Source of the DNA: an uncultured Clostridia bacterium
Lineage (GTDB): Bacteria > Bacillota > Clostridia > Christensenellales > DTU072
NCBI GenBank assembly: GCA_934274515.1
Contig: CAKQTC010000001.1
Coordinates: 141,491 to 205,490 of the forward strand
Length of the DNA stretch: 64,000 nucleotides
Direction: 5' to 3'
Positions 1 to 64,000 of this stretch are shown piece after piece (the first letter of the stretch is position 1; every line of letters starts with the position of its first letter). A model generated the notes under the pieces. It did no database searches and was not told the origin of the DNA. It saw nothing but the letters and a program-made list of their open reading frames with translations. Position numbers and translations under genes: made by a program.

Positions 1-2
1 TC

Positions 3-131
3 TTCGGCAATCATAAGTCCAGAAGTATCGACGGCAAGTTCAAACTCGCTACCGTAATCGTAGCGGCAAGTATGCTCGTCTTCTCTATTTTGTTCTTCGT
101 ATTCCAAGTTCTTCTCCAAACGAAAAACTAA
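3..131 (+). CDS. 3' end of a gene entering from the left edge; C-terminal membrane anchor (partial)
   Basis: Frame 3 is open from the window edge to TAA at 129-131. It reads FGNHKSRSIDGKFKLATVIVAASMLVFSILFFVFQVLLQTKN*, which is one hydrophobic helix plus a short tail. A hairpin terminator follows. Too short to identify. Confidence 0.3.
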   Translation, partial: FGNHKSRSIDGKFKLATVIVAASMLVFSILFFVFQVLLQTKN

Positions 132-160
132 TACGAAATCGTACCGAAACGAAAAAAATC

Positions 161-200
161 AAGCGCGTTCGAATAAACGAACGCGCTTTTCCTTTTTATT
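161..200. terminator. Bidirectional rho-independent terminator between convergent genes
   Basis: Stem aagcgcgttcg (161-171), loop aataaa, stem cgaacgcgctt (178-188). An A-run lies upstream and a T-rich run downstream. Confidence 0.6.
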
Positions 201-235
201 TTTCCTTTACCTAGCGGTGCCGCTACGATTACGTT

Positions 236-1810
236 TTACTTTTGTTCCCCTTCCGACGGCGGCTTTTTTTCGGGATAATAGTTTACTTTAATCCCCGTCC
301 CTTCGAGCGGTTTTTTCGCTTTCATCGAATAAGGCAACGTTATTTCCGTTATCGAAGTTCCGTCAAAACACTTTTCTTCGAGCAAGTTGAGTTTACTGTT
401 TTCGGACACGAAAACGGCGTTTATTCCCGAACAACCGCCAAAAGCGTTTTCCCCGACGTTACGAACGCTGTCTGGCAAGTCTATTTCGGTAAGTCCTTTG
501 CAGTCGGCGAACGCGTCGTGGTTTATGCTTTGTAACGACTTCGGCAAGGTTATGCTTCTAAGCGACAGGCAGTTTTGAAAAGCGTTCGGTCTTATATTGA
601 CGATGCCTTGCGGAAGGTTTACCGTTTTCAGCGCGACGCACTGGTAGAAAAATCGGGAAGCAAGATTGTCCGCCATACTGTTTTCCTCAAATTGCACTTC
701 GATAAGACTTCTGCAATCGGCAAACGCTCTTTGGTTGTTAAGCATATACACGTTAGGAATAACGACACTCACAATCGACGTTTTTTCAAACGCTTTTTCC
801 GCCATATCGCGTACGGGCAAGCCGTTATGATTGTTCGGTAAAACCAAGTCCCCCGTCAACACGTTTTTGTCGCGTGCGTCGATTTCGTAGTACTCGTTTC
901 CGTAGTTATCTTTTCGGAGCGTATAGGTAAAATACCCGTCGGGCGTAGGCGAAACCGTATTTTTAATCCATTTTGCGTAAAGCGTGGCGTTTTTTGTCAT
1001 TTTTTCGGCTGATTGCCAGTCGTGAAACACGGTGCGCTTTTCGTCGTCGAACCACGCGACAAACGTATATCCTTCTTTTTTCGGTTTTTCGACAGGCATA
1101 GGCACGACAGCGTCGGCGTCGCCGTTAAAATCGGGAACGTAACTTCCGCCGTCGGAGTCGAACTTCACGGTAAACTTTTTAGCCTTCGTTTCGTATTTGT
1201 ACTCGCTGTAAACGGGTATATCTTCGGTTACGTTTTTCAAATCGTCCGCAGTAAGCGCACGCGGTTTATCCTTTTCTTCGTACACAACCCAACGCTTGGA
1301 AACGATGACCGTGTAATGCCCTGCGTCCGATGACGGAAAGCGGTCGGGCAATTCGGGCACCTGAGAGAAATCAAGACTTCCGCCGTAAGGAACGATAAAC
1401 GTTTTTACCACGTCGTTTTTATCGTGCATAAACGTGACGACTCTGTCTTTTTTTACCGCATAGACGTAAAACGTTTTTTGCTTGGACTTCACACCGTTCC
1501 CGTCCACTCTTACGATAACGGCGTAGGAATGTTCTTTTTCTACCGTTATAGTTCGATTGTCGGTTACGGTAACCGCCGAATTAGACGGCAATTCGTAAAC
1601 GTGAACGGACACGGACAAGTCGTATTTGTTCTTGTAATCGTTGTATTTTTCTATTTCGTAAGGAAGATAATATTCGCCGCTCGGCGCATCCGTCACGTCC
1701 TCCGCCTTTATGTTAATATCGGACGGAAGTTCGTTTTCGGTACAGCCTATCGCCGTAAAGATAATCGCAAGCAAAAAAAATATTATCGCTATCGTCGTTT
1801 TTTTATTCAT
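236..1810 (-). CDS. Surface lipoprotein with one InlB B-type (Listeria-Bacteroides) repeat and C-terminal BspA-type leucine-rich repeats
   Basis: 524-aa ORF. Signal peptide with lipobox (LLAIIFTAIGC). One repeat reads KFTVKFDSDGGSYVP...EGYTFVAWFDD...ATLYAKW. The C-terminus has the repeated pattern AFxxCxxLxxIxLPxSL typical of LRR_5/BspA. Confidence 0.75.
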   Translation of the reverse strand: MNKKTTIAIIFFLLAIIFTAIGCTENELPSDINIKAEDVTDAPSGEYYLPYEIEKYNDYKNKYDLSVSVHVYELPSNSAVTVTDNRTITVEKEHSYAVIVRVDGNGVKSKQKTFYVYAVKKDRVVTFMHDKNDVVKTFIVPYGGSLDFSQVPELPDRFPSSDAGHYTVIVSKRWVVYEEKDKPRALTADDLKNVTEDIPVYSEYKYETKAKKFTVKFDSDGGSYVPDFNGDADAVVPMPVEKPKKEGYTFVAWFDDEKRTVFHDWQSAEKMTKNATLYAKWIKNTVSPTPDGYFTYTLRKDNYGNEYYEIDARDKNVLTGDLVLPNNHNGLPVRDMAEKAFEKTSIVSVVIPNVYMLNNQRAFADCRSLIEVQFEENSMADNLASRFFYQCVALKTVNLPQGIVNIRPNAFQNCLSLRSITLPKSLQSINHDAFADCKGLTEIDLPDSVRNVGENAFGGCSGINAVFVSENSKLNLLEEKCFDGTSITEITLPYSMKAKKPLEGTGIKVNYYPEKKPPSEGEQK

Positions 1811-1869
1811 TTCGCATACAATTATAACTCATAAATAAGGTTTTGTAAATATTTCATATTGTTATAAGA

Positions 1870-1900
1870 AAAGAAAAACAACCCGACGAACGGGTTGTCC
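1870..1900 (-). terminator. rplI terminator
   Basis: Minus strand reads acaacccg-ttcgt-cgggttgt followed by a ttttc tttt run, just downstream of the L9 stop. Confidence 0.6.
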
Positions 1901-1925
1901 TTTTCTCACGTCGAGGCAGTAACCG

Positions 1926-2366
1926 TTACTCTGCGACTACCGCGATTTTGATTTTGGCTATCGTTTCTTTGTAACACCAAACTTCCGCGTCGTATTCGCC
2001 TACGTTTTTTATTCCGGAAGGAACCGTGATTTTCTTTTTGTCTACGGTAAATCCGCTTTTTGCAAGCGCGTCCGCTACGTCGGCGGTCGTTACGCTGCCG
2101 TACATTTTCCCTTCAAAACATCTTACGGGAACTTTAACCGTAAGCCCGTTTATTTTAGCGTGCAAAGCGCGCGCTTCCGCTTCGATTTCCGCCTTGCGTT
2201 TTTCCTCGTTGGCTATTCTCTGTTTACGCTCGTTTTGCGCGTCTTTGGTCGCCATTTGCGCCATTTTTTTCGGAATAAGAAAATTTTTCGCGTATCCGTC
2301 GTTTACTTCGGCTATGTCGCCTTTCTTCCCTATCGGTTTAACGTCTTGCAACAGTATAACTTTCAT
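1926..2366 (-). CDS. rplI: 50S ribosomal protein L9
   Basis: 146 aa. N-terminus [34 protein letters not shown] is the canonical L9 N-domain. A long charged helix and a C-domain follow. SD gggagaag lies upstream. Confidence 0.95.
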
Positions 2367-2490
2367 TTTTTACCACTTCTCCCTACATTTATTCGATTTA
2401 GATTGATTATATTAAAAAAAGCCCTTTTTGTCAAATGAATAAAACCCGACGCAAATAAAGATACTACGAGCGTAAAAGGAGAAAAATGAT

Positions 2491-2793
2491 ATGATGCAAC
2501 TTAAATGTACCACGAGCAACTGCCAACATAACCTTAAATGTCACTGCAACGCAGGCGTAATCGGAATGAACGAAAAAGGCGTATGCGCAAGCAAAATTAA
2601 ACGCGCCGGCGGCGCGCTCGAACAAACTTTTCGCGAACTCGAAGCCGCCGACGAACTATTAAGCGACGCCCCGAGCGCAGTCAGGTGCGAAGCAATCTGC
2701 ATATATAACGAAGACGGCTACTGCCGCGCGACAAGCATACTCGTAAACGACGTTATGATGAATACGAAATGCGCAACAAGAATAAAAAAATAA
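2491..2793 (+). CDS. DUF1540-like small cysteine-rich protein (two half-repeats)
   Basis: 100 aa. Two copies of a KC-x3-C-x5-C-x-C-A-x2-I style motif (LKCTTSNCQHNLKCHCNAGVI; VRCEAICIYNEDGYCRATSILV). AAAGGAG lies 9 nt upstream. Confidence 0.6.
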   Translation: MMQLKCTTSNCQHNLKCHCNAGVIGMNEKGVCASKIKRAGGALEQTFRELEAADELLSDAPSAVRCEAICIYNEDGYCRATSILVNDVMMNTKCATRIKK

Positions 2794-2845
2794 CGCAAAA
2801 TCGGGCGATAGCCGGTGCAACGCCACGTTGCCGACGGGACGGCTC

Positions 2846-2945
2846 TGCCGTCCGTCATGTTGAGCGTAGCCGAAACATCTAGGCGATAGCCGCAATGCCG
2901 TCCGTCATGTTGAACGTAGTCGAAACATCTAGGCGATAGCCGCAG
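2846..2945. repeat. Tandem repeat, 2 x 50 bp
   Basis: tgccgtccgtcatgttgaRcgtagYcgaaacatctaggcgatagccgca occurs at 2846-2895 and 2896-2945 with 2-3 mismatches. The ggcgatagccg tail is also present at 2803-2813. Confidence 0.9.
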
Positions 2946-2948
2946 TAT

Positions 2949-3158
2949 ACAGAAAAAGCATTTTTTCCGCGACTTACCTTGCTCGATTACAGGATGCAAC
3001 GCCACGTTGCCGACAGAAAAAGCATTTCGTTCCGCGACTTACCTTGCTCGATTACAGGATGCAACGCCACGTTGCCGACAGAAAAAGCATTTCGTTCCGC
3101 GACATACTTTGCTCGATTACAGGATGCAACGTCACGTTGCCACGTTGCCACGTTGCCG
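2949..3158. repeat. Tandem repeat, 3 x 64-65 bp, ending in 3 x 8 bp (ccacgttg)
   Basis: Units start at 2949, 3013 and 3078 (acagaaaaagcattt...ttgctcgattacaggatgcaacgccacgttgccg). Each carries the hairpin gcaacg-cca-cgttgc. The last unit runs into ccacgttgccacgttgccacgttgcc. The gcaacgccacgttgccgac module also occurs at 2816-2834. Confidence 0.9.
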
Positions 3159-3198
3159 CTTGCGCTAGACCCTTCGACGTTGCTTAGGGTGACGTGTC

Positions 3199-4869
3199 TT
3201 ACAATTCATACACCATACTTTCGTAGGGTCTAAGCGTACATTCGCATAGAGATTTCGGGCTGTCGTCGTAATTTTGCATTACGATTTTGCTTTCTTTCTC
3301 TTTAAGTTCGTTCGGGACGACAAAGTAAACTTCTTTATCGGAATAGTTCGCGATAACGACGTATTTCTTGCCGTTATATTCCCTTTCGTACGTCCATACG
3401 TTTCTGTCTTTCGGGTAATACTGCTTATACGTACCGTGGCGAATGATCTCGTTGCCTAAGCGGAACGCGTTGAGTTGTTTATAAAAATACCATATTCCGT
3501 CTTTATCGTTGAGCGCCTGTTCGACGTTAATCTCTTTATAATTCGGATTAACGGGCATCCAAGGCGTTCCCGTAGTAAATCCCGCGTTCTCTTTATCGCT
3601 CCACTGCATCGGAGCGCGCGCGTGATCTCTCGCTTTTTTGTTTAACGCCCACTTCACTATCGGAAGCAAAAACGGCGCAAATTTCTTGACGGTGTCGTAT
3701 ATTCTTATCGAAACTATATCCCTATAATCCTTTCTTCTCAACTTGGCAAAATTAGTCATTCCGATTTCTTGCCCTTGATAGATATACGGCGTGCCTTTAA
3801 GGAAGAAAATACTCATAGCAAGCATTTTGGCTACCTTTTCTCTGTATTCAAGTTTCCCATACCTAGGCAAAGAACGCGGATAGTCGTGGTTTTCTATATA
3901 CAGCGAATTCCAACAAGTATCGGGGAGGGCTTGCCACGAAGAGAATATTTCTTTCCATTTTACAAGGCTAAACTTTTTGGGAACGGTAGTTAAAAACGAG
4001 TCTACTTTTGTTTGATGTTCAAACGTAAACACGCAGTCGAGTTCTTCTCTCGATTCGTCCACCGCTTCAAACGCGTTGTCGATGGTTATTCCCTGCGCCT
4101 CGCCCACGGTCATCGTATCGTATTTTGAAAAACTTCTTTGGTTAAGTTCGTGTATATATTCGTGATAATGCGGTCCGATTACGAAATGTTCGTCGCCGCA
4201 AACCGCCGGGTTAAACTTTCCGTCGGGAAAATCGGGGTCTTTGGATATGTAAGTAATTACGTCGCAACGGAATCCGTCCACTCCTTTTTCAAACCAATAA
4301 TTGCATATATCCGCCACTTCCTGTCTTACTTTCGGGTTATCCCAGTTAAGGTCGGGCTGCTTTTTGCTGAATAGGTGCAAATAAAACTCTTTGGTCGTTT
4401 CGTCGTATTCCCACGCCGAACCCGTAAATCTGCTCGTCCAGTTATTCGGCGGTTTTTTCCCGTTTTTTCCTTTCCCTTTCTTCCAAATATAATAATCTCT
4501 GTACGGATTGTCTTTCGACGAACGGGATTGCTTAAACCATTCGTGTTCGTCGCTCGAATGGTTGACGACAAGGTCCATTACAAGTTTAATTCCCCTTGCG
4601 TGCATACCGTCTATCATTTCTTGCCAGTCTTCGAGCGTGCCGAATTCGTCCATTATGTCGCGATAATTGCTTATATCGTACCCGTTATCGTCGTTTGGCG
4701 ATTTATAGCACGGCGAAAGCCATACGCACGTCACACCTAAATCTTTTAGGTAGTCGAGTTTGCTTATAATTCCGCGAATATCTCCTATTCCGTCTCCGTT
4801 GCTGTCGCAGAAACTTCTCGGATAAATTTGATAAACGACTGCGTCTTTGTACCAACGTGTCTTTGCCAT
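3199..4869 (-). CDS. GH13 alpha-glucosidase / oligo-1,6-glucosidase-type enzyme
   Basis: 556 aa. WYKDAVVYQIYPRSFCDSNGDGIGDIRGIISKLDYLKDLGV, VMDLVVNHSSDEHEWF and GFRCDVI are the classic GH13 subfamily-31 motifs. Confidence 0.9.
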   Translation of the reverse strand: MAKTRWYKDAVVYQIYPRSFCDSNGDGIGDIRGIISKLDYLKDLGVTCVWLSPCYKSPNDDNGYDISNYRDIMDEFGTLEDWQEMIDGMHARGIKLVMDLVVNHSSDEHEWFKQSRSSKDNPYRDYYIWKKGKGKNGKKPPNNWTSRFTGSAWEYDETTKEFYLHLFSKKQPDLNWDNPKVRQEVADICNYWFEKGVDGFRCDVITYISKDPDFPDGKFNPAVCGDEHFVIGPHYHEYIHELNQRSFSKYDTMTVGEAQGITIDNAFEAVDESREELDCVFTFEHQTKVDSFLTTVPKKFSLVKWKEIFSSWQALPDTCWNSLYIENHDYPRSLPRYGKLEYREKVAKMLAMSIFFLKGTPYIYQGQEIGMTNFAKLRRKDYRDIVSIRIYDTVKKFAPFLLPIVKWALNKKARDHARAPMQWSDKENAGFTTGTPWMPVNPNYKEINVEQALNDKDGIWYFYKQLNAFRLGNEIIRHGTYKQYYPKDRNVWTYEREYNGKKYVVIANYSDKEVYFVVPNELKEKESKIVMQNYDDSPKSLCECTLRPYESMVYEL

Positions 4870-4956
4870 TAATATATGTCCCTCCCGAATAATAATTTTT
4901 GTCTTTGTCGCAGGCGTTGCCTACGTCTAACTGCCTTGTTTCGTCCTTTCCTACGC

Positions 4957-7900
4957 TTATTTAAGACGTATTTTCACCGTCGGCACAACGCCCGTGCAAC
5001 TTTGCGTAACGTCCGCGGGCGAGTTCGACAGACCGCTTATTTTTACTATGGCGGCATTGTCGTAACCGCCTCCGAACGGCGATCTCGTCCACCATTCGCA
5101 TTTCAGTCTGTCCGCCGCGTTCGCTTCGTAGTTTATCTTAATACCCATAATCTTTGCGTAATCGGTGTATTGTTTGCTGCCTACGGCATACATATTAAGT
5201 TCCTTTCTCGAAAGCAAGTATACGTTGTCTCTCGTGTTTTCGCAAACGTTAGCGTATTCGTTCATCGCGCTTTCCTTGCTGTTGTCTACGGTAGATACTT
5301 TTATATTCTTTTTCTGTACGCTACCGAACGCCCTGTTGTAGAACGCGTCGTTAAGCCACGCGCGTATACTGCTATTCATATAACTGTTATTATTGTTTAC
5401 CGAGTACTCTTGACTGTCGAGGACATATTTCGACAAGATAGAAGCCAAAGTTCCGTTGCTAGAAAGAACCTGCCATTCGATAAGTTCGTACTTAAACCAA
5501 TAAATTTTCTTCGTCACGTAACCGTTGTTTTGCTGTTGCGAAACGGATTTGGTCGAACTTGTCGGACGATACGAAGTAAAATATACGCCGCGGTATCTGT
5601 CGTTGCCGTACACAACGTCGTTATACCACATATAATCCTGCTCGTTTGTCGTCCAACTCTTTACTTTGTACGAAGTCCAACTTCCGCTGTTTGACGCGGT
5701 CGGCACGTCGGTTATCTTTGCGTTAAGTCGGGCAATCAACTCCGTCCCTTTGACTTCCGTCTGCGGATAAGAACCGAAATAAACTTTCTGTTTGTCGTTG
5801 CCGTCGTCGTGCATGCAATAACCGAGCGCGTTTGAGCCGTGTACTTCTCTTCCGCATACCCTGCACACGCAGTTCTCGTCTACCTCGTGTACCGTCGTGC
5901 CGCATTTTTTACAAACGCAATCTTCGATGTCGTGCTCGGTCTTTCCGCAAACGATACAAGTGCAGTATATATCCATATTGTGACATTCCGCTCCGCACTT
6001 GGTGCAAATACAATTTTCGTCGGGTTTATGGTCGTTACACAACGAGAACCTTGCTATATAAACTACGTCGTCGCGCGTAAGCGTAATCACGTAATCCGCC
6101 TGATCGCTTTGTTTTATTCCGTTTACGAACCATCCGTCGAACAGATACCCGATTTTCCGCTCCGCGACTATCGTAGTTTCTTCTCCTACGACGTACGTTC
6201 CGTCCATTCCTCTTACGGTTCCGCCTTCCGCGTTGTCGGTAACGATAACGGTTCTGCTCCACACCGCGATAAACTCTTTCTTCCCGCGCGTAACGACGTA
6301 CGTCATAGTACTTCCGCCGCCGGCAAGCAGTTTATCTCCGTTGTACCACCCGACAAAGGTATATCCTTTTCTCGTCGTTGCCGCAAGCGTGATTTCGTCG
6401 CCTATGTTTATTCCGTCCACGCCGCTCACGTCGCCCGCTTCGTCGCTGCTCTTTACTACGGTAACGGGGCAAACCATCCACCTTGCCTCGTAAACTACCG
6501 TTTCCTCCGTTATGGTAAATTCGCGGACCGCTTTACCCAGTTCGTTCGGGTCGAGTACGTCGTTAGCGTACCATCCGACAAACGCATACCCTTTTCTCGT
6601 CGTCGCCGCAAGCGTTATCTTCTGTCCGAGTACCGTTCCGCCGACTATCGAATTCGTTTCGCCCGCTTCGTCAACGTTCTTAATCACGCTAACGGGACAG
6701 ACAATCCACTTCGCCGTCAACGTCAACGGCTCGTTCTCTCCGCTTGTTGTCGTCGTTTCGGGTATATCGTACTTACATTCGGGGGCACCCGAAATCAACG
6801 TTTCGCCGTTATACCAACCGATAAACGTATATCCGTCGTTAATCGTGGCATAAAGATTGATTGAATTTTCTTTTAGGTCGCTCGCTCGCACTTCGCCGGC
6901 TTGTTCTATATTTTTTTCAAGCGCGATTGTCGTTTTCGGCACCCATTTTGCCGTGTAAACTTTGTAGTCTAAGGTCACTTCCACTTCGTAAGCGACGGTA
7001 TGCGCTATCTTCTTTTCGTTTAGATACCAGCCGTCGAAAACGTATCCGTCGTTGGTTTCGGCTTCGAGCGTAACCTTGCCGCCGACTACCGTCCCTCCGC
7101 GCGGAAGGATAGCCCTGCCTGCCGTTTCGTCGTTCGTCGTTACGTCAAACTTCCTGTTCACCCATCTCGCTTCGTACGTTTCCGCATTTTCCGTTATCTT
7201 AAACGTATAGTCGTATTCGCCTTTTTTGCTCACTTGTTCGTTTTTGTTAAACCATCCGACAAACGTATATCCGTCGTTTGTTTCCGCGGTTACCGTCACG
7301 ACTTGATTTAACCTTGTCTTTAACGGCACGCCTACTACGCTACCTGCGTTTTCATCGTTTCTATTAATCGTCACGGGGAATTTTATCCACTTCGCCGTAT
7401 AGACGACGGGGGTTTCTTCTACGATAATCTCACATTCTTCCGCGGCATTTACCAAAGTTTCCCCTTTGAACCAACCGACAAACGTGTATCCGTCGTTTGT
7501 TTCCGCGGTTAACGTCGCTTGCTGCCCTACTCTCGTAATATCCGATACTCTCACGACGCCGGCGGCTTGTTCGCTGCTTTCAGCGATAACCGGTCGAGCG
7601 AGCCATCTCGCTTCGTACGTTGACGGGTCTTTCGTCACGGTTAACTCATACGTCGGCTCGGACGTAATCATAGTTCCCGTTGCGTTAAACCACCCGATAA
7701 ACGCGTATCCGTCGTTTGTTTCCGCAGCAATCGTCGCTTTATCGCCGACTTTCGTTACCTGTTCGAGCGTGTCTGTCACCGTGCCTGCCGCAGAAATGTT
7801 TTTCTTGACGGTAATCGGCATCGCAACGCACCACGTCGCGGTATAAATTACGTTTTCTTCGGTTACCGTCACGTTGCAATCGGTTTGTTCCGTGATAATC

Positions 7901-10900
7901 TCCGTGCCTTTGTACCAACCGAGCCAAACGTATCCTTCATTGAGTGCGGCGCGCAAAGTTATTTCTTTGCCGATTTCAATCGTTCCGACGACGGACGTCG
8001 AACCCGCGTCAACGACGTTTCTCGTTATTCCTATCGGATTGTTTATCCATACCGCTCGGTACGTCTTTCCCTGTTCGTCTTTTACCGTTATCGAATAATC
8101 GGAAGAAACGTCCTCTCCTCTCTCGTTAACCCATTTTAAGAACACGAACCCGTTCTCCGTCGTCGCGGCGGTCATAGTAACGGTATCGACGTCAACCGTT
8201 CCGCCGTTTATCTCTACTCGTCCGCAAGAAGACTCCGAGTACACGCCGTCGTCGAACACGACCGCGCTCGCGGAAACGTTGCACTTAGTCCATTTTGCCG
8301 TGTACGTTGTCGAATCGCTTTCAGGCACGGTTACGTTGAGTGAGAACGCGCGCGCTCCGAGCAGGTTCTCGTCCTTATCGAACCACCCGACAAACTTGTA
8401 TCCCGATTTGCTTACCGCGGTAATCGTCGCTTGTTTCGTCGCTACGGTGTTTTCGCTTATCATAACCGTACCGCCGCCGCCTTCCGTGGACAACGTTATC
8501 GGACACGTTATCCATTTTGCGGTGTAACTAGCCGTATTTTCGCCTGGTACGTCTACTTCCACCGAGTACGCTCTATCGCCTACAAGCATACCGCTTTCGT
8601 CTAACCACCCTACCCACGTATAGGCGGAATTAACCGCGGCGGTAATCGTCGCTTTACCGCCGACTATTGTTTGTTGCGTAACGGAAACCGCGCCCGCGGG
8701 TATCGCCTTTACGGAAATCGTACAGGGTTTCCACTTCGCGATAAGTTCATATTTGTCCGTATACGAAAGCGTGAACGTATATTCGAGTTCTTTGGTAATC
8801 GGTGCGTCGTCGGCACCTTTAAGGAACCACCCGAAGAACGTATATCCGTCGTTGGTGGACGCATAAACGGTGACTTGCTCCCCGTACGTCGTGGCAATAT
8901 CTTCTATTCCTATCGCGTTTCCGCCTTCGATATACTTTTCGTCTACGGAAACCGTCACCGGACAAATAATCCATCTCGGTATAATCGTGCGCTTCGTTTC
9001 GGTCAGCGTGAACGAATAACTCATACTCGTCCCTTCGCTTACTTTCGTTTCCCCTTCGTACCAACCTAAGAACGTGTATCCCTCGTTGGTTTTCGCGCTA
9101 AGCACTACCGTGTCTCCGATTTTGTACGCGCTAAGCGAACCCGTCGTGCCTGCGTCGGGGTTATAAGAACCTATCGTTATCGGACAGTCTATCCATTTCG
9201 CCTTTATCGTCAAAGCAGCCTCGGGTACTCTAACCGTATACGAATAACCGCTTTCGAGAAGTTTGTTGTTGACGTCGTACCAGCCCGTAAACGTCGCGTT
9301 GTCGTACGTTTCCGCATAAAGAGTAACGTCCTGCCCGGACACCGCGTTTTCAAGTCCCGTCACTCTGCCCATACTCGGACTCGCCGTCTTGTCTTGCCCG
9401 TTTTCGATAACGGCAACGCTCAGCGTTTTCGTCGCCCACCTTGCCGAATACGTCTTTTGATTTTCACCGTCGGGCATCGGGAACGTGTAGTTCCTGTCTT
9501 TCGTCAATAGCGTATTGTCTTCGTACCAACCGAGCCAAACGTACCCGTCTACGGGAGCCGCGCTTATAGTTACGTTCTTCCCTGCCACCGTAATGCCCGT
9601 CGGGACGTTGAGATACTGCGCAAAGTTAGCGGCGATTTTGCCGTCTATTTTCGCTTGGAAATCCACCGTACGCTCCGTCCATCTCGCGTAAATCGCCATA
9701 CTCTTGTCGGGTACGGTAAACGTATAAGTGAGTTCTTGACAAACTCGCGTACTCGTTTCGTTATCCCTAAGGGGCTCCGTATACCAACCCAAAAACGTGA
9801 ACCCGCCGGCATTAGACGCGACCACGGTTTCTTCGTCGTCGGGGAAGTACGTCGCGTCTACGCCGCTTACCGTGCCGCTCTTATCTCCCGTGTGACTGAA
9901 TAGTTTACTTTCCGCTCGTATAAACGCGAATTTCGCCACAAACGTACGCTTTGTTTCGGTAACTATTATTTTGCAGAAAAGTTCAAAATCGTTGCTTATC
10001 TTCGTATAATTAATAACCGCTTCGCTGCCTTCTTTTTCTTCCACGGTTTTTTCGTACCAACCTAAGAACGCGTATCCGACGTTGGTTTCCGCCGAAAGAA
10101 CGATTTTTTCGCCGACTACGTTACTTTTTTCCGCGCCGCTCACGTTTCCTGCAAGCGCGATTTTGTTCTTCGCCGTTTCGCAATCGAGTTCGATTTCCGC
10201 ATTTATCGTGCCTTCTATCCATTTTGCGGTATATTCCGCGTCTTTGTTAGGCATCGCGAACGAGTATTCGCTCTTCCCGTCCGCGCTTACTTTTCCTTTA
10301 TTATCGTACCACCCGACAAACGTGTACCCGTCGTTCGTAACGGCGGTTATCGTAGCGATTTCCCCTGTAATAAACGGCTTGTCGAGTCCGCCGATTTCGC
10401 CTGCAAGCGTCGCGTCCAAAGCCGTGTCGTTATCGCCCGTAAGCATACTGTTTAACGTAACTTTTATCCATTTTGCCTTTATTTCGTCGAGATGTTCTTT
10501 GTTTTCGGCGGTAAATACGTATCTCGTCGCGCTTTCGACGTTTGTTTCGCCTATATACCACCCGATAAACGTGTACCCGTCGTTGGTTTGCGCGTTTACG
10601 ACTATATCGTCGCCTGGCGTGAACGCCTTTTCTTCCACGCTCACCGAGCCTGCCGCTTCGTTTGTCGAAACTACTTCGATTTTTGCCCATTTCGCCGTGA
10701 GCGTACGGTTTTCTTCCGTCATCGTAAACGTATAATCGAACTCAAACGAGTTTTCTATGCCGAGTTTAACGTCGTTTTCGTACCAACCGAGCCAAACGTA
10801 ACCCGGGTTCGAGTTCGCGATTATCGTAACGTCGGAATTGATTTTCGTCGCACCCTCCGTTCCGCTTACGCCGCCTGCTCCGACGATATTTTTTTCAAGA

Positions 10901-13900
10901 GTAACGGGGCAACGTATCCACTTCGCGGTATAGGTCGTATCGGTTATTCCGAGCGTAAACGTAAACGTTTCTTCCCCCTTCGCTCCGACAAGTTGTTCTC
11001 CGTTATACCACCCGACAAACGTATATCCCGGGTTCGTCGTCGCTTTGACGGACAGTTCTTGCCCGACAATCGTCGCGCCGGTTATTTCCGTCGTACTGCC
11101 GGCATACGCGTCGTTCGTTTCAAAAGTAACGGGGAATTTTCTCCATTTCGCGACGTATTCCACGTCGTTCGCCGTCATCTTAAACGTATATGTAAACCTT
11201 AAATCTTCGCTTACCTTATTGTTGCCGAGGAACCAACCGATGAACGTATATCCGTCGTTCGTCTTCGCCTCGATTGTCGTTTCTCTTCCGACGACGGTCG
11301 CTTCCTCGACGCCGCTTATCGTACCCGCGTTTGCGTCGTTTACCGATATAACGGTCTTGCACCGCTGCCATCTCGCTTCGAGCGTAACGTCGGTTTCTCC
11401 GAGCGTAAGCGAATACGCCGTTTCCCCTTCTTTGCTCACCTTTTCGTCGCCGCAGTACCACCCGAGAAACGTATATCCGTCGTGCGTGTACGCGTTTGTT
11501 CTCACCGTTTGTCCGACGTGGTACCTGTCGTTAAGTTGATCCGTAGTTCCGCCGTTATCGTCGTTCGTCACAACCAAAACTTTGCTCCATTTCGCCGTGA
11601 AAGTACGATTTTCTTCCCCCATAACGAACGTGTATTCGAGCGAAACCCCTTCGCTTACTTTGTTTTGCTCTTCGTCAAACCAACCTTGCCAAACGTAGCC
11701 CGAATTCGTCGTCGCTTTTATCGTAACCGTCTGTCCGTAAACATAGGTATCCGTTAATTCGGTGACCGTTCCCGCTTTCTCGTTCGCGCTTACTGCGACG
11801 GTTTTTGACCATTTTGCCTCGTAAATACGATTTTCACTCGGCATCGAGAACGTGAGTTTTTTGTCGCCGGTCACTTTTTTCCCGTCGTTAAACCAACCGA
11901 GAAACGTATATCCGCTGTTCGTCACGGCGGTTACTTCACACTCGTCGCCCGGCAAATATTTACCGTTGAGCGCGCTCGTGCTTCCCGCGTTTTCGTCGTT
12001 AATCGCTATGCTTACTTTTATCCATCTCGCCTCGTACGTCATACTCTGCGCTTCGGTTTTGAATTCCAGAAACGTTTTGTCCGTAACAATCTCGTCCCCC
12101 GAGTACCATCCGATAAACGTATACCCGTCGGCGGTTTCCGCCACCACGGACACGGTATCCCCCTCTCGATATTTACCGTCGAGTTCGGGTACTTTTCCCG
12201 CGTTTTCCGAGTTGGACGCGAGCGTAACTTTACTCCATTTTGCGACAAGCGTTCTGCTCTCGTTCGTCATGGTCACGTTGTAAAGTTCTTCCTTCTCTAT
12301 CTTTTTGTCGTTTTCGTACCAACCGAGCCAAGTGTATCCGACGTTCGTTTCCGCGTAAGCATTGTCTTTTTCGTTGGGTATATACGACTTATCCGACTTT
12401 GAAAAATGAACTTTTCCCGCTTTATCCGTAGCCGCGTCTATTTCTTCTTGCGTCCCCGTCGCGCCGTCAAGTTCTTTGACTAGTTTTACCCTGCTCCATT
12501 TCGCTATAAGCGTGCGATTTTCTTTCGTCATAGCGAATTCGTACGTTTCGAGCGTTCCTTCGCTTACTTTCGTTTCCCCTTCGTACCAACCGAGCCAAGT
12601 GTACCCTGCGGTCGTAAAGACTTTCGCGACAGCCGTTTCATTGACGACAAACGATTTCGCTCCGCTAGACTTGCTTGTTAACGTCGCTTCGCCTGCCGCT
12701 TTCCCTTGCTCTTCCTGTTCGTTTTCGTTGCCAGTCGCCCCGACAAGCACTTGTTTTATACTTACTTTGCTCCATTTTGCAACGTACGTTACGTTTTTTT
12801 CGGGCATAGTAAAAGTATAATCTTTTCGCGTGCCGACGTTTACCTTGTTGTCGCTTATCGATTCATTTCCGTTTACGTCGATAGTAATCGTCCTTTCAAA
12901 CCAACCGATGAAAGTGTATCCTTCGTTTGTATCCGCGGTTATCGTCATTCTGTCCCCGGGAAGATACGTTTCCGGCAAATCGATTATCGTACCCGCGTTT
13001 TCGTCGTTTCTTAAAAGCGTCACGGTAAAAAGTTTCCATTTAGCCGTATACGTTACGTCTTGATCGGTCAACTTTATCGTCAGGTCGGTTTCCGCGCCGT
13101 CGCTTAATCTCTCGTTATCTCTGTACCAACCTACCCATTGATAGTTTTCGTTTGTCGTAGCGGTAATCTTCGTTTCGTCGCCGACAACGTAATCTTTGTC
13201 CAAACCGCCGACGTCGCCTGCCGCGTCAATGTTCTTCGCAAGCGTAACCTTCGCCCATTTTGCAGTATAAACCGCGTCGTGGTCGGGTACGGTAACGGTA
13301 ATTTCATTCGAATTCCCTTCGTTTACTTTAACCCCTTCTTCGTTGTACCATCCGAGCCAAACGAACCCTTTGTTCGATTTCGCGCTCAGTTTTATTTCGT
13401 TGCCGGGGACAAGCGTTTCTTCTCCGACAATCGTTTCCGCCGTGCCTGCGTCGGGTTTGTTCGTCTTTGCTGTGACTTTCGCCCATTTCGCTACATATTC
13501 CGCGTCGCTCGCGCCCACGGTCAATTCGTATTCTTTGTTGTTGTTTACTAGTTCGTCGTTTAAGTCGAACCATCCGAGCCAGGTATAGCCTTTATTGGTA
13601 ACGGCAATAAGTTTCACGGCGGAACCGTACGGGTATAAGCCGCCGCCCGTCACCGATCCTGCCGCATTGTCGCCGGCGGTCGCTTCTATTTCGTAGTCGC
13701 AAAGCGTCCACTCTGCGTAAACGGTCATCATTCCCGCATGCGAATAATTTCCCATGCTCCTGCCGTTTCTGTCGGTAATCTGTTTTTTCACGCCGTCGAT
13801 TATCGCGTACCAGTATTCGAACTCGCTACCCGTCTTGGTCGGCACTTCAAGCGCAAACTCTTCGCCGAAACGTACGCTTGCGAACGGGCGAACGACGACG

Positions 13901-15054
13901 CCGCCGTCGGTAACGTAGTTTATCGTATAAGTTTTAGGTTCGGTGTCGGCATAAAAATCCGCGGCGTAACCGATAATTTGACCGCTTTCGTTTTTAATCT
14001 CTTTGACCGCTTCGATGACGTCGCCGTCTTTGCCGAATACGAACCGCGAGCCGTTTTCGTCGCGCCATGCCGTTATCTCTTTCCCCGATATTTCTATATC
14101 GACGGTAAAATCGTCGGCAAAAGCGGAATACGTGGTATGCTCTTTTTCGCAAATAAGCGTTTCTCCGTCGTAAAAACGCACTTTGACGAGTTGACGCTTA
14201 TGTACGAGAAGTTCATATTCGTACGCTTTTTCTCCGTTAACGTAAGTAACGACGTAGAAGACGTTATTCCCGCTTTTAAGCGCGGCGGAAGAACCGCCAA
14301 CAGTTTTGTCGGGTATTTCCTCGGTTCCTTTTTTGTCGGCAAAAAGTTTCCACGTCGTGTTTTCCCCGTTTAAGCGAACGGTATCGAAAACAATCTTCGT
14401 TTCGTCGGTAACGATTTGTATCACGCCGTTATTTATCGTACCGCCGTTAAAATACTTAACGCCCCCTTTATCGGGTTTCCACTTCGCGTAAAGCGTCGCG
14501 TCGCCTTCGACCGTATACGGAAATTTTATTATTTGCTCGCTTAATGCATCGGTACTCCAACCTGCGAATATATATCCTTTTTTGACGGGAATTTCGGTCG
14601 GTGCGTTTATCTCTCCCCAAATAACGGAGTTCACCGACGGAACGGCAGAACCGCCGAGCGCGTCGAACTCAATCGTGCGCGCGTTAAATTTGACCAACGC
14701 TTCGTCCGTAAGTCTTACTAATGCCCCTCCATCGTTGCCCAAAAGAATTCTATCATCGGAAAAAGTTCCGTTTTGGCTGTCGTTGTTTATCGTGAAAGTA
14801 ACCGTGCCGTCTTTTGCTGAATACGTTCCTTCCTGTTTTTGTCCGTCTTCGGATACGATTGCGAATACGGAGGAACCTAAAATCTCGATATATGCATTGT
14901 CGTGAGCGAATTCCTTACCGTTTTCGTCTGTTTCCACAAAGTAGTACTTGCCGCTTTTCAACCCGTCGAGTCCAAGCCCGTCGCAGGCAAAAAGACAAGC
15001 AAGCAACGTTACCGTCGCTATCGCAAAACACGCTATCTTAAAAAACTTTTTCAT
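4957..15054 (-). CDS. Giant surface lipoprotein (3365 aa): about 36 tandem divergent InlB B-type repeats, a Cys3His mini-repeat module and a DUF6273-like C-terminal domain
   Basis: Single uninterrupted 10,098-nt ORF. Signal peptide with lipobox (TLLACLFAC). About 36 modules of roughly 75-80 aa each contain G[YF]x[FW]xGW[YF] and end in YxAKW. The C-terminus reads YFGSYPQ...EWWTRSP...TGVVPTVKI. SD acggag is upstream. Confidence 0.85.
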   Translation of the reverse strand: MKKFFKIACFAIATVTLLACLFACDGLGLDGLKSGKYYFVETDENGKEFAHDNAYIEILGSSVFAIVSEDGQKQEGTYSAKDGTVTFTINNDSQNGTFSDDRILLGNDGGALVRLTDEALVKFNARTIEFDALGGSAVPSVNSVIWGEINAPTEIPVKKGYIFAGWSTDALSEQIIKFPYTVEGDATLYAKWKPDKGGVKYFNGGTINNGVIQIVTDETKIVFDTVRLNGENTTWKLFADKKGTEEIPDKTVGGSSAALKSGNNVFYVVTYVNGEKAYEYELLVHKRQLVKVRFYDGETLICEKEHTTYSAFADDFTVDIEISGKEITAWRDENGSRFVFGKDGDVIEAVKEIKNESGQIIGYAADFYADTEPKTYTINYVTDGGVVVRPFASVRFGEEFALEVPTKTGSEFEYWYAIIDGVKKQITDRNGRSMGNYSHAGMMTVYAEWTLCDYEIEATAGDNAAGSVTGGGLYPYGSAVKLIAVTNKGYTWLGWFDLNDELVNNNKEYELTVGASDAEYVAKWAKVTAKTNKPDAGTAETIVGEETLVPGNEIKLSAKSNKGFVWLGWYNEEGVKVNEGNSNEITVTVPDHDAVYTAKWAKVTLAKNIDAAGDVGGLDKDYVVGDETKITATTNENYQWVGWYRDNERLSDGAETDLTIKLTDQDVTYTAKWKLFTVTLLRNDENAGTIIDLPETYLPGDRMTITADTNEGYTFIGWFERTITIDVNGNESISDNKVNVGTRKDYTFTMPEKNVTYVAKWSKVSIKQVLVGATGNENEQEEQGKAAGEATLTSKSSGAKSFVVNETAVAKVFTTAGYTWLGWYEGETKVSEGTLETYEFAMTKENRTLIAKWSRVKLVKELDGATGTQEEIDAATDKAGKVHFSKSDKSYIPNEKDNAYAETNVGYTWLGWYENDKKIEKEELYNVTMTNESRTLVAKWSKVTLASNSENAGKVPELDGKYREGDTVSVVAETADGYTFIGWYSGDEIVTDKTFLEFKTEAQSMTYEARWIKVSIAINDENAGSTSALNGKYLPGDECEVTAVTNSGYTFLGWFNDGKKVTGDKKLTFSMPSENRIYEAKWSKTVAVSANEKAGTVTELTDTYVYGQTVTIKATTNSGYVWQGWFDEEQNKVSEGVSLEYTFVMGEENRTFTAKWSKVLVVTNDDNGGTTDQLNDRYHVGQTVRTNAYTHDGYTFLGWYCGDEKVSKEGETAYSLTLGETDVTLEARWQRCKTVISVNDANAGTISGVEEATVVGRETTIEAKTNDGYTFIGWFLGNNKVSEDLRFTYTFKMTANDVEYVAKWRKFPVTFETNDAYAGSTTEITGATIVGQELSVKATTNPGYTFVGWYNGEQLVGAKGEETFTFTLGITDTTYTAKWIRCPVTLEKNIVGAGGVSGTEGATKINSDVTIIANSNPGYVWLGWYENDVKLGIENSFEFDYTFTMTEENRTLTAKWAKIEVVSTNEAAGSVSVEEKAFTPGDDIVVNAQTNDGYTFIGWYIGETNVESATRYVFTAENKEHLDEIKAKWIKVTLNSMLTGDNDTALDATLAGEIGGLDKPFITGEIATITAVTNDGYTFVGWYDNKGKVSADGKSEYSFAMPNKDAEYTAKWIEGTINAEIELDCETAKNKIALAGNVSGAEKSNVVGEKIVLSAETNVGYAFLGWYEKTVEEKEGSEAVINYTKISNDFELFCKIIVTETKRTFVAKFAFIRAESKLFSHTGDKSGTVSGVDATYFPDDEETVVASNAGGFTFLGWYTEPLRDNETSTRVCQELTYTFTVPDKSMAIYARWTERTVDFQAKIDGKIAANFAQYLNVPTGITVAGKNVTISAAPVDGYVWLGWYEDNTLLTKDRNYTFPMPDGENQKTYSARWATKTLSVAVIENGQDKTASPSMGRVTGLENAVSGQDVTLYAETYDNATFTGWYDVNNKLLESGYSYTVRVPEAALTIKAKWIDCPITIGSYNPDAGTTGSLSAYKIGDTVVLSAKTNEGYTFLGWYEGETKVSEGTSMSYSFTLTETKRTIIPRWIICPVTVSVDEKYIEGGNAIGIEDIATTYGEQVTVYASTNDGYTFFGWFLKGADDAPITKELEYTFTLSYTDKYELIAKWKPCTISVKAIPAGAVSVTQQTIVGGKATITAAVNSAYTWVGWLDESGMLVGDRAYSVEVDVPGENTASYTAKWITCPITLSTEGGGGTVMISENTVATKQATITAVSKSGYKFVGWFDKDENLLGARAFSLNVTVPESDSTTYTAKWTKCNVSASAVVFDDGVYSESSCGRVEINGGTVDVDTVTMTAATTENGFVFLKWVNERGEDVSSDYSITVKDEQGKTYRAVWINNPIGITRNVVDAGSTSVVGTIEIGKEITLRAALNEGYVWLGWYKGTEIITEQTDCNVTVTEENVIYTATWCVAMPITVKKNISAAGTVTDTLEQVTKVGDKATIAAETNDGYAFIGWFNATGTMITSEPTYELTVTKDPSTYEARWLARPVIAESSEQAAGVVRVSDITRVGQQATLTAETNDGYTFVGWFKGETLVNAAEECEIIVEETPVVYTAKWIKFPVTINRNDENAGSVVGVPLKTRLNQVVTVTAETNDGYTFVGWFNKNEQVSKKGEYDYTFKITENAETYEARWVNRKFDVTTNDETAGRAILPRGGTVVGGKVTLEAETNDGYVFDGWYLNEKKIAHTVAYEVEVTLDYKVYTAKWVPKTTIALEKNIEQAGEVRASDLKENSINLYATINDGYTFIGWYNGETLISGAPECKYDIPETTTTSGENEPLTLTAKWIVCPVSVIKNVDEAGETNSIVGGTVLGQKITLAATTRKGYAFVGWYANDVLDPNELGKAVREFTITEETVVYEARWMVCPVTVVKSSDEAGDVSGVDGINIGDEITLAATTRKGYTFVGWYNGDKLLAGGGSTMTYVVTRGKKEFIAVWSRTVIVTDNAEGGTVRGMDGTYVVGEETTIVAERKIGYLFDGWFVNGIKQSDQADYVITLTRDDVVYIARFSLCNDHKPDENCICTKCGAECHNMDIYCTCIVCGKTEHDIEDCVCKKCGTTVHEVDENCVCRVCGREVHGSNALGYCMHDDGNDKQKVYFGSYPQTEVKGTELIARLNAKITDVPTASNSGSWTSYKVKSWTTNEQDYMWYNDVVYGNDRYRGVYFTSYRPTSSTKSVSQQQNNGYVTKKIYWFKYELIEWQVLSSNGTLASILSKYVLDSQEYSVNNNNSYMNSSIRAWLNDAFYNRAFGSVQKKNIKVSTVDNSKESAMNEYANVCENTRDNVYLLSRKELNMYAVGSKQYTDYAKIMGIKINYEANAADRLKCEWWTRSPFGGGYDNAAIVKISGLSNSPADVTQSCTGVVPTVKIRLK
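5818..6039 (-). repeat. Coding mini-repeat: four tandem C-x-C-x2-C-G-x3-H units (15-16 aa each)
   Basis: Peptide DENCICTKCGAECHNM / DIYCTCIVCGKTEHDI / EDCVCKKCGTTVHEV / DENCVCRVCGREVHGS lies between the repeat array and the C-terminal domain of the 3365-aa protein. Confidence 0.8.
6046..14682 (-). repeat. Coding tandem array of about 36 divergent InlB B-repeat (Flg_new / Flg_new_2-like) modules
   Basis: By my count there are 36 GW-containing modules (GYTFIGWY, GYVWLGWY, GYTFVGWF and so on). Modules are diverged at the amino-acid level. Only short DNA motifs of about 25 nt, such as gtaccaaccgagccaaacgta, recur nearly identically. Confidence 0.8.
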
Positions 15055-15157
15055 ATCCGACTCCGTTCGACTATCATTCGATTATCGTTTTCTATCCGCC
15101 GCTTTACGCGTATACGCACGCGCCGAATGCGCACGCATTTATAAATATACAAAATAA

Positions 15158-15185
15158 TTATATACTGTATTTTATCTATTTGTCA
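15158..15185 (-). promoter_or_regulatory. Putative sigma-A promoter of the giant lipoprotein gene
   Basis: Minus strand reads TTGACA (15185-15180), a 16-nt spacer, then TATATA (15163-15158). This leaves a 5' UTR of roughly 95 nt. Confidence 0.5.
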
Positions 15186-15221
15186 ATACGCAAAAACAGC
15201 GAAAAAGGAAACCGATTCTAT

Positions 15222-15249
15222 ATTGACTTTTCGCCTTAGGATAGTATAA
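15222..15249 (+). promoter_or_regulatory. Putative sigma-A promoter of manA
   Basis: TTGACT (15222-15227), a 16-nt spacer, then TATAAT (15244-15249). Confidence 0.55.
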
Positions 15250-15286
15250 TTAAGGAAAATAGGTTTGTAAGGGAGCAAATGCCATT

Positions 15287-16324
15287 ATGGATATGAAAAA
15301 AATTATCGAAAATCCGATTTTCTTTGAAGAAAACCGCGTGTACAGAGTTTATCTCGGCGGAAAAGGGTTCGACGGGTTTTTACCGAACGCCGTAGACGGA
15401 TTTTTCCCCGAAGAATGGGTTGCAAGCAAAGTAAAAGCAATTAATCCGAAATATTTCGGTAAACGCGACGGCGTGGCGGTCGTTAAAGGCACCGACGTCT
15501 TTTTCGACGACTTGTTGCGCGAATATCCCGACGAACTTCTCGGCGGAAAAAAATACGACTGCTTGGTTAAATTCCTTGACAGCGCGATACGACTGCCCGT
15601 ACAGGTTCACCCGACCAAAGAATTTTCTCACAAGCATTTTAACAGCGAATACGGAAAAACCGAGGCGTGGCTCGTTGTTGCGACGAGAGAAAATCCTTCG
15701 CTTTACTTCGGTTTTAACAAAAAAATTACGCGCGACGACTTAGCAAAACTCGAAGACGCAAGCGAAAACGAACATGACGCGATGACTACCGTTTTGCAAC
15801 GCGTTACCCCGAAAATCGGCGACGTGTACCTTATCACGGCAGGTCTTATCCACGCCATCGGCGCAGGCTGCACTATTGTGGAAATTCAGGAGCCGACCGA
15901 CTTTACCATTCAACCCGAAGCCTGGTGCGGCGACTACCATATCTCGGAAAACGAACGCTACATCGGGCTGGAACGAATGACCGCTCTTGACTGTTTCAAC
16001 TACGACTTATACGGCGAAAAGGCTCTTAAAATAGCGAAAAAAGAACCCCAAACTGTCAAATGCGACAACGGAGTCAAAATCGAAAATCTCATTACGTATC
16101 GAGATACGCCTTGTTTTGCTCTCGAACGCTACACGCTGACCGGCGGTAAAATCGAACTGGAACACGCGCCTGCGGTGTACATCGTAATTGACGGCGAAGC
16201 GACTCTCGAAAACGGAATGACGGTCAAACGCGGCGATTCTTTTTTCCTGCCGTTCATAGCAAAAGGCATCACGCTAAAATCCGAAAACGCCACCATTCTC
16301 GCGTGTCTATCAAGTCAACAATAA
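15287..16324 (+). CDS. manA: Mannose-6-phosphate isomerase, class I (Firmicutes type)
   Basis: 345 aa. The metal-site motifs VQVHPTKEF and GKTEAWLV, and AGLIHAIGAG, match the Bacillus-type PMI. Confidence 0.8.
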   Translation: MDMKKIIENPIFFEENRVYRVYLGGKGFDGFLPNAVDGFFPEEWVASKVKAINPKYFGKRDGVAVVKGTDVFFDDLLREYPDELLGGKKYDCLVKFLDSAIRLPVQVHPTKEFSHKHFNSEYGKTEAWLVVATRENPSLYFGFNKKITRDDLAKLEDASENEHDAMTTVLQRVTPKIGDVYLITAGLIHAIGAGCTIVEIQEPTDFTIQPEAWCGDYHISENERYIGLERMTALDCFNYDLYGEKALKIAKKEPQTVKCDNGVKIENLITYRDTPCFALERYTLTGGKIELEHAPAVYIVIDGEATLENGMTVKRGDSFFLPFIAKGITLKSENATILACLSSQQ

Positions 16325-16408
16325 TTATCGATTACGCGCCATATTTTTGACTCAGAGCAAGCGCTTAAAGATTATAATTCGTTATATATCTGCGCTTTAT
16401 ATCATAAG

Positions 16409-16440
16409 AAAAAACGTCGCTATAAGAAGCGACGTTTTTC
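16409..16440. terminator. Bidirectional terminator between manA and a convergent membrane-protein gene
   Basis: aaaaa-acgtcgc-tataagaa-gcgacgt-ttttt. Confidence 0.7.
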
Positions 16441-16456
16441 TGTTTTTTCAATCGTT

Positions 16457-16804
16457 TTATATGACCCAGACGAAGTAATAAATACCGAGCGAAACGTCGA
16501 TAAACAACGACAGGGCGAGCGAAACGCTGCTTATTACGTGCAACACGTATTTGCTACTCGTCACTCCCAGCGCGGAACAAACCACCGACCCTTGCACGGT
16601 GATTATCGCCGCTATCATCATTATCGTTTTTACCCAACTCGACGTCACCGTTCCGTTGTTTGACCCGTGCGCAACTCCGATAAATATAATCGACAGTCCG
16701 AAAAATACCATTGCCAAACTAAAACTTACTATCTTCGGAGCCGTCTTCGGATGTTTCTTTTCTCTTTCGGCTGCTTGAGCCAAAAATCTTTGTTTTGCCG
16801 TCAT
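16457..16804 (-). CDS. Small integral membrane protein, unknown function
   Basis: 115 aa with a basic N-terminus followed by about 3 hydrophobic helices. No motif recognised. Confidence 0.55.
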   Translation of the reverse strand: MTAKQRFLAQAAEREKKHPKTAPKIVSFSLAMVFFGLSIIFIGVAHGSNNGTVTSSWVKTIMMIAAIITVQGSVVCSALGVTSSKYVLHVISSVSLALSLFIDVSLGIYYFVWVI

Positions 16805-16847
16805 AACTTAATTTTACTACGGTTTATCCGTTGTGTCAACGTTACTT

Positions 16848-17636
16848 CTAAATAAATTTGCGAAGTTCGTTTACGGTATCGAACACGAAATCGGGCTTTA
16901 TCGTGCTTTCTTTAAGCATACTTTCGGTAGTTTCGCCGCTCATAACAAGCACCGACGCCATACCGTTGTCCACGCCGAAACGTATGTCGGTGTACAGCCT
17001 ATCCCCCACGAACGCGACTTCTTCGGGCGTTACTTTGCAAAAATCGAAAACGTATTCCGCCATCGGAGCATAGGGCTTTCCTATGATTATTTCTGGGCGT
17101 TTGCCCGTGGTCGCTTCCACCAACGCCATCATCGCGCCCGCGTCGGGCATATTCCCGTTGTCCGACGGGCATACGAAATCCGGGTGCGTGGCAATGTACG
17201 TTTTGCCTTCCGCAACGAGATTTGTCGCGTGCCATAGTTTTTTATAAGTAAGTTCTGTATCGAACGCAAGGAGCATTATATCCGCGTCTTCGTCTTCGTT
17301 CACCGCGTTTACTCCGCTTTCTTTCAATTCTTTAACGAGCGTTTCCGTGCCGAGGACATACACGCGTTTACCGTTATAATGTTTGTTTATGTACGCCGCC
17401 GCAGCCATTCCGCTCGTTATTACCTGCTTTATATCCGCGTCGTATCCCATTCTGCGTACTTTTTTAAGGTAATCGTATTTGCTTTTGGAACTGTTATTCG
17501 TTACGAAACAGACGGTTTTCCCTGCGTCGGTAAGAATTCTAAGCGTTTCCATCGCGCCGTCAAGCGGTCTTTCGCCCATATTGAGCGTGCCGTCCATATC
17601 AAACAGATATACAGAAATGTCTTTGAGATTTTTCAT
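16848..17636 (-). CDS. HAD-superfamily subfamily IIA phosphatase (NagD/AraL-like)
   Basis: 262 aa. Contains the DMDGT nucleophile motif (YLFDMDGTL), VTNNSS, and the C-terminal GDRLYTDI motif. Confidence 0.85.
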   Translation of the reverse strand: MKNLKDISVYLFDMDGTLNMGERPLDGAMETLRILTDAGKTVCFVTNNSSKSKYDYLKKVRRMGYDADIKQVITSGMAAAAYINKHYNGKRVYVLGTETLVKELKESGVNAVNEDEDADIMLLAFDTELTYKKLWHATNLVAEGKTYIATHPDFVCPSDNGNMPDAGAMMALVEATTGKRPEIIIGKPYAPMAEYVFDFCKVTPEEVAFVGDRLYTDIRFGVDNGMASVLVMSGETTESMLKESTIKPDFVFDTVNELRKFI

Positions 17637-18603
17637 TTTTTAGTGCGTCCGTAATTCCTTCGTTGTTTATTATCGCAAAAACCGGACTGTCCGCGTCCGC
17701 CGCGCGGCTAAGCGCGTCCAACAGCCTTTCCGTTTCGGGTTCGTTCATCTCGACGAGAAAAGATATTTTGCGATAATACCCTTTAAGTTCTTCGTCGGTA
17801 GGCAAAACGCTTTCGTCAAACGCTTTGCTTTCGATGCTTTTAACGCCCGTAACGGGTCTTTCCGACGGTAAAAGAATACCACGAAACCCGTGTTTTGTAA
17901 AGTTTTTAAGCATTAAAATAAGAAAATACGCCGTTATAAACCCGTCTCCTAAACAACGCCCGTATTCTGCGGATACTTTGTCCGTAATAAGCGAACGCGT
18001 TTTTTCTCCGTATAAATAGTTTACCGCGCCCGTCACGAACCGTATCCCGTCCCCGATAAACTCTTCTTTCGCCGTCTTGCCTCGCAAAATACGCTCCGCG
18101 CTTTTTTTGTACAGTTCCGCAACGCTGTCCACGTACGGATACGCGCCGTAATAATAAAGTTTTATCACGCACTCCGCATATAAAATAAACACGTTTTCGT
18201 AAATCCTTTCGCAAAAACAACGTTTTTCGCTCCGCGTTGTTTTGCTTAAAAATACAAACTCCGGCAACGAGAAAATCCCGTCGAACGAGTATAAAAAGCG
18301 ATAATCGAATACCGCGGGAATAAAAGCAAATTTTCGTCCGTTCGCCGCGCGTTTCACCGCGGGTATCACCTCGCTTCCGCCCACGCCTATCAAGAAACGC
18401 GCCCCGTCGGGCAATTCCGACGGAACGCCGCTCGGTTGATACAACAACGCATTGTAATCCGCGCCCAATGCCCGAACGAGTTCGTCCCCGTCGTTTTTCT
18501 CACTCGCTATCACCGCAATCTTCCCGGCAGGATAATAATTCCTAAATATCTCGACAAAATCTCCGTATCCGTCACCGCTAAAAAACTTCGTCCCCGTACG
18601 CAT
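17599..18603 (-). CDS. Hypothetical protein, distantly DHQS/Fe-ADH/glycerol-1-phosphate-dehydrogenase-like
   Basis: The ORF track gives 482 aa, but its first 148 codons overlap the opposite-strand transporter gene and look non-protein-like. ATG at 18603 has an AGGAG SD (aaaaggagagtaaaaATG). It carries the glycine-rich turn LIGVGGSEVIPAVKRA. The 3' end overlaps the HAD gene by 38 nt. Confidence 0.5.
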   Translation of the reverse strand: MRTGTKFFSGDGYGDFVEIFRNYYPAGKIAVIASEKNDGDELVRALGADYNALLYQPSGVPSELPDGARFLIGVGGSEVIPAVKRAANGRKFAFIPAVFDYRFLYSFDGIFSLPEFVFLSKTTRSEKRCFCERIYENVFILYAECVIKLYYYGAYPYVDSVAELYKKSAERILRGKTAKEEFIGDGIRFVTGAVNYLYGEKTRSLITDKVSAEYGRCLGDGFITAYFLILMLKNFTKHGFRGILLPSERPVTGVKSIESKAFDESVLPTDEELKGYYRKISFLVEMNEPETERLLDALSRAADADSPVFAIINNEGITDALKNEKSQRHFCISV

Positions 18604-18724
18604 TTTTACTCTCCTTTTGTACAAATTATAACCGTTTTCTATGGCGATTAATACGCGTTTCAGGGCGAAAAAAGTCGATTTTTCACGATGTAATATTTTC
18701 CGCTTAAACATATATACTAAAACT

Positions 18725-19816
18725 ATGAAAAAACCTAGCGCGGAATTTATCGTCAAACTTCTGCTCGTCGCCGCGGCGGCGTTTTTCGTGTTTAATTTCG
18801 CGTCCGTAAGCGGTTTTGTAACAAAACTTTTCAAAATTCTGCAACCCGTCATAATCGGCGTCGTGCTTGCCCTCGCGATGAGCGTGCCTCTGTCGTTTTT
18901 CGAGCGAAAAGTTTTCAAAAACGTTAAAAATCCGAAAATAAAAGAACTTTTTTGCCTTTCTCTTACTTTCTTAATCTTCGGAGGTATCGTCGCGCTGCTT
19001 GCAGTGCTTATTATTCCGCAGGGCGTCAAAAGCGTCAAAGAAATCATCGAAAAATTCTCTTCGGGTACGGTAACCGCCGCAGTAGGAGAAATAAAAGGTC
19101 TTGAATTTTTGCGCCCCGCACTTGAAAAAGCGTATAAATTTATAGTCGATAAAATATCCGATTACGTTCCGCAAATTATCAATTTAATGCAATCGCTTTT
19201 TACCGGATTATACAACGTTTTATTCGGAATAGTCGTTGCGATAATGTTGATTACCGGTAGAAAAGAAGTAAAATCTCGTCTAAAAAAAGCAATAGGTTTG
19301 TTGTTCAAAGACAAAAATATCAAAGTACATTCTTTCCTTACGGGCGCAACGGAAAAATTCTCGAAGTATCTCGGCGGTCAACTCACCGAAGCGTGTATTT
19401 TAGGTTTTGCCTGCTACGTTACGATGCTTATTCTTAAAGTTCCATACGCGGCTTTGGTATCCCTAATCGTAGGATTTATGAACCTTATTCCGATATTAGG
19501 CGCATACATTGCAGGAACGATAGGTACCGTTATCGTATTCGCCGCATCGCCCGACAAAGCCTTGGTCTTTCTGATAGCCGTAATAATATTGCAGCAGATA
19601 GAAGGCTTCACCACCTATCCCGTGATAGTCGGGAAATACGTAGGTTTAAGCGGTTTTTGGATAACCGTATCCATAATAATTTGCGGCGGAATTTTCGGAT
19701 TTTGGGGAATGTTTCTCGGAGTTCCGACTACCGCGTTTTTATTCGATTTGTTTGATAATTACTCCGCAAAAAAGAACGCGGAAAATGCTTTTTTTAAGTC
19801 TTTAAGAAAACAATAG
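18725..19816 (+). CDS. AI-2E family transporter (PerM/UPF0118)
   Basis: Start taken at MKKPSAEF. Multi-TM protein with the characteristic FMNLIPILGAYIAG...ILQQIEG...P.IVGK block. Confidence 0.8.
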   Translation: MKKPSAEFIVKLLLVAAAAFFVFNFASVSGFVTKLFKILQPVIIGVVLALAMSVPLSFFERKVFKNVKNPKIKELFCLSLTFLIFGGIVALLAVLIIPQGVKSVKEIIEKFSSGTVTAAVGEIKGLEFLRPALEKAYKFIVDKISDYVPQIINLMQSLFTGLYNVLFGIVVAIMLITGRKEVKSRLKKAIGLLFKDKNIKVHSFLTGATEKFSKYLGGQLTEACILGFACYVTMLILKVPYAALVSLIVGFMNLIPILGAYIAGTIGTVIVFAASPDKALVFLIAVIILQQIEGFTTYPVIVGKYVGLSGFWITVSIIICGGIFGFWGMFLGVPTTAFLFDLFDNYSAKKNAENAFFKSLRKQ

Positions 19817-20680
19817 CGGTTTACCTAAAAACGCCAGCGAAAGCAAAACGCCGACTCCGAGCGCGACTACCTGCCCTAGCAAATACACGGCGAGCGAGTG
19901 CCTGCCTGCTACGGTAAACACGTTATGCCAACACCCGTCAAGCAAAGGAAACAGCGATTTTTTCTTTCGATAAAATATTTTCGATATTCCTGCTCCGAAA
20001 AAGAAAAAGGAAACAAACGGGAAAATAGGGAAATAATCCGCAGTCGCCCATTCCCTCGTGTAAAACAACATTCCGAAGATTTTTCCGTCGAGTTCGCTTA
20101 CCGCATAGTAACTTTCCACGTCCGAAAATCTAGGATTATACTTAAAATTGACCCAAAGCGTTATCGCGGAAATCGCAAACATCAAAGTTGCGTTTATCAC
20201 GGTCTTCACTATCGCATTTAACGGTTTTTTCGTTATTTTTTCGGCAATAAAAAATACTCCGCGTATCAAAAAATCGACTAACGAATAAATTAAAATAACC
20301 GCGGCAAGACAGTGTAAAACGCCAAACAAGACGAATACTCCGTCCCCTCCCAACTCTTCGGCAAGAAAGGTGAGAAGGCTTATGCAGAGCGCGACGCACC
20401 AAAGTTTTACTCCGCGAAGAAAATTGTTTTTCGACATCGAAGTGCAAATGCCCGCGACGCAAAAAAACACGAACAGGAAAGCGGGACGCCAAAAAGCGCG
20501 TATATCGCCCGTGAGGTACGAGTACGATATCGCGTTAATTTTTTCCAAAAAAGGCACGCCTGATTCGCCCCAAGCGAAGAAAATCCGCGCGTAGTCGTAA
20601 AAAGCGTGGTCGAATACGACGAGAATTATCGCCAACCCTCGCCAAAAGTCTAATTCCCACACTCTTTTCTTCTTAATCAT
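19802..20680 (-). CDS. DUF1624 / heparan-alpha-glucosaminide N-acetyltransferase-like membrane protein
   Basis: 292 aa. The N-terminal motif ELDFWRGLAIILVVFDH is followed by multiple TM helices. The 3' end overlaps the convergent transporter gene by 15 nt. Confidence 0.65.
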   Translation of the reverse strand: MIKKKRVWELDFWRGLAIILVVFDHAFYDYARIFFAWGESGVPFLEKINAISYSYLTGDIRAFWRPAFLFVFFCVAGICTSMSKNNFLRGVKLWCVALCISLLTFLAEELGGDGVFVLFGVLHCLAAVILIYSLVDFLIRGVFFIAEKITKKPLNAIVKTVINATLMFAISAITLWVNFKYNPRFSDVESYYAVSELDGKIFGMLFYTREWATADYFPIFPFVSFFFFGAGISKIFYRKKKSLFPLLDGCWHNVFTVAGRHSLAVYLLGQVVALGVGVLLSLAFLGKPLLFS

Positions 20681-21411
20681 TATTTGTATTCAACCCCGAT
20701 ATAAACGGTTTTATCTCCCGTCAAACGAAACAGTTCGAACCTGTCCTTGTATTCATGCACGAGTATGCTCGGATTGAGTTTTGAAAAATACACTTCGGGT
20801 ATCTCTTTTTTCGGCACACTTTCCATCTTCGGTTTCGCTTTCGTTTCTCTTTTCACGGGAACCCAGTCGAAAAGCAGTTCTCCTGCTTTCCGTCTTTCGT
20901 CGTCCGCGTCGTCTTCCTCCATATCGACGAGATATTCGGGCGTTTCTTCCTCTTTTTTCGGCGGTTTCTCTTCTTTTTCGTTTTCGTCGAAAACGGGATA
21001 CTCGCCTTCGGGCGGGCTAAACGAACGTTCTTCTTTTTCCCGTCTAAGGCGTTCCGCCTGTTCTTCCGCGGCAAATTTTTCTTCCGCCCACTCGTCGTTC
21101 AGCCTATCTCTATGGCGCGTAACCGCGCTTTTAACGGGCAAAACGAACACGTTCCTCACGGAAATAATTACCGCGCAAACAACGCACGCCACGCCGCCCG
21201 ACAGATATATAACGCTATAAACGTCGAATCCGAACGGGTTAAACCCCGCTCCGTAATAAAGAATAACCCCGAGCAGCGCATAAAGAGCAGGCAACCACAG
21301 TCCGAAAGTTACCAAAACTTTGAGCAACAAACGGACTATACCTTTGATTATTGCGGCAAATCCGCCTGCTATTGCTCCTATTATGTCGCCGAAGGAGTTT
21401 TTCTTTTTCAT
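20680..21411 (-). CDS. Hypothetical membrane protein with an acidic Glu/Lys-rich linker
   Basis: 243 aa with about 3 N-terminal TM helices, then a low-complexity stretch (EEKPPKKEEETPEYLVDMEEDDADDE). The stop overlaps the downstream start (TAATG), suggesting translational coupling. Confidence 0.55.
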   Translation of the reverse strand: MKKKNSFGDIIGAIAGGFAAIIKGIVRLLLKVLVTFGLWLPALYALLGVILYYGAGFNPFGFDVYSVIYLSGGVACVVCAVIISVRNVFVLPVKSAVTRHRDRLNDEWAEEKFAAEEQAERLRREKEERSFSPPEGEYPVFDENEKEEKPPKKEEETPEYLVDMEEDDADDERRKAGELLFDWVPVKRETKAKPKMESVPKKEIPEVYFSKLNPSILVHEYKDRFELFRLTGDKTVYIGVEYK

Positions 21412-21472
21412 AGGAGTTCGTATCCCTTTCCGTAATTGACTTAACCGTAAAAACTAACGTTTTTTACGGCTT

Positions 21473-22735
21473 TTATTTCAATACATCCGTTCCCATATAC
21501 TTCCTAAGCACTTCGGGTACGGTTATCGTGCCGTCTTCGTTTTGATAGTTTTCGAGTATCGCCGCTACCGTTCTGCCGACAGCAAGTCCGCTTCCGTTTA
21601 ACGTATGGACGAGTTTTACTTTACCGTCGGTATCTCTGAACTTGATGTTCGCTCTGCGCGCTTGAAAATCGATATAGTTGCTGCAAGAAGAAATTTCCAC
21701 AAATCTTCCGTACGACGGCATCCATACTTCGATGTCATAGGTTTTGCAAGACCCGAAACCCACGTCGCCCGTAGAAAGACAAACGACCCGATAAGGAATT
21801 TTTAGTCCTCGTAAAATACTTTCCGCTTCGTGCGTCAAATCTTCGAGTTCGTCAAAACTCGTTTCCGGTCTTGTAAACTTGACCAGTTCTACTTTATTGA
21901 ACTGATGTTGACGAATAAGCCCTCTCGTATCTCTTCCCGCGCTGCCCGCTTCGCCCCTAAAACACGCCGTGTACGCGCAATACTTTATCGGCAAATCTTT
22001 CGCCGCAAGTATTTCGTTGGCGTGTAGGTTCGTTACGGGAACTTCCGCCGTAGGAACGAGATAATAGTCGGTGTTTTTTACCGCGTACATATCTTCTTCG
22101 AACTTCGGCAACTGCCCGGTGCCTATCATAGAGTTCTTGTTTACCATAAACGGGGGAAGGATTTCTTCATAACCGTTTGCGGTGTGCGTGTCGAGCATAT
22201 AATTTATCACCGCTCTTTCAAGTCTTGCGCCCTGTCCGTGATAAACGGTAAAACGCGCTCCCGTGATTTTAGCCGCTTGCTGAGGATTAAACCAACCGTA
22301 TTTTTCTCCGATGTCCCAGTGCGCAAGAGGCGTGAAAGAAAACTCGGTAGGTTGCAGATATCTTCTTACTTCCACGTTGTAACTGTCGTCCGGTCCGACG
22401 GGGAGACTGTCGTCTACAAGGTTCGGAATAACGTACATTATCTCGGTAAGACGTGCTTCTATTTCGGTAAGACGCGCGTCGAGTTTTTTGATTTCTTCGC
22501 CTTTTGCTTTCATAGCGACAATCAAATCGTCGCACGGCTGTTTGTTTTTCTTCATTACGGCAATGTCCGCGCTTGCCTTGTTCTTTTCCGCTTTGAGCGT
22601 TTCCGTCTGTTTAATCGTCGCGCGACGTTCGGCGGCGAGTTCTGTAAGTTCGCTCAAATCGAGTTTACTGTTTCTCTTGGCAAGTTTGTCCTTAACCAAA
22701 TCGATGTTGTCGCATACAAATCTTAAATCCAGCAT
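21473..22735 (-). CDS. serS: Seryl-tRNA synthetase
   Basis: 420 aa with an N-terminal coiled-coil arm (MLDLRFV...), class II motifs (FRGEAGSAGRDTRGLIRQHQF) and GSGLAVGRT. SD ggag is upstream. Confidence 0.95.
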   Translation of the reverse strand: MLDLRFVCDNIDLVKDKLAKRNSKLDLSELTELAAERRATIKQTETLKAEKNKASADIAVMKKNKQPCDDLIVAMKAKGEEIKKLDARLTEIEARLTEIMYVIPNLVDDSLPVGPDDSYNVEVRRYLQPTEFSFTPLAHWDIGEKYGWFNPQQAAKITGARFTVYHGQGARLERAVINYMLDTHTANGYEEILPPFMVNKNSMIGTGQLPKFEEDMYAVKNTDYYLVPTAEVPVTNLHANEILAAKDLPIKYCAYTACFRGEAGSAGRDTRGLIRQHQFNKVELVKFTRPETSFDELEDLTHEAESILRGLKIPYRVVCLSTGDVGFGSCKTYDIEVWMPSYGRFVEISSCSNYIDFQARRANIKFRDTDGKVKLVHTLNGSGLAVGRTVAAILENYQNEDGTITVPEVLRKYMGTDVLK

Positions 22736-22886
22736 TTTTTATCTCCAAAAAAATATTCATTCGTTTATAAGAATTAATATTTATTTTACTACATAACAAC
22801 TCATAATGCAATAATTTAATTCTGCCTTGAAAAAAATAATCACTTTTTCCGCGTTTTCGACATATTATGACAAAAACGGAGACGCT

Positions 22887-23291
22887 ATGCCTAACAATCT
22901 CGAACAACTTGCACGCGAATATCGCACCGCTCTGGAAAATTCCGACGACGGGGCGACCACGATAGAACAAATCGTCATTCTCGAAGAAAATCAACTCGAT
23001 TATCTCGTCGGTATGCTGCCGCGCGCCGCCTGCCAACAACGCAGAACGCTTAACTATCTCAAAAACGTAATCTACCGCTCGCTCGCAAAACTAAACGGTT
23101 TAATAAAAAACACGTCGTACATTCCGTCGTTTCGAAACGTAAACGTGCCGTGTCAGTCGCTTAAAAGTGCGTTTATAAGTACCCAAATAAGTATTTTCGT
23201 GCTTCTCGACCGACTGCCTCTGCCCTATTCGGACATAGCGGAAGTACTTACTTACGAGAATAGAAAACTCGGACTACTCTCCCTTCTATGA
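22887..23291 (+). CDS. Hypothetical protein
   Basis: ATG at 22887 with ggag 5 nt upstream. The track's longer version starts at a TTG. No confident motif. The C-terminus LPLPYSDIAEVL is faintly like sigma region 4. Confidence 0.4.
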   Translation: MPNNLEQLAREYRTALENSDDGATTIEQIVILEENQLDYLVGMLPRAACQQRRTLNYLKNVIYRSLAKLNGLIKNTSYIPSFRNVNVPCQSLKSAFISTQISIFVLLDRLPLPYSDIAEVLTYENRKLGLLSLL

Positions 23292-23322
23292 AATGTCCCG
23301 AACGCGCGTTCGGGACGATAAA

Positions 23323-24132
23323 TTATAATTTCCGGAACGTCCTTATCTCGAACGCCGTATTGACGGTTAGTTCGGATACGTCGTTTATCCTTTCTAATTT
23401 TTCCGTTGACGTGTGGTAGTAATACGGCGTCATCTTAACAAGCGCCGCAATGTCGTCTTTATCCCCCGTAAACTCGCTCTCCGCCTTTTCCACGCTCACC
23501 GTTTCGTATCCGTCAAAACTCGTTTCGTCCTCTTCGTTGTATCTAGGGGCGTCGTACAAAAATTCTTTCAGTCCGTACAGGTGTTCCTTCGCGGGTACGA
23601 CGCGCAAAAACAACGCGCCTTGCTTGCTAATTCGGCTAAACTCGCTTGCGTACACCGGCGCGAAAGCGCATATCACCGCGTCCGCCATACCGCTTTCAAG
23701 CGGTATGTTTTTACTGCTCGCTACGGCGAAAGCAGGCTTTTTATATAATTTGCTCGCTTGCTCTATTGCATACTTTGAGATGTCCGTACCGATAACTTCG
23801 GTATCCTTAAACGCCTCTTTTAATCTAAACGGCAAATATCCTGTTCCGCACCCGGCGTCAACTATTCTCTTCGGAGCGAGCGGAGTTATTTTTTCGATTA
23901 ACCTTTCCGCTAGCGTTTTGTAATAGCCTTTATTCATTACTTTTACCCTTGCGGCAATCATTTCCTTGTTATCTCCGGGATTGAGCGAGTTCTTTTTATC
24001 GACGGGCAATAAGTTTACGTAGCCTGCTTTTGCCACGTCGAAACAATGGTTGTTTACGCAATATAAACTTTTCCCTTGCGGTATAAGAGTTTCCCCGCAA
24101 AAAGGACATATAAAAGTATCGTTTTGTATCAT
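23323..24132 (-). CDS. rlmA: 23S rRNA (guanine-N1)-methyltransferase RlmA-type
   Basis: 269 aa. N-terminal Zn-ribbon CPFCGETL...CVNNHCFD, the YVNLLP motif, and the SAM motif VDAGCGTGY. Confidence 0.8.
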   Translation of the reverse strand: MIQNDTFICPFCGETLIPQGKSLYCVNNHCFDVAKAGYVNLLPVDKKNSLNPGDNKEMIAARVKVMNKGYYKTLAERLIEKITPLAPKRIVDAGCGTGYLPFRLKEAFKDTEVIGTDISKYAIEQASKLYKKPAFAVASSKNIPLESGMADAVICAFAPVYASEFSRISKQGALFLRVVPAKEHLYGLKEFLYDAPRYNEEDETSFDGYETVSVEKAESEFTGDKDDIAALVKMTPYYYHTSTEKLERINDVSELTVNTAFEIRTFRKL

Positions 24133-24144
24133 TTTTTCCTTTAT

Positions 24145-26499
24145 TTATACAAGGTATTCGAGCGCGGCTGCTTTTGCGTTTTTGGAAAAACCGCTTTTCT
24201 TAATTGCTTTTACAAGTTCGTCTTTATCGGTTATTTTGCCGATTTTGCCGTATTTTGCCTGTTTAATCAGGTTGTTGCCTTGTACTCTGCTAAAAATTTC
24301 GTTTACTCTTTCGCGCAAATCGCCGTTAGTTTTGCCTTGGACGTTATCGACAGTGACCTTTGTTCCGACCGCGCTTTCGACTTCTACTATTATTCCGCCA
24401 CTCGGCATTTCTTTCCCGTTTACGGCAACGTTGCCGTTTTCTACGTCCTTAAAGCAGATTTCGTACTCTCTTTTTTCGGGAACGAGCGATAAATCGCCTT
24501 TCGTCGGGCAAATCGTGAGTGTAAGCGAGTCGCCGTTTTCTTCTATTATATACTCGGTCGTCGCATACGCGCCGTTTAAGTAGTCGTTCGTTTTTCCATC
24601 GTCTTCGTACAATTCGTAATTCCCGTTACCCCTGTACGCCAAAAGTTTTATTCGCTTCGGGTTTTCGCAACCGTTTCCTTTGTCGTTCGATAACGGTATT
24701 ATCGTCCCTTCTTTTGCCAAAACGGGGATAAACTCGACGTCGCGGAACATTTTAATTTTCTGTCCGCCTTTATAAACTCGCCCGGTAAACACGTCGGTAT
24801 ATCTTGCCTTTTCGGGCAACCATACCGTAACCGACGCGAGTTTCGTGCGTTTGTCCGTTTTTTCGGTTATCGGACAAACTATAAGTTTTTCTCCGAAAAA
24901 GTACTGATTTTTCACTTCGTACGCTTCTTTTTGGTCGGGAAAGCGGTAATACATCGGTTCGCAAAGCGCGATATTGTGCTTATGCGTGCGGTACGACGCG
25001 GTGTATATATACGGAATAAGCGCGTGTCTTAGTCTGAGATAATCGCACGTTATTCTTCTCACCGTTTCGCTATGTTTCCACGGTTCCTTCCCTTGCAAAG
25101 CAAAACAAGTGCTGTGTAGCCTGTTAATCGGGCTAAACGTTCCGTATTGACACCATCTCAAATACAGTTCGTCGTCGTAAACTCCGAAAGCATGTCCGCC
25201 TATGTCGTGGCTCCACCAGTCGTAGCCTACGTTGCTCGCCCTGTTCGTAAACTCGGGTTGAAAATTTAGACTCGACCATCTGACAACGTAATCTCCGCTA
25301 AACCCCAACGGGTATCTTTGCGCGCCTACGCCGCAAAATCTAGATAAAATAAGCCCTCTACGAGCGTTTCTCGAATTGTCCAGGTAATGATAATGGTTTA
25401 ACAGCCATAACGGGTCCACGTTTTTTACCGTGGATTTCGTGCCTTGTTGCCAGTCAATCCACCAAAAATCCACGCCGTCCTTTTCGTAAGGATGGTGCAT
25501 GACGTCAAAATACGCGTTGATAAACTCGTTGCTTGCAAAATCAAACGGTACGTCTTGTTTCGTCGTCGGGTCGATATTCATCGCGCGCGCCATTTCGGGA
25601 TACGCGTCTTCATAACTTCTTATTCCCGACGCAGGGTGAAGATTTAGCGTAACGTGATAGTTATGCTCGTGCAACCATCTTAAAAACGCTTTATAATCGG
25701 GGAATAGGTCGGTATTCCAACTATATCCCGTCCATCCTTCCGGTTGAAAAGGGTTTTTCGACGTGTAATGCGTGCCGAATTTTTTGTTTACCTGCACCCA
25801 GTGCCAGTCCATATCTACGGTAGCGACGGTTATCGGCACGTTTTCCTTTTCAAACCGTTTCATAAGTCCGATATACTCGTCCTGCGTATAGGCGTAGTAT
25901 CTACTCCACCAGTTACCGAGGACGTACCTGGGCAGCATAGGCGTTGCTCCCGTAAGATAAAAATAATCGTCGAGAGCCTTTTCATACTCTTTGCCTGCGG
26001 CGAAAATATACAAATCCGTTTCTTTCGCTTTTCTCTCGCGCACAACTCCGTCGTCGCAAAGCGCGAGTCCGTCGTCGCGCAGCACGGCAACGCCGTTTCT
26101 CGACAAAACGCCGTTCCCGAGCCGAACTTTGCCTATCCTCATATCCAGCGTTCGACAAGTGCCGCCTAGATTTCCGCGATTGTTCGCTTTGACCGTTCTC
26201 CCGTCCTTAAAAACAACCGCTTCTACTCTCTTTTTTCGCGTATCGAAAACAAACGTGCATTTTGCCGTAACTATTCTGCGTGCTTTTCCGTTTGTTTCTT
26301 CGGTAAAATCAACCGCTTTGAAATCTCGGTTCCAGACGTGCTGCGTCGCGTCGTCGGTAAAAATACCGTCTTTTTGCGTTTCTACGCGTAAAAGCGTGTC
26401 GCTAAGCACGGTAAGCCTGTACCCGTCGCCGTAAATAACGTTATTTTCGTCGGCAAGCGGTCTTGTCTTCGCTATAAGATGCGCGTTAAGTTTCATCAT
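24145..26499 (-). CDS. Glycoside hydrolase family 31 (alpha-glucosidase/alpha-xylosidase-like)
   Basis: About 784 aa from ATG 26499, with ggag 5 nt upstream. Contains DMDWH, GVDFWWIDWQQG and WSHDIGGH blocks typical of GH31. Confidence 0.7.
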   Translation of the reverse strand: MMKLNAHLIAKTRPLADENNVIYGDGYRLTVLSDTLLRVETQKDGIFTDDATQHVWNRDFKAVDFTEETNGKARRIVTAKCTFVFDTRKKRVEAVVFKDGRTVKANNRGNLGGTCRTLDMRIGKVRLGNGVLSRNGVAVLRDDGLALCDDGVVRERKAKETDLYIFAAGKEYEKALDDYFYLTGATPMLPRYVLGNWWSRYYAYTQDEYIGLMKRFEKENVPITVATVDMDWHWVQVNKKFGTHYTSKNPFQPEGWTGYSWNTDLFPDYKAFLRWLHEHNYHVTLNLHPASGIRSYEDAYPEMARAMNIDPTTKQDVPFDFASNEFINAYFDVMHHPYEKDGVDFWWIDWQQGTKSTVKNVDPLWLLNHYHYLDNSRNARRGLILSRFCGVGAQRYPLGFSGDYVVRWSSLNFQPEFTNRASNVGYDWWSHDIGGHAFGVYDDELYLRWCQYGTFSPINRLHSTCFALQGKEPWKHSETVRRITCDYLRLRHALIPYIYTASYRTHKHNIALCEPMYYRFPDQKEAYEVKNQYFFGEKLIVCPITEKTDKRTKLASVTVWLPEKARYTDVFTGRVYKGGQKIKMFRDVEFIPVLAKEGTIIPLSNDKGNGCENPKRIKLLAYRGNGNYELYEDDGKTNDYLNGAYATTEYIIEENGDSLTLTICPTKGDLSLVPEKREYEICFKDVENGNVAVNGKEMPSGGIIVEVESAVGTKVTVDNVQGKTNGDLRERVNEIFSRVQGNNLIKQAKYGKIGKITDKDELVKAIKKSGFSKNAKAAALEYLV

Positions 26500-26578
26500 T
26501 TTTTCTCCGTACAACCCCTACGCCGCGCTACGTTTCCGCGACGTAAACAAACGTCTATCGATTATCCTGTTACCTTTT

Positions 26579-27448
26579 TTATTCGATGTACGTTCTTAGC
26601 GTATTATGCACTATTCGACAATCCAACACTTTCTCTTCCATAACCTCGCCGTCGGCTTGTACTTTGCCTTCGTCAAGCATTTCTATTCTCGCACTGTCGC
26701 ACAGATATTGCTCGGTACAAGGTTCGTTTACGTGTTTTCCTTTCAAAAATTTCAGCAACAGTCCGAGTACTTTTCTCGGTTTAATCTCGTTCACGATGAC
26801 AACGTTGAGTTTACCGTCGTTAAGTACGGACGCCGGGCTTATCGGCATTCCTCCGCCTATGTAAATCCCGTTTGCGATGCTAATTAAGAATACGCTTTTT
26901 TCCGCCGGCGCACCGCCGTCTATGGATACCCGCACTTTATGAAATTTAAGGTGCAACAGCACGCTGATTAAACTCGCGTAATATTTCGCTTTGCCCCTAA
27001 AACATTTCATTTCGGCGTATTTGACAAGTACGTCGGTATCCATTCCTCCTCCTGCGACGTTAAGACACCGTTTACCGTTCATATCGATAAAATCGGTGTA
27101 TCCCGTCTTCCCGTCGAGTATTCTTTTCACCGCTTTTTGCGTGTCGGTAGGTATATCCGTCGCCTTAACGTAATCGTTGCCCGTACCGCAAGGAACAAAC
27201 CCTACCGTCGTGTTCTCAAAATCAACGATACCGTTAAGAACTTCGTTAAACGTTCCGTCACCGCCTAACACAACCAAATCCGCGCCATTTTTCGTCAACT
27301 CTTTGGTGATTTCCGTTGCGTCGCCGCATTTTTCGGTCATATGCACGTCGTATTCGACGCCGTTTTTAGCAAAAATCTCTTCGGTCTTTGCCAAAACTTC
27401 GACCGCTCTCCCTTTCCCTGCTACCGGGTTTACGATTATACGATACAT
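26579..27448 (-). CDS. Diacylglycerol/lipid kinase family protein (DagK/YegS-like)
   Basis: 289 aa. Starts IIVNPVAGKG and carries the GGDGTFNEV catalytic motif. Confidence 0.85.
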   Translation of the reverse strand: MYRIIVNPVAGKGRAVEVLAKTEEIFAKNGVEYDVHMTEKCGDATEITKELTKNGADLVVLGGDGTFNEVLNGIVDFENTTVGFVPCGTGNDYVKATDIPTDTQKAVKRILDGKTGYTDFIDMNGKRCLNVAGGGMDTDVLVKYAEMKCFRGKAKYYASLISVLLHLKFHKVRVSIDGGAPAEKSVFLISIANGIYIGGGMPISPASVLNDGKLNVVIVNEIKPRKVLGLLLKFLKGKHVNEPCTEQYLCDSARIEMLDEGKVQADGEVMEEKVLDCRIVHNTLRTYIE

Positions 27449-27522
27449 TTCAAACCTCCGCTCATTTTCTTTTTTTAACGGGAAACCGCCGCTTAAAAAG
27501 CGACGGTTGTTAAACGATTTTT

Positions 27523-30111
27523 TTATTTTTCTTCTTTTTCGTTGCTCTCGGACGTGACGGCCGTTTCTTCGGTTTCTTCGTCCGACCTAGCGTTCGCTTC
27601 CTCTTGCGCTTCTTTAAGCGCGTCTTCGTCCACTTCCACCTCGTCGAAATCCGCTTCGTCGTCGTGCATCGTTATCGCCATAGAAACGACTTTCGCGTCG
27701 CCTTTAAGTTTCATTATCGTGACGCCTTTCGTGCTTCTGCCTATCTTGCTAACTTGCGACGCGCGTATCCTTATCATCGTTCCGTTGTCCGCTATAAGTA
27801 TTATATCGTCCTCGTCGCCGACTAGTTTCATATTGACAAGCAAGCCCGTCTTTTCGTTAAAGTTCCCCGCTTTAATGCCTTTGCCCGCTCTCGACTGTAC
27901 TCTGAATTCGCTCACGTCCGTACGTTTGCCGAACCCGTTTTCGCTTATCGTAATCACGTTAAGCCCGTCGTCGATAATCGCCATATCCACGAGATAGTCG
28001 CCGTCGTCGAGTTTGATACTGCGCACCCCTTGGCTGCCTCTGCCCGTTCTCCTTACGTCTTTTTCCGAGAACCTTATGCACTTGCCGTTGTGGCTGGCTA
28101 CAAGTATGTCTTGCTCTCCGTTCGTCATCTCGACCGCAATAAGTTCGTCGTCGCCCAGCAACGTAATCGCAAGTTTACCGTTTGCTCGAACCGATTCAAA
28201 CTCGTTGATTTCGCTCTTACGAATCAGCCCGTCGCGCGTCGCCATAACGATGTATCCGTCGTTGTATTCCTTAATAGGCAAAAACGCCGTGATTCTTTCG
28301 CCTTCGGCAAGCGGAAGAACGTTAACCATCGCTCTGCCTTTTGCCGTTTTCGTCGCTTCGGGTACCCTGTACGCCCTAATTCGGTATGCTCTACCGCGGT
28401 TACTGAAAAACAGCAGGTCATCGTGCGTGTTGCAGACGAACATCTTTTTGACGAAGTCTTCTTCTTTGGTTTTGTGCGCCGTTACGCCTACTCCGCCGCG
28501 GTTTTGCGCTTTGTACTCGTTTACGGGTATTCTCTTGATATAACCTTGATACGTCATCGAGATAACTATATCTTCTTGGGCGATAAGGTCTTCTATGTCG
28601 ATTTCGCTATCGTCGTAACTCAATTCGCTTCGTCTAGGAACTCCGTACGTATCCCTTACTTGCGCGAGTTCGTCACCGATAATCTTTCTTACTCTTTCGG
28701 GTTTGGCAAGTATGTCGGTAAGGTCCGCTATCGTAAGTTGCAGTTCTTCTTCTTCCGCTTTAAGTTTTTCCACTTGCAGTCCCGTTAAACTCGCAAGACG
28801 CATATCGAGTATCGCGTTCGCTTGTTTTTCGCTTAATAAAAAGTTATCCATAAGCGCGGAACACGCGACCTGTCTTTCTCTGCTTTCTTTAATAACTTTG
28901 ATGACTTCGTCGATGTTCGCGATTGCGATAATCAGCCCTTTTACGATATGCTCTCTTTCGATTGCTTTGTTAAGGTTAAATCTCGTTCTTCTTTCGATAA
29001 CGTTTACCTGATGCGCAAGGTATTCGGAAAGCATCTCTTTAAGGTTAAGCACAACCGGTTTACCCCTTACTAGCGCAAGGAAGTTAATACCCGTGGACAC
29101 CTGCATATTCGTCTGTTTGTATAACGTGTTAAGCACTACGTTCGCGCTAAAATCACGTTTAACTTCGATGACGACGCGCATGCCGAAACGGTCGCTTTCT
29201 TCCCTTATATCGCTTATACCGTCGAGTTTCTTGTCTTTAACTTGGTCGGCTATGTTCTTTATAAGCAACGCTTTATTGACTTGATACGGTAGTTCGGTAA
29301 CGATAATGCGTTCTTTGCCGTTATGTTCTTCTATTTCGGCGCGAGCGCGCATAACAACGCCGCCGTGTCCCGTTCTGTACGCCTGCGCTACCGCCGCTCT
29401 ACCCATAACGAGCGCGCCCGTCGGATAGTCGGGGGCGGGTATGTACGTCATAAGTTCGTCAACCGTAATTTCCGGATTTTCGAGAAGCGCAATCGTTCCG
29501 TTGATTACTTCCGTCATATTGTGCGGCGGAATACTCGTCGCCATACCGACCGCTATACCTTCGCTGCCGTTTACCAAAAGGTTCGGAAAATGCGCCGGAA
29601 GAACGACCGGTTGCATAAGCGTGTCGTCGAAGTTCGGATAAAAATCAACGGTTTCTTTATCTATGTCCCTGAGCATTTCGCTCGCTATCCTGCTAAGACG
29701 CGCTTCGGTATATCTCTGCGCCGCCGCAGGGTCGCCGTCTACCGTACCGAAGTTTCCTTGTCCTTCGACAAGCGGTACGTTTATGCTGAACCATTGCGCA
29801 AGCCTTACGAGTGCGTCGTAAACCGACGAGTCGCCGTGCGGATGGTATTTACCGAGAACTTCACCGACGATACGCGCGCATTTCTTGGTCGGCTTGTCGT
29901 ACGTATTCCCCATATCGTACATTGCATACAAAATTCTTCTGTGAACGGGTTTTAGCCCGTCTCTTACGTCGGGGATTGCACGGCTTACGTTGACCGCCAT
30001 GGCGTAACTGATGAAGCATTTGCTCATCTGATCGCGTACGTTTACGGGAATTATTCGTGTTTTGGAAAGTATCTCCTTGATGTTTTCCAGTTCGTTATCT
30101 TTCTTTGCCAT
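27523..30111 (-). CDS. gyrA: DNA gyrase subunit A
   Basis: Contains [26 protein letters not shown] and the active-site region. The beta-pinwheel C-terminal domain ends in an acidic tail. Start taken at MAKKDNE (ATG 30111) with SD gggaggac, rather than the upstream in-frame codon. Confidence 0.95.
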
Positions 30112-30121
30112 TTTGTCCTCC

Positions 30122-32029
<1,908 letters not shown>

Positions 32030-32099
32030 TTACTCGCTCCTTATATTAATATAAATATATATTATATACTATATCATTAATTAAATAAAATGTCAATGA

Positions 32100-32132
32100 T
32101 AAAATAAATAACGCGCGCAACGCGCGCGCGAG
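32100..32132 (-). terminator. Probable dtd terminator
   Basis: Minus strand reads cgcgcgcg-ttg-cgcgcg followed by ttatttatttt. The AT-rich gyrB promoter region lies downstream. Confidence 0.45.
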
Positions 32133-32197
32133 CCGAGTTATGACCAACTCGCTAAATCGACGAATTCGGTTAAAAATTGAAAACTAAAAATCGTGTC

Positions 32198-32632
32198 TTA
32201 TTTATCGAATACGACGGTAATCGGTCCGTCGCTGTAAATTGAAAGTTCCATGTGTTCGCCGTACATACCGGTACCGACAGGGACGAACTCGCTCATTCTC
32301 CGAACGAACTCGTCGTAAATAGGTTTTGCGTCAAGACGTTTCATCGCCTTAGAAAAATCGGGACGCGTGCCGTGCGAACAATCGGCGTAAAGCGTAAAAT
32401 TGCTTACGATTAAAACTTCGCCTTTTTCGTCAACAACCGAACGATTGAGTTTGCCGTTCTCATCGGGGAAAATACGCATTTTGGAAAGTCTTTCCGCCAT
32501 AAACCGCGCCTTTTCGGGCGTGTCGCCATCGGTAAAACCGCAAAGCACGAGCAATCCGTGGTTCGCACTCCCTACAACCTCTCCGTCAACGTAAACCTTT
32601 CCTTCTCTTATCCTTTGGACAACGCAACGCAT
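32198..32632 (-). CDS. dtd: D-aminoacyl-tRNA deacylase
   Basis: 144 aa. Contains MRCVVQRI, LLVLCGF, VSNFTLYADCSHGTRPDF and a Dtd signature at the C-terminus. Confidence 0.9.
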   Translation of the reverse strand: MRCVVQRIREGKVYVDGEVVGSANHGLLVLCGFTDGDTPEKARFMAERLSKMRIFPDENGKLNRSVVDEKGEVLIVSNFTLYADCSHGTRPDFSKAMKRLDAKPIYDEFVRRMSEFVPVGTGMYGEHMELSIYSDGPITVVFDK

Positions 32633-32710
32633 AAACTCTCCTTCTATCTATCGCAACGCCGCTCTGCATTGCATCTCTTTATCGCCGATAAGCGTATTAT
32701 TAAAATCCAC

Positions 32711-33163
32711 TTATATCTCTTGTTTTATCAAAATTACGGGCGTGTACCGAAATTTTTGCCCTTGTAGGGGGACGACGGGGAAATCTCCCTCGCCAAACTA
32801 TATGATAAGCAAAATGCGTCGTTTTGCTTCCTTGGTAGTCCGACTTACACGGGTTAAACGTTTATACGCACAAAGCAACCGCGACTGCGTTAAACGTCCG
32901 TGTAACGTTTGGTCGGATTTCACATAACGTTTGGTCGGTTCCCCTCATACAGTTTATATCACTCGTTCTCTCAAAAATTACGGGCGTGTACCGAAATTTT
33001 TGCCCTTATAGGGGGACGGCGGGGGAATCTCCCTCGCCAAACTATATGATAAGCAAAATGCGTCATTTTGCTTCCTTGGTAGTCCGACTTATGCGGATTA
33101 AAAATTTATCCGCGCGTCGAGTTCTCTCGACCGCGAGTAAATTTCCGCATAACGTTTGGTCGG
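32711..33163. repeat. Tandem duplication (244-bp period) of a structured non-coding element
   Basis: The 114-nt core at 32734-32847 matches 32978-33091 with 4 mismatches. Each copy is followed by a long hairpin with an unrelated interior and a covarying 8-bp stem (32845-52/32898-905 versus 33089-96/33145-52), then cgtttggtcgg. See findings. Confidence 0.9.
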
Positions 33164-33178
33164 CTCTTCGCATAACGT

Positions 33179-34510
33179 TTACTTCCCCACGCAAAAACGC
33201 GAGAATACCTCGTCTATTATGCTGTCCGATACGCTATTCCCCGTTATTTTCCCTAATGCGTCCAACGCGCCTCTTACGCTTTCAAGCGTACATTCCGTCG
33301 GCAAGACGTCGTACCCGGACAAAGCGTCTTTTATAAGCCTGTCCGCCTCTTCCAGCGCGAAAATATGCCGTTCGTTGCTGATTACGCCTTCCTTGTATAT
33401 TCCTTCTCTGTCCGCTTGTTTTAAGACGTACGAGATAAGTTCTTCAAGTCCTTCGCCTGTCTTTGCAGAAATCGCAAGCGCGTGTTCTCGCGGATATTTT
33501 ATTTTGTCGGTTTTGTTCTGCACGGTAATATACTTTTTGTCTTCGAGTTTTTCCCGTATCTTTCTTTCGTCGTCACTTACGGGCACGGTTCCGTCCGTAA
33601 CGAAAATAACGACGTCCGCCGCGTCTATCGCCCTTACCGAGCGCTCTATTCCTATTTTTTCGACCTTGCCCGCTCCGGCGTTTCTTATCCCTGCCGTATC
33701 CAGAAAGTTAATCTTTATCCCGTCTATCTCGACGCTTTCTTTCACCACGTCGCGAGTAGTCCCTTCTTCATCGCTGACTATCGCTCTGTCTTGACCGATA
33801 AGCGCATTAAGCAATGAACTCTTTCCTGCGTTAGGGGTTCCCACAATGGCGATATCGATACCCTCATTAAGCACTTTACGTCTAGAAGAGTTTGCGAGCA
33901 ACTTATCGCAGTTACGCTTGGTTTTTTCAAGTAATTCTTTTGCCGGGGCGCGCGTTTCTTCTTCGAGTTCTTCGGGATAATCGAGTTTTGCTTCGAGCAT
34001 AGCGGCGGTTTCCGTGAGCATTTTTTCGCTTTCCGTGATACCTTGCGTCAATTCTCCGCTCATTAGCCTATACGCGTTTTTTACCTGACTTTCGGTCGTA
34101 GCGTTTATCATATCGATTACGCCTTCCGCCTCGGACAAAGACAGTTTTCCGTTAAGGAACGCGCGTTTGGTAAACTCGCCCGGTTCTGCAGGTCTTGCGC
34201 CCATAGAGCGCACCAAATGGACTATCGCGCCCGTTACGCCCCTGCCGCCGTGACAGTGTATTTCTATTACGTCTTCGCCCGTATAAGAAAACGGCGATTT
34301 GTAATACACACAAAACGCCTTTTCGGAAAAATTTTTCCCTTCTATTCTGCCGAGATACATATAATTCGGAGTCATTTGTCCGTCGGATATTTTTCGGCAG
34401 AAAAATATTTTTCGCGCTATCGCCGCGGCGTCTTCTCCGCTTATACGGATAATGTTTATACCCGCGCTCGACGTCATTGCCGTAGCGACAGCCACAATCG
34501 TATCTTTCAT
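33179..34510 (-). CDS. mnmE: tRNA modification GTPase MnmE
   Basis: 443 aa. G-domain motifs GTPNAGKSS and DTAG, and the C-terminal CVGK tetrapeptide. Confidence 0.95.
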   Translation of the reverse strand: MKDTIVAVATAMTSSAGINIIRISGEDAAAIARKIFFCRKISDGQMTPNYMYLGRIEGKNFSEKAFCVYYKSPFSYTGEDVIEIHCHGGRGVTGAIVHLVRSMGARPAEPGEFTKRAFLNGKLSLSEAEGVIDMINATTESQVKNAYRLMSGELTQGITESEKMLTETAAMLEAKLDYPEELEEETRAPAKELLEKTKRNCDKLLANSSRRKVLNEGIDIAIVGTPNAGKSSLLNALIGQDRAIVSDEEGTTRDVVKESVEIDGIKINFLDTAGIRNAGAGKVEKIGIERSVRAIDAADVVIFVTDGTVPVSDDERKIREKLEDKKYITVQNKTDKIKYPREHALAISAKTGEGLEELISYVLKQADREGIYKEGVISNERHIFALEEADRLIKDALSGYDVLPTECTLESVRGALDALGKITGNSVSDSIIDEVFSRFCVGK

Positions 34511-34526
34511 AGGACTTTCCCTATCG

Positions 34527-35360
34527 TTAAAATCTTCTCTTGTTATAACCGAAACTCTTGGTCTTCTGCGGTCCTTTTTTGCGGAAGTCCGAACTGTTGC
34601 CGTAACTCATCATCGCGCTTTTCGGCACGATTACGATATGTCTTGCTTTTCCTTCCCCGTCGCTTCTCGTGCTCGCTTCGTCGCTGTTCGTCAATGCGGC
34701 GTGAATTATTCTTCTCTCATAACTGTTCATCGGTTCGAGAGAGATTTCTCTATGCTGATTATACGCTTGTCTTGCAAGTTTTTTCGCAAGTGCGGTAAGC
34801 GTCTTCTTGCGTCTTTCTCTGTAAAAATCCGCGTCAAGCACTATTCTCGTGCGTTCTCCCGTTTCGTCTTTGTTAAGAAAATGACTTACGAGCGTTTGCA
34901 TCGCTTCCAGCGTTTCGCCCTTGTATCCGATAAAATTCTTCGCGTCGTCGCCGCCGATATATAAGCATACTTCGTCTTCTCTTACCTTGCCCTCGATCGT
35001 GACGTTTGCGCCCGTAAGACGCGCTATCTCCGCGATAAACTCCTTCCCCTTTTCGCGAAGTTCTTTGTTTTTGCGGAATCTTTCTTCGCGTTCTTCTTCG
35101 GTAAGAACGGGTTTTTCTTCCGTTTTTATTTCTTCTCTTTCATCGGTTTCTTCCGTTTCTTCTGCGGTATCCGCCGTTTCCGTCGACACAACCTGTTCTT
35201 CAACGATTTTCGGGCTTATTCTAACGACGGCTCTTGAAAAAATTCCGCCGTTAGAAACGACTTCTATATCGACTTCCTCTTCGGTCAGTCCGAGTTCGGC
35301 AAGCCCGTTTCTTATGGCGTTATCTGCCGTAGACGCCTTAAATTCATAATATTTTTCCAT
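34527..35360 (-). CDS. jag: Jag/KhpB RNA-binding protein (Jag_N, KH, R3H)
   Basis: 277 aa with an acidic linker. The R3H region reads LEPMNSYERRIIHAAL. Its position after yidC is canonical. Confidence 0.9.
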   Translation of the reverse strand: MEKYYEFKASTADNAIRNGLAELGLTEEEVDIEVVSNGGIFSRAVVRISPKIVEEQVVSTETADTAEETEETDEREEIKTEEKPVLTEEEREERFRKNKELREKGKEFIAEIARLTGANVTIEGKVREDEVCLYIGGDDAKNFIGYKGETLEAMQTLVSHFLNKDETGERTRIVLDADFYRERRKKTLTALAKKLARQAYNQHREISLEPMNSYERRIIHAALTNSDEASTRSDGEGKARHIVIVPKSAMMSYGNSSDFRKKGPQKTKSFGYNKRRF

Positions 35361-35371
35361 CTTTCCTCCGA

Positions 35372-36403
35372 TTATTTTTTGAACGTAGTAGACAGAATGC
35401 GGTCCTTTTCCGCCGCGTCCTTTTTCTTCGTTATTAAATTATATACCAAGTTAATTACAGTGGTAAATACCATATTAATAGCCATATACAACGTAAACGC
35501 CGCCGAGTAGAACAACGCGAACCCGAACATCATTATCGGCATAATAAATTGCATTATCTTCGCCTGCGATTTCTGCGCCTTTATTTGTTCTTCGGTCTGC
35601 CCGGGCATAGCGGGTTGCTGCGTCTGTTGCTTGTTGAGGAACATCGACGCCACGTTAAGCAATAATACTATAATAGGTAATATGAGATAACCGTTCCAGC
35701 CGCCGTTGTACTTATCCATAAGCGGTTTCATTACTCTCTCGTATTCCGCGGTATTGAGATTAGGTATGTTCTTCGCCGCCGTTCCTTTATCGGGTATCGC
35801 TTTTGCCCAGCCGTCCGCCGAGAAAATGTTTTTAACCCAGAAAAACGATTCTTTGTAGTTGGCGTCGTATTCCGCGACAACCGCGTCTTCCGCTTTTTTC
35901 GTCCTTTCCGCGTCGCTTAACGCCGCGTTCTCTTCGGCATAAAAAACTTCTTTATAAACTTTATCGAGAGCCTCGAAAGTTATTTTCGTGTGTTTGGAAA
36001 CAGCCGCGTTGTATCCGCCGAAAATAATGAAGAACACGACCATCGTGACTATCATCGGCAAGCAGGAACCAAACATCGAATACTTGTTTTTTTTGTAAAC
36101 TTCGCGCTGTTTCTGCATCAAAAGTTGCTGATTAGAACCGCATTGCTTTTGCACCTTTTCAAGTTCCGGGCGCATTTGCTCCATTTTTTTCGCGTTTTTG
36201 CGCATGGAAACTTTCTGCCATATATCGAGCGGACTCGTCGCCACTTTCAAAAACAGTGTAAACATAATAACGGTTACGCTAAAAGCACCGATAACCGACC
36301 AGTCGTCCGACCAGGTAACCACCCATCCGTAAAGATACTTGTAGATAAGGTCGCCAATCGCGTTATTCAGGGCTTTGCAAGATAACAAACTTATAAAGTC
36401 CAT
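35372..36403 (-). CDS. yidC: Membrane protein insertase YidC/Oxa1 family
   Basis: 343 aa, multi-TM, with a basic C-terminal tail. Lies in the rnpA-yidD-yidC-jag context. Confidence 0.85.
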   Translation of the reverse strand: MDFISLLSCKALNNAIGDLIYKYLYGWVVTWSDDWSVIGAFSVTVIMFTLFLKVATSPLDIWQKVSMRKNAKKMEQMRPELEKVQKQCGSNQQLLMQKQREVYKKNKYSMFGSCLPMIVTMVVFFIIFGGYNAAVSKHTKITFEALDKVYKEVFYAEENAALSDAERTKKAEDAVVAEYDANYKESFFWVKNIFSADGWAKAIPDKGTAAKNIPNLNTAEYERVMKPLMDKYNGGWNGYLILPIIVLLLNVASMFLNKQQTQQPAMPGQTEEQIKAQKSQAKIMQFIMPIMMFGFALFYSAAFTLYMAINMVFTTVINLVYNLITKKKDAAEKDRILSTTFKK

Positions 36404-36633
36404 TTTGCACTTCCTTTTAGATTAAGTTTTACAGGGTCGTAACCCCCTTTCGCAAAAGGGTTACAACGAAGCAATCGGCATATACCTCTCGCCATTCCGC
36501 CTAACAATCCGTATTGTCCGATAGCGTCGTACATATACATCGAACACGTAGGAACGTAGATACATCTTTTCCCGTAAACCGGGGAAACAAACTTTTTATA
36601 AAAAAGCAACGGAGCGGAAAAAATCTTTCTCAT
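36391..36633 (-). CDS. yidD: Membrane protein insertion efficiency factor YidD
   Basis: 80 aa. Contains YKKFVSP...C.Y.PTCS.Y...A....G...G.......RLLRCNPF..GGYDPV. ATGA overlap with rnpA. Confidence 0.9.
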   Translation of the reverse strand: MRKIFSAPLLFYKKFVSPVYGKRCIYVPTCSMYMYDAIGQYGLLGGMARGICRLLRCNPFAKGGYDPVKLNLKGSAKWTL

Positions 36634-36971
36634 TCCGACACTTCCTTGAACACACCGTGCTTTCTCAGCGTGTAAATCAAATCTTTGTTGATGATTTCGC
36701 TCGTGGCGTCCGCACAGGCAGGCCTAGCCACGATTACGAAGTTAAACTCGTTTGAAACGAACGGTATAAGCAGACGAAAACGCTCGCTTATTCTGCGTTT
36801 CACCCTGCTTCTCACCACGCTGTTACCGACCTTTTTGCCTACGGAAACGCCTACCTTCAAATTATGCGCAGGCACTTTGTAAACTACGATACGCGGAGTC
36901 GCTACGCCGTCGCCTTTGCGATACGCGTACGCAAAACTTCCTCGTTGCGTCAGGCGGTAAACTTTCTGCAT
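36630..36971 (-). CDS. rnpA: Ribonuclease P protein component
   Basis: 113 aa, basic, with the RNR-like motif VVRSRVKRRISE. Lies immediately downstream of rpmH. Confidence 0.9.
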   Translation of the reverse strand: MQKVYRLTQRGSFAYAYRKGDGVATPRIVVYKVPAHNLKVGVSVGKKVGNSVVRSRVKRRISERFRLLIPFVSNEFNFVIVARPACADATSEIINKDLIYTLRKHGVFKEVSE

Positions 36972-36984
36972 CGGCGGTTATTCC

Positions 36985-37119
36985 TTACGCAGTGAGTTCC
37001 TTTCTGCCCTTTGCGCGTCTTCTTTTTACTACTCTTCTTCCGTTGGGGGTAGACATTCTCTGTCTAAAACCGTGTACTTTGCTTCTTTGTCTTTTTTTAG
37101 GTTGATAAGTTCTTTTCAT
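36985..37119 (-). CDS. rpmH: 50S ribosomal protein L34
   Basis: Not in the ORF track because it is under 60 aa. My translation of the minus strand gives [44 protein letters not shown], the canonical L34 sequence. Confidence 0.95.
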
Positions 37120-37204
37120 CTTTTCTATCCTCGCTTTAATTTATTTCGATTTTTCTCTCGTTTCGACTAGAAAAAATAACCCTCGCCGATTCGAGTGCGA
37201 AAGT

Positions 37205-37233
37205 ATTATATATTATATAATATCGTTTGTCAA
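37205..37233 (-). promoter_or_regulatory. Consensus sigma-A promoter of the rpmH operon
   Basis: Minus strand reads TTGACA (37233-37228), a 17-nt spacer, then TATAAT (37210-37205). Both hexamers match the consensus exactly. Confidence 0.75.
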
Positions 37234-37341
37234 ATTTTTTTTAATAACTATCGCGACGCGCACGCCACATTTGTTTCCTCCGCCGTTTACGCCGCCGCAA
37301 AAGAGTTTTCCGAATAAATTCTTCAAAAAAAAAACGTTTCG

Positions 37342-37803
37342 TCAAATTATCTCGGCAATCGTCGCTCCGCTCGCTCTCAAAAAATCGTCGGTGCTCATCT
37401 CCGCTTGCATTCCTTTCCTCCCCGCGCTTACCGTAACCGTATCGAACAACGTCGCCGTGTCGCTGACTATCGTAGTAAACTTTTTCTTCATTCCTATCGG
37501 CGAACAACCGCCGTGAACGTACCCGGTCAACGGGAAAAGTTCTTTTTGCTTTATCATTTCGACGCGTTTCACTTGCGCCGCTTTCGCCGCCTTTTTTAAG
37601 TCCAAAGAAAAACATACGGGGACGACGAATACGTAATGATTGCCGTCGTTTCCTACCGTAACGAGCGTCTTCATCGTCCTGTCCGGGTCGCTCCCCGTCG
37701 CTTTCGCAACGCTTTCCCCGTCCGTTATTTCGGGGTCGTATTCTCGTACGACGTATTTTATACCCTCGGCGTCGAGTATTCTAAGCGCGTTCGTTTTGTC
37801 CAT
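37342..37803 (-). CDS. ybaK: Cys-tRNA(Pro)/Cys-tRNA(Cys) deacylase YbaK/EbsC
   Basis: 153 aa. Contains ALRILDAEGIKY...KTLV...GYVHGGCSPIG, the hallmark of the YbaK editing domain. Confidence 0.85.
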   Translation of the reverse strand: MDKTNALRILDAEGIKYVVREYDPEITDGESVAKATGSDPDRTMKTLVTVGNDGNHYVFVVPVCFSLDLKKAAKAAQVKRVEMIKQKELFPLTGYVHGGCSPIGMKKKFTTIVSDTATLFDTVTVSAGRKGMQAEMSTDDFLRASGATIAEII

Positions 37804-37812
37804 ATCCCGTTC

Positions 37813-38157
37813 TCACAATTTCTTAATCAAATGCGTTATCGTCCCGTTCTCGAACTGCTCCAAAACCGTTCCCGACGCGTACTTCTCGCTATCAACGATA
37901 CTCTTAATCAGCGCAAACACGACGTCGCGCTCCGCTTCGCCGCGCTCCGCGCCTTTCTTGCTCGCCGCGGCGATTTCTTCGTCGCTTAAACAAACGTTTT
38001 GCACCCTGCGCATAAACTCCTTTACGCAAGGCGTATACTTTACCTCACTCCTGCCGTCGATATCTTCCCTGACCCCGTACCTGTCGTGCATAAGCACGGG
38101 CAAAAGCGCCTTGATTTTATCGTATTCCCTTCCTTCGTCTATCCTTTCTTTCGCCAT
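37813..38157 (-). CDS. Hypothetical protein
   Basis: Start taken at MAKERIDEG (ATG 38157, AAAGGAG 10 nt upstream). The ORF track's version begins 22 codons earlier at 38223. No motif recognised. Confidence 0.45.
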   Translation of the reverse strand: MAKERIDEGREYDKIKALLPVLMHDRYGVREDIDGRSEVKYTPCVKEFMRRVQNVCLSDEEIAAASKKGAERGEAERDVVFALIKSIVDSEKYASGTVLEQFENGTITHLIKKL

Positions 38158-38499
38158 ATCATCGCTACTCCTTTCCTCGTCCATTATACACCGTTTCGGC
38201 AACTCTGCGCAACGATTATTCATTTTTCGCTTTGATTTCGTAAAACTCGTTTTTTTCGTACGCCGCTTGTTTGCGTCGGGGACGGGCGGGCGGGATTTTA
38301 TCGGACAAAAATCATTAATATAACAGTATATGCGTTCGTTCGGGTATCCTTATTTTCTAAAAAGGTTTCCCTTTATCGGCAATTTCTTTTTACTGGAAAG
38401 TTTTTTCGCTTTTTTAGAAAAAAATCGGTTGCGGTGTTTACATTCCCGAACAAATGTTGTATCATATTTATTAAAGTATTCTTAATTAAGAGGTGTTTG

Positions 38500-39252
38500 A
38501 TGAACGTTCCTAAAAGTTATCCGATTATTTACGTTCTCGGCGGATTAATTTGCGTCGCCATCATCACGATGAGCGTTTTTTACATAATTAAAAACGTCAA
38601 ACGTGCGAAAAAAATCGGTATGGACATGTCTAAAATTAAAAAAACAATCGTTTCGAGCGCGGTGTTCTCCATAGTTCCGAGTATTCCTATTGTAATCGGC
38701 ATAGGTATTATGATGTCGGGACTCGGCGTAGCCATTCCGTGGATACGACTTACCGTTATCGGCGCGCTTCAATACGAACTCGTCGCTTACGACCAAGCAA
38801 ACAAAGCCCTTGCCGGCACCGGTGCAACCACCGAAACCATCATCGCGACGGCAGTTACCGTTATGACGCTTTCCATTATGAGCGGTCCGTTGTTCAACGC
38901 CATCGTTTATAAAAAGTATCAAAACAAACTCGCGGATTTACAAAAGAAAAACGCTCGTCTTATGAATACCGTCACCGGCGCGCTTTTGGGCGGTCTTTTG
39001 GCGGGTATGCTTTCGGCAATTCTCGTAGGCGGTTGTTTCAGTATCGGACACCCTGTCGAGGAACCTTCCACGAAAATCACAACTTACGGCGAAATAACTC
39101 TTATCACCCTTGCGGCAAGCCTTGTCATCATGGGTATCTGCGGCGTAATAATCAAACTAGGTAAGCAAAAATGGTTGGAAAACTACGCTCTTCCTATTAC
39201 CATTCTCGGCGCGCTCGGCATTGCTTTCGCTTTCACGAAAGTATTTTGTTAA
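38500..39252 (+). CDS. Integral membrane protein, unknown function (possibly DUF5058-like; unsure)
   Basis: 250 aa from ATG 38500 (SD aagaggtg) with about 6 hydrophobic helices. The family name is from weak memory only. Confidence 0.5.
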   Translation: MNVPKSYPIIYVLGGLICVAIITMSVFYIIKNVKRAKKIGMDMSKIKKTIVSSAVFSIVPSIPIVIGIGIMMSGLGVAIPWIRLTVIGALQYELVAYDQANKALAGTGATTETIIATAVTVMTLSIMSGPLFNAIVYKKYQNKLADLQKKNARLMNTVTGALLGGLLAGMLSAILVGGCFSIGHPVEEPSTKITTYGEITLITLAASLVIMGICGVIIKLGKQKWLENYALPITILGALGIAFAFTKVFC

Positions 39253-39266
39253 AAGGAGATACGATA

Positions 39267-39971
39267 ATGAAAAACAAACAACCGGTTCAACTTTCCGACA
39301 GAGATATTTTTAACAACAAAATGCACACGGTAGGCAGGATATTTACCTGGATTGCGCTAGGTTTGATATGTCTTGTTCCCGTGTTCTACTGCGTATCGGC
39401 AAAAACTCTTCCCGACGCCAAAGCACTCGGCAAATGCGTACCGTTCCTTTTGGGATACGTCGCGATAGGACTTATCGAAGCGGTAAGTTACGCCCCGTTG
39501 CTCGGCACCGGCGGGCAGTATATGTCTTTCATAACGGGCAACGTAAGCAACCTTAAACTTCCCTGCGCCATAAACGCTCAAAGCATTACCGGCGTCGAAA
39601 AAGGCAGCGAAGAAGAAGAAATCGTCACTTCTATCTCGATTGCGGTAAGCAGTATCGTCACGACTCTCGTCATTGCGATAGGACTTATTCCGCTTATTAT
39701 TTTCCAAAACCAAATAGTCGATATACTCGCTCCGGTTTCCCCGTACGTAATTCCCGCTATCTTCGGCGGACTGACCTTGGTTCTTATCGCGCAATACTTC
39801 AAAATAGCGATTATTCCCTTTATCGGTTGCATACTCATCTGTGTTGCAGGCACCCTTATCGGCAACAAACTCGGCAAACCAAACCTTATGAGTCAATCGA
39901 CGATGGTCGTCGTAGGCATGGCTGTAAGCGGTATAAGCACGACGATTCTGTACAAGAAGAATAAAATATAA
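39267..39971 (+). CDS. Integral membrane protein, unknown function
   Basis: 234 aa from ATG 39267 (SD aaggag), starting 15 nt after the previous gene. It has about 6 helices. Probably a two-subunit membrane complex or transporter together with 38500-39252. Confidence 0.5.
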   Translation: MKNKQPVQLSDRDIFNNKMHTVGRIFTWIALGLICLVPVFYCVSAKTLPDAKALGKCVPFLLGYVAIGLIEAVSYAPLLGTGGQYMSFITGNVSNLKLPCAINAQSITGVEKGSEEEEIVTSISIAVSSIVTTLVIAIGLIPLIIFQNQIVDILAPVSPYVIPAIFGGLTLVLIAQYFKIAIIPFIGCILICVAGTLIGNKLGKPNLMSQSTMVVVGMAVSGISTTILYKKNKI

Positions 39972-40133
39972 CGAAAAACGGCGCGATTACAATATTTTAC
40001 AACAAGTGCGTTTGCGAAAACTCTTGCAAAAAACTCGCGCGCGTAATATAATTAAAATACAATGAGTTTATAAAGGCGCGTTGCGCCGAAAGTTTAACAC
40101 CATCGGTAAGAACCGATACTTCGGGAGGAAGTA

Positions 40134-41516
40134 ATGGCGGTAAGAGCAAACAACGTCAACAATGCGCGCAAAGCGCGTATGTGGAGCGAGCAGGACGACG
40201 CTAATCTCGTTATCCTGCTCAGACGCAAAATTAAAGACACGACGGTGGCTATTCGCGAGAGCGAAACTCCGTACGAAAGGTCTCGCCTAAAAGCGCAAAG
40301 AGCGCGTTATAAAGAAATGCTCCGTAAAGTCGAAACCGGCAACTACAACGGGGATATTATTTTTAACGAACTTCGCGCGGCGGCGGCGCTCAGGCAGGAA
40401 TCGGAATTCGCGTCCGGACTGCATACGTCGATGGCAGGCGGCAAAGCGTACACCAATTCTTACGGCAACGTCGATTTCGACTACGAAGCCGCTTTTCGCA
40501 AAAAACGTTATTACGGCGCGTCTTTGCCGATAATTCTTACGTTGCTTTCCATTATTCTCCTTGCTTCTATGCTACTCGGCATACTCTCGCCTCACTACAT
40601 CAACCGTACGATTACGAATAAAATAACCGACGGCACGCAAGGCATGATTAACATAAACACTATGTTCGTCTATAAAATCGATTCCGTCGTTCCGGGTACG
40701 AATTCCCTTACGATTAACGGCGTAACCCTTTTGCAGGGCGACATCAAGGTTCAAGCAGACGAAAACGGCAAATGGTGGTGGCCCGAAGCAAACTATCCGA
40801 GCGAGTACGTAATCGAACAAGGAAAACCCTACGCCACAATTGACTCCGAAGGAAAAGTAAAAGAAAGCGGAGCGGAAAGCGTTCTTCTTAAACGAGATTT
40901 AGGCGTAACCGCCATTTACATAGACGCGGCGGACGTTATCAAAGCATGGTTCCACACCAAAATGCTTGAAAAGACGCGTATAGACGTACTCGAAAATCTC
41001 TCCGTATTCCAAGGAACGAGCGCGTTCTATTCTATCTTCCTTGCCGACGGAAAAGCGTCGCAACTCGTCATTAAAAAAGAAAACGGTCAATACAACCGTG
41101 AAACGATAATTAACCATCTCGGCGTATACGGCGCGATTTTATACAACATTGTAGCCATCGTCTTTATGGTTATCATCTTGATACAAAACATCGTACGCAT
41201 ATTTACGTACACTTCGAGAAGACTGCACTTTACGACGTTTTTGTGCTTGCTGTTTAGCGCGCTCGGCTGGATATCCCCCGCTCTCGCTACCTGCGAAGGC
41301 ACGGAACTCGGCGTAGCGTTCAAAAACTATTTCCTCAATCTCACAAATGCGGAAGCATTTATGTCGGAAGCAACCGCGTCGGTAGGCGTTACTATTATGG
41401 GAATTATCCCGGTTGCAATTTGTTTCGTTATGCTCATACTGCCGAAGTTCTTCCGCAACAGGCATAAAGATTTGCCCGCACGCGTCCCGAAAGGAAACAG
41501 AAAAGCACACGTTTAA
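40134..41516 (+). CDS. Hypothetical membrane protein (basic cytoplasmic N-domain, extracytoplasmic domain of about 180 aa, 3 C-terminal TM helices)
   Basis: 460-aa ORF with SD gggagg. Predicted TM segments lie at about aa 130-155, 337-360, 372-392 and 425-447. No motif recognised. Confidence 0.55.
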   Translation: MAVRANNVNNARKARMWSEQDDANLVILLRRKIKDTTVAIRESETPYERSRLKAQRARYKEMLRKVETGNYNGDIIFNELRAAAALRQESEFASGLHTSMAGGKAYTNSYGNVDFDYEAAFRKKRYYGASLPIILTLLSIILLASMLLGILSPHYINRTITNKITDGTQGMININTMFVYKIDSVVPGTNSLTINGVTLLQGDIKVQADENGKWWWPEANYPSEYVIEQGKPYATIDSEGKVKESGAESVLLKRDLGVTAIYIDAADVIKAWFHTKMLEKTRIDVLENLSVFQGTSAFYSIFLADGKASQLVIKKENGQYNRETIINHLGVYGAILYNIVAIVFMVIILIQNIVRIFTYTSRRLHFTTFLCLLFSALGWISPALATCEGTELGVAFKNYFLNLTNAEAFMSEATASVGVTIMGIIPVAICFVMLILPKFFRNRHKDLPARVPKGNRKAHV

Positions 41517-41530
41517 TATATATATAGAAT

Positions 41531-42208
41531 ATGTTTGACAACATAAAAGCGGATTTGGCGGTGGCGCTCGAAAAAGACCCTGCCGCAAAAAGTAAACTAG
41601 AAATAATTTTCACCTATGGTGGTTTCCGCGCGCTTTGCTCTTATCGCAGAGCGCATTGGTTTTATATGCATAAAATGAAAATGCTCGCGTTTATAATCAC
41701 GGCGCGCGCGCGTAGAAACTACGGTATAGAAATTCATCCTGCGGCAAAAATCGGTAAAGGTATATTTATCGACCACGGCGTAGGCGTTATTATCGGAGAA
41801 ACCACGGAAATCGGCGACAACGTAACCATTTATCAGGGCGTTACACTCGGCGGTACGGGTAAAGAAACGGGCAAACGTCACCCTACGATAGAGAACAACG
41901 TTATGGTGTGCGCAGGCGCAAAAATTCTCGGGCCCGTCACAATCGGGGAATACTCGAAAATCGGCGCGGGTAGCGTCGTGCTTAAAGACGTTCCCCCGCA
42001 TTGCACGGTCGTAGGCGTTCCGGGCAGAATTGTTCGTATGCACGGCGAAAAATATCGCGATATGGACCAAAAACTCCCTGACCCCGTTTTGGAAGAATTC
42101 GCTCGCCTTAACGCTCGATTAGAAGTTATAGAAAAAAATTTGAATATCTCGTCCTGCCGCTACTCGATAGCGCAACAAATGGAAGAACGAGATAACGACG
42201 GAGAATAA
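41531..42208 (+). CDS. cysE: Serine O-acetyltransferase
   Basis: 225 aa. Contains DPAAKSKLEIIFTYGGFRAL..YRRAHWF and the hexapeptide repeats GIEIHPAAKIGKGIFIDHGVGVIIGETTEIGDNVTIYQGVTLGG. Confidence 0.92.
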   Translation: MFDNIKADLAVALEKDPAAKSKLEIIFTYGGFRALCSYRRAHWFYMHKMKMLAFIITARARRNYGIEIHPAAKIGKGIFIDHGVGVIIGETTEIGDNVTIYQGVTLGGTGKETGKRHPTIENNVMVCAGAKILGPVTIGEYSKIGAGSVVLKDVPPHCTVVGVPGRIVRMHGEKYRDMDQKLPDPVLEEFARLNARLEVIEKNLNISSCRYSIAQQMEERDNDGE

Positions 42209-42220
42209 ACGGAGAATAAA

Positions 42221-43615
42221 ATGCTTAAAGTATACAATACGCTTACGCGTAAAAAAGAAGAGTTTACGCCCGTCCGCGACGGCGCGGTTTATATGTACTC
42301 TTGCGGACCGACCGTTTACAGTTACGCTCATATAGGCAATTTAAGAACCTACGTTTTTATGGACCTTGTGAGAAGAGTTATGAAATACGACGGGTACAAA
42401 CTGAAAGGCGTAATGAATATCACGGACGTAGGACACTTACTCGACGACGGCGACAGCGGCGAAGACAAAATGCAAAAAGCCGCGCGCGAACAGAAAAAAA
42501 CGCCGTGGGAAATCGCCGCATACTACACCGACGTTTTCTTTCGCGACCTTGCCGCGCTTAACATCGGCAAACCCGAAATAATAGCGAAAGCAACCGACCA
42601 TATCCCGGAAATGATAGAATTCGTGCAAAAACTGCTCGAAAAAGGCTATGCGTATGAAATAAGCGACGGCATTTACTTCGACATATCCAAATTCCCGTCC
42701 TACGGTAAACTGTCGGGACAAACTATCGACGAAAAAGAAGCGGGCGCACGCGTGGAAGAAAACAGTGAAAAACGTCACCCTGCCGACTTCGCGCTTTGGA
42801 AAAAGGCGGACAAAAACCACATAATGCAATGGGAAAGCCCGTGGGGTATGGGTTACCCCGGTTGGCACATCGAATGTAGCGCAATGAGCAGAAAATACCT
42901 GGGCGAAGTGTTCGATTTGCATACGGGCGGCATAGACGCCGTTCCCGTTCACCACGAAAACGAAATAGCCCAAAACGAGGCGCTCGCCGGGAAACAAACC
43001 GTAAACTACTGGATGCACGGCGAATTTATGATGGTAGACGGCGGCAAAATGAGCAAAAGTTTAGGCAACGTGTACACCATAAAACAACTCGAAGGCAAAG
43101 GTTACGACGCGCTCGACTTCCGTTTCTTCTGCCTTAACGCTCACTATCGGAAAAAACTCAATTTCACGTTTGAAGGGCTTACCGCCGCGAGGACGTCGAG
43201 AGAACGTATACTGGCTTCTCTTGCAAAACACAAAGCGTCCCCCGCTCCGACCGAAAGTGGAAAACTCGACGAGTATAAAAAACAGTTTATCGACGCGATA
43301 AACGACGACATCAATATCCCGCTCGCGCTCGGCGTGCTGTTCAATATGCTGAAAGAACCTGCAAGTAAAGATATTTACGCGCTCGCGCTCGACTTCGACA
43401 GAGTATTCGGACTTAACTTCGACAAACTTCCCGAGGAAGCGAAAAAGGAAGAGCCTACGGACGTTCCCGAAGAAGTTAAACAACTGGTCGAAAAGAGAAA
43501 ACAGGCGAAAAAAGACAAGAATTTCGCGCTTGCGGACGAAATCAGAGCAGAAATAAGCAAACTCGGCTACTCCGTGTCGGATACGAGAGAAGGTGTAAAA
43601 ATAACGAAAAACTAA
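42221..43615 (+). CDS. cysS: Cysteinyl-tRNA synthetase
   Basis: 464 aa. Contains [15 protein letters not shown] (the HIGH region), WHIECS and KMSKS. Confidence 0.95.
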
Positions 43616-43636
43616 CCGCAAAAGAAGGTGTCGAAA

Positions 43637-44068
43637 ATGATGGTTTCTACCAAAGGGCGTTACGCTTTAAGAGTGCTTATCGACCTTGCCGAACACGACG
43701 GCGAGGGTTTCGTCACGCTAAAAGACGTCGCCGCGCGCCAAAACATATCTAAAAAATACCTAGAACAAATCGTGCCTATGCTTAACAAGGCAGATATCGT
43801 AATAGGCAGTCGCGGTTTTCAAGGCGGATATATGCTTGCAAAAAAACCATCGGAAATAACCGTCGGCGACGTGCTTAGAATAACCGAAGGCAGCCTAGCC
43901 CCGGTCGCGTGCCTGGATAAAGAACCGTTCGGTTGCGACAGGAAAAACGACTGCCTTACGCTCCCCGTTTGGAAAGGTCTATACAAAACGATAACGGATT
44001 ATCTTGACGGCATATCCTTGCGCGACGTTCTCGACAACGCCGACTCCGCCGATAATTACGTTATTTAA
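43637..44068 (+). CDS. Rrf2-family transcriptional regulator (CymR/IscR-like)
   Basis: STKGRYALRVLIDLA is followed by a winged helix-turn-helix (ISKKYLEQIV). Three clustered Cys residues (ACLDKEPFGCDRKNDC) are present. ATG 43637 is preferred over GTG 43628. Confidence 0.85.
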   Translation: MMVSTKGRYALRVLIDLAEHDGEGFVTLKDVAARQNISKKYLEQIVPMLNKADIVIGSRGFQGGYMLAKKPSEITVGDVLRITEGSLAPVACLDKEPFGCDRKNDCLTLPVWKGLYKTITDYLDGISLRDVLDNADSADNYVI

Positions 44069-44092
44069 TTTAGATTTGTTACAAAAATTTTT

Positions 44093-44123
44093 TGCCTTCC
44101 CTATTTTCGGGAAGGCATTTTTT
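44093..44123 (+). terminator. Terminator of the cysE-cysS-rrf2 unit
   Basis: tgccttccc-tattttc-gggaaggca followed by tttttt. Confidence 0.75.
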
Positions 44124-44291
44124 ATAACAACGCAAATGCGTGATAAACTATGATTTCGGCGGAAACCGTCGGTGTCTTACGGTTTTTTCGCAAATCGCCG
44201 TTTTGGAATACTACGCTAAAAACTATTTCAAGTAAGTTTTCTCGTTTATGGTGTAAATCCTTTTATTTGATGAAAATTATTTCGCCGTAGT

Positions 44292-45218
44292 TCATTTGAA
44301 CATCTCGGTCGAAAGATACCTATCCCCCGTATCGGGCAAAAGCGCGACGATAAGTTTTCCTTTGTTTTCTTCTCGCTTTGCGAGTATGCTCGCCGCATGC
44401 AACGCCGCCCCGGAGGATATACCTACGAGTATGCCTTCTTTTTGAGCAAATTCTCTGCCTGCCGCAAACGCGTCGTCGTTTTCGATTGTCAACACTTCGT
44501 CGTAGACGCTCGTGTCGAGCGTGTCGGGGACGAATCCCGCTCCGATGCCTTGAATTTTATGCGCTCCCGCTACCCCTTTCGATAGAACAGGCGAAGAAGC
44601 CGGTTCGACCGCGACGATTTTTACGTTCGGGTTCTGCTCTTTAAGATACTTTCCCACTCCGCTTATCGTCCCGCCCGTTCCTACGCCTGCTACGAAAATA
44701 TCGACTTTGCCGTCGGTGTCCGCCCATATTTCCGGTCCCGTAGTAAGATAATGCGCTCTCGGGTTAACGGGGTTCGTAAACTGCCCTGCAATAAACGCTC
44801 CGTCTATCTCGGACGCGAGTTCTTCCGCTTTCTTTATCGCGCCTTTCATTCCTTTCGTGCCGTCGGTAAGCACGATTTCCGCGCCGTACGCCTTGATAAG
44901 ATTGCGCCTTTCCACCGACATCGTTTCGGGCATGGTTATGATTATTCTGTACCCCTTAGCCGCCGCTATCGCCGCAAGCCCGATACCCGTGTTTCCGCTC
45001 GTAGGCTCGATAATGACCGACCCCGCTCTAAGTTTGCCCGTCTTCTCCGCATCTTCTATCATCGCTTTCGCTACCCTGTCTTTAACCGAACCGGCAGGAT
45101 TAAAATATTCTATCTTTACCGCAACTCGACCCAAAAAGTCCTTTCCTTGCGCAAAATTCCGCACTTCGAGCATCGGCGTCTTCCCTATAAGTTCCGTCAT
45201 CGATTTATATATATTCAT
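44292..45218 (-). CDS. cysK: Cysteine synthase A (O-acetylserine sulfhydrylase)
   Basis: 308 aa. Contains the PLP-lysine region NPAGSVKDR, SGNTGIGLA and GTGGTISG. Confidence 0.93.
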   Translation of the reverse strand: MNIYKSMTELIGKTPMLEVRNFAQGKDFLGRVAVKIEYFNPAGSVKDRVAKAMIEDAEKTGKLRAGSVIIEPTSGNTGIGLAAIAAAKGYRIIITMPETMSVERRNLIKAYGAEIVLTDGTKGMKGAIKKAEELASEIDGAFIAGQFTNPVNPRAHYLTTGPEIWADTDGKVDIFVAGVGTGGTISGVGKYLKEQNPNVKIVAVEPASSPVLSKGVAGAHKIQGIGAGFVPDTLDTSVYDEVLTIENDDAFAAGREFAQKEGILVGISSGAALHAASILAKREENKGKLIVALLPDTGDRYLSTEMFK

Positions 45219-45264
45219 TTGCCCTTCTCTCCTTAATTCCTAGTTTACCTAGTTGTTTAATAGG

Positions 45265-45293
45265 ATTATATCTTTATCGAAAAAGTTTGTCAA
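45265..45293 (-). promoter_or_regulatory. Consensus sigma-A promoter of cysK, followed by a possible Rrf2/CymR-type operator
   Basis: Minus strand reads TTGACA (45293-45288), a 17-nt spacer, then TATAAT (45270-45265). Downstream, aaacaactaggtaaactaggaattaagg contains ctagg-taaa-ctagg and TAGGAATTA. Confidence 0.7.
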
Positions 45294-45303
45294 TCGATTT
45301 ATG

Positions 45304-45334
45304 AAAAAAAACGGACTTGCCGTCCGTTTTTTTT
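45304..45334 (-). terminator. rplL terminator
   Basis: Minus strand reads aaaaaaaacggac-ggcaa-gtccgtttttttt. Confidence 0.7.
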
Positions 45335-45452
45335 GTATGCCAAAAATTAGGTTGTTTGTGGCGGAGCGGATAAGGTACGTTTTTACCGTTTACGACTTGA
45401 CTTTCGAGACGGTAAGCGAACGAACCTTTATGCTCCTTGTGTGGTAAGAAGA

Positions 45453-45827
45453 TTACTTAATTTCTACTTCTGCGCCGGCTGCTTTGAGTTTCTCGGCGAG
45501 TTCGTCGGCAACTTCTTTGCTTACGCCTTCTTTAACCGCTTTGGGCGCGCCGTCAACCATAGCCTTAGCGTCAACCAAGCCAAGACCGGTCGCTTCTCTT
45601 ACCGCTTTGATAACTGCGATTTTGTTTGCGCCTGCCGCTTTGAGTACTACGTCAAATTCGGTTTTTTCTTCTTCTGCCGCAGCAGCGGGAGCAGCCGCAG
45701 CACCGGCAACTGCCATAGGAGCAGCCGCGCTTACGCCAAATTCTTCTTCGAGAGCCTTAACGAGGTCGTTAAGTTCGAGAACAGTCATAGATTTAACTTC
45801 TTCGATTATTTTAGCAATGTCTGCCAT
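45453..45827 (-). CDS. rplL: 50S ribosomal protein L7/L12
   Basis: 124 aa with an Ala-rich hinge ([18 protein letters not shown]) and a C-terminal domain reading [19 protein letters not shown]. Confidence 0.97.
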
Positions 45828-45857
45828 TTTTGAATTCCTCCGTTATATTTTATAAAA

Positions 45858-46349
45858 TTATTCGGCTTTTTCCGCAATAGCGGCAATACATCTCGCAAAT
45901 CTCGAAACGGGCGATTGCAACAGTCCGAGTATTTGAGAAATAAGACCTTCTCTGCTGGGTAAGGTAGCCAAAACCTTGCACCCTTCTTCATCAAGATATT
46001 TACCGTCTACAAATCCGCATTTAACAGCCATTTTCTTATAAGCCTTTGCTTTGTCCATGGCAATTTTAGCGGGAGCGGCAATATCGTCCGAGCCTAACGC
46101 AATAGCCGTAGGTCCGTTAAGCGCGTCGTCGAACTGGTTATAACCGAGTTCGTTAAGAGCGATTTTCATAAGTCTGTTTTTGTAAACGTGATAACTTACG
46201 CCCGATTTACGGAATTCGCTACGCAGCGCGGTGTCTTCGGCAACGGTCAAGCCCTTGTAGTCAACCAAAACAAAAGAACTCGCTTTTTCGAGTTTTGCTT
46301 TTATTTCGGCAACTTTTTCGACTTTCGCATCTCTAAACGCTGACATCAA
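45858..46349 (-). CDS. rplJ: 50S ribosomal protein L10
   Basis: 163 aa. Contains VLVDYKGLTVAEDTALR and lies directly upstream of rplL. Confidence 0.93.
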   Translation of the reverse strand: MMSAFRDAKVEKVAEIKAKLEKASSFVLVDYKGLTVAEDTALRSEFRKSGVSYHVYKNRLMKIALNELGYNQFDDALNGPTAIALGSDDIAAPAKIAMDKAKAYKKMAVKCGFVDGKYLDEEGCKVLATLPSREGLISQILGLLQSPVSRFARCIAAIAEKAE

Positions 46350-46585
46350 AACCTCCTTACAGAATAACTTTTATACCGTTTTTGGCAATATACTTTTTTA
46401 TTTTCCGATATAACGCCGAAAAGCGAACGTCGGACAAACAAAAACTCCGTACGATCATAGACCATACGGAGTAACGTAACTTTTTTGTTAAAAGCAATTC
46501 GTTTCCCGTTCTATGCAGGCTCTCGAATGAGATTACGCTCTCGCACCGTGCAGTCTATGAACAAGTAATTCATTTTTGCTCTATC
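46350..46585 (-). promoter_or_regulatory. rplJ 5' leader of about 230 nt with an internal attenuator hairpin (L10-leader-like)
   Basis: A long UTR lies between the consensus promoter and the rplJ SD. The minus strand has ctccgta-tggtctatgatcg-tacggag followed by tttttgtttg (about 46436-46472). This fits the Firmicutes L10-leader autoregulatory attenuator. Its secondary structure was not verified. Confidence 0.5.
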
Positions 46586-46614
46586 ATTATACTTTTGATA
46601 AATTCGCTTGTCAA
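46586..46614 (-). promoter_or_regulatory. Consensus sigma-A promoter of rplJ-rplL
   Basis: Minus strand reads TTGACA (46614-46609), a 17-nt spacer, then TATAAT (46591-46586). Confidence 0.75.
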
Positions 46615-46673
46615 GCAAATTTACCTTCATTATTTCAATCCCCACTAAAAACACGTTAATTTACGAGCAGATT

Positions 46674-47579
46674 TTAGCAATGGGCGCGGAAAAAGTCCGT
46701 CATTCTGTCTATCGTGCGCCTGCTTTCGGGATATTCGGACGGGTACAGCACGCTAAAAACGTGTTCCAGTTTATGTCCGTTCCCTTTCGGGTAGTCGTCG
46801 AGAAAGTTCTCTATTCCCCTATCGTCGAGAAGTTCTTTGAATTTTATCGTGGCTCCGCGTATCATATCTTCTTTACTCGTCACGAGGTACGACGGCGGAA
46901 AATATCCTTTATCTATTATATCGCAAAATGCAAGATAATCTTTGTACGGCGATTTTTTACGTCCGCCTTTGCCGAAAATTCCCGGAGATAACATCGCGGC
47001 AAGCCCGGAATCGAAGAAAAACATTCCGCTCGTGAACCCTGCCGCCTTTATGTCGAGATTAATATCCCCCACGCCGTAAACTCTTCTCAATTCCGCGCTC
47101 GTCACGGCAAGAGCGGAGTACGCCGCAAGCAGTCCGCCCGCGCTGTCGCCCGTTATGAACACCCTTTCTCGGTCGCAAGGGTACGCGTCGATGTTCTCCC
47201 CGATATATTTCAACGCGTTAAGCACGTCAACCAAACACGTCGGAAACCTGTCTTCGGGGCAAAGCGAATAACTTACGTTTATCACCGTAAATCCTCGTTT
47301 CACAAGATGATAACAGTAGTTTTTGTTAAGTTCTTTATAAGCATACATAAGTCCGCCGCCGTGAATGTCGATAATACACGGCAGTTTTTCCGTTTCTTTC
47401 CCTTCGGGAAAATAAACGTCGAAAAGATGCGCCCGCTTGCCGTCTTCGACGTACGGCACGTCTAGTATCGCGCTGACTCCTTCCGGCAAAGTCTGCTTTT
47501 CCATCCTCTTACGGTCGTTGCTTTCTATTATATTATCCCAAAAATACTTGTACGCTTTGTCGATTAAACGCATAAACAC
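46674..47579 (-). CDS. Alpha/beta hydrolase, HSL-type esterase/lipase
   Basis: 301 aa. Contains the oxyanion motif HGGG (IIDIHGGGLMY) and the nucleophile elbow GDSAGG. Confidence 0.8.
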   Translation of the reverse strand: MFMRLIDKAYKYFWDNIIESNDRKRMEKQTLPEGVSAILDVPYVEDGKRAHLFDVYFPEGKETEKLPCIIDIHGGGLMYAYKELNKNYCYHLVKRGFTVINVSYSLCPEDRFPTCLVDVLNALKYIGENIDAYPCDRERVFITGDSAGGLLAAYSALAVTSAELRRVYGVGDINLDIKAAGFTSGMFFFDSGLAAMLSPGIFGKGGRKKSPYKDYLAFCDIIDKGYFPPSYLVTSKEDMIRGATIKFKELLDDRGIENFLDDYPKGNGHKLEHVFSVLYPSEYPESRRTIDRMTDFFRAHC

Positions 47580-47916
47580 CCCTTCGCGCGCTTTTTCTTA
47601 TATTTTATCATATTGTTTAATTCATATCAATAAGTTTTCTCTCTTTTTCGTGAAATTTCGACAATTCGCAATTCCTTCTTTCTCCCTTAATCGAAAAAAA
47701 CTACGCATCGTTTGTTTTTTTTCGGTTTTGCAACGAAAAAGCCGTTTCGTTACATAAATAAACAACAAACAACGGCTATCCCCGACGGAATTTGATTTGT
47801 CGCGGTTACAAAATTTTCTTAAAAATGTTTTTAGCCGCTTTATTTCGCAAATGCGTTGTGCTATACTATAACGTAGATAGAAATAGGGCGAAAATAAAAA
47901 CAAGGAGGCACGGAAT

Positions 47917-48951
47917 ATGAAAATTCTCGTTACCGGCGGCGCGGGTTATATCGCGAGCCATACAAATTTAATCCTTCTTGAAAAAGGATACGAAGTCGTC
48001 GTCTTAGACAATCTCTGCAACAGCAGCAAGGAAAGCGTAAGACGCGTTGAAAAAATGAGCGGAAAAACCGTTCGTTTTTACGAGGGCGATTGCCGCGATA
48101 AAGACTTACTTCGTAAAATATTCGACGAAAACAAAATCGACGCGGTTATTCACTTCGCAGGACTTAAAGCCGTGGGCGAAAGTTGCGCAAAACCGCTCCT
48201 TTACTACAATAATAACTTAGGAAGCAATCTCGCACTTGCCGAAGTTATGAGCGAAAAAGGCTGCAAAAATCTTGTTTTCAGTTCTTCTGCAACCGTCTAT
48301 GGTATCCCAAAGTCCCTGCCTTTGACCGAAAAGAGCGAACTGGGCGTCACCGAAAAATATCCGCTTGGCGTAACCAACCCTTACGGCGCGACCAAACTTA
48401 TGGGCGAACAAATGTTTCGCGATTTTTACGCCGCGGACAATTCTTGGAACATAATGTTACTGCGTTATTTTAACCCGGTAGGCGCTCATCCGAGCGGCAA
48501 TATCGGCGAAGACCCGCAAGGACTCCCGAACAATCTTATGCCCTACGTAAGTCAAGTGGCAGTAGGCAAACTTCCGTATTTGAACGTATTCGGTAACGAT
48601 TATCCGACGCACGACGGAACAGGCGTAAGGGATTATATTCACGTAGTCGACCTTGCGAGAGCGCACATACTCGCGCTAGAACATCTCGACGGTTGCGGCA
48701 TAGGCGTATATAACATCGGCACGGGCGTAGGCTATTCCGTACTCGATATGGTAAAGGCCTTTGAAAAAGCGTGCGGACACGAAATCCCCTACAAAATTTG
48801 TCCTAGAAGGGCGGGCGACGTTGCGGAATGTTATGCGAACTGCGACAAGGCCGAAAAAGAACTCGGGTTCAAAACGGAATTCGGACTTGAAGAAATGTGC
48901 CGCGACCTGTGGAAATGGCAATCTCGCAACCCGAACGGTTACAAAAACTAA
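47917..48951 (+). CDS. galE: UDP-glucose 4-epimerase
   Basis: 344 aa. Contains [15 protein letters not shown], the SSSATVYG and YGATK catalytic motifs, and [12 protein letters not shown]. Confidence 0.93.
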
Positions 48952-48966
48952 ACGAAAAACGCTTAC

Positions 48967-49000
48967 AAAACGGCGGAACGCGACGTTCTGCCGTTTTTTT
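48967..49000 (+). terminator. galE terminator
   Basis: aaaacggcggaacg-cga-cgttctgccgttttttt (one G-U pair). Confidence 0.7.
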
Positions 49001-49127
49001 AGCCGCTTTTTTTAGCCGCTTTTTCGTAAAAAACGATATTACTTATTTTTACGCAAAAATAACGTTGCCGAAATTGATTTTCGGTTTTTTTTGATGTATC
49101 ATATACTGCGAATACGAAAGGAAAAAA

Positions 49128-49922
49128 ATGTACGAAATTTTTGATAGTCACGCTCATATTTACCCCGACAAAATCGCAAGCAAAGCCTCGACGGTTATCG
49201 GTCAATTTTACGATATTAAGATGAATTGCAACGGCTCGGTTGACGGTTTACTCTCTCTCGGGAAAAAGGCAGGCATAAGCCGTTATCTCGTCCACTCGGT
49301 GGCGACTGTTCCTCATCAAGTCAAGTCGATTAACCGTTTTATTTCAGAGCAAACTTCTCTACATCCGGAGTTTATCGGATTTATGACTTTGCACCCGGAT
49401 ATGACGGTCGCCGAGATTGAAGATGAACTAAGTTTTTGCCTTCGCGCAGGGTTTCGCGGAATCAAACTGCATCCCGATTTTCAAAAATTCGCCATAAATT
49501 CGCCCAACGCAAGAAAAATATACGACGTTGCCTGTCCTTATTTCCCTATTCTTTTTCACACCGGCGACGTGCGATATAACTATTCGCACCCCGAATTTCT
49601 TGCCGAGATAGCAAAAGACTACCCTTCTGCACGGTTTATCGGAGCGCATTTCGGCGGTTACAGTTGTTGGAAACAGGCTCGCGAAGCATACAAAGGCTTA
49701 AACAACGTGTTTTTCGACACTTCTTCGTCCCTTCCGTTTCTGCCGCCCGACAAAGCGGCGCGTCTGATACGCGAGATGGGTTCGGAACGGTTCTTTTTCG
49801 GAACGGACTACCCGATGTGGCTCCCCGACGAAGAAATCGCGCGTTTTCTTGCTCTCGACCTTACCGAAACAGAACGCGAAAATATTTTGTCTAAAAACCT
49901 CTCCGCATTTTTAGAACTATAA
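49128..49922 (+). CDS. Amidohydrolase-2 family metal-dependent hydrolase (TIM barrel)
   Basis: 264 aa. Contains the N-terminal FDSHAHIYP metal motif, a later HP.F and a FGTDYP block. Confidence 0.7.
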   Translation: MYEIFDSHAHIYPDKIASKASTVIGQFYDIKMNCNGSVDGLLSLGKKAGISRYLVHSVATVPHQVKSINRFISEQTSLHPEFIGFMTLHPDMTVAEIEDELSFCLRAGFRGIKLHPDFQKFAINSPNARKIYDVACPYFPILFHTGDVRYNYSHPEFLAEIAKDYPSARFIGAHFGGYSCWKQAREAYKGLNNVFFDTSSSLPFLPPDKAARLIREMGSERFFFGTDYPMWLPDEEIARFLALDLTETERENILSKNLSAFLEL

Positions 49923-49964
49923 AGTTTAACCTTAAACCTTATTATACGCGCATCGCGCGCGCGT

Positions 49965-49996
49965 GAAAAAACGGTTTTCTCTCGAAAACCGTTTTC
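49965..49996. terminator. Bidirectional terminator between convergent genes
   Basis: gaaaaaacggttttc-tctc-gaaaaccgttttc. Confidence 0.65.
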
Positions 49997-50034
49997 ATAT
50001 CGTGGTTTATTCTTTTTCAAAACCCGACCGCTTT

Positions 50035-50544
50035 TTATTTTTCGAAATAGCCAACCGCCAAACACAACGCTATCGCAAGCAGTACGTTCTGCCCGTCGGG
50101 TATGCGCGCGTTTACTAATTTGTCGTACAACGGGTGCGCGACCGCCTGAACGAGGGTTTCGGGTTTTACCGTGTTTTTCGCTTTGATAAAAATTTCATAC
50201 TGCGCGTCCGACGCGTTACCGAAAAATATGAGTTCGCCGAGCGTTCTCTCTTTTTCGACGTTTAACTTTTCATCTCGTTCTCTACGGCGTTTTCTTTTTT
50301 TATTTTCCGTCGGTTTAACGAATTTTACCCCGTCGCCGTTCCGTTCGAGCGCGACGCTTCCGCCGTCTGCCAACGCGACGACTACCTGCGTTTCGTTTTT
50401 ATCGATTTGCGCCACGGGTTTACCCGTATTGTTAAATATTATCAACCCGTTTTTTACGGGCGACAACCTAAACAACGGTACGTCGTTCGGTAAAATCGCT
50501 TCCTTCGTAAGATATTCCGCCCTTCTCGGCAAAGTCAGTATCAT
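50035..50544 (-). CDS. Hypothetical protein with a KRKRRRER patch and a C-terminal hydrophobic helix
   Basis: 169 aa. The start overlaps the stop of the upstream symporter gene (TAATG). No motif recognised. Confidence 0.45.
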   Translation of the reverse strand: MILTLPRRAEYLTKEAILPNDVPLFRLSPVKNGLIIFNNTGKPVAQIDKNETQVVVALADGGSVALERNGDGVKFVKPTENKKRKRRRERDEKLNVEKERTLGELIFFGNASDAQYEIFIKAKNTVKPETLVQAVAHPLYDKLVNARIPDGQNVLLAIALCLAVGYFEK

Positions 50545-52064
50545 TATTCCTCCGATACGCCGTTATTCGTTTCGTCACGAGTTTCCGTTTCGATTTCTCC
50601 GTTTTCCGCGAGTTCTTTCGCTTTTTTTCTTTCTTTGATTATCGCAACCGCCTCTTGTTGTTCTTTTTCGTTAAACTTATAGAACAGCAACGGAATTACG
50701 GTAAGGAAGAACGAGATAGCCGCCACCAAAACGAGTATTGTCCACATTTTGTCTTTGCCTGCTGCGGTTACCGACGACGGGTCGTTTGCTTCCACGCCTG
50801 CCATATAATACGCCAACACGCCGACAAACGCGCCTACCGCCATACCTATCTTGTTCATAAACGTCTGCATCGCAAAGCAAATACCTTCCGCTCTTTCCCC
50901 GGTTTTCATTTCGAGATATTCTACGGTATCGCCTATCATAGCGTAAGTGACGATATTCCCTATTCCGCTCGGAACGCCCGCAACGACAAGCGCGAGCATA
51001 AGTATTACGGTAGTCACCGTACTGGTGTAGTTACCTTTATCGAAAGCAATACCGACGATAAACGCGACAAGCATCGCTATTCCGCCTGCGACGTGCGACC
51101 AAATATAAGTGTTTCTCTTGCCGAATTTTTTGGTAAACAGCGGCACGAGCAGCGACGCGATAAGTCCGCCGGGAACTACCGCCATACTAAACAGTACGTA
51201 CACCGATTCTTTCATCATAACGTATTTTGCAAAATACAAACCGCCGGTATAAGTAAACAACATTCTCGCCGCGCCTAAGATACCCGAAAGGACTATGAGC
51301 ATAAGCGGTTTATTCTTAAACAAAAGTTTCAAATTATGTTTAAGCGACGGCGGATTTTCTTCCGTTTGGTTACGTTCTACCGTATTTTTGAACCCTATAA
51401 AGAACATCGGTAACGAAACGATTACGCATACGATAGCGATTACGAAGTAAATAGTTCTTAGTTTTTCTCCGGTTGCTTCGGGCGACAAACCTTTCGTTAG
51501 ATTATCCGTAATAAGCGGCACGATTATAGTAACGAGTCCTGCGCCGGCGGTACAGAACAGACGTGCTATTGTCAGAAGATTTCCGCGCCTGTACGTGTCG
51601 TTGCTCATCGCGGTGGACAATCCCCAGTAAGGAACGTCCGCCACCGTATAAATCATACCCCACAGAACGTACACTACGCTTATAGCGGCAAAACCGCCTT
51701 TACTGTTCGGGTACCACGGCAAGAAACATAGCACTGTCATAGCCGCTATCGGAAAAGCCATCCATTTAAGATACGGTCTGCATTTGCCCCATTTCGTTCT
51801 TGTCCTGTCCACGATAGAACCCATTATCGGGTCGTTTAACGCGTCGAAAATTCTCGCAAACAGCATTAAAAACGCTACCGACAGCGCGCCGAAACCTATT
51901 GCGTCCGTCATAAACACGGTGAGATACGATCCGATTATCGTACAAATTATGTTTTGTCCGAAACCGCATATCGAAAAACTCAACGCTTCTTTTGACTGCA
52001 TTTCGCCGTCCCCGGGGGTTGCGCCGAAAATTTTGTCCCAGAACTTCTTTTTCGTCTGCTCCAT
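50544..52064 (-). CDS. Glycoside-pentoside-hexuronide (GPH):cation symporter family transporter
   Basis: About 506 aa from ATG 52064 (SD aaagg). It has 12 TM helices and the GPH signature DALNDPIMGSIVDRTRTKWGKCRPY. Confidence 0.85.
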   Translation of the reverse strand: MEQTKKKFWDKIFGATPGDGEMQSKEALSFSICGFGQNIICTIIGSYLTVFMTDAIGFGALSVAFLMLFARIFDALNDPIMGSIVDRTRTKWGKCRPYLKWMAFPIAAMTVLCFLPWYPNSKGGFAAISVVYVLWGMIYTVADVPYWGLSTAMSNDTYRRGNLLTIARLFCTAGAGLVTIIVPLITDNLTKGLSPEATGEKLRTIYFVIAIVCVIVSLPMFFIGFKNTVERNQTEENPPSLKHNLKLLFKNKPLMLIVLSGILGAARMLFTYTGGLYFAKYVMMKESVYVLFSMAVVPGGLIASLLVPLFTKKFGKRNTYIWSHVAGGIAMLVAFIVGIAFDKGNYTSTVTTVILMLALVVAGVPSGIGNIVTYAMIGDTVEYLEMKTGERAEGICFAMQTFMNKIGMAVGAFVGVLAYYMAGVEANDPSSVTAAGKDKMWTILVLVAAISFFLTVIPLLFYKFNEKEQQEAVAIIKERKKAKELAENGEIETETRDETNNGVSEE

Positions 52065-52134
52065 TGTTACCTTTTCCTTCAATTTTTTATTTCGCGCATT
52101 TCGCGATTAAACCTTGTTGCGTTCGTTAAGACGC

Positions 52135-55100
52135 TTACGCCCACCTATGGTGTCTTCTTCTGCTTCTCATTCTTTCTTTTTTCGCTTTGTTTCCGCCGCC
52201 GAACACTATTCCGAGCGCAATGAGAATAATGATTACGAAAATTCCGACGCATATCCAAATAACGACGGGCGAAGTCTTTATTACTTTTTCTTTCGCGAAC
52301 ACAAAATCTTCGAGTTTGGTCGCTTTCGTTTTATATACGCCGTTTTCGTAAGTAAACTTTAACTCGCCGTACCCGTTTTCTCCGTATCCGAACAGTTTCA
52401 AATCGTCCGAAAACTTGAATTCTTTGGTTTTTAACCTTATCTCGTACGTCGGATATTCCGCTCTGTATTCCGCGCCGTCAAGATATATCTGCACGTCGAA
52501 CGAAGATATTATTTCGTATCGTTTCCCCTCGTTTTTATTTTCGAGATTTTGTTTAAGCGTCGTTTTCTTTTCTTCGGTAGCCGCTTTGTACACCAAATAC
52601 AGTTCCGGCAGAACCCCGTACGGACAATCGTTTTCGTCAAACGTGACGCCGACTACGTTCCCGGTAAGACTGCTGCTTTCTATCGTAAGCGTTCCTATCG
52701 TGAGCGTCGCTAGAAGTTCGAGCGTATTATAGTTTTTCGCGCTTACCGTCGCCTTAAATACATACGTTCCCTTGTCAACGAAATAATCTTTGTCGTAAAC
52801 TACGGTTACGTTCGGCCATTTCGTTTTGTCGTATGCGACTTCTATCGTGTGCCTTTCTCCGTCGTACAACACCTTTTTATCGCTAAACGAAAACCCTTCG
52901 AGCGTATCCGGGTGAACGGTATAAACGCTGTCCCCGTACGATATGGCAAAGTTTTTCGTATCGCCGTTATAGATTATGCTTATCGGATAATCGCCTGCGT
53001 CCGACGTCCTGTCTACGTTTACGCTCGCTTTCGTCGCCGCTTTGATTATCTCGGTTATTTCTTCGAGGTCCTCTCTCGAAAACTCCGACGCGTTCGCTCC
53101 TAACGACACGGCGACGGTTATTTCGCCTTGGTTCTCGGCTCCGTAAATTTGCCCGAAACTTACGGCATAAACGGTTATTTCCGCCGGTAAAACTTCGACG
53201 TAACCTTGAACGAACTCGAATTCGTAACACCGATTAAGTTCTTCTAATTCGTTTTTTCCGCCATCCTTGACATACGGTTCTATCGCGTATTCGCCTACCG
53301 TCGTGCGTTTTGCGGCAACCGACCTTACCTTCAAACAATTTCTTAACAGCAAGTCGTCCCCGTCAAGTATTTTACCGTCGATTTTTATCGCGGATACGAG
53401 CGTTTCGTCCTTTTCTTCGTCCGCATAATAGTATTTTTGTTTAATCGGCGCAACTACGCGAATTTTGCTCTTCACTATTTCTAATTGCGCGCTGTTTTCA
53501 AACGTGATTTCGTATTCGAACTCTTCGTCGTCGGCAACGATTTCGTAATATTCTTTGTTCCCTGCCGCCGCGGTGCCGTCCGCGTACACGGTGTATATCC
53601 CGGGGAATAATTTTCTTACGTCGATACGCTCTCTCGTCGTTTCTTCGCCTACGGTAACCTTAAACAACTCGACTCTTCCGTCGAATTTTTTTAGTTCAGC
53701 AATAGGTAACGTATAATCCGTACCCGAAATTTTTATTCGTTTTATCAATTTCGTAAAATCAACCGTTTCGGAATACGGGGAAACGACCGTGTTGCCGAGC
53801 GTCAACGTTACTCCAGCCTTGATTGCGGTAAACTCTACGGAAACTTGTTTTTCTCCGTAAAATTCTTTACCGCGGACGTAATACGTTTCGCTTTCGTCGA
53901 AAAACGCGCCGATTTCCACGGGTTTATATCCGCTTTCGTCTTTAATGAAATATCCGTCGGACGAAACCTTAATCTCGTTACACTCGCTTACTTCCAGCGT
54001 ATAGTATTTTTTGTCGGTTGCGGCGGTCGTATCCGACGTCGCGACAAACTCGTTTTCGATTTTTTCGTAACAGTTTTCGGGCAACTCGTCGCCTACGCTT
54101 ACCGCTACGGACGTATCGATGACGCGGTAATACTCTTTATTTTTCGCGTATTTTACGTCGGTGGTTTTTACATAACCGTTCACCGTTTTTTCATATACGT
54201 CGCCGTCGATTATGTAGTTTATCCGTTTTTCGAGATACCCTTTTGTTGCAGAAAACAGGTAGTCGTACGAATTTGTTCCGCTCGTAAGCGTTTCGTTTTC
54301 GTCTTGCGGTCGGAACGAGCCGACGATGGGGTTTCCGTTATAAACGAACTTAACGTCGTCCGCCACGGCGGTCGTCGGCAACGGGTCTCCGGCAATAAGC
54401 GTAACTCCTCCGCTCGCGGTAGCCGTCAACGATATTTTCTTTGCCTCGACTTTTATTTCCACGCTTTCGGCGTCTTTATAATACGAATTCCCTTTCGCTT
54501 TTACGATTACGGAAAACTCGCCTGCGGTTTTCGCTACGAACACGCCGTCCGATTTTTGCTCCGCGGCGGCGGTCCCTTCAATCACTTCGTAAACGAGTTT
54601 AACACCGGTCCCCGTCCCGTCCGAGGTTACGCTCGTCGCGCCGAGAGAAAACTCGCCGTTGACCGGCACCACTATCGACGTCGTTAGATTTGCGTTAAAA
54701 TCGTCGAATACGACGAACTGTTCCGTTTGGCTTTCGGTATCGACGACAAACAGCGGTATAACGACGGGGTCGAGTTTATAATTGCCGTCCACGCACTCCG
54801 CGCGCACGAAATACTCGCCCGTTTCGGTTATTCTCGACGGCAACGCTTTGGTTTCGTCGCCTTCTTTCGCGTCGCTCGCCGTTCTATACGCTTTCATCGA
54901 CAAAATCCCCGTTTTCGCTCCGGTTATTTCGGGATCGGGCAACGATTCTCCGCGGTATACTCTTATTTGCTTTGTCGTCACTTCTATCGGTTTCGGCTCG
55001 ATTGCGCCGTTCGCCGTCATTCGCTCGATAACGTAATTCGAAAAAACGGTTTCCGTTTCGGCGTCACGCCCGAGAAGTTTCGCATTGAAAACGGTTATCT

Positions 55101-57261
55101 CCTTGTCCGCTCCTGCGGCGGGGGTATCGTAAATCGCGCTTTCGTATGCAACCTCATATCCTTTTTCCGTCGCGGCGATAAGTTCGGTTTCGGTTTCTTC
55201 CGTGATTTGAATCTCGGTTATCGTTAAAGTCGCGACGGCAGTTTCGTCATAAATTTTCGTCGCTCCCGCAACTTTCTGCACGCTCGCCGTCACCGTCTTC
55301 GGATATATGGTGATTTGCGGCGGGTTTTCGGTTTTTATAACAGGGGCAAACCTATCGAAAAGCGTTTGGTCGTTTAACGACAACGTTACTTTCCTCACGC
55401 CGCTGTTTTTATCGTCCGCTTTTGCCGTAACGGAGCGCAATGCGATTACGTCGCCTGCCGCTCCCGTAACGTCGAGTTCCGCGTCCTCGTCGCCGATTAC
55501 GGTAACGTCGTCCGTTCCGTCGTATTGCCTGCTTTCAAATTTAATTTCCGCGCTTTTCGCGTTAATAAAAGACCTTAATATAAGCGTGGACGGCGTAATC
55601 GCCGCTTTTGCTCCGCTAATCGGCGTTTTTTCGTCAAACGTATAATTACCGCTCTCTTCTCGGCAGTTCTTAGCAAGAACGTAGGTGTTTCCCTTCGTTC
55701 TGCCGTATTCCGCGCCGCCACACTCGACAGAGATCTCCTGCGCGCCTACGCCGATAAATTTAAGCCCTTCGAGCGTATCGACGAACTTCCCGTTTTCGGC
55801 AAAAATTTTCGTCCCGTCGTATACTTTATCGAACGACGATTCCCCGCGGTAAACGACTTCGGTTATTTTCTTAGGCTTAATCGTGATTTTCCCCGTCGGA
55901 ACATACTCGCCGTCGCCCGCCGAGAATTCGTATTCGCCCGCGTCAACGGGTTTCTTTCCGTCGTCGAGTTTTGCTCCGCTTTTATAATAATCGACGCTCG
56001 CCCCGTCCGTTACGGGTACGGGATTTCCTCTTGCGTCAAGCGTCTTGAACGCGACTATTAGACTTTCCGCTGTCTTTTCTTCTCCGTCGTACTCGTACTC
56101 CCCGTCGTTTATCGCATACAAAACGCCGTCTTTTGCATTGACCGCGGTAATCGGGTTCTTCTCCTTGTCAAATCCTTTAACCGAAAAGTTTTTTGACGAA
56201 AAATCGACGGCATACGGCTCGTCGTCGCCTTTTTTATAGATGGTTTTCGTTTCTATTTCTTTTGCGGTAAAACTTTCTCCGTCGTCGGATAAAAACTTAA
56301 CGCCGTAAAACGCAACGCAGTCGTTGTTATACAACGCGAAACCGCCCGTAGCCTTAACGGATTTCGGCCATATCTTCCAAATTTTTTTGAACGACGCGAT
56401 TTTTTCGTTGCGGTCGCCGTACACGTCTACGTAAAGAACGTATTCTCCCGAATTTACAGGCTCCACCATAGTATCGGGGTCGCTCGACATCGCTGCGCGA
56501 ACGCGATGATAGTACCCTAACGTCGTGGCGGAAACAACGGATAATTCCGGATAACGCGCATAGCCGCAGTAATCGGTATTCACCGTGCTAGTGTTTTCGT
56601 CGTAAGAAACGTTTTCTCCGAATTTAAGGTCAAACCTCGCGCCCGAATAATCGCTCGTCGAAGTCGCTTTAAGTGCGACGTCATGAGCAAAATATATACC
56701 GCCGTCCTTTATTCCTTGCGAATAATATACGGTGAAAACAAACCGAACGTAAGCGACTTTTCCTTTGAGTAAAAGCGTGGCTTTTCTCCAAACCGCCTGT
56801 TCCGTTCCGCTGTCGCTTACGTCAACGTAGTCGGACAAAACGTATTTTTCCCCGTCGGCGGAAACGTACGCCGATATGCGATTCGGTACGGTCGATTTTT
56901 GTCTTGTAAAATATCGAACTTCCGCTTCGTAGTCGGTAGCGAAAATTTGCAACCGCGGCGAAGTAACGGACGCGTCCATCGAATACTGCTCGTCTTTCGT
57001 AGCGGCATTTTCATAATAAAACGCCGAGCGTCCGTCAAAAGTAACCGTTTCAAACTCGGACGCGTTTAGATAAGTTTGTTTTTCCCATTCCCCGACGGAT
57101 ACGTCAATCGAAACGGAATGCGGTTCCGTCGCGGGAGCAAACTTAATTCCGCCTTTTTTTTCGCTCGGTACGGCAATGAACGCGAGCAGGATAATTACCG
57201 CCGCCAAACCTGCCCAAAAAAGTATTTTCGATATTTTCAATACGTGCGAACGCGTAAACAT
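52135..57261 (-). CDS. Giant cell-surface protein (1708 aa) with an N-terminal signal/anchor helix, YDG-type (MBG-like) adhesin repeats and a C-terminal TM anchor
   Basis: Uninterrupted 5,127-nt ORF. The N-terminus has ILFWAGLAAVIILLAFIAV. Recurrent I.PK.(I/V)T....K.YDGT segments occur (KVYDGTKIF, RQYDGTDDV, KIYDETAVA). The C-terminus has VVIWICVGIFVIIILIALGIVF followed by the basic tail KKERMRSRRRHHRWA. No LPXTG motif. Confidence 0.75.
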   Translation of the reverse strand: MFTRSHVLKISKILFWAGLAAVIILLAFIAVPSEKKGGIKFAPATEPHSVSIDVSVGEWEKQTYLNASEFETVTFDGRSAFYYENAATKDEQYSMDASVTSPRLQIFATDYEAEVRYFTRQKSTVPNRISAYVSADGEKYVLSDYVDVSDSGTEQAVWRKATLLLKGKVAYVRFVFTVYYSQGIKDGGIYFAHDVALKATSTSDYSGARFDLKFGENVSYDENTSTVNTDYCGYARYPELSVVSATTLGYYHRVRAAMSSDPDTMVEPVNSGEYVLYVDVYGDRNEKIASFKKIWKIWPKSVKATGGFALYNNDCVAFYGVKFLSDDGESFTAKEIETKTIYKKGDDEPYAVDFSSKNFSVKGFDKEKNPITAVNAKDGVLYAINDGEYEYDGEEKTAESLIVAFKTLDARGNPVPVTDGASVDYYKSGAKLDDGKKPVDAGEYEFSAGDGEYVPTGKITIKPKKITEVVYRGESSFDKVYDGTKIFAENGKFVDTLEGLKFIGVGAQEISVECGGAEYGRTKGNTYVLAKNCREESGNYTFDEKTPISGAKAAITPSTLILRSFINAKSAEIKFESRQYDGTDDVTVIGDEDAELDVTGAAGDVIALRSVTAKADDKNSGVRKVTLSLNDQTLFDRFAPVIKTENPPQITIYPKTVTASVQKVAGATKIYDETAVATLTITEIQITEETETELIAATEKGYEVAYESAIYDTPAAGADKEITVFNAKLLGRDAETETVFSNYVIERMTANGAIEPKPIEVTTKQIRVYRGESLPDPEITGAKTGILSMKAYRTASDAKEGDETKALPSRITETGEYFVRAECVDGNYKLDPVVIPLFVVDTESQTEQFVVFDDFNANLTTSIVVPVNGEFSLGATSVTSDGTGTGVKLVYEVIEGTAAAEQKSDGVFVAKTAGEFSVIVKAKGNSYYKDAESVEIKVEAKKISLTATASGGVTLIAGDPLPTTAVADDVKFVYNGNPIVGSFRPQDENETLTSGTNSYDYLFSATKGYLEKRINYIIDGDVYEKTVNGYVKTTDVKYAKNKEYYRVIDTSVAVSVGDELPENCYEKIENEFVATSDTTAATDKKYYTLEVSECNEIKVSSDGYFIKDESGYKPVEIGAFFDESETYYVRGKEFYGEKQVSVEFTAIKAGVTLTLGNTVVSPYSETVDFTKLIKRIKISGTDYTLPIAELKKFDGRVELFKVTVGEETTRERIDVRKLFPGIYTVYADGTAAAGNKEYYEIVADDEEFEYEITFENSAQLEIVKSKIRVVAPIKQKYYYADEEKDETLVSAIKIDGKILDGDDLLLRNCLKVRSVAAKRTTVGEYAIEPYVKDGGKNELEELNRCYEFEFVQGYVEVLPAEITVYAVSFGQIYGAENQGEITVAVSLGANASEFSREDLEEITEIIKAATKASVNVDRTSDAGDYPISIIYNGDTKNFAISYGDSVYTVHPDTLEGFSFSDKKVLYDGERHTIEVAYDKTKWPNVTVVYDKDYFVDKGTYVFKATVSAKNYNTLELLATLTIGTLTIESSSLTGNVVGVTFDENDCPYGVLPELYLVYKAATEEKKTTLKQNLENKNEGKRYEIISSFDVQIYLDGAEYRAEYPTYEIRLKTKEFKFSDDLKLFGYGENGYGELKFTYENGVYKTKATKLEDFVFAKEKVIKTSPVVIWICVGIFVIIILIALGIVFGGGNKAKKERMRSRRRHHRWA

Positions 57262-57342
57262 AATTCTATTTTAACTCCGTACTTCGTGCGTGCGCGTGCT
57301 TACGCGCGCCATTACTGCGTATAACTATTTTTATACTAATAT

Positions 57343-57371
57343 AGTATACCATAAGACTTATCGATTGACAA
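57343..57371 (-). promoter_or_regulatory. Putative promoter of the 1708-aa protein gene
   Basis: Minus strand reads TTGTCA (57371-57366), a 17-nt spacer, then TATACT (57348-57343) with an upstream TGg (extended -10). Confidence 0.5.
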
Positions 57372-57442
57372 TACCCCAAATTTCCTCGCTCGATTTGAAA
57401 ACAAACTCCTCTTACAACGGAAAATTTTTTCTTAAATCGAAA

Positions 57443-57472
57443 AAACCGCTTGCCATAAGGCAAACGGTTTTT
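57443..57472 (-). terminator. Terminator after the small Lys-rich protein gene
   Basis: Minus strand reads aaaccgtttgcc-ttat-ggcaagcggttt followed by ttcgattt (one mismatch in the stem). Confidence 0.5.
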
Positions 57473-57496
57473 CGCTTTTTTAAGGTTTGTTTTCGC

Positions 57497-57748
57497 TTAT
57501 TTTTTCTTGCTTACGGTTTTCTTCGCCGCGGGTTTCTTTTCCGCTACCGGTTTTTCCGCCGCAGGCTTTTTCTCCGCGGGTTTCTTATTCGCTTTGTTAT
57601 AAGCCTTTGCGCAAGGGGTAACTTCGGTCTTTTCGCAAAAAGAACAATACTCGTACTCTCCGCACGTGTCCGCACCCTTTTCTTCGCTGTCAATCCACTT
57701 TTTTACGTCAAGTTTTTCTTGCAACTGCGCGTTAGTAAGTTTAGCCAT
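57497..57748 (-). CDS. Small Cys4 protein with a Lys/Ala/Pro-rich histone-H1-like tail
   Basis: 83 aa from ATG 57748 (SD aaaaggaggtac). Contains CGEYEYCSFCEKTEVTPC, then KKPAEKKPAAEKPVAEKKPAAKKTVSKKK. Confidence 0.6.
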   Translation of the reverse strand: MAKLTNAQLQEKLDVKKWIDSEEKGADTCGEYEYCSFCEKTEVTPCAKAYNKANKKPAEKKPAAEKPVAEKKPAAKKTVSKKK

Positions 57749-57944
57749 TTTTAAGTACCTCCTTTTGATTTTTTTTCTTATGCTATAATTATACAAAAAC
57801 CGATTTTTTTTGTAAAGCGTTTTTTAATTTTTGTGTAAATATTTTGATTTACTTATTTTTTACACCGCGCACAGGAGAAGTTTTTATTCCGGTTGCGGAC
57901 GACGGAACGAATATTATTCGGATAGAACAAACGGGTTAGTTTTA

Positions 57945-57973
57945 TTGACTTTGATGTAAAAAAATGATATATT
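57945..57973 (+). promoter_or_regulatory. Putative promoter of the exonuclease gene
   Basis: TTGACT (57945-57950), a 17-nt spacer, then TATATT (57968-57973). Confidence 0.5.
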
Positions 57974-58004
57974 TGATGAGGTTTTCAAAAAAGGAGTTAT
58001 TGAT

Positions 58005-59105
58005 TTGCAGTATTTGTTTTTCGACATAGAGGCGAGCGAAGGGCGCAGCATATGCAGTTTCGGTTATGTTTTGACCGACGAAACCTTTCGCGTCATTGCG
58101 AAGGAAGACGTACTGATTAACCCCGAGGCTAGATTTTGCACGCAAGCGTGGAACAAGAAAAAGCGCGAAGAAGGCAAAGGCATTACTTTGGCGTATCCCG
58201 AAAAAACGTTCCGCAAAAGCCCGTCGTTCCCGAAAAGATACGAAAAAATCAAAACCTTGCTCGAACGCGACGACCAAACGATTATCGGATTTTCTCATTC
58301 AAACGACGTGAGGTATCTTTGCACGGCGTGCAAACGGTACAGATTGCCGTTTTTCAGTTATACCTTTTTCGATATTCAAGACGTGTATAGGGAGTTTAGT
58401 CACGTTCCCGACCAAATTTCGCTTGAAAAAATCATTGCGGAACTAGGCGTAAACATCGACGGATACACACTGCACAGAAGCGACGACGACGCGGAAATCT
58501 CGATGCTGGTGGCAAAAGCGATTTGCGACAAGTCTTCGCTGAGTCTAGGCGAACTGATAAAAAAATACTCGCGGTACGTAGGCGAAACGCGAGACGGCGA
58601 AATTAAGTATAACGGCATAGACAGCGAGCGCGCAACGATAAAAAAAGCAAGAAACGCCTGCCGCGGCGTGGTCGCTAATTTTGCGAATAACATACGAATA
58701 ACGTATAAGAAAGGTTATCCCCTTTGCGGTAAGACAATCTGTGCGGGCTCCGCGCTCGAAAAAGACGATTGGATATTCGCTCTTAAACTTATAAGTTGTC
58801 TTGCCGAACAAGGCGCAAAATACGTAAGCAATATCCATAACGCGGATTACTACGTTATTTTCGGGGAAGACGAAGGCGAAAACGGCGACAGATTATCGTA
58901 CATAAAAAAGAACCTACCCGGCAAAATCAAAATCATCGAAAAACAAGAACTTTATGCTATGATGAAAATGACTGAGGCGGATATATTCGGATTTTGTTCG
59001 CCCAAAATCGATAAATTGAGCGCCCAAACAAGCAGATACGTGAACAAGATTTTGAAATCGGTTACCGTTGCGGACAAACCGCCCGTACCGAGAACGCATA
59101 TATAA
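58005..59105 (+). CDS. DEDDh 3'-5' exonuclease domain fused to a C-terminal BRCT-like domain
   Basis: 366 aa with a TTG start 7 nt after AAGGAG. Exo I is FFDIEAS, Exo II is GFSHSNDVRYL and Exo III is HRSDDDAE. The C-terminus GKTICAGSAL...AEQGAKYVSNI..ADYYVIFGED...IKIIEKQELYAMM follows the LigA-type BRCT pattern. Confidence 0.7.
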   Translation: MQYLFFDIEASEGRSICSFGYVLTDETFRVIAKEDVLINPEARFCTQAWNKKKREEGKGITLAYPEKTFRKSPSFPKRYEKIKTLLERDDQTIIGFSHSNDVRYLCTACKRYRLPFFSYTFFDIQDVYREFSHVPDQISLEKIIAELGVNIDGYTLHRSDDDAEISMLVAKAICDKSSLSLGELIKKYSRYVGETRDGEIKYNGIDSERATIKKARNACRGVVANFANNIRITYKKGYPLCGKTICAGSALEKDDWIFALKLISCLAEQGAKYVSNIHNADYYVIFGEDEGENGDRLSYIKKNLPGKIKIIEKQELYAMMKMTEADIFGFCSPKIDKLSAQTSRYVNKILKSVTVADKPPVPRTHI

Positions 59106-59265
59106 AAAAGGCTTCCCAAATAGGTACACCTCTACCGAGGAGTGCCTTTAACCGTTAATAGGAATATTCAGTTGTATCGCAATTTCATAATAGCACAACT
59201 GCGAAAAAAAAGCAATATACTTATCGAAAAAGGGACATAAAATAGTTTAATTCCGCCGCAAAACA

Positions 59266-59296
59266 AACGAACCGACGAAAAATTCGTCGGTTCGTT
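59266..59296. terminator. Bidirectional terminator between the exonuclease gene and fbp
   Basis: aacgaaccgacgaa-aaa-ttcgtcggttcgtt, a 14-bp perfect stem. Confidence 0.75.
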
Positions 59297-59333
59297 GCTC
59301 TTTAAGTTCGTTTTGTAATCTTTATATAAAGGT

Positions 59334-61238
59334 CTATATACCGGATTCCAACAAGGCTTTAAGGTCGTTGATTTTCCCCGACAATTCTCGGCCTTTGTCC
59401 GTATCCGCAACCGTCAGCCTACGTTTGGTGTGTTCAAACAGCGTTACGTTTGAATGAATATCCGAGCATTTTCTCACAGCCTCTTCTTTGGAACTGAACG
59501 GTTCGTGCGCGGAAAGGCGCAACCCGTACGAATTATAAATAAGAGTATACCCGGCAATTCCCGTTTTTGACTGATACGCGCGGCAAAAACCGCCGTCTAT
59601 CACGAGAAGTTTTCCGTCGGCGCGAATCGGCGATTCCCCTTCTTTCGCCTTGACCGGGATATGCCCGTTGATTATATGCGTCTGCTCGCCGGTTACGCCG
59701 AAATCGTCAAGTATCTTTTCGCAAACGTCTTTCCGTAACGTAAAATCATAATACGCGTTCTTCTTTTCGATACCGTATTCTTTCGGCAAATAAACTCGTT
59801 CAAACGTGGCTATCTTGTCTCGCCCGAACAACGGTGAAATCGGCCCGCACCACAAATACCATAAATAGTCAAGGTCGTAGTCGTCCCTGTTCCCCGAAAA
59901 TCTGTTTCCGTACGCTCTTCTCACTATCCGCTCGCACTCGTCAAAATACTCTTTCCCCGAATACGTTCCGCTTTTCAATTTTTGCTTAGCATAACTGCCG
60001 TCTTCGTTAAACGGCACGCAACCGTGATAAAGCAAATTCCCGTTGGCGACTTTATACAGTCCGCCGCACCGCATAATAAAATCTATGTGTTTTTGCAGTT
60101 TTTCATTTGACGTAAATGTGCGAATAAGGTGTTCTATAACTGCTCTTTCGGGTTCCGAAAGTTCGACGTTTGCATACGGCGCTTTGAAATCGTCGTCATA
60201 AAAGACCTTGCCGTCCGGGGCGGTATACGTTCCGTTTTTTCTGTCGATTTTTTCAAGTATTACCCTGTCTTCCATATGATAATCGGGGTTGCGCTTGATT
60301 ATTTCGGCTTCGGTTTTTTGCATAATAAAGAAAATCGCTTTACGCATACGAGCGTAGTTTTTCCTTTCTCTATCCGACAAATCTTCGTTGTTCGGCGCAA
60401 ATCGTTCGTCGAATTCGTAGTTTTTTCTGGCAAACTCTTCGAGCCGCCTTAGCGATATTCCGTACCCGTCTTCTATCGCCTCTACATTGCCTGCTTTTAA
60501 CGCGATATAAATTATATTCGCAATACAAGCAGGGTTTCCGAGCGCGGCGCCTATCCATTGAATATCGTGGTTTCCCCATTGAATATCAACGTTATCTCTG
60601 TTAATCAATAAATCCAAAATATAATCGGGGTGTTCTCCTCTGTCGAAAATATCTCCGATGATATGCAGGTTTGCGACGGCAAGGCGTTTAATCGTCGCGC
60701 AAAGCGATTCGATGAATGCGGGCGCACGTTTAAGGGATATAATATTTTTATACACGCCTTTACAAAAGTTTTCATAGTCAAACCCTTCGCGTTTTGCGTT
60801 GATGAGTTCGTTAATTATATATCTAAACTCGGGTTGAACGGCTTTAATTACCTTGCTTCGAGTGTACTTCGACGAAACGCGCAACAGAATATGGACGAGT
60901 TTTTCAATATAATACTCGTATTTTCCGTCGCTTACGTCTTTCCGTTCTTCCCATAACTCTATCGTTTCCCTAGGATAACTAATAAGCGACGCTATATGTG
61001 CGCACTCTTTTTCGCTAAGTTCTTCTTTATATAAAAGGTCTACTTTTTCCCTTATCACGCCCGAACACGTGTTAAGCAAATGGCAAAACGCCTCGTACTC
61101 GCCGTGGATATCGCTTACAAAATGCTCCGTTCCTTTCGGCATACTGAGTATTGCCTGCAAATTAATAATTTCCGCCGCAACCGCCTCTTGCGTAGGATAA
61201 TCTTTTTTCAATAGACTTAAATACTTGTTATCCACCAT
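59334..61238 (-). CDS. fbp: Fructose-1,6-bisphosphatase class 3
   Basis: 634 aa. Begins KYLSLLKKDYPTQEAVAAEIINLQAIL..PKGTEHFVSDIHGEYEAF, and the metallophosphoesterase motifs match the Firmicutes FBPase III. Confidence 0.92.
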   Translation of the reverse strand: MVDNKYLSLLKKDYPTQEAVAAEIINLQAILSMPKGTEHFVSDIHGEYEAFCHLLNTCSGVIREKVDLLYKEELSEKECAHIASLISYPRETIELWEERKDVSDGKYEYYIEKLVHILLRVSSKYTRSKVIKAVQPEFRYIINELINAKREGFDYENFCKGVYKNIISLKRAPAFIESLCATIKRLAVANLHIIGDIFDRGEHPDYILDLLINRDNVDIQWGNHDIQWIGAALGNPACIANIIYIALKAGNVEAIEDGYGISLRRLEEFARKNYEFDERFAPNNEDLSDRERKNYARMRKAIFFIMQKTEAEIIKRNPDYHMEDRVILEKIDRKNGTYTAPDGKVFYDDDFKAPYANVELSEPERAVIEHLIRTFTSNEKLQKHIDFIMRCGGLYKVANGNLLYHGCVPFNEDGSYAKQKLKSGTYSGKEYFDECERIVRRAYGNRFSGNRDDYDLDYLWYLWCGPISPLFGRDKIATFERVYLPKEYGIEKKNAYYDFTLRKDVCEKILDDFGVTGEQTHIINGHIPVKAKEGESPIRADGKLLVIDGGFCRAYQSKTGIAGYTLIYNSYGLRLSAHEPFSSKEEAVRKCSDIHSNVTLFEHTKRRLTVADTDKGRELSGKINDLKALLESGI

Positions 61239-61253
61239 AAATCTTGCTCCCCG

Positions 61254-61982
61254 TTAAATTTTTTTCATAAACAAAGCAAGCAAAAACAGTCCCAGTACGG
61301 TAACCGCGACAAACATCGCGATAAGCGCGATTTTTATACCGAGTTTCGTCCCTTCGACCGATTTGCTTTTCTCTATTATCTCTTTTTCTTTCTCGTCCGT
61401 CGTTTCTTCGAGTCCGCATGCAACGAGTTCTTCTTCCGTCATTAAAACGTAATACGCGGGCGCAGACGCGTGGTCAAGCAGTTCTCTTTTCGTATCTTTG
61501 TTCTTTATCACTCCGATAAGCATCATCACGTCGCCGGTTCCCCCTGCAATAAGCATCGAAAACGCCGCTATCTCCATAAGCCCGCCCGTCGCAACGCATA
61601 TCGCGTACGGAATAATTCCCGTCACGATTATCGGTAAAACAAGCATTCCGCAATACGCTTTTCCGCTAAGCGGTTTTTTTACGTGACAAAACGCTATGCC
61701 TTCTTTAAGGTTAACCCCGAACGAAACGTCGCCTTTGCCGCACTTTCCGAATATGACTGCGCCAAGCCCGTGCAGAAGTTCGTGAATAATAACTCCGACG
61801 ACCACTAGCCCGACCGATAATCCGACGTCGCCGGCAACGCGTCCCGTCACGATATACGGTGTTTTTGCACCGAATAAATTAACCGAAAATCCGAAAACGA
61901 GCATAACGAAAAACACCGCCGTGCCGATTACACCGAGTTTCCCGGCATCATAATACCGCAAAATTTTCTTCTTTTCGTCCAT
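61254..61982 (-). CDS. DUF3267-like putative membrane zincin peptidase
   Basis: 242 aa. The HELLH motif sits in a TM-flanked segment (VIIHELLHGLGA), with multiple TM helices. Confidence 0.6.
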   Translation of the reverse strand: MDEKKKILRYYDAGKLGVIGTAVFFVMLVFGFSVNLFGAKTPYIVTGRVAGDVGLSVGLVVVGVIIHELLHGLGAVIFGKCGKGDVSFGVNLKEGIAFCHVKKPLSGKAYCGMLVLPIIVTGIIPYAICVATGGLMEIAAFSMLIAGGTGDVMMLIGVIKNKDTKRELLDHASAPAYYVLMTEEELVACGLEETTDEKEKEIIEKSKSVEGTKLGIKIALIAMFVAVTVLGLFLLALFMKKI

Positions 61983-62004
61983 TATTTTAAGTCCGCTTTT
62001 CTCG

Positions 62005-64000
62005 TTATTCCGCTGTTTCGGCTCCCATAAAAATACAAACTCCTATTTTTTCATCGTCTTGAACGTTGTATTTTATATAACTTAGCCGTTTGTTGATGTC
62101 GTCTAGGGTATACCCTACTTTCGTCAGAGCAGTCACAAACGCCTGCTCAAATCTGTTTTCGCTTGTTACAAGCAACGACATGTTCTTGTCCGTGCGGAAA
62201 TCAATCAAAGTAGGTTTACCGTTCTTTATCTCTTCGTTTCTCATTAACGCGACTACCCATTCAAGGTCGCTCGCGTTCGTAACGTCAAAGTTATGCTCCG
62301 CCTCATTATCGTAGTATGTTTTCGAATACACGTCAAAACTTTTTGACGCAACGTACTTCCCTTCCCATTCTTTGTCGTAAACGTAACCGTTTTTACTGAT
62401 AAGAAAATCGTCGCTTGCAAAAATAAACGCGTGGTTCATAATCTCGACGAACTTGCCTTCTTCGATTTTCAACAACGTGTTCGCAGAAGTGCAATCGACG
62501 GCGGTCCATTCTTTTTTGCCGTCATTGTCAAGATCGATATAAACTTTATTCCACGCGTGCCTTACGCCGTTATGCGTTCCCGTAACTTGAACCGCCTTGA
62601 TGCCTTCCATCGCGCACAACGCGGAAAACGCTTTGCTTATACCGTCGCAAACCGCTATCTTATCGATTATCGCGCCTTCTATCCCGAAACATCTGCAATC
62701 GCCGACTTCTTCCCCGGCAATGAATTTATCGTATACGGCGTTGTCGTACGCAACGTACTTAACGAGCCATTCGCTTATCGCCATAATTTTTTCTCTATCG
62801 GTCATTCCGTCGGAAACGACTTGGCGAAGTACTTTTTTCATTTCGGTATATACTTTTTCCGCAATCGAACCCGCCTTAACGCTCGGTCTGTACCCGTTTT
62901 CGAGCGCAAAATAAATTTGTTCTCCGTTTTCCGCGCTTATCGCGGTTTTCACGTGTTCTATAGCAAAATCGTTAAACGCGGCGTTCCTTCCGCCTTTCTT
63001 CGCATATTCCACAAACGCAATCTGCTCGTACGTTCCCCCTTCGCTCACCTTGTTCGGCTCCGCGTTAAATTTGAACCGAATTTTAATTTCTTTTTCGTTG
63101 CGAGAAGAAAGAAGCGAGTACGATACCTTGTTTTTTCCCGCAGGCGTACTGTAAAAACCGTTTTCTTCGTTTCCGTTCAATCCGCTGACGGTAATCGCGG
63201 CGTTTTCTATTCTATGGAAAATAAGATAATCGAGTAAATACGGATACTCTTCTTTGGTAACCGCGTACGCAGGTGCCTCTACCGTAACGTTCGGCTCGCT
63301 ACCGTCGAATTTAGGTATTGTATATTTTTCCGTCCCGACCGCGTCAAAATCTTTAATAACGGGATTTTTCAACATATAACGCGCGTAAAGCGTAACGTCG
63401 TCGGTTTTACCCGTCAAAACGCTGACCGTATCGATATAGTTTTCATCAACGTACCATTTATCGAACTCGTATCCATCGGGCGCAATCGCATTTTTAAGTA
63501 CGAAGTCGCTTTCGATATTGTACTTGTCGGGGTTGTCCGACGCGTTTTTGCCCGCTCCGAGTTTATAAATAAGGCGATAATTAATCGGTTTGAATCTTGC
63601 CGAAAGTTCTATGTCGTTACTAACGGGTGTGTCAAAGTCGTATTCTGCGCCACTCAGGCACCAAACGTCGAACTCGTATCCTTTTTCTATATCGCCGAGC
63701 GATACGCCGGTTGCGTCAACCGTTCCGCCGCGCGATACCATTTTTTCTCTCTTTATCTCGCCGTTTACCTTAAAGACGACTGTGACTTGGCTTTCATCGT
63801 ATTGGCGGATTTTTAATTCATAACTCTTAGTTGCGTCGCCCTCTTCCGCTTTTACGGTTACCGAAAACTCGTGTTCTTTTACTCCTGTATGCCCGGAATT
63901 TTCTTGCAATGCGACAATACCGTTGCTTATTTGTCCGCTTTTTGCCGTAACCGTTATCGTGCTGCCGTCGCTAAAAATAAAGTAATTTCTTAAATCGATT
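62005..64000 (-). CDS. Transglutaminase-like cysteine-protease-fold protein with InlB B-type repeats (5' end beyond the window)
   Basis: I checked that the reading frame stays open upstream of the track's TTG at 63909 to the window edge (..IDLRNYFIFSDGSTITVTAKSGQISNGIVALQENSG..). Two repeats are present (GYEFDVW.., GYEFDKWY..TLYARY). The transglutaminase core is VCDGISKAF...HAWNKVYI...DCT. Confidence 0.75.
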   Translation of the reverse strand, partial: IDLRNYFIFSDGSTITVTAKSGQISNGIVALQENSGHTGVKEHEFSVTVKAEEGDATKSYELKIRQYDESQVTVVFKVNGEIKREKMVSRGGTVDATGVSLGDIEKGYEFDVWCLSGAEYDFDTPVSNDIELSARFKPINYRLIYKLGAGKNASDNPDKYNIESDFVLKNAIAPDGYEFDKWYVDENYIDTVSVLTGKTDDVTLYARYMLKNPVIKDFDAVGTEKYTIPKFDGSEPNVTVEAPAYAVTKEEYPYLLDYLIFHRIENAAITVSGLNGNEENGFYSTPAGKNKVSYSLLSSRNEKEIKIRFKFNAEPNKVSEGGTYEQIAFVEYAKKGGRNAAFNDFAIEHVKTAISAENGEQIYFALENGYRPSVKAGSIAEKVYTEMKKVLRQVVSDGMTDREKIMAISEWLVKYVAYDNAVYDKFIAGEEVGDCRCFGIEGAIIDKIAVCDGISKAFSALCAMEGIKAVQVTGTHNGVRHAWNKVYIDLDNDGKKEWTAVDCTSANTLLKIEEGKFVEIMNHAFIFASDDFLISKNGYVYDKEWEGKYVASKSFDVYSKTYYDNEAEHNFDVTNASDLEWVVALMRNEEIKNGKPTLIDFRTDKNMSLLVTSENRFEQAFVTALTKVGYTLDDINKRLSYIKYNVQDDEKIGVCIFMGAETAE

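Follow-up and report, generated by a model that had tools for sequence, protein, structure and literature searches.

Two copies of a dispersed, structured mosaic repeat occupy the mnmE–dtd gap of an uncultured Christensenellales bacterium

Bacterial interspersed mosaic elements (BIMEs) of the Enterobacteriaceae are composed of REP units, and the BOX element of pneumococci consists of boxA, a variable number of boxB modules and boxC. The organization of REPs and their dimers has been surveyed, and none was reported there in Firmicutes (PMC3733652). REPINs are mobilised by RAYT transposases (PMC3116915, PMC3337134), while the pneumococcal BOX, RUP and SPRITE elements were reviewed together and treated as MITEs (PMC10969869). 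Here, we describe a repeat from a Firmicute host, found between mnmE and dtd in a 64-kb stretch of DNA (hereafter the window) of an uncultured Christensenellales bacterium. A literature search for Christensenella repeats or MITEs returned nothing relevant and no account of the repeat content of Christensenellales. The family is an undescribed interspersed repeat, comparable to the BIME, BOX or REPIN elements.

The flanking genes and the elements located in the gap are the following:

33179–34510, minus strand: ORF of MnmE (Pfam TrmE_N, MnmE_helical and MMR_HSR1).
33179–33181, minus strand: stop codon of mnmE.
33169–33180, minus strand: 12-nt fragment of the repeat 5′-end over the mnmE stop, AAACGTTATGCG, read from the sequence.
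32970–33164, minus strand: repeat copy 2, adjoining mnmE, running 5′ to 3′ from GCCGACCAAACGTT to the end of hairpin 4.
33083–33164, minus strand: hairpin 1 of copy 2, defined by DNA fold and pair counts.
33051–33073, minus strand: hairpin 2 of copy 2, AAGCAAAAUGACGCAUUUUGCUU, defined by inverted repeats; counterpart in copy 1 at 32807–32829.
33018–33038, minus strand: G+C-rich hairpin 3 of copy 2, GGCGAGGGAGAUUCCCCCGCC, defined by folds; counterpart in copy 1 at about 32774–32794.
33002–33015, minus strand: mini-hairpin CCCCCUAUAAGGGC of copy 2, directly after hairpin 3; in copy 1 at 32758–32771.
32972–33002, minus strand: hairpin 4 of copy 2, A-run/stem/T-run, CAAAAAUUUCGG-uacacgc-CCGUAAUUUUUG, defined by inverted repeats; counterpart in copy 1 at 32729–32758.
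32954–32976, minus strand: 3′ tail common to both window copies, TTTTGAGAGAACGAGTGATATAA, a direct repeat of 83% identity; counterpart of copy 1 at 32711–32733.
32921–32938, minus strand: lone fragment of the repeat 5′-end between the copies, CCGACCAAACGTTATGTG, read from the sequence.
32729–32917, minus strand: repeat copy 1, adjoining dtd, defined by nhmmer, covariance model and core comparison.
32839–32917, minus strand: hairpin 1 of copy 1, defined by DNA fold and alignment, with the architecture of copy 2 and the interior of another subfamily.
32198–32632, minus strand: ORF of the D-Tyr-tRNA deacylase (dtd).

The gap extends over 546 nt (32633–33178) and contains a head-to-tail duplication with a period of 244 nt, as the first-pass annotation had stated; both the coordinates and a direct repeat of 93% identity (32730–32869 versus 32974–33113) confirmed this. 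Recounting of the 114-nt cores (32734–32847 and 32978–33091) gave exactly the four mismatches claimed (32764, 32775, 32781 and 32821), and position 32821 is indeed inside the loop of the AAGCAAAA/TTTTGCTT hairpin. The other descriptive statements also proved right: the interiors of the long hairpins are unlike in the two copies, their closing stems read ttaCAcgg/ccgTGtaa and ttaTGcgg/ccgCAtaa, tccgac/gtcgga pairing extends the stems, and the motif TAACGTTT occurs four times (32903, 32925, 33150 and 33173), the first three running on into GGTCGG and the last overlapping the mnmE stop. A consensus scan revealed no promoter in the gap, and the sole terminator-like site it returned falls inside mnmE; the TGATATAAA and GATATAAG boxes 3′ of hairpin 4 lack a usable −35 element. 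The repeat breaks short-read assemblies at precisely this gap, as several Logan contigs stop at the mnmE stop codon.

The unit, taken on the mnmE strand, measures approximately 200 nt, has a sharp start at (T)CCGACCAnnCGT and carries four hairpins, that is, hairpin 1 of about 80 nt (79–82 nt), the short hairpin 2, the G+C-rich hairpin 3 with the mini-hairpin, and the A-run/T-run hairpin 4. Copy 2, whose hairpin 1 belongs to the ‘ATGCGG / AAATTTACTCGCGGTCGAGA’ subfamily, was matched by nhmmer at 33165–32970 (E=5.8e-56) and by the covariance model at 33002–33164 (161.9 bits), while copy 1, with a hairpin 1 of the ‘ACACGG / (G/A)CGTTT(G/A)ACGCAGTC’ subfamily, was matched at 32918–32729 (E=5.6e-53) and 32758–32917 (139.6 bits), respectively. 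These are the only two copies detected in the window by the covariance model with filters off; its next match (48953–49036, 17 bits) was rejected as an ordinary terminator. Hairpins 2–4 share 96% identity between the two copies. Both copies were folded on both strands, as had been proposed, and gave much better structures than shuffled sequences (z from −2.7 to −7.6). Folded as DNA, hairpin 1 reaches −25.6 kcal/mol (z=−5.8) in copy 2 and −21.0 kcal/mol in copy 1, and in either copy both strands give equal energies. Hairpin 1 is built from a near-invariant 6-bp base, TCCGAC/GTCGGA, a one-sided 6-nt bulge, CAnnCG, a 9-bp covarying stem, an internal loop and a variable apex. The bulge dinucleotide preceding CGTT varies among copies (AA, GT, CA, AT, GG, GA, CT). 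Hairpin 4 has a terminator-like shape and its sequence type differs across the family; in the commonest type, AAAAAGTGAAAA..TTTTCACTTTTTG, an A/T-rich stem is combined with an A-run and a T-run. The window variants of hairpin 4 were not flagged by a simple terminator consensus scan and the type-B variants of the family have no T-run.

The exchanged closing stems had been taken for a double compensatory change, that is, for stepwise covariation at the mnmE–dtd site. This was not borne out, as two pre-existing hairpin-1 subfamilies stand here side by side. Hairpin modules reassort between copies, and every hairpin-1 subfamily occurs with two different hairpin-2 types; therefore, the swapped hairpin with its ‘compensatory’ stems in the window is a product of module reassortment. 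From cores that differ at just 4 of 114 positions, one could suspect a recent and neutral tandem duplication of local intergenic DNA, but the hairpin-1 interiors come from different family-wide subfamilies and the unit is found in other genomes and at other loci, a distribution that refutes this explanation and leaves it with practically no probability. Comparable lone 5′ fragments precede copies in loci L017, L026, L032, L046, L053 and L060.

Scanning of genome contigs with the hairpin-2 pattern gave 53 stretches, 46 of them in three MAGs of related gut Christensenellales, while nhmmer and the covariance model returned 99 and 88 matches, respectively, on both strands. The copy numbers, which are lower bounds obtained on MAG fragments, were at least 58 in CAYQKV01, at least 21 in CAJLYQ01 and 2 in JBJETX01, and the copies are spread over many contigs. 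They occur in both orientations as single units, head-to-tail arrays (periods of 176, 203, 213 and 244–250 nt) and tail-to-tail dimers; the latter, 494–514 bp long, were found at five loci and their outer ends are inverted hairpin 1 copies. The copies are always intergenic and flanked by housekeeping genes (Pfam search on 148 flanking ORFs, as judged from the 25 commonest families), and the unit has no conserved reading frame, its length varying continuously between 159 and 171 nt. Thus, the copies are many, dispersed, intergenic and non-coding, as generic interspersed extragenic repeats are. In metagenome contigs, the hairpin-1 pattern hit 33 stretches, of which only nine were real, all from sample ERZ779888, and the distribution of the family looks narrow. 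This sample is the source of the CAJLYQ MAG. A phage or plasmid origin was considered and rejected, as neither a pattern scan of viral contigs nor distant blastn against phage and plasmid collections gave anything.

The mnmE–dtd site itself is variably occupied. It is empty in L007 and L098/L100, the spacers of these relatives being 18–25 nt long without the repeat, and the same 18-nt spacing was seen in L101, there in gene calls only. One or more copies are present in L097, where the contig ends, one copy with other modules in L005, and three direct copies and one inverted copy in L009; the inverted one, which is the nearest to dtd, abuts its start codon. When the relatives are ordered by MnmE identity, lineages with a filled and with an empty site are intermingled. 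In the close relative CAJLYQ, many of whose genes show approximately 95% amino-acid identity, copies are present at sites that lack them in the window. Copies are retained at orthologous sites across species in L040/L063 and L034/L044. Comparison of the synteny of the window with the CAJLYQ, CAYQKV and JBJETX loci revealed differences in presence or absence of the repeat, but yielded no filled/empty allele pair with alignable flanks, these being too diverged or rearranged.

To what extent the hairpins are constrained was seen from 87 distinct copies of several genomes, in which 96% of the cells were paired and 34 of the 48 pairs had changed on both sides. None of 500 shuffles reached these values, and slid controls were only 33–46% paired. 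Hairpin 2 kept 10/10 pairs across the family (99.4% of cells paired, six pairs changed on both sides), and in helix 6, which forms the hairpin 3 region together with helix 7, all seven pairs had changed on both sides. The base of hairpin 1 never covaries, which suggests that it is recognised in a sequence-specific manner. Consequently, the original argument for selection on a fold rather than neutral duplication stood as far as the hairpins are concerned, while its picture of an RNA specific to this locus did not. The pairing is almost purely Watson–Crick (3815 Watson–Crick, 52 G·U and 47 A·C of 4023 cells), and since G·U and A·C are about equally frequent, it is strand-symmetric and no RNA strand is indicated. 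An apparent RNA-strand asymmetry (147 G·U versus 32 A·C by RNAalifold) was discarded because it rested on doubtful pairs and was gone with the curated structure and model-based alignment. The scarcity of G·U could merely reflect young copies and few subfamily-level events, and is no proof of DNA-level selection. Searching the whole window against Rfam 15 at gathering thresholds gave no match, in agreement with the earlier impression of no likeness to known RNA families; at E≤10, the region gave only two partial 11–12-bit matches to DUF3800-XI (gathering score 37.8), none of the copies at 14 related loci was matched, and ARAGORN found neither tRNA nor tmRNA.

The copies are positioned unevenly with respect to genes. 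The hairpin-1 end usually lies 0–15 nt past a stop codon, and 23 of the 35 array-leading copies with a co-directional upstream ORF start within this distance of its stop, while no convergent gene is nearer than 91 nt to the 3′-end of the unit. The gene 5′ of the copy points in the same direction in 44 cases and is divergent in 25; of the arrays located between two co-directional genes, 14 lie in sense and 5 in antisense orientation (the orientation and stop-distance statistics are based on ORFs from a crude caller). The 5′ flanks of the copies are unrelated and contain no conserved promoter.

These data weigh strongly against a cis-regulatory RNA of this locus, such as a tandem riboswitch, an attenuator or a leader, acting on dtd–gyrB–gyrA or on the 3′-end of mnmE. 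Tandem arrangement is known for some riboswitches, and the unit folds well and sits between co-directional genes, but a riboswitch or leader would keep a constant orientation upstream of a coherent gene set, and the unit adjoins dozens of unrelated housekeeping genes in both orientations. Its complete absence from the short mnmE–dtd spacers of relatives, the inverted copy next to dtd in L009 and the lack of an Rfam match further reduce this reading to a very improbable one.

A functional RNA module transcribed by read-through from the gene upstream, be it a structured 3′-UTR cassette or a small RNA in many copies, is a more serious, if still rather unlikely, candidate for the primary nature of the unit. 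Hairpin 1 would then lie inside the footprint of the terminating ribosome, hairpin 4 would be a terminator, and the multiplicity would reflect recruitment at many genes. The short distance from stop codons, the distance kept from convergent stops, the excess of co-directional copies and sense arrays, the A-run/stem/T-run form of the commonest hairpin 4 and the strong conservation of helices with many pairs changed on both sides agree with this. On the other hand, the 25 copies facing a divergent gene have no upstream gene to transcribe them and no conserved 5′ promoter of their own, G·U is as rare as A·C, unlike in typical structured RNAs, some hairpin-4 variants have no T-run, Rfam gave no match, and a copy is inverted at the dtd start codon in L009. 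Nevertheless, an RNA-level role accounts for the closeness to stop codons and for the sense bias no less well than a DNA element does. As the base of hairpin 1 is 0–15 nt past the stop, it is within reach of a ribosome standing on the stop codon, and a mobile 3′-UTR RNA module that acts through the terminating ribosome and spreads as DNA can be imagined, although we regard it as a long shot. If this were true, upstream translation would remodel the four-hairpin fold and could thereby, for example, be tied to termination, to decay of the mRNA or to the rescue of ribosomes. More speculative still is a scaffold of the guide-RNA type without an ORF (omega-RNA-like), in which the 5′ flank would serve as a variable guide.

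The ends of the unit were inspected for traces of mobilisation. Single units have unlike ends, 5′ CCGACCAnnCGT (CCGACCA...) and 3′ ...CACTTTTTG (...CTTTTTG) or other variants, and they have no TIRs; inverted ends occur only in the tail-to-tail dimers. No direct repeats flank single units or dimers, and no target-site duplication (TSD) was thus detected, filled and empty alleles with alignable flanks not being among the loci compared. In the 12 positions preceding CCGACC, no motif is conserved except T at −1; several chance loci were included in this table, but inspection of the true copies gave the same picture. The bulge dinucleotide does not match the flank. No transposase or recurrent mobility gene was found among the 148 flanking ORFs (25 commonest Pfam families), and no multicopy protein among 830 ORFs compared all-against-all at loci covering part of each MAG; phmmer with an IS608 TnpA query detected no Y1 transposase-like ORF in the loci examined. 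A high-copy dispersed MITE/REP with TIRs and TSDs had been named beforehand as one of the outcomes that would refute a folded RNA: high copy number and dispersal turned out to be true, while TIRs and TSDs were not found.

Hence, a classical MITE, derived by deletion from an insertion sequence and moved by cut-and-paste via TIRs with formation of TSDs, appears quite improbable. The unit is small, non-coding, multicopy and intergenic, and the approximately 510-bp tail-to-tail dimer with its inverted hairpin 1 ends at five loci could be the true element, but the unlike ends of single units, the lack of direct repeats beside units and dimers, the failure to find a related transposase near any copy and the commonness of head-to-tail arrays are contrary to this. 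The lack of TIRs and TSDs is compatible with a family of recombination sites folded as single-stranded DNA, either attC-like, Xer/dif-like, or Y1-cut ends of IS200/IS605 or REP type. Hairpin 1, with its invariant base, one-sided bulge, covarying stem and variable apex, fits such a site, the way the lone 5′-end fragments break off after CCGACCAnnC(G) suggests that breakage there is preferred, and the head CGT(T/C) before an A/T-starting stem loosely recalls CGTC-tagged REPs (PMC3733652). The parallel with integron attC sites is that the folded strand carries a conserved base and extrahelical or bulged bases and varies in its terminal structure, that it follows a stop codon immediately, and that it is the structure which is conserved, not the sequence. 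However, the AAC/GTT triplets of the attC R box are not conserved and the bulge dinucleotide varies, the copies are scattered in both orientations among housekeeping genes without a cassette array or integrase context, the conserved 4–5-nt target or cleavage motif that IS200/IS605 and the PATEs derived from it would need beside the end is missing, hairpin 1 is two to four times as long as a REP and is followed by three more conserved hairpins, and the IS608 TnpA query had no match in the loci examined; we therefore consider this explanation improbable as well.

Considering all these results, we concluded that two head-to-tail units of a mosaic, non-coding and lineage-specific interspersed repeat make up the array in the gap, and that the unit is probably a selfish DNA element whose hairpins would be passive when transcribed. 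From the anatomy and distribution that were observed, we infer both a mechanism and its consequence for transcription. The unit would be a non-autonomous element, copied and rearranged via a folded single-stranded or cruciform DNA intermediate, and an enzyme encoded elsewhere in the genome would recognise the invariant base and bulge of hairpin 1, although the unit may instead have spread by recombination alone. Local unequal recombination or gene conversion would build and homogenise the arrays. Most copies sit right behind a stop codon in sense orientation, where on read-through the hairpins would probably form a passive 3′-UTR structure with stabilising or terminating effect, and the copies would be no dedicated regulators of dtd–gyrBA.

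Among the described systems, BIMEs resemble this repeat by description, a sequence relationship not being expected: both are extragenic and multicopy, lie behind genes, combine palindromic units with other short motifs into mosaics arranged in alternating or tandem arrays, and hold their structure by Watson–Crick complementarity. In contrast to REPs of 20–40 nt, the Christensenellales unit has about 200 nt and four distinct hairpins, it is without the GTAG head, and its head-to-tail arrays are common, whereas those of REPs are rare (PMC3733652). The GTAG or CGTC tag on a 20–40-nt palindrome, by which REPs and REPINs are defined (PMC3733652), is not present; the hairpin 1 head CGT(T/C) lies inside the 6-nt bulge and reads CGTC in only one subfamily. 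The likeness to REPINs lies in the long hairpin formed from two inverted halves and a variable spacer, the non-autonomous nature without TIRs or TSDs, the subfamilies within a genome and the persistence at orthologous sites across species; however, no RAYT was found in the loci examined, the tag is not strict, and hairpin 1 is merely the first of four conserved modules. With BOX, RUP and SPRITE it shares the Firmicute host, the modular build and the clustering, with insertion beside or into each other; those elements can influence neighbouring transcripts, as this unit may, and SPRITE resembles a Rho-independent terminator (PMC10969869), which hairpin 4 recalls in shape. The sequences are unrelated, though, MITEs are defined by the TIRs that this unit lacks, and its sharp stop-codon polarity is not a described feature of those elements.

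For annotation, these results mean that the mnmE–dtd gap should be entered as repeat DNA instead of a candidate riboregulator of dtd–gyrBA. The human gut microbiota includes Christensenellales as prominent and heritable members, and this large mosaic family could serve as a marker for strain typing. The family also offers a tractable case for studying how such repeats spread in Firmicutes, where the survey reported no REP/RAYT system (PMC3733652), and whether a structured repeat immediately behind a stop codon has an effect on the termination of translation or the fate of the mRNA.

Around the element the genes lie on the minus strand in the order rnpA, yidD, yidC, jag, mnmE, a 546-nt gap, dtd, gyrB, and gyrA, and the gap harbours two units of a hairpin-rich mosaic repeat that is non-coding, dispersed, and present in many copies. 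Gene coordinates confirmed the gap length, and a repeat search recovered the tandem duplication described in the first-pass annotation as a direct repeat (32730–32869 vs. 32974–33113) with 244-nt spacing and 93% identity and with four mismatches (32764, 32775, 32781, and 32821) between the 114-nt cores. The TAACGTTT motif was found four times (32903, 32925, 33150, and 33173), the occurrence at 33173 overlapping the mnmE stop. Both copies fold, on either strand, into structures far more stable than shuffled sequence. Every detail of the earlier sequence observation proved correct, while its interpretation stood only in part: the hairpins are real, but the reading of the stem differences as compensatory change at this locus did not hold.

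Features of the mnmE–dtd region of the window
34510..33179, minus strand, mnmE
33169–33180, solitary 5′-end fragment of the repeat, overlapping the mnmE stop
32921–32938, solitary 5′-end fragment of the repeat
32632..32198, minus strand, dtd

Such solitary fragments, broken after CCGACCAnnC(G), stand ahead of several copies; two of the fragments are in the window. Neither blastn, nhmmer, nor the covariance model with filters off found further copies in the 64-kb window; the model scored the two at 161.9 and 139.6 bits, and its next match (17 bits, 48953–49036), a plain terminator, was rejected as a third copy. Rfam 15 gave no match in the whole window at gathering thresholds, only two fragments of 11–12 bits at E ≤ 10, and none on any repeat copy in 14 related loci, which agrees with the annotated dissimilarity to known RNA families. 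No tRNA or tmRNA genes were found. The minus strand of the window also carries two very long ORFs, 4957–15054 (3365 aa) and 52135–57261 (1708 aa). At 37600–40130 lies the rpmH/rnpA…mnmE order (minus strand), with a 460-aa plus-strand ORF at 40134, which we take to be possibly dnaA; this arrangement suggests a replication origin a few kb from the repeat array.

The hairpin-2 pattern GAAGCNNAAYGWCRCATTNNGCTT was scanned across 185,579 species genomes and matched 53 stretches, 46 of which lay in three Christensenellales MAGs (CAYQKV01, CAJLYQ01, and JBJETX01); the remaining ones (proteobacteria, Corynebacterium, and similar taxa) were chance matches. An nhmmer profile gave 99 matches, and a covariance model built from 65 copies gave 88 at E ≤ 1e-6. 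For CAYQKV01 and CAJLYQ01 this sets lower bounds of 58 and 21 copies, respectively; JBJETX01 has 2. Copies occupy both strands as single units, head-to-tail arrays (periods of 176, 203, 213, and 244–250 nt), and tail-to-tail dimers (494–514 bp, in five loci). Since viral contigs, phage records, and plasmids yielded no copy, and a metagenome-contig scan with the hairpin-1 pattern returned genuine copies solely from the source sample of CAJLYQ01, the family appears lineage-restricted. CAJLYQ01, closely related to the window organism (approximately 95% amino-acid identity in many genes), carries copies at gene ends that are unoccupied in the window. Orthologous gene ends from different MAG species have identically placed copies in two pairs of loci (L040 and L063, L034 and L044). 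The copies of L040 and L063 belong to different hairpin-1 subfamilies, pointing to replacement in place, gene conversion, or insertion that recurred at one position.

With the window minus strand taken as forward, the 5′ boundary of the unit is sharp at (T)CCGACCAnnCGT, upstream of which the flanks are unrelated. Unit length varies continuously from 159 to 171 nt, optional extra repeat modules may follow hairpin 4, and no reading frame is conserved across units.

Successive modules of the repeat unit, from the 5′ end
Hairpin 1, 79–82 nt: nearly invariant 6-bp base TCCGAC/GTCGGA, one-sided 6-nt bulge CAnnCG, 9-bp stem, internal loop, variable apex
Hairpin 2, 10 bp
Hairpin 3, G+C-rich, then a mini-hairpin CCCC(U)AUAAGGGC
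Hairpin 4, at least three sequence types, in two of which an A-run and a T-run flank the stem

Further modules accompany the repeat in relatives. In the Catabacter-like MAG a second module, ...CCTTCCCC(n)GGGGGAAGGTG..GACGGATGAGGGG..., often stands directly ahead of the CCGACC end (L005:3230–3380, L020, L024, L031, and L094); in L005 a 13-bp long-range stem, GTCCCATAAAAAC/GTTTTTATGGGAC, encloses it. This module has no Rfam match and is absent from the window. In the CAYQKV MAG, intergenic DNA is pieced together from several repeat families; two further modules, AAGTTTCTCCCCTCTCGCGCTCTTCCCTTACAAAAA in both orientations and TTGACCTAAAAC..GTCAACCCACCCGCCCGCCCGATAGAGTGGG, lie beside repeat ends (L016, L025, L026, L033, L036, L037, L039, and L046), and neither occurs in the window. 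Two riboswitches in related loci, lysine (L026:5491–5667, 101.8 bits) and AdoCbl-II (L025:4974–5049, 41 bits), are unrelated to the repeat.

The helices are real. When a structure written by hand was laid over a MAFFT alignment, 96.0% of cells were paired (33–46% in slid controls), 24 pairs showed changes on both sides, and none of 500 shuffles reached the observed covariation score; for 87 distinct copies aligned with the model, the corresponding figures were 96.1% paired cells and 34 of 48 pairs changed on both sides. Nearly all changes were from one Watson–Crick pair to another. G·U pairs (52) and A·C mismatches (47) were equally rare among 4023 cells, and hairpin 1 folds equally well on both strands as ssDNA, thus no single RNA strand is indicated; an earlier apparent G·U excess was an artefact of doubtful RNAalifold pairs. 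The pattern suits DNA palindromes, although the test is weakened by young paralogous copies. Variation falls into reassorting subfamilies: each hairpin-1 type is combined with two different hairpin-2 types, and in the L009 and window arrays differing hairpin-1 types are joined to near-identical hairpins 2–4. Consequently, the CA/TG and TG/CA stems, read in the first-pass annotation as compensatory, are two family alleles side by side rather than the product of compensatory evolution at mnmE–dtd. A neutral duplication is effectively excluded.

Syntenic contigs from uncultured Clostridia, gathered via MnmE homologues, showed that the mnmE–dtd site is polymorphic.

The mnmE–dtd site in MnmE lineages (MnmE identity to the window in brackets)
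P0002 (91%), L005: one copy and other repeat modules
P0003 (73%), L007: 25-nt spacer without the element
P0004 (72%), L097: copy beginning 3 nt past the stop, then contig end
P0005 (71%; GCA_964418255.1), L009: 1000-nt gap holding four copies, three direct and one inverted, the latter directly against the dtd start
P0006/P0007 (71%), L098, L100, and L101: 18-nt spacer without the element (L101 spacing from gene calls only)

Because the empty P0003 lineage groups by MnmE identity with the filled P0004/P0005 pair, several gains or losses must have occurred here; copies come and go and are rearranged among closely related lineages. A locus-specific riboregulator at mnmE–dtd is effectively excluded. 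The hairpin interior of the inverted L009 copy is nearly identical to that of window copy 2. This copy (L009:5124–5330) stops 8 nt short of the dtd ATG, where GGTCGGA and GG give a Shine–Dalgarno-like GGAGG, so the repeat end may supply the ribosome-binding site of dtd. The mnmE to dtd-gyrB-gyrA order, in place of mnmG-rsmG, is shared by the repeat-free L007. Several Logan contigs stop directly at the mnmE stop, which is what a repeat that interrupts assembly would be expected to cause, and short-read contigs from several samples (L002, L003, L004, L010, and L097) end 45–165 nt past it, L004, L010, and L097 running into repeat modules; assemblies thus break at this repeat-bearing site.

By a simple longest-ORF caller, which makes the figures provisional, the 5′-side gene was co-directional for 44 copies and divergent for 25, and 23 of 35 array-leading co-directional copies started 0–15 nt past the stop codon. 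Database gene calls bore out the short distances at mnmE. Convergent genes on the 3′ side (n = 26) were never closer than 91 nt, and between co-directional genes 14 arrays were sense and 5 antisense. This stop-codon polarity is the best argument for the main rival, a primary role as RNA, which we nevertheless consider rather unlikely because some copies are inverted or face divergent genes and G·U pairs are virtually absent.

Flanking ORFs encode ABC transporters, tRNA synthetases, EF-G, PFOR, and similar proteins; no recurrent mobility family was among their 25 commonest Pfam families, no multicopy protein was found in the related loci, and an IS608 TnpA query had no match there. A MITE or REP had been named beforehand as the reading that would overturn selection on a folded molecule: its high-copy dispersal was found, but single units have no TIRs, and no TSDs flank units or dimers. 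The repeat thus differs from MITEs; it departs from REPs in size and in having no GTAG or CGTC tag, from IS200/IS605 derivatives in having no conserved flanking (5′) target, and from attC sites in having neither AAC/GTT triplets nor a cassette context. Since the defining features of all four are missing, it is filed only as a generic interspersed mosaic extragenic repeat of a new family, of which a literature search found no description. In its working it most resembles BIMEs/REPINs and pneumococcal BOX/SPRITE clusters (PMC3733652, PMC3116915, PMC3337134, PMC10969869).

We favor a non-autonomous selfish DNA element, whose invariant hairpin-1 base and bulge would be recognised in the folded strand by a trans-acting enzyme. 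Arrays would be made and homogenised by unequal recombination and gene conversion, and transcribed units may act as 3′-UTR structure. The stop-codon-facing polarity and the reassortment of modules are the features worth following up.
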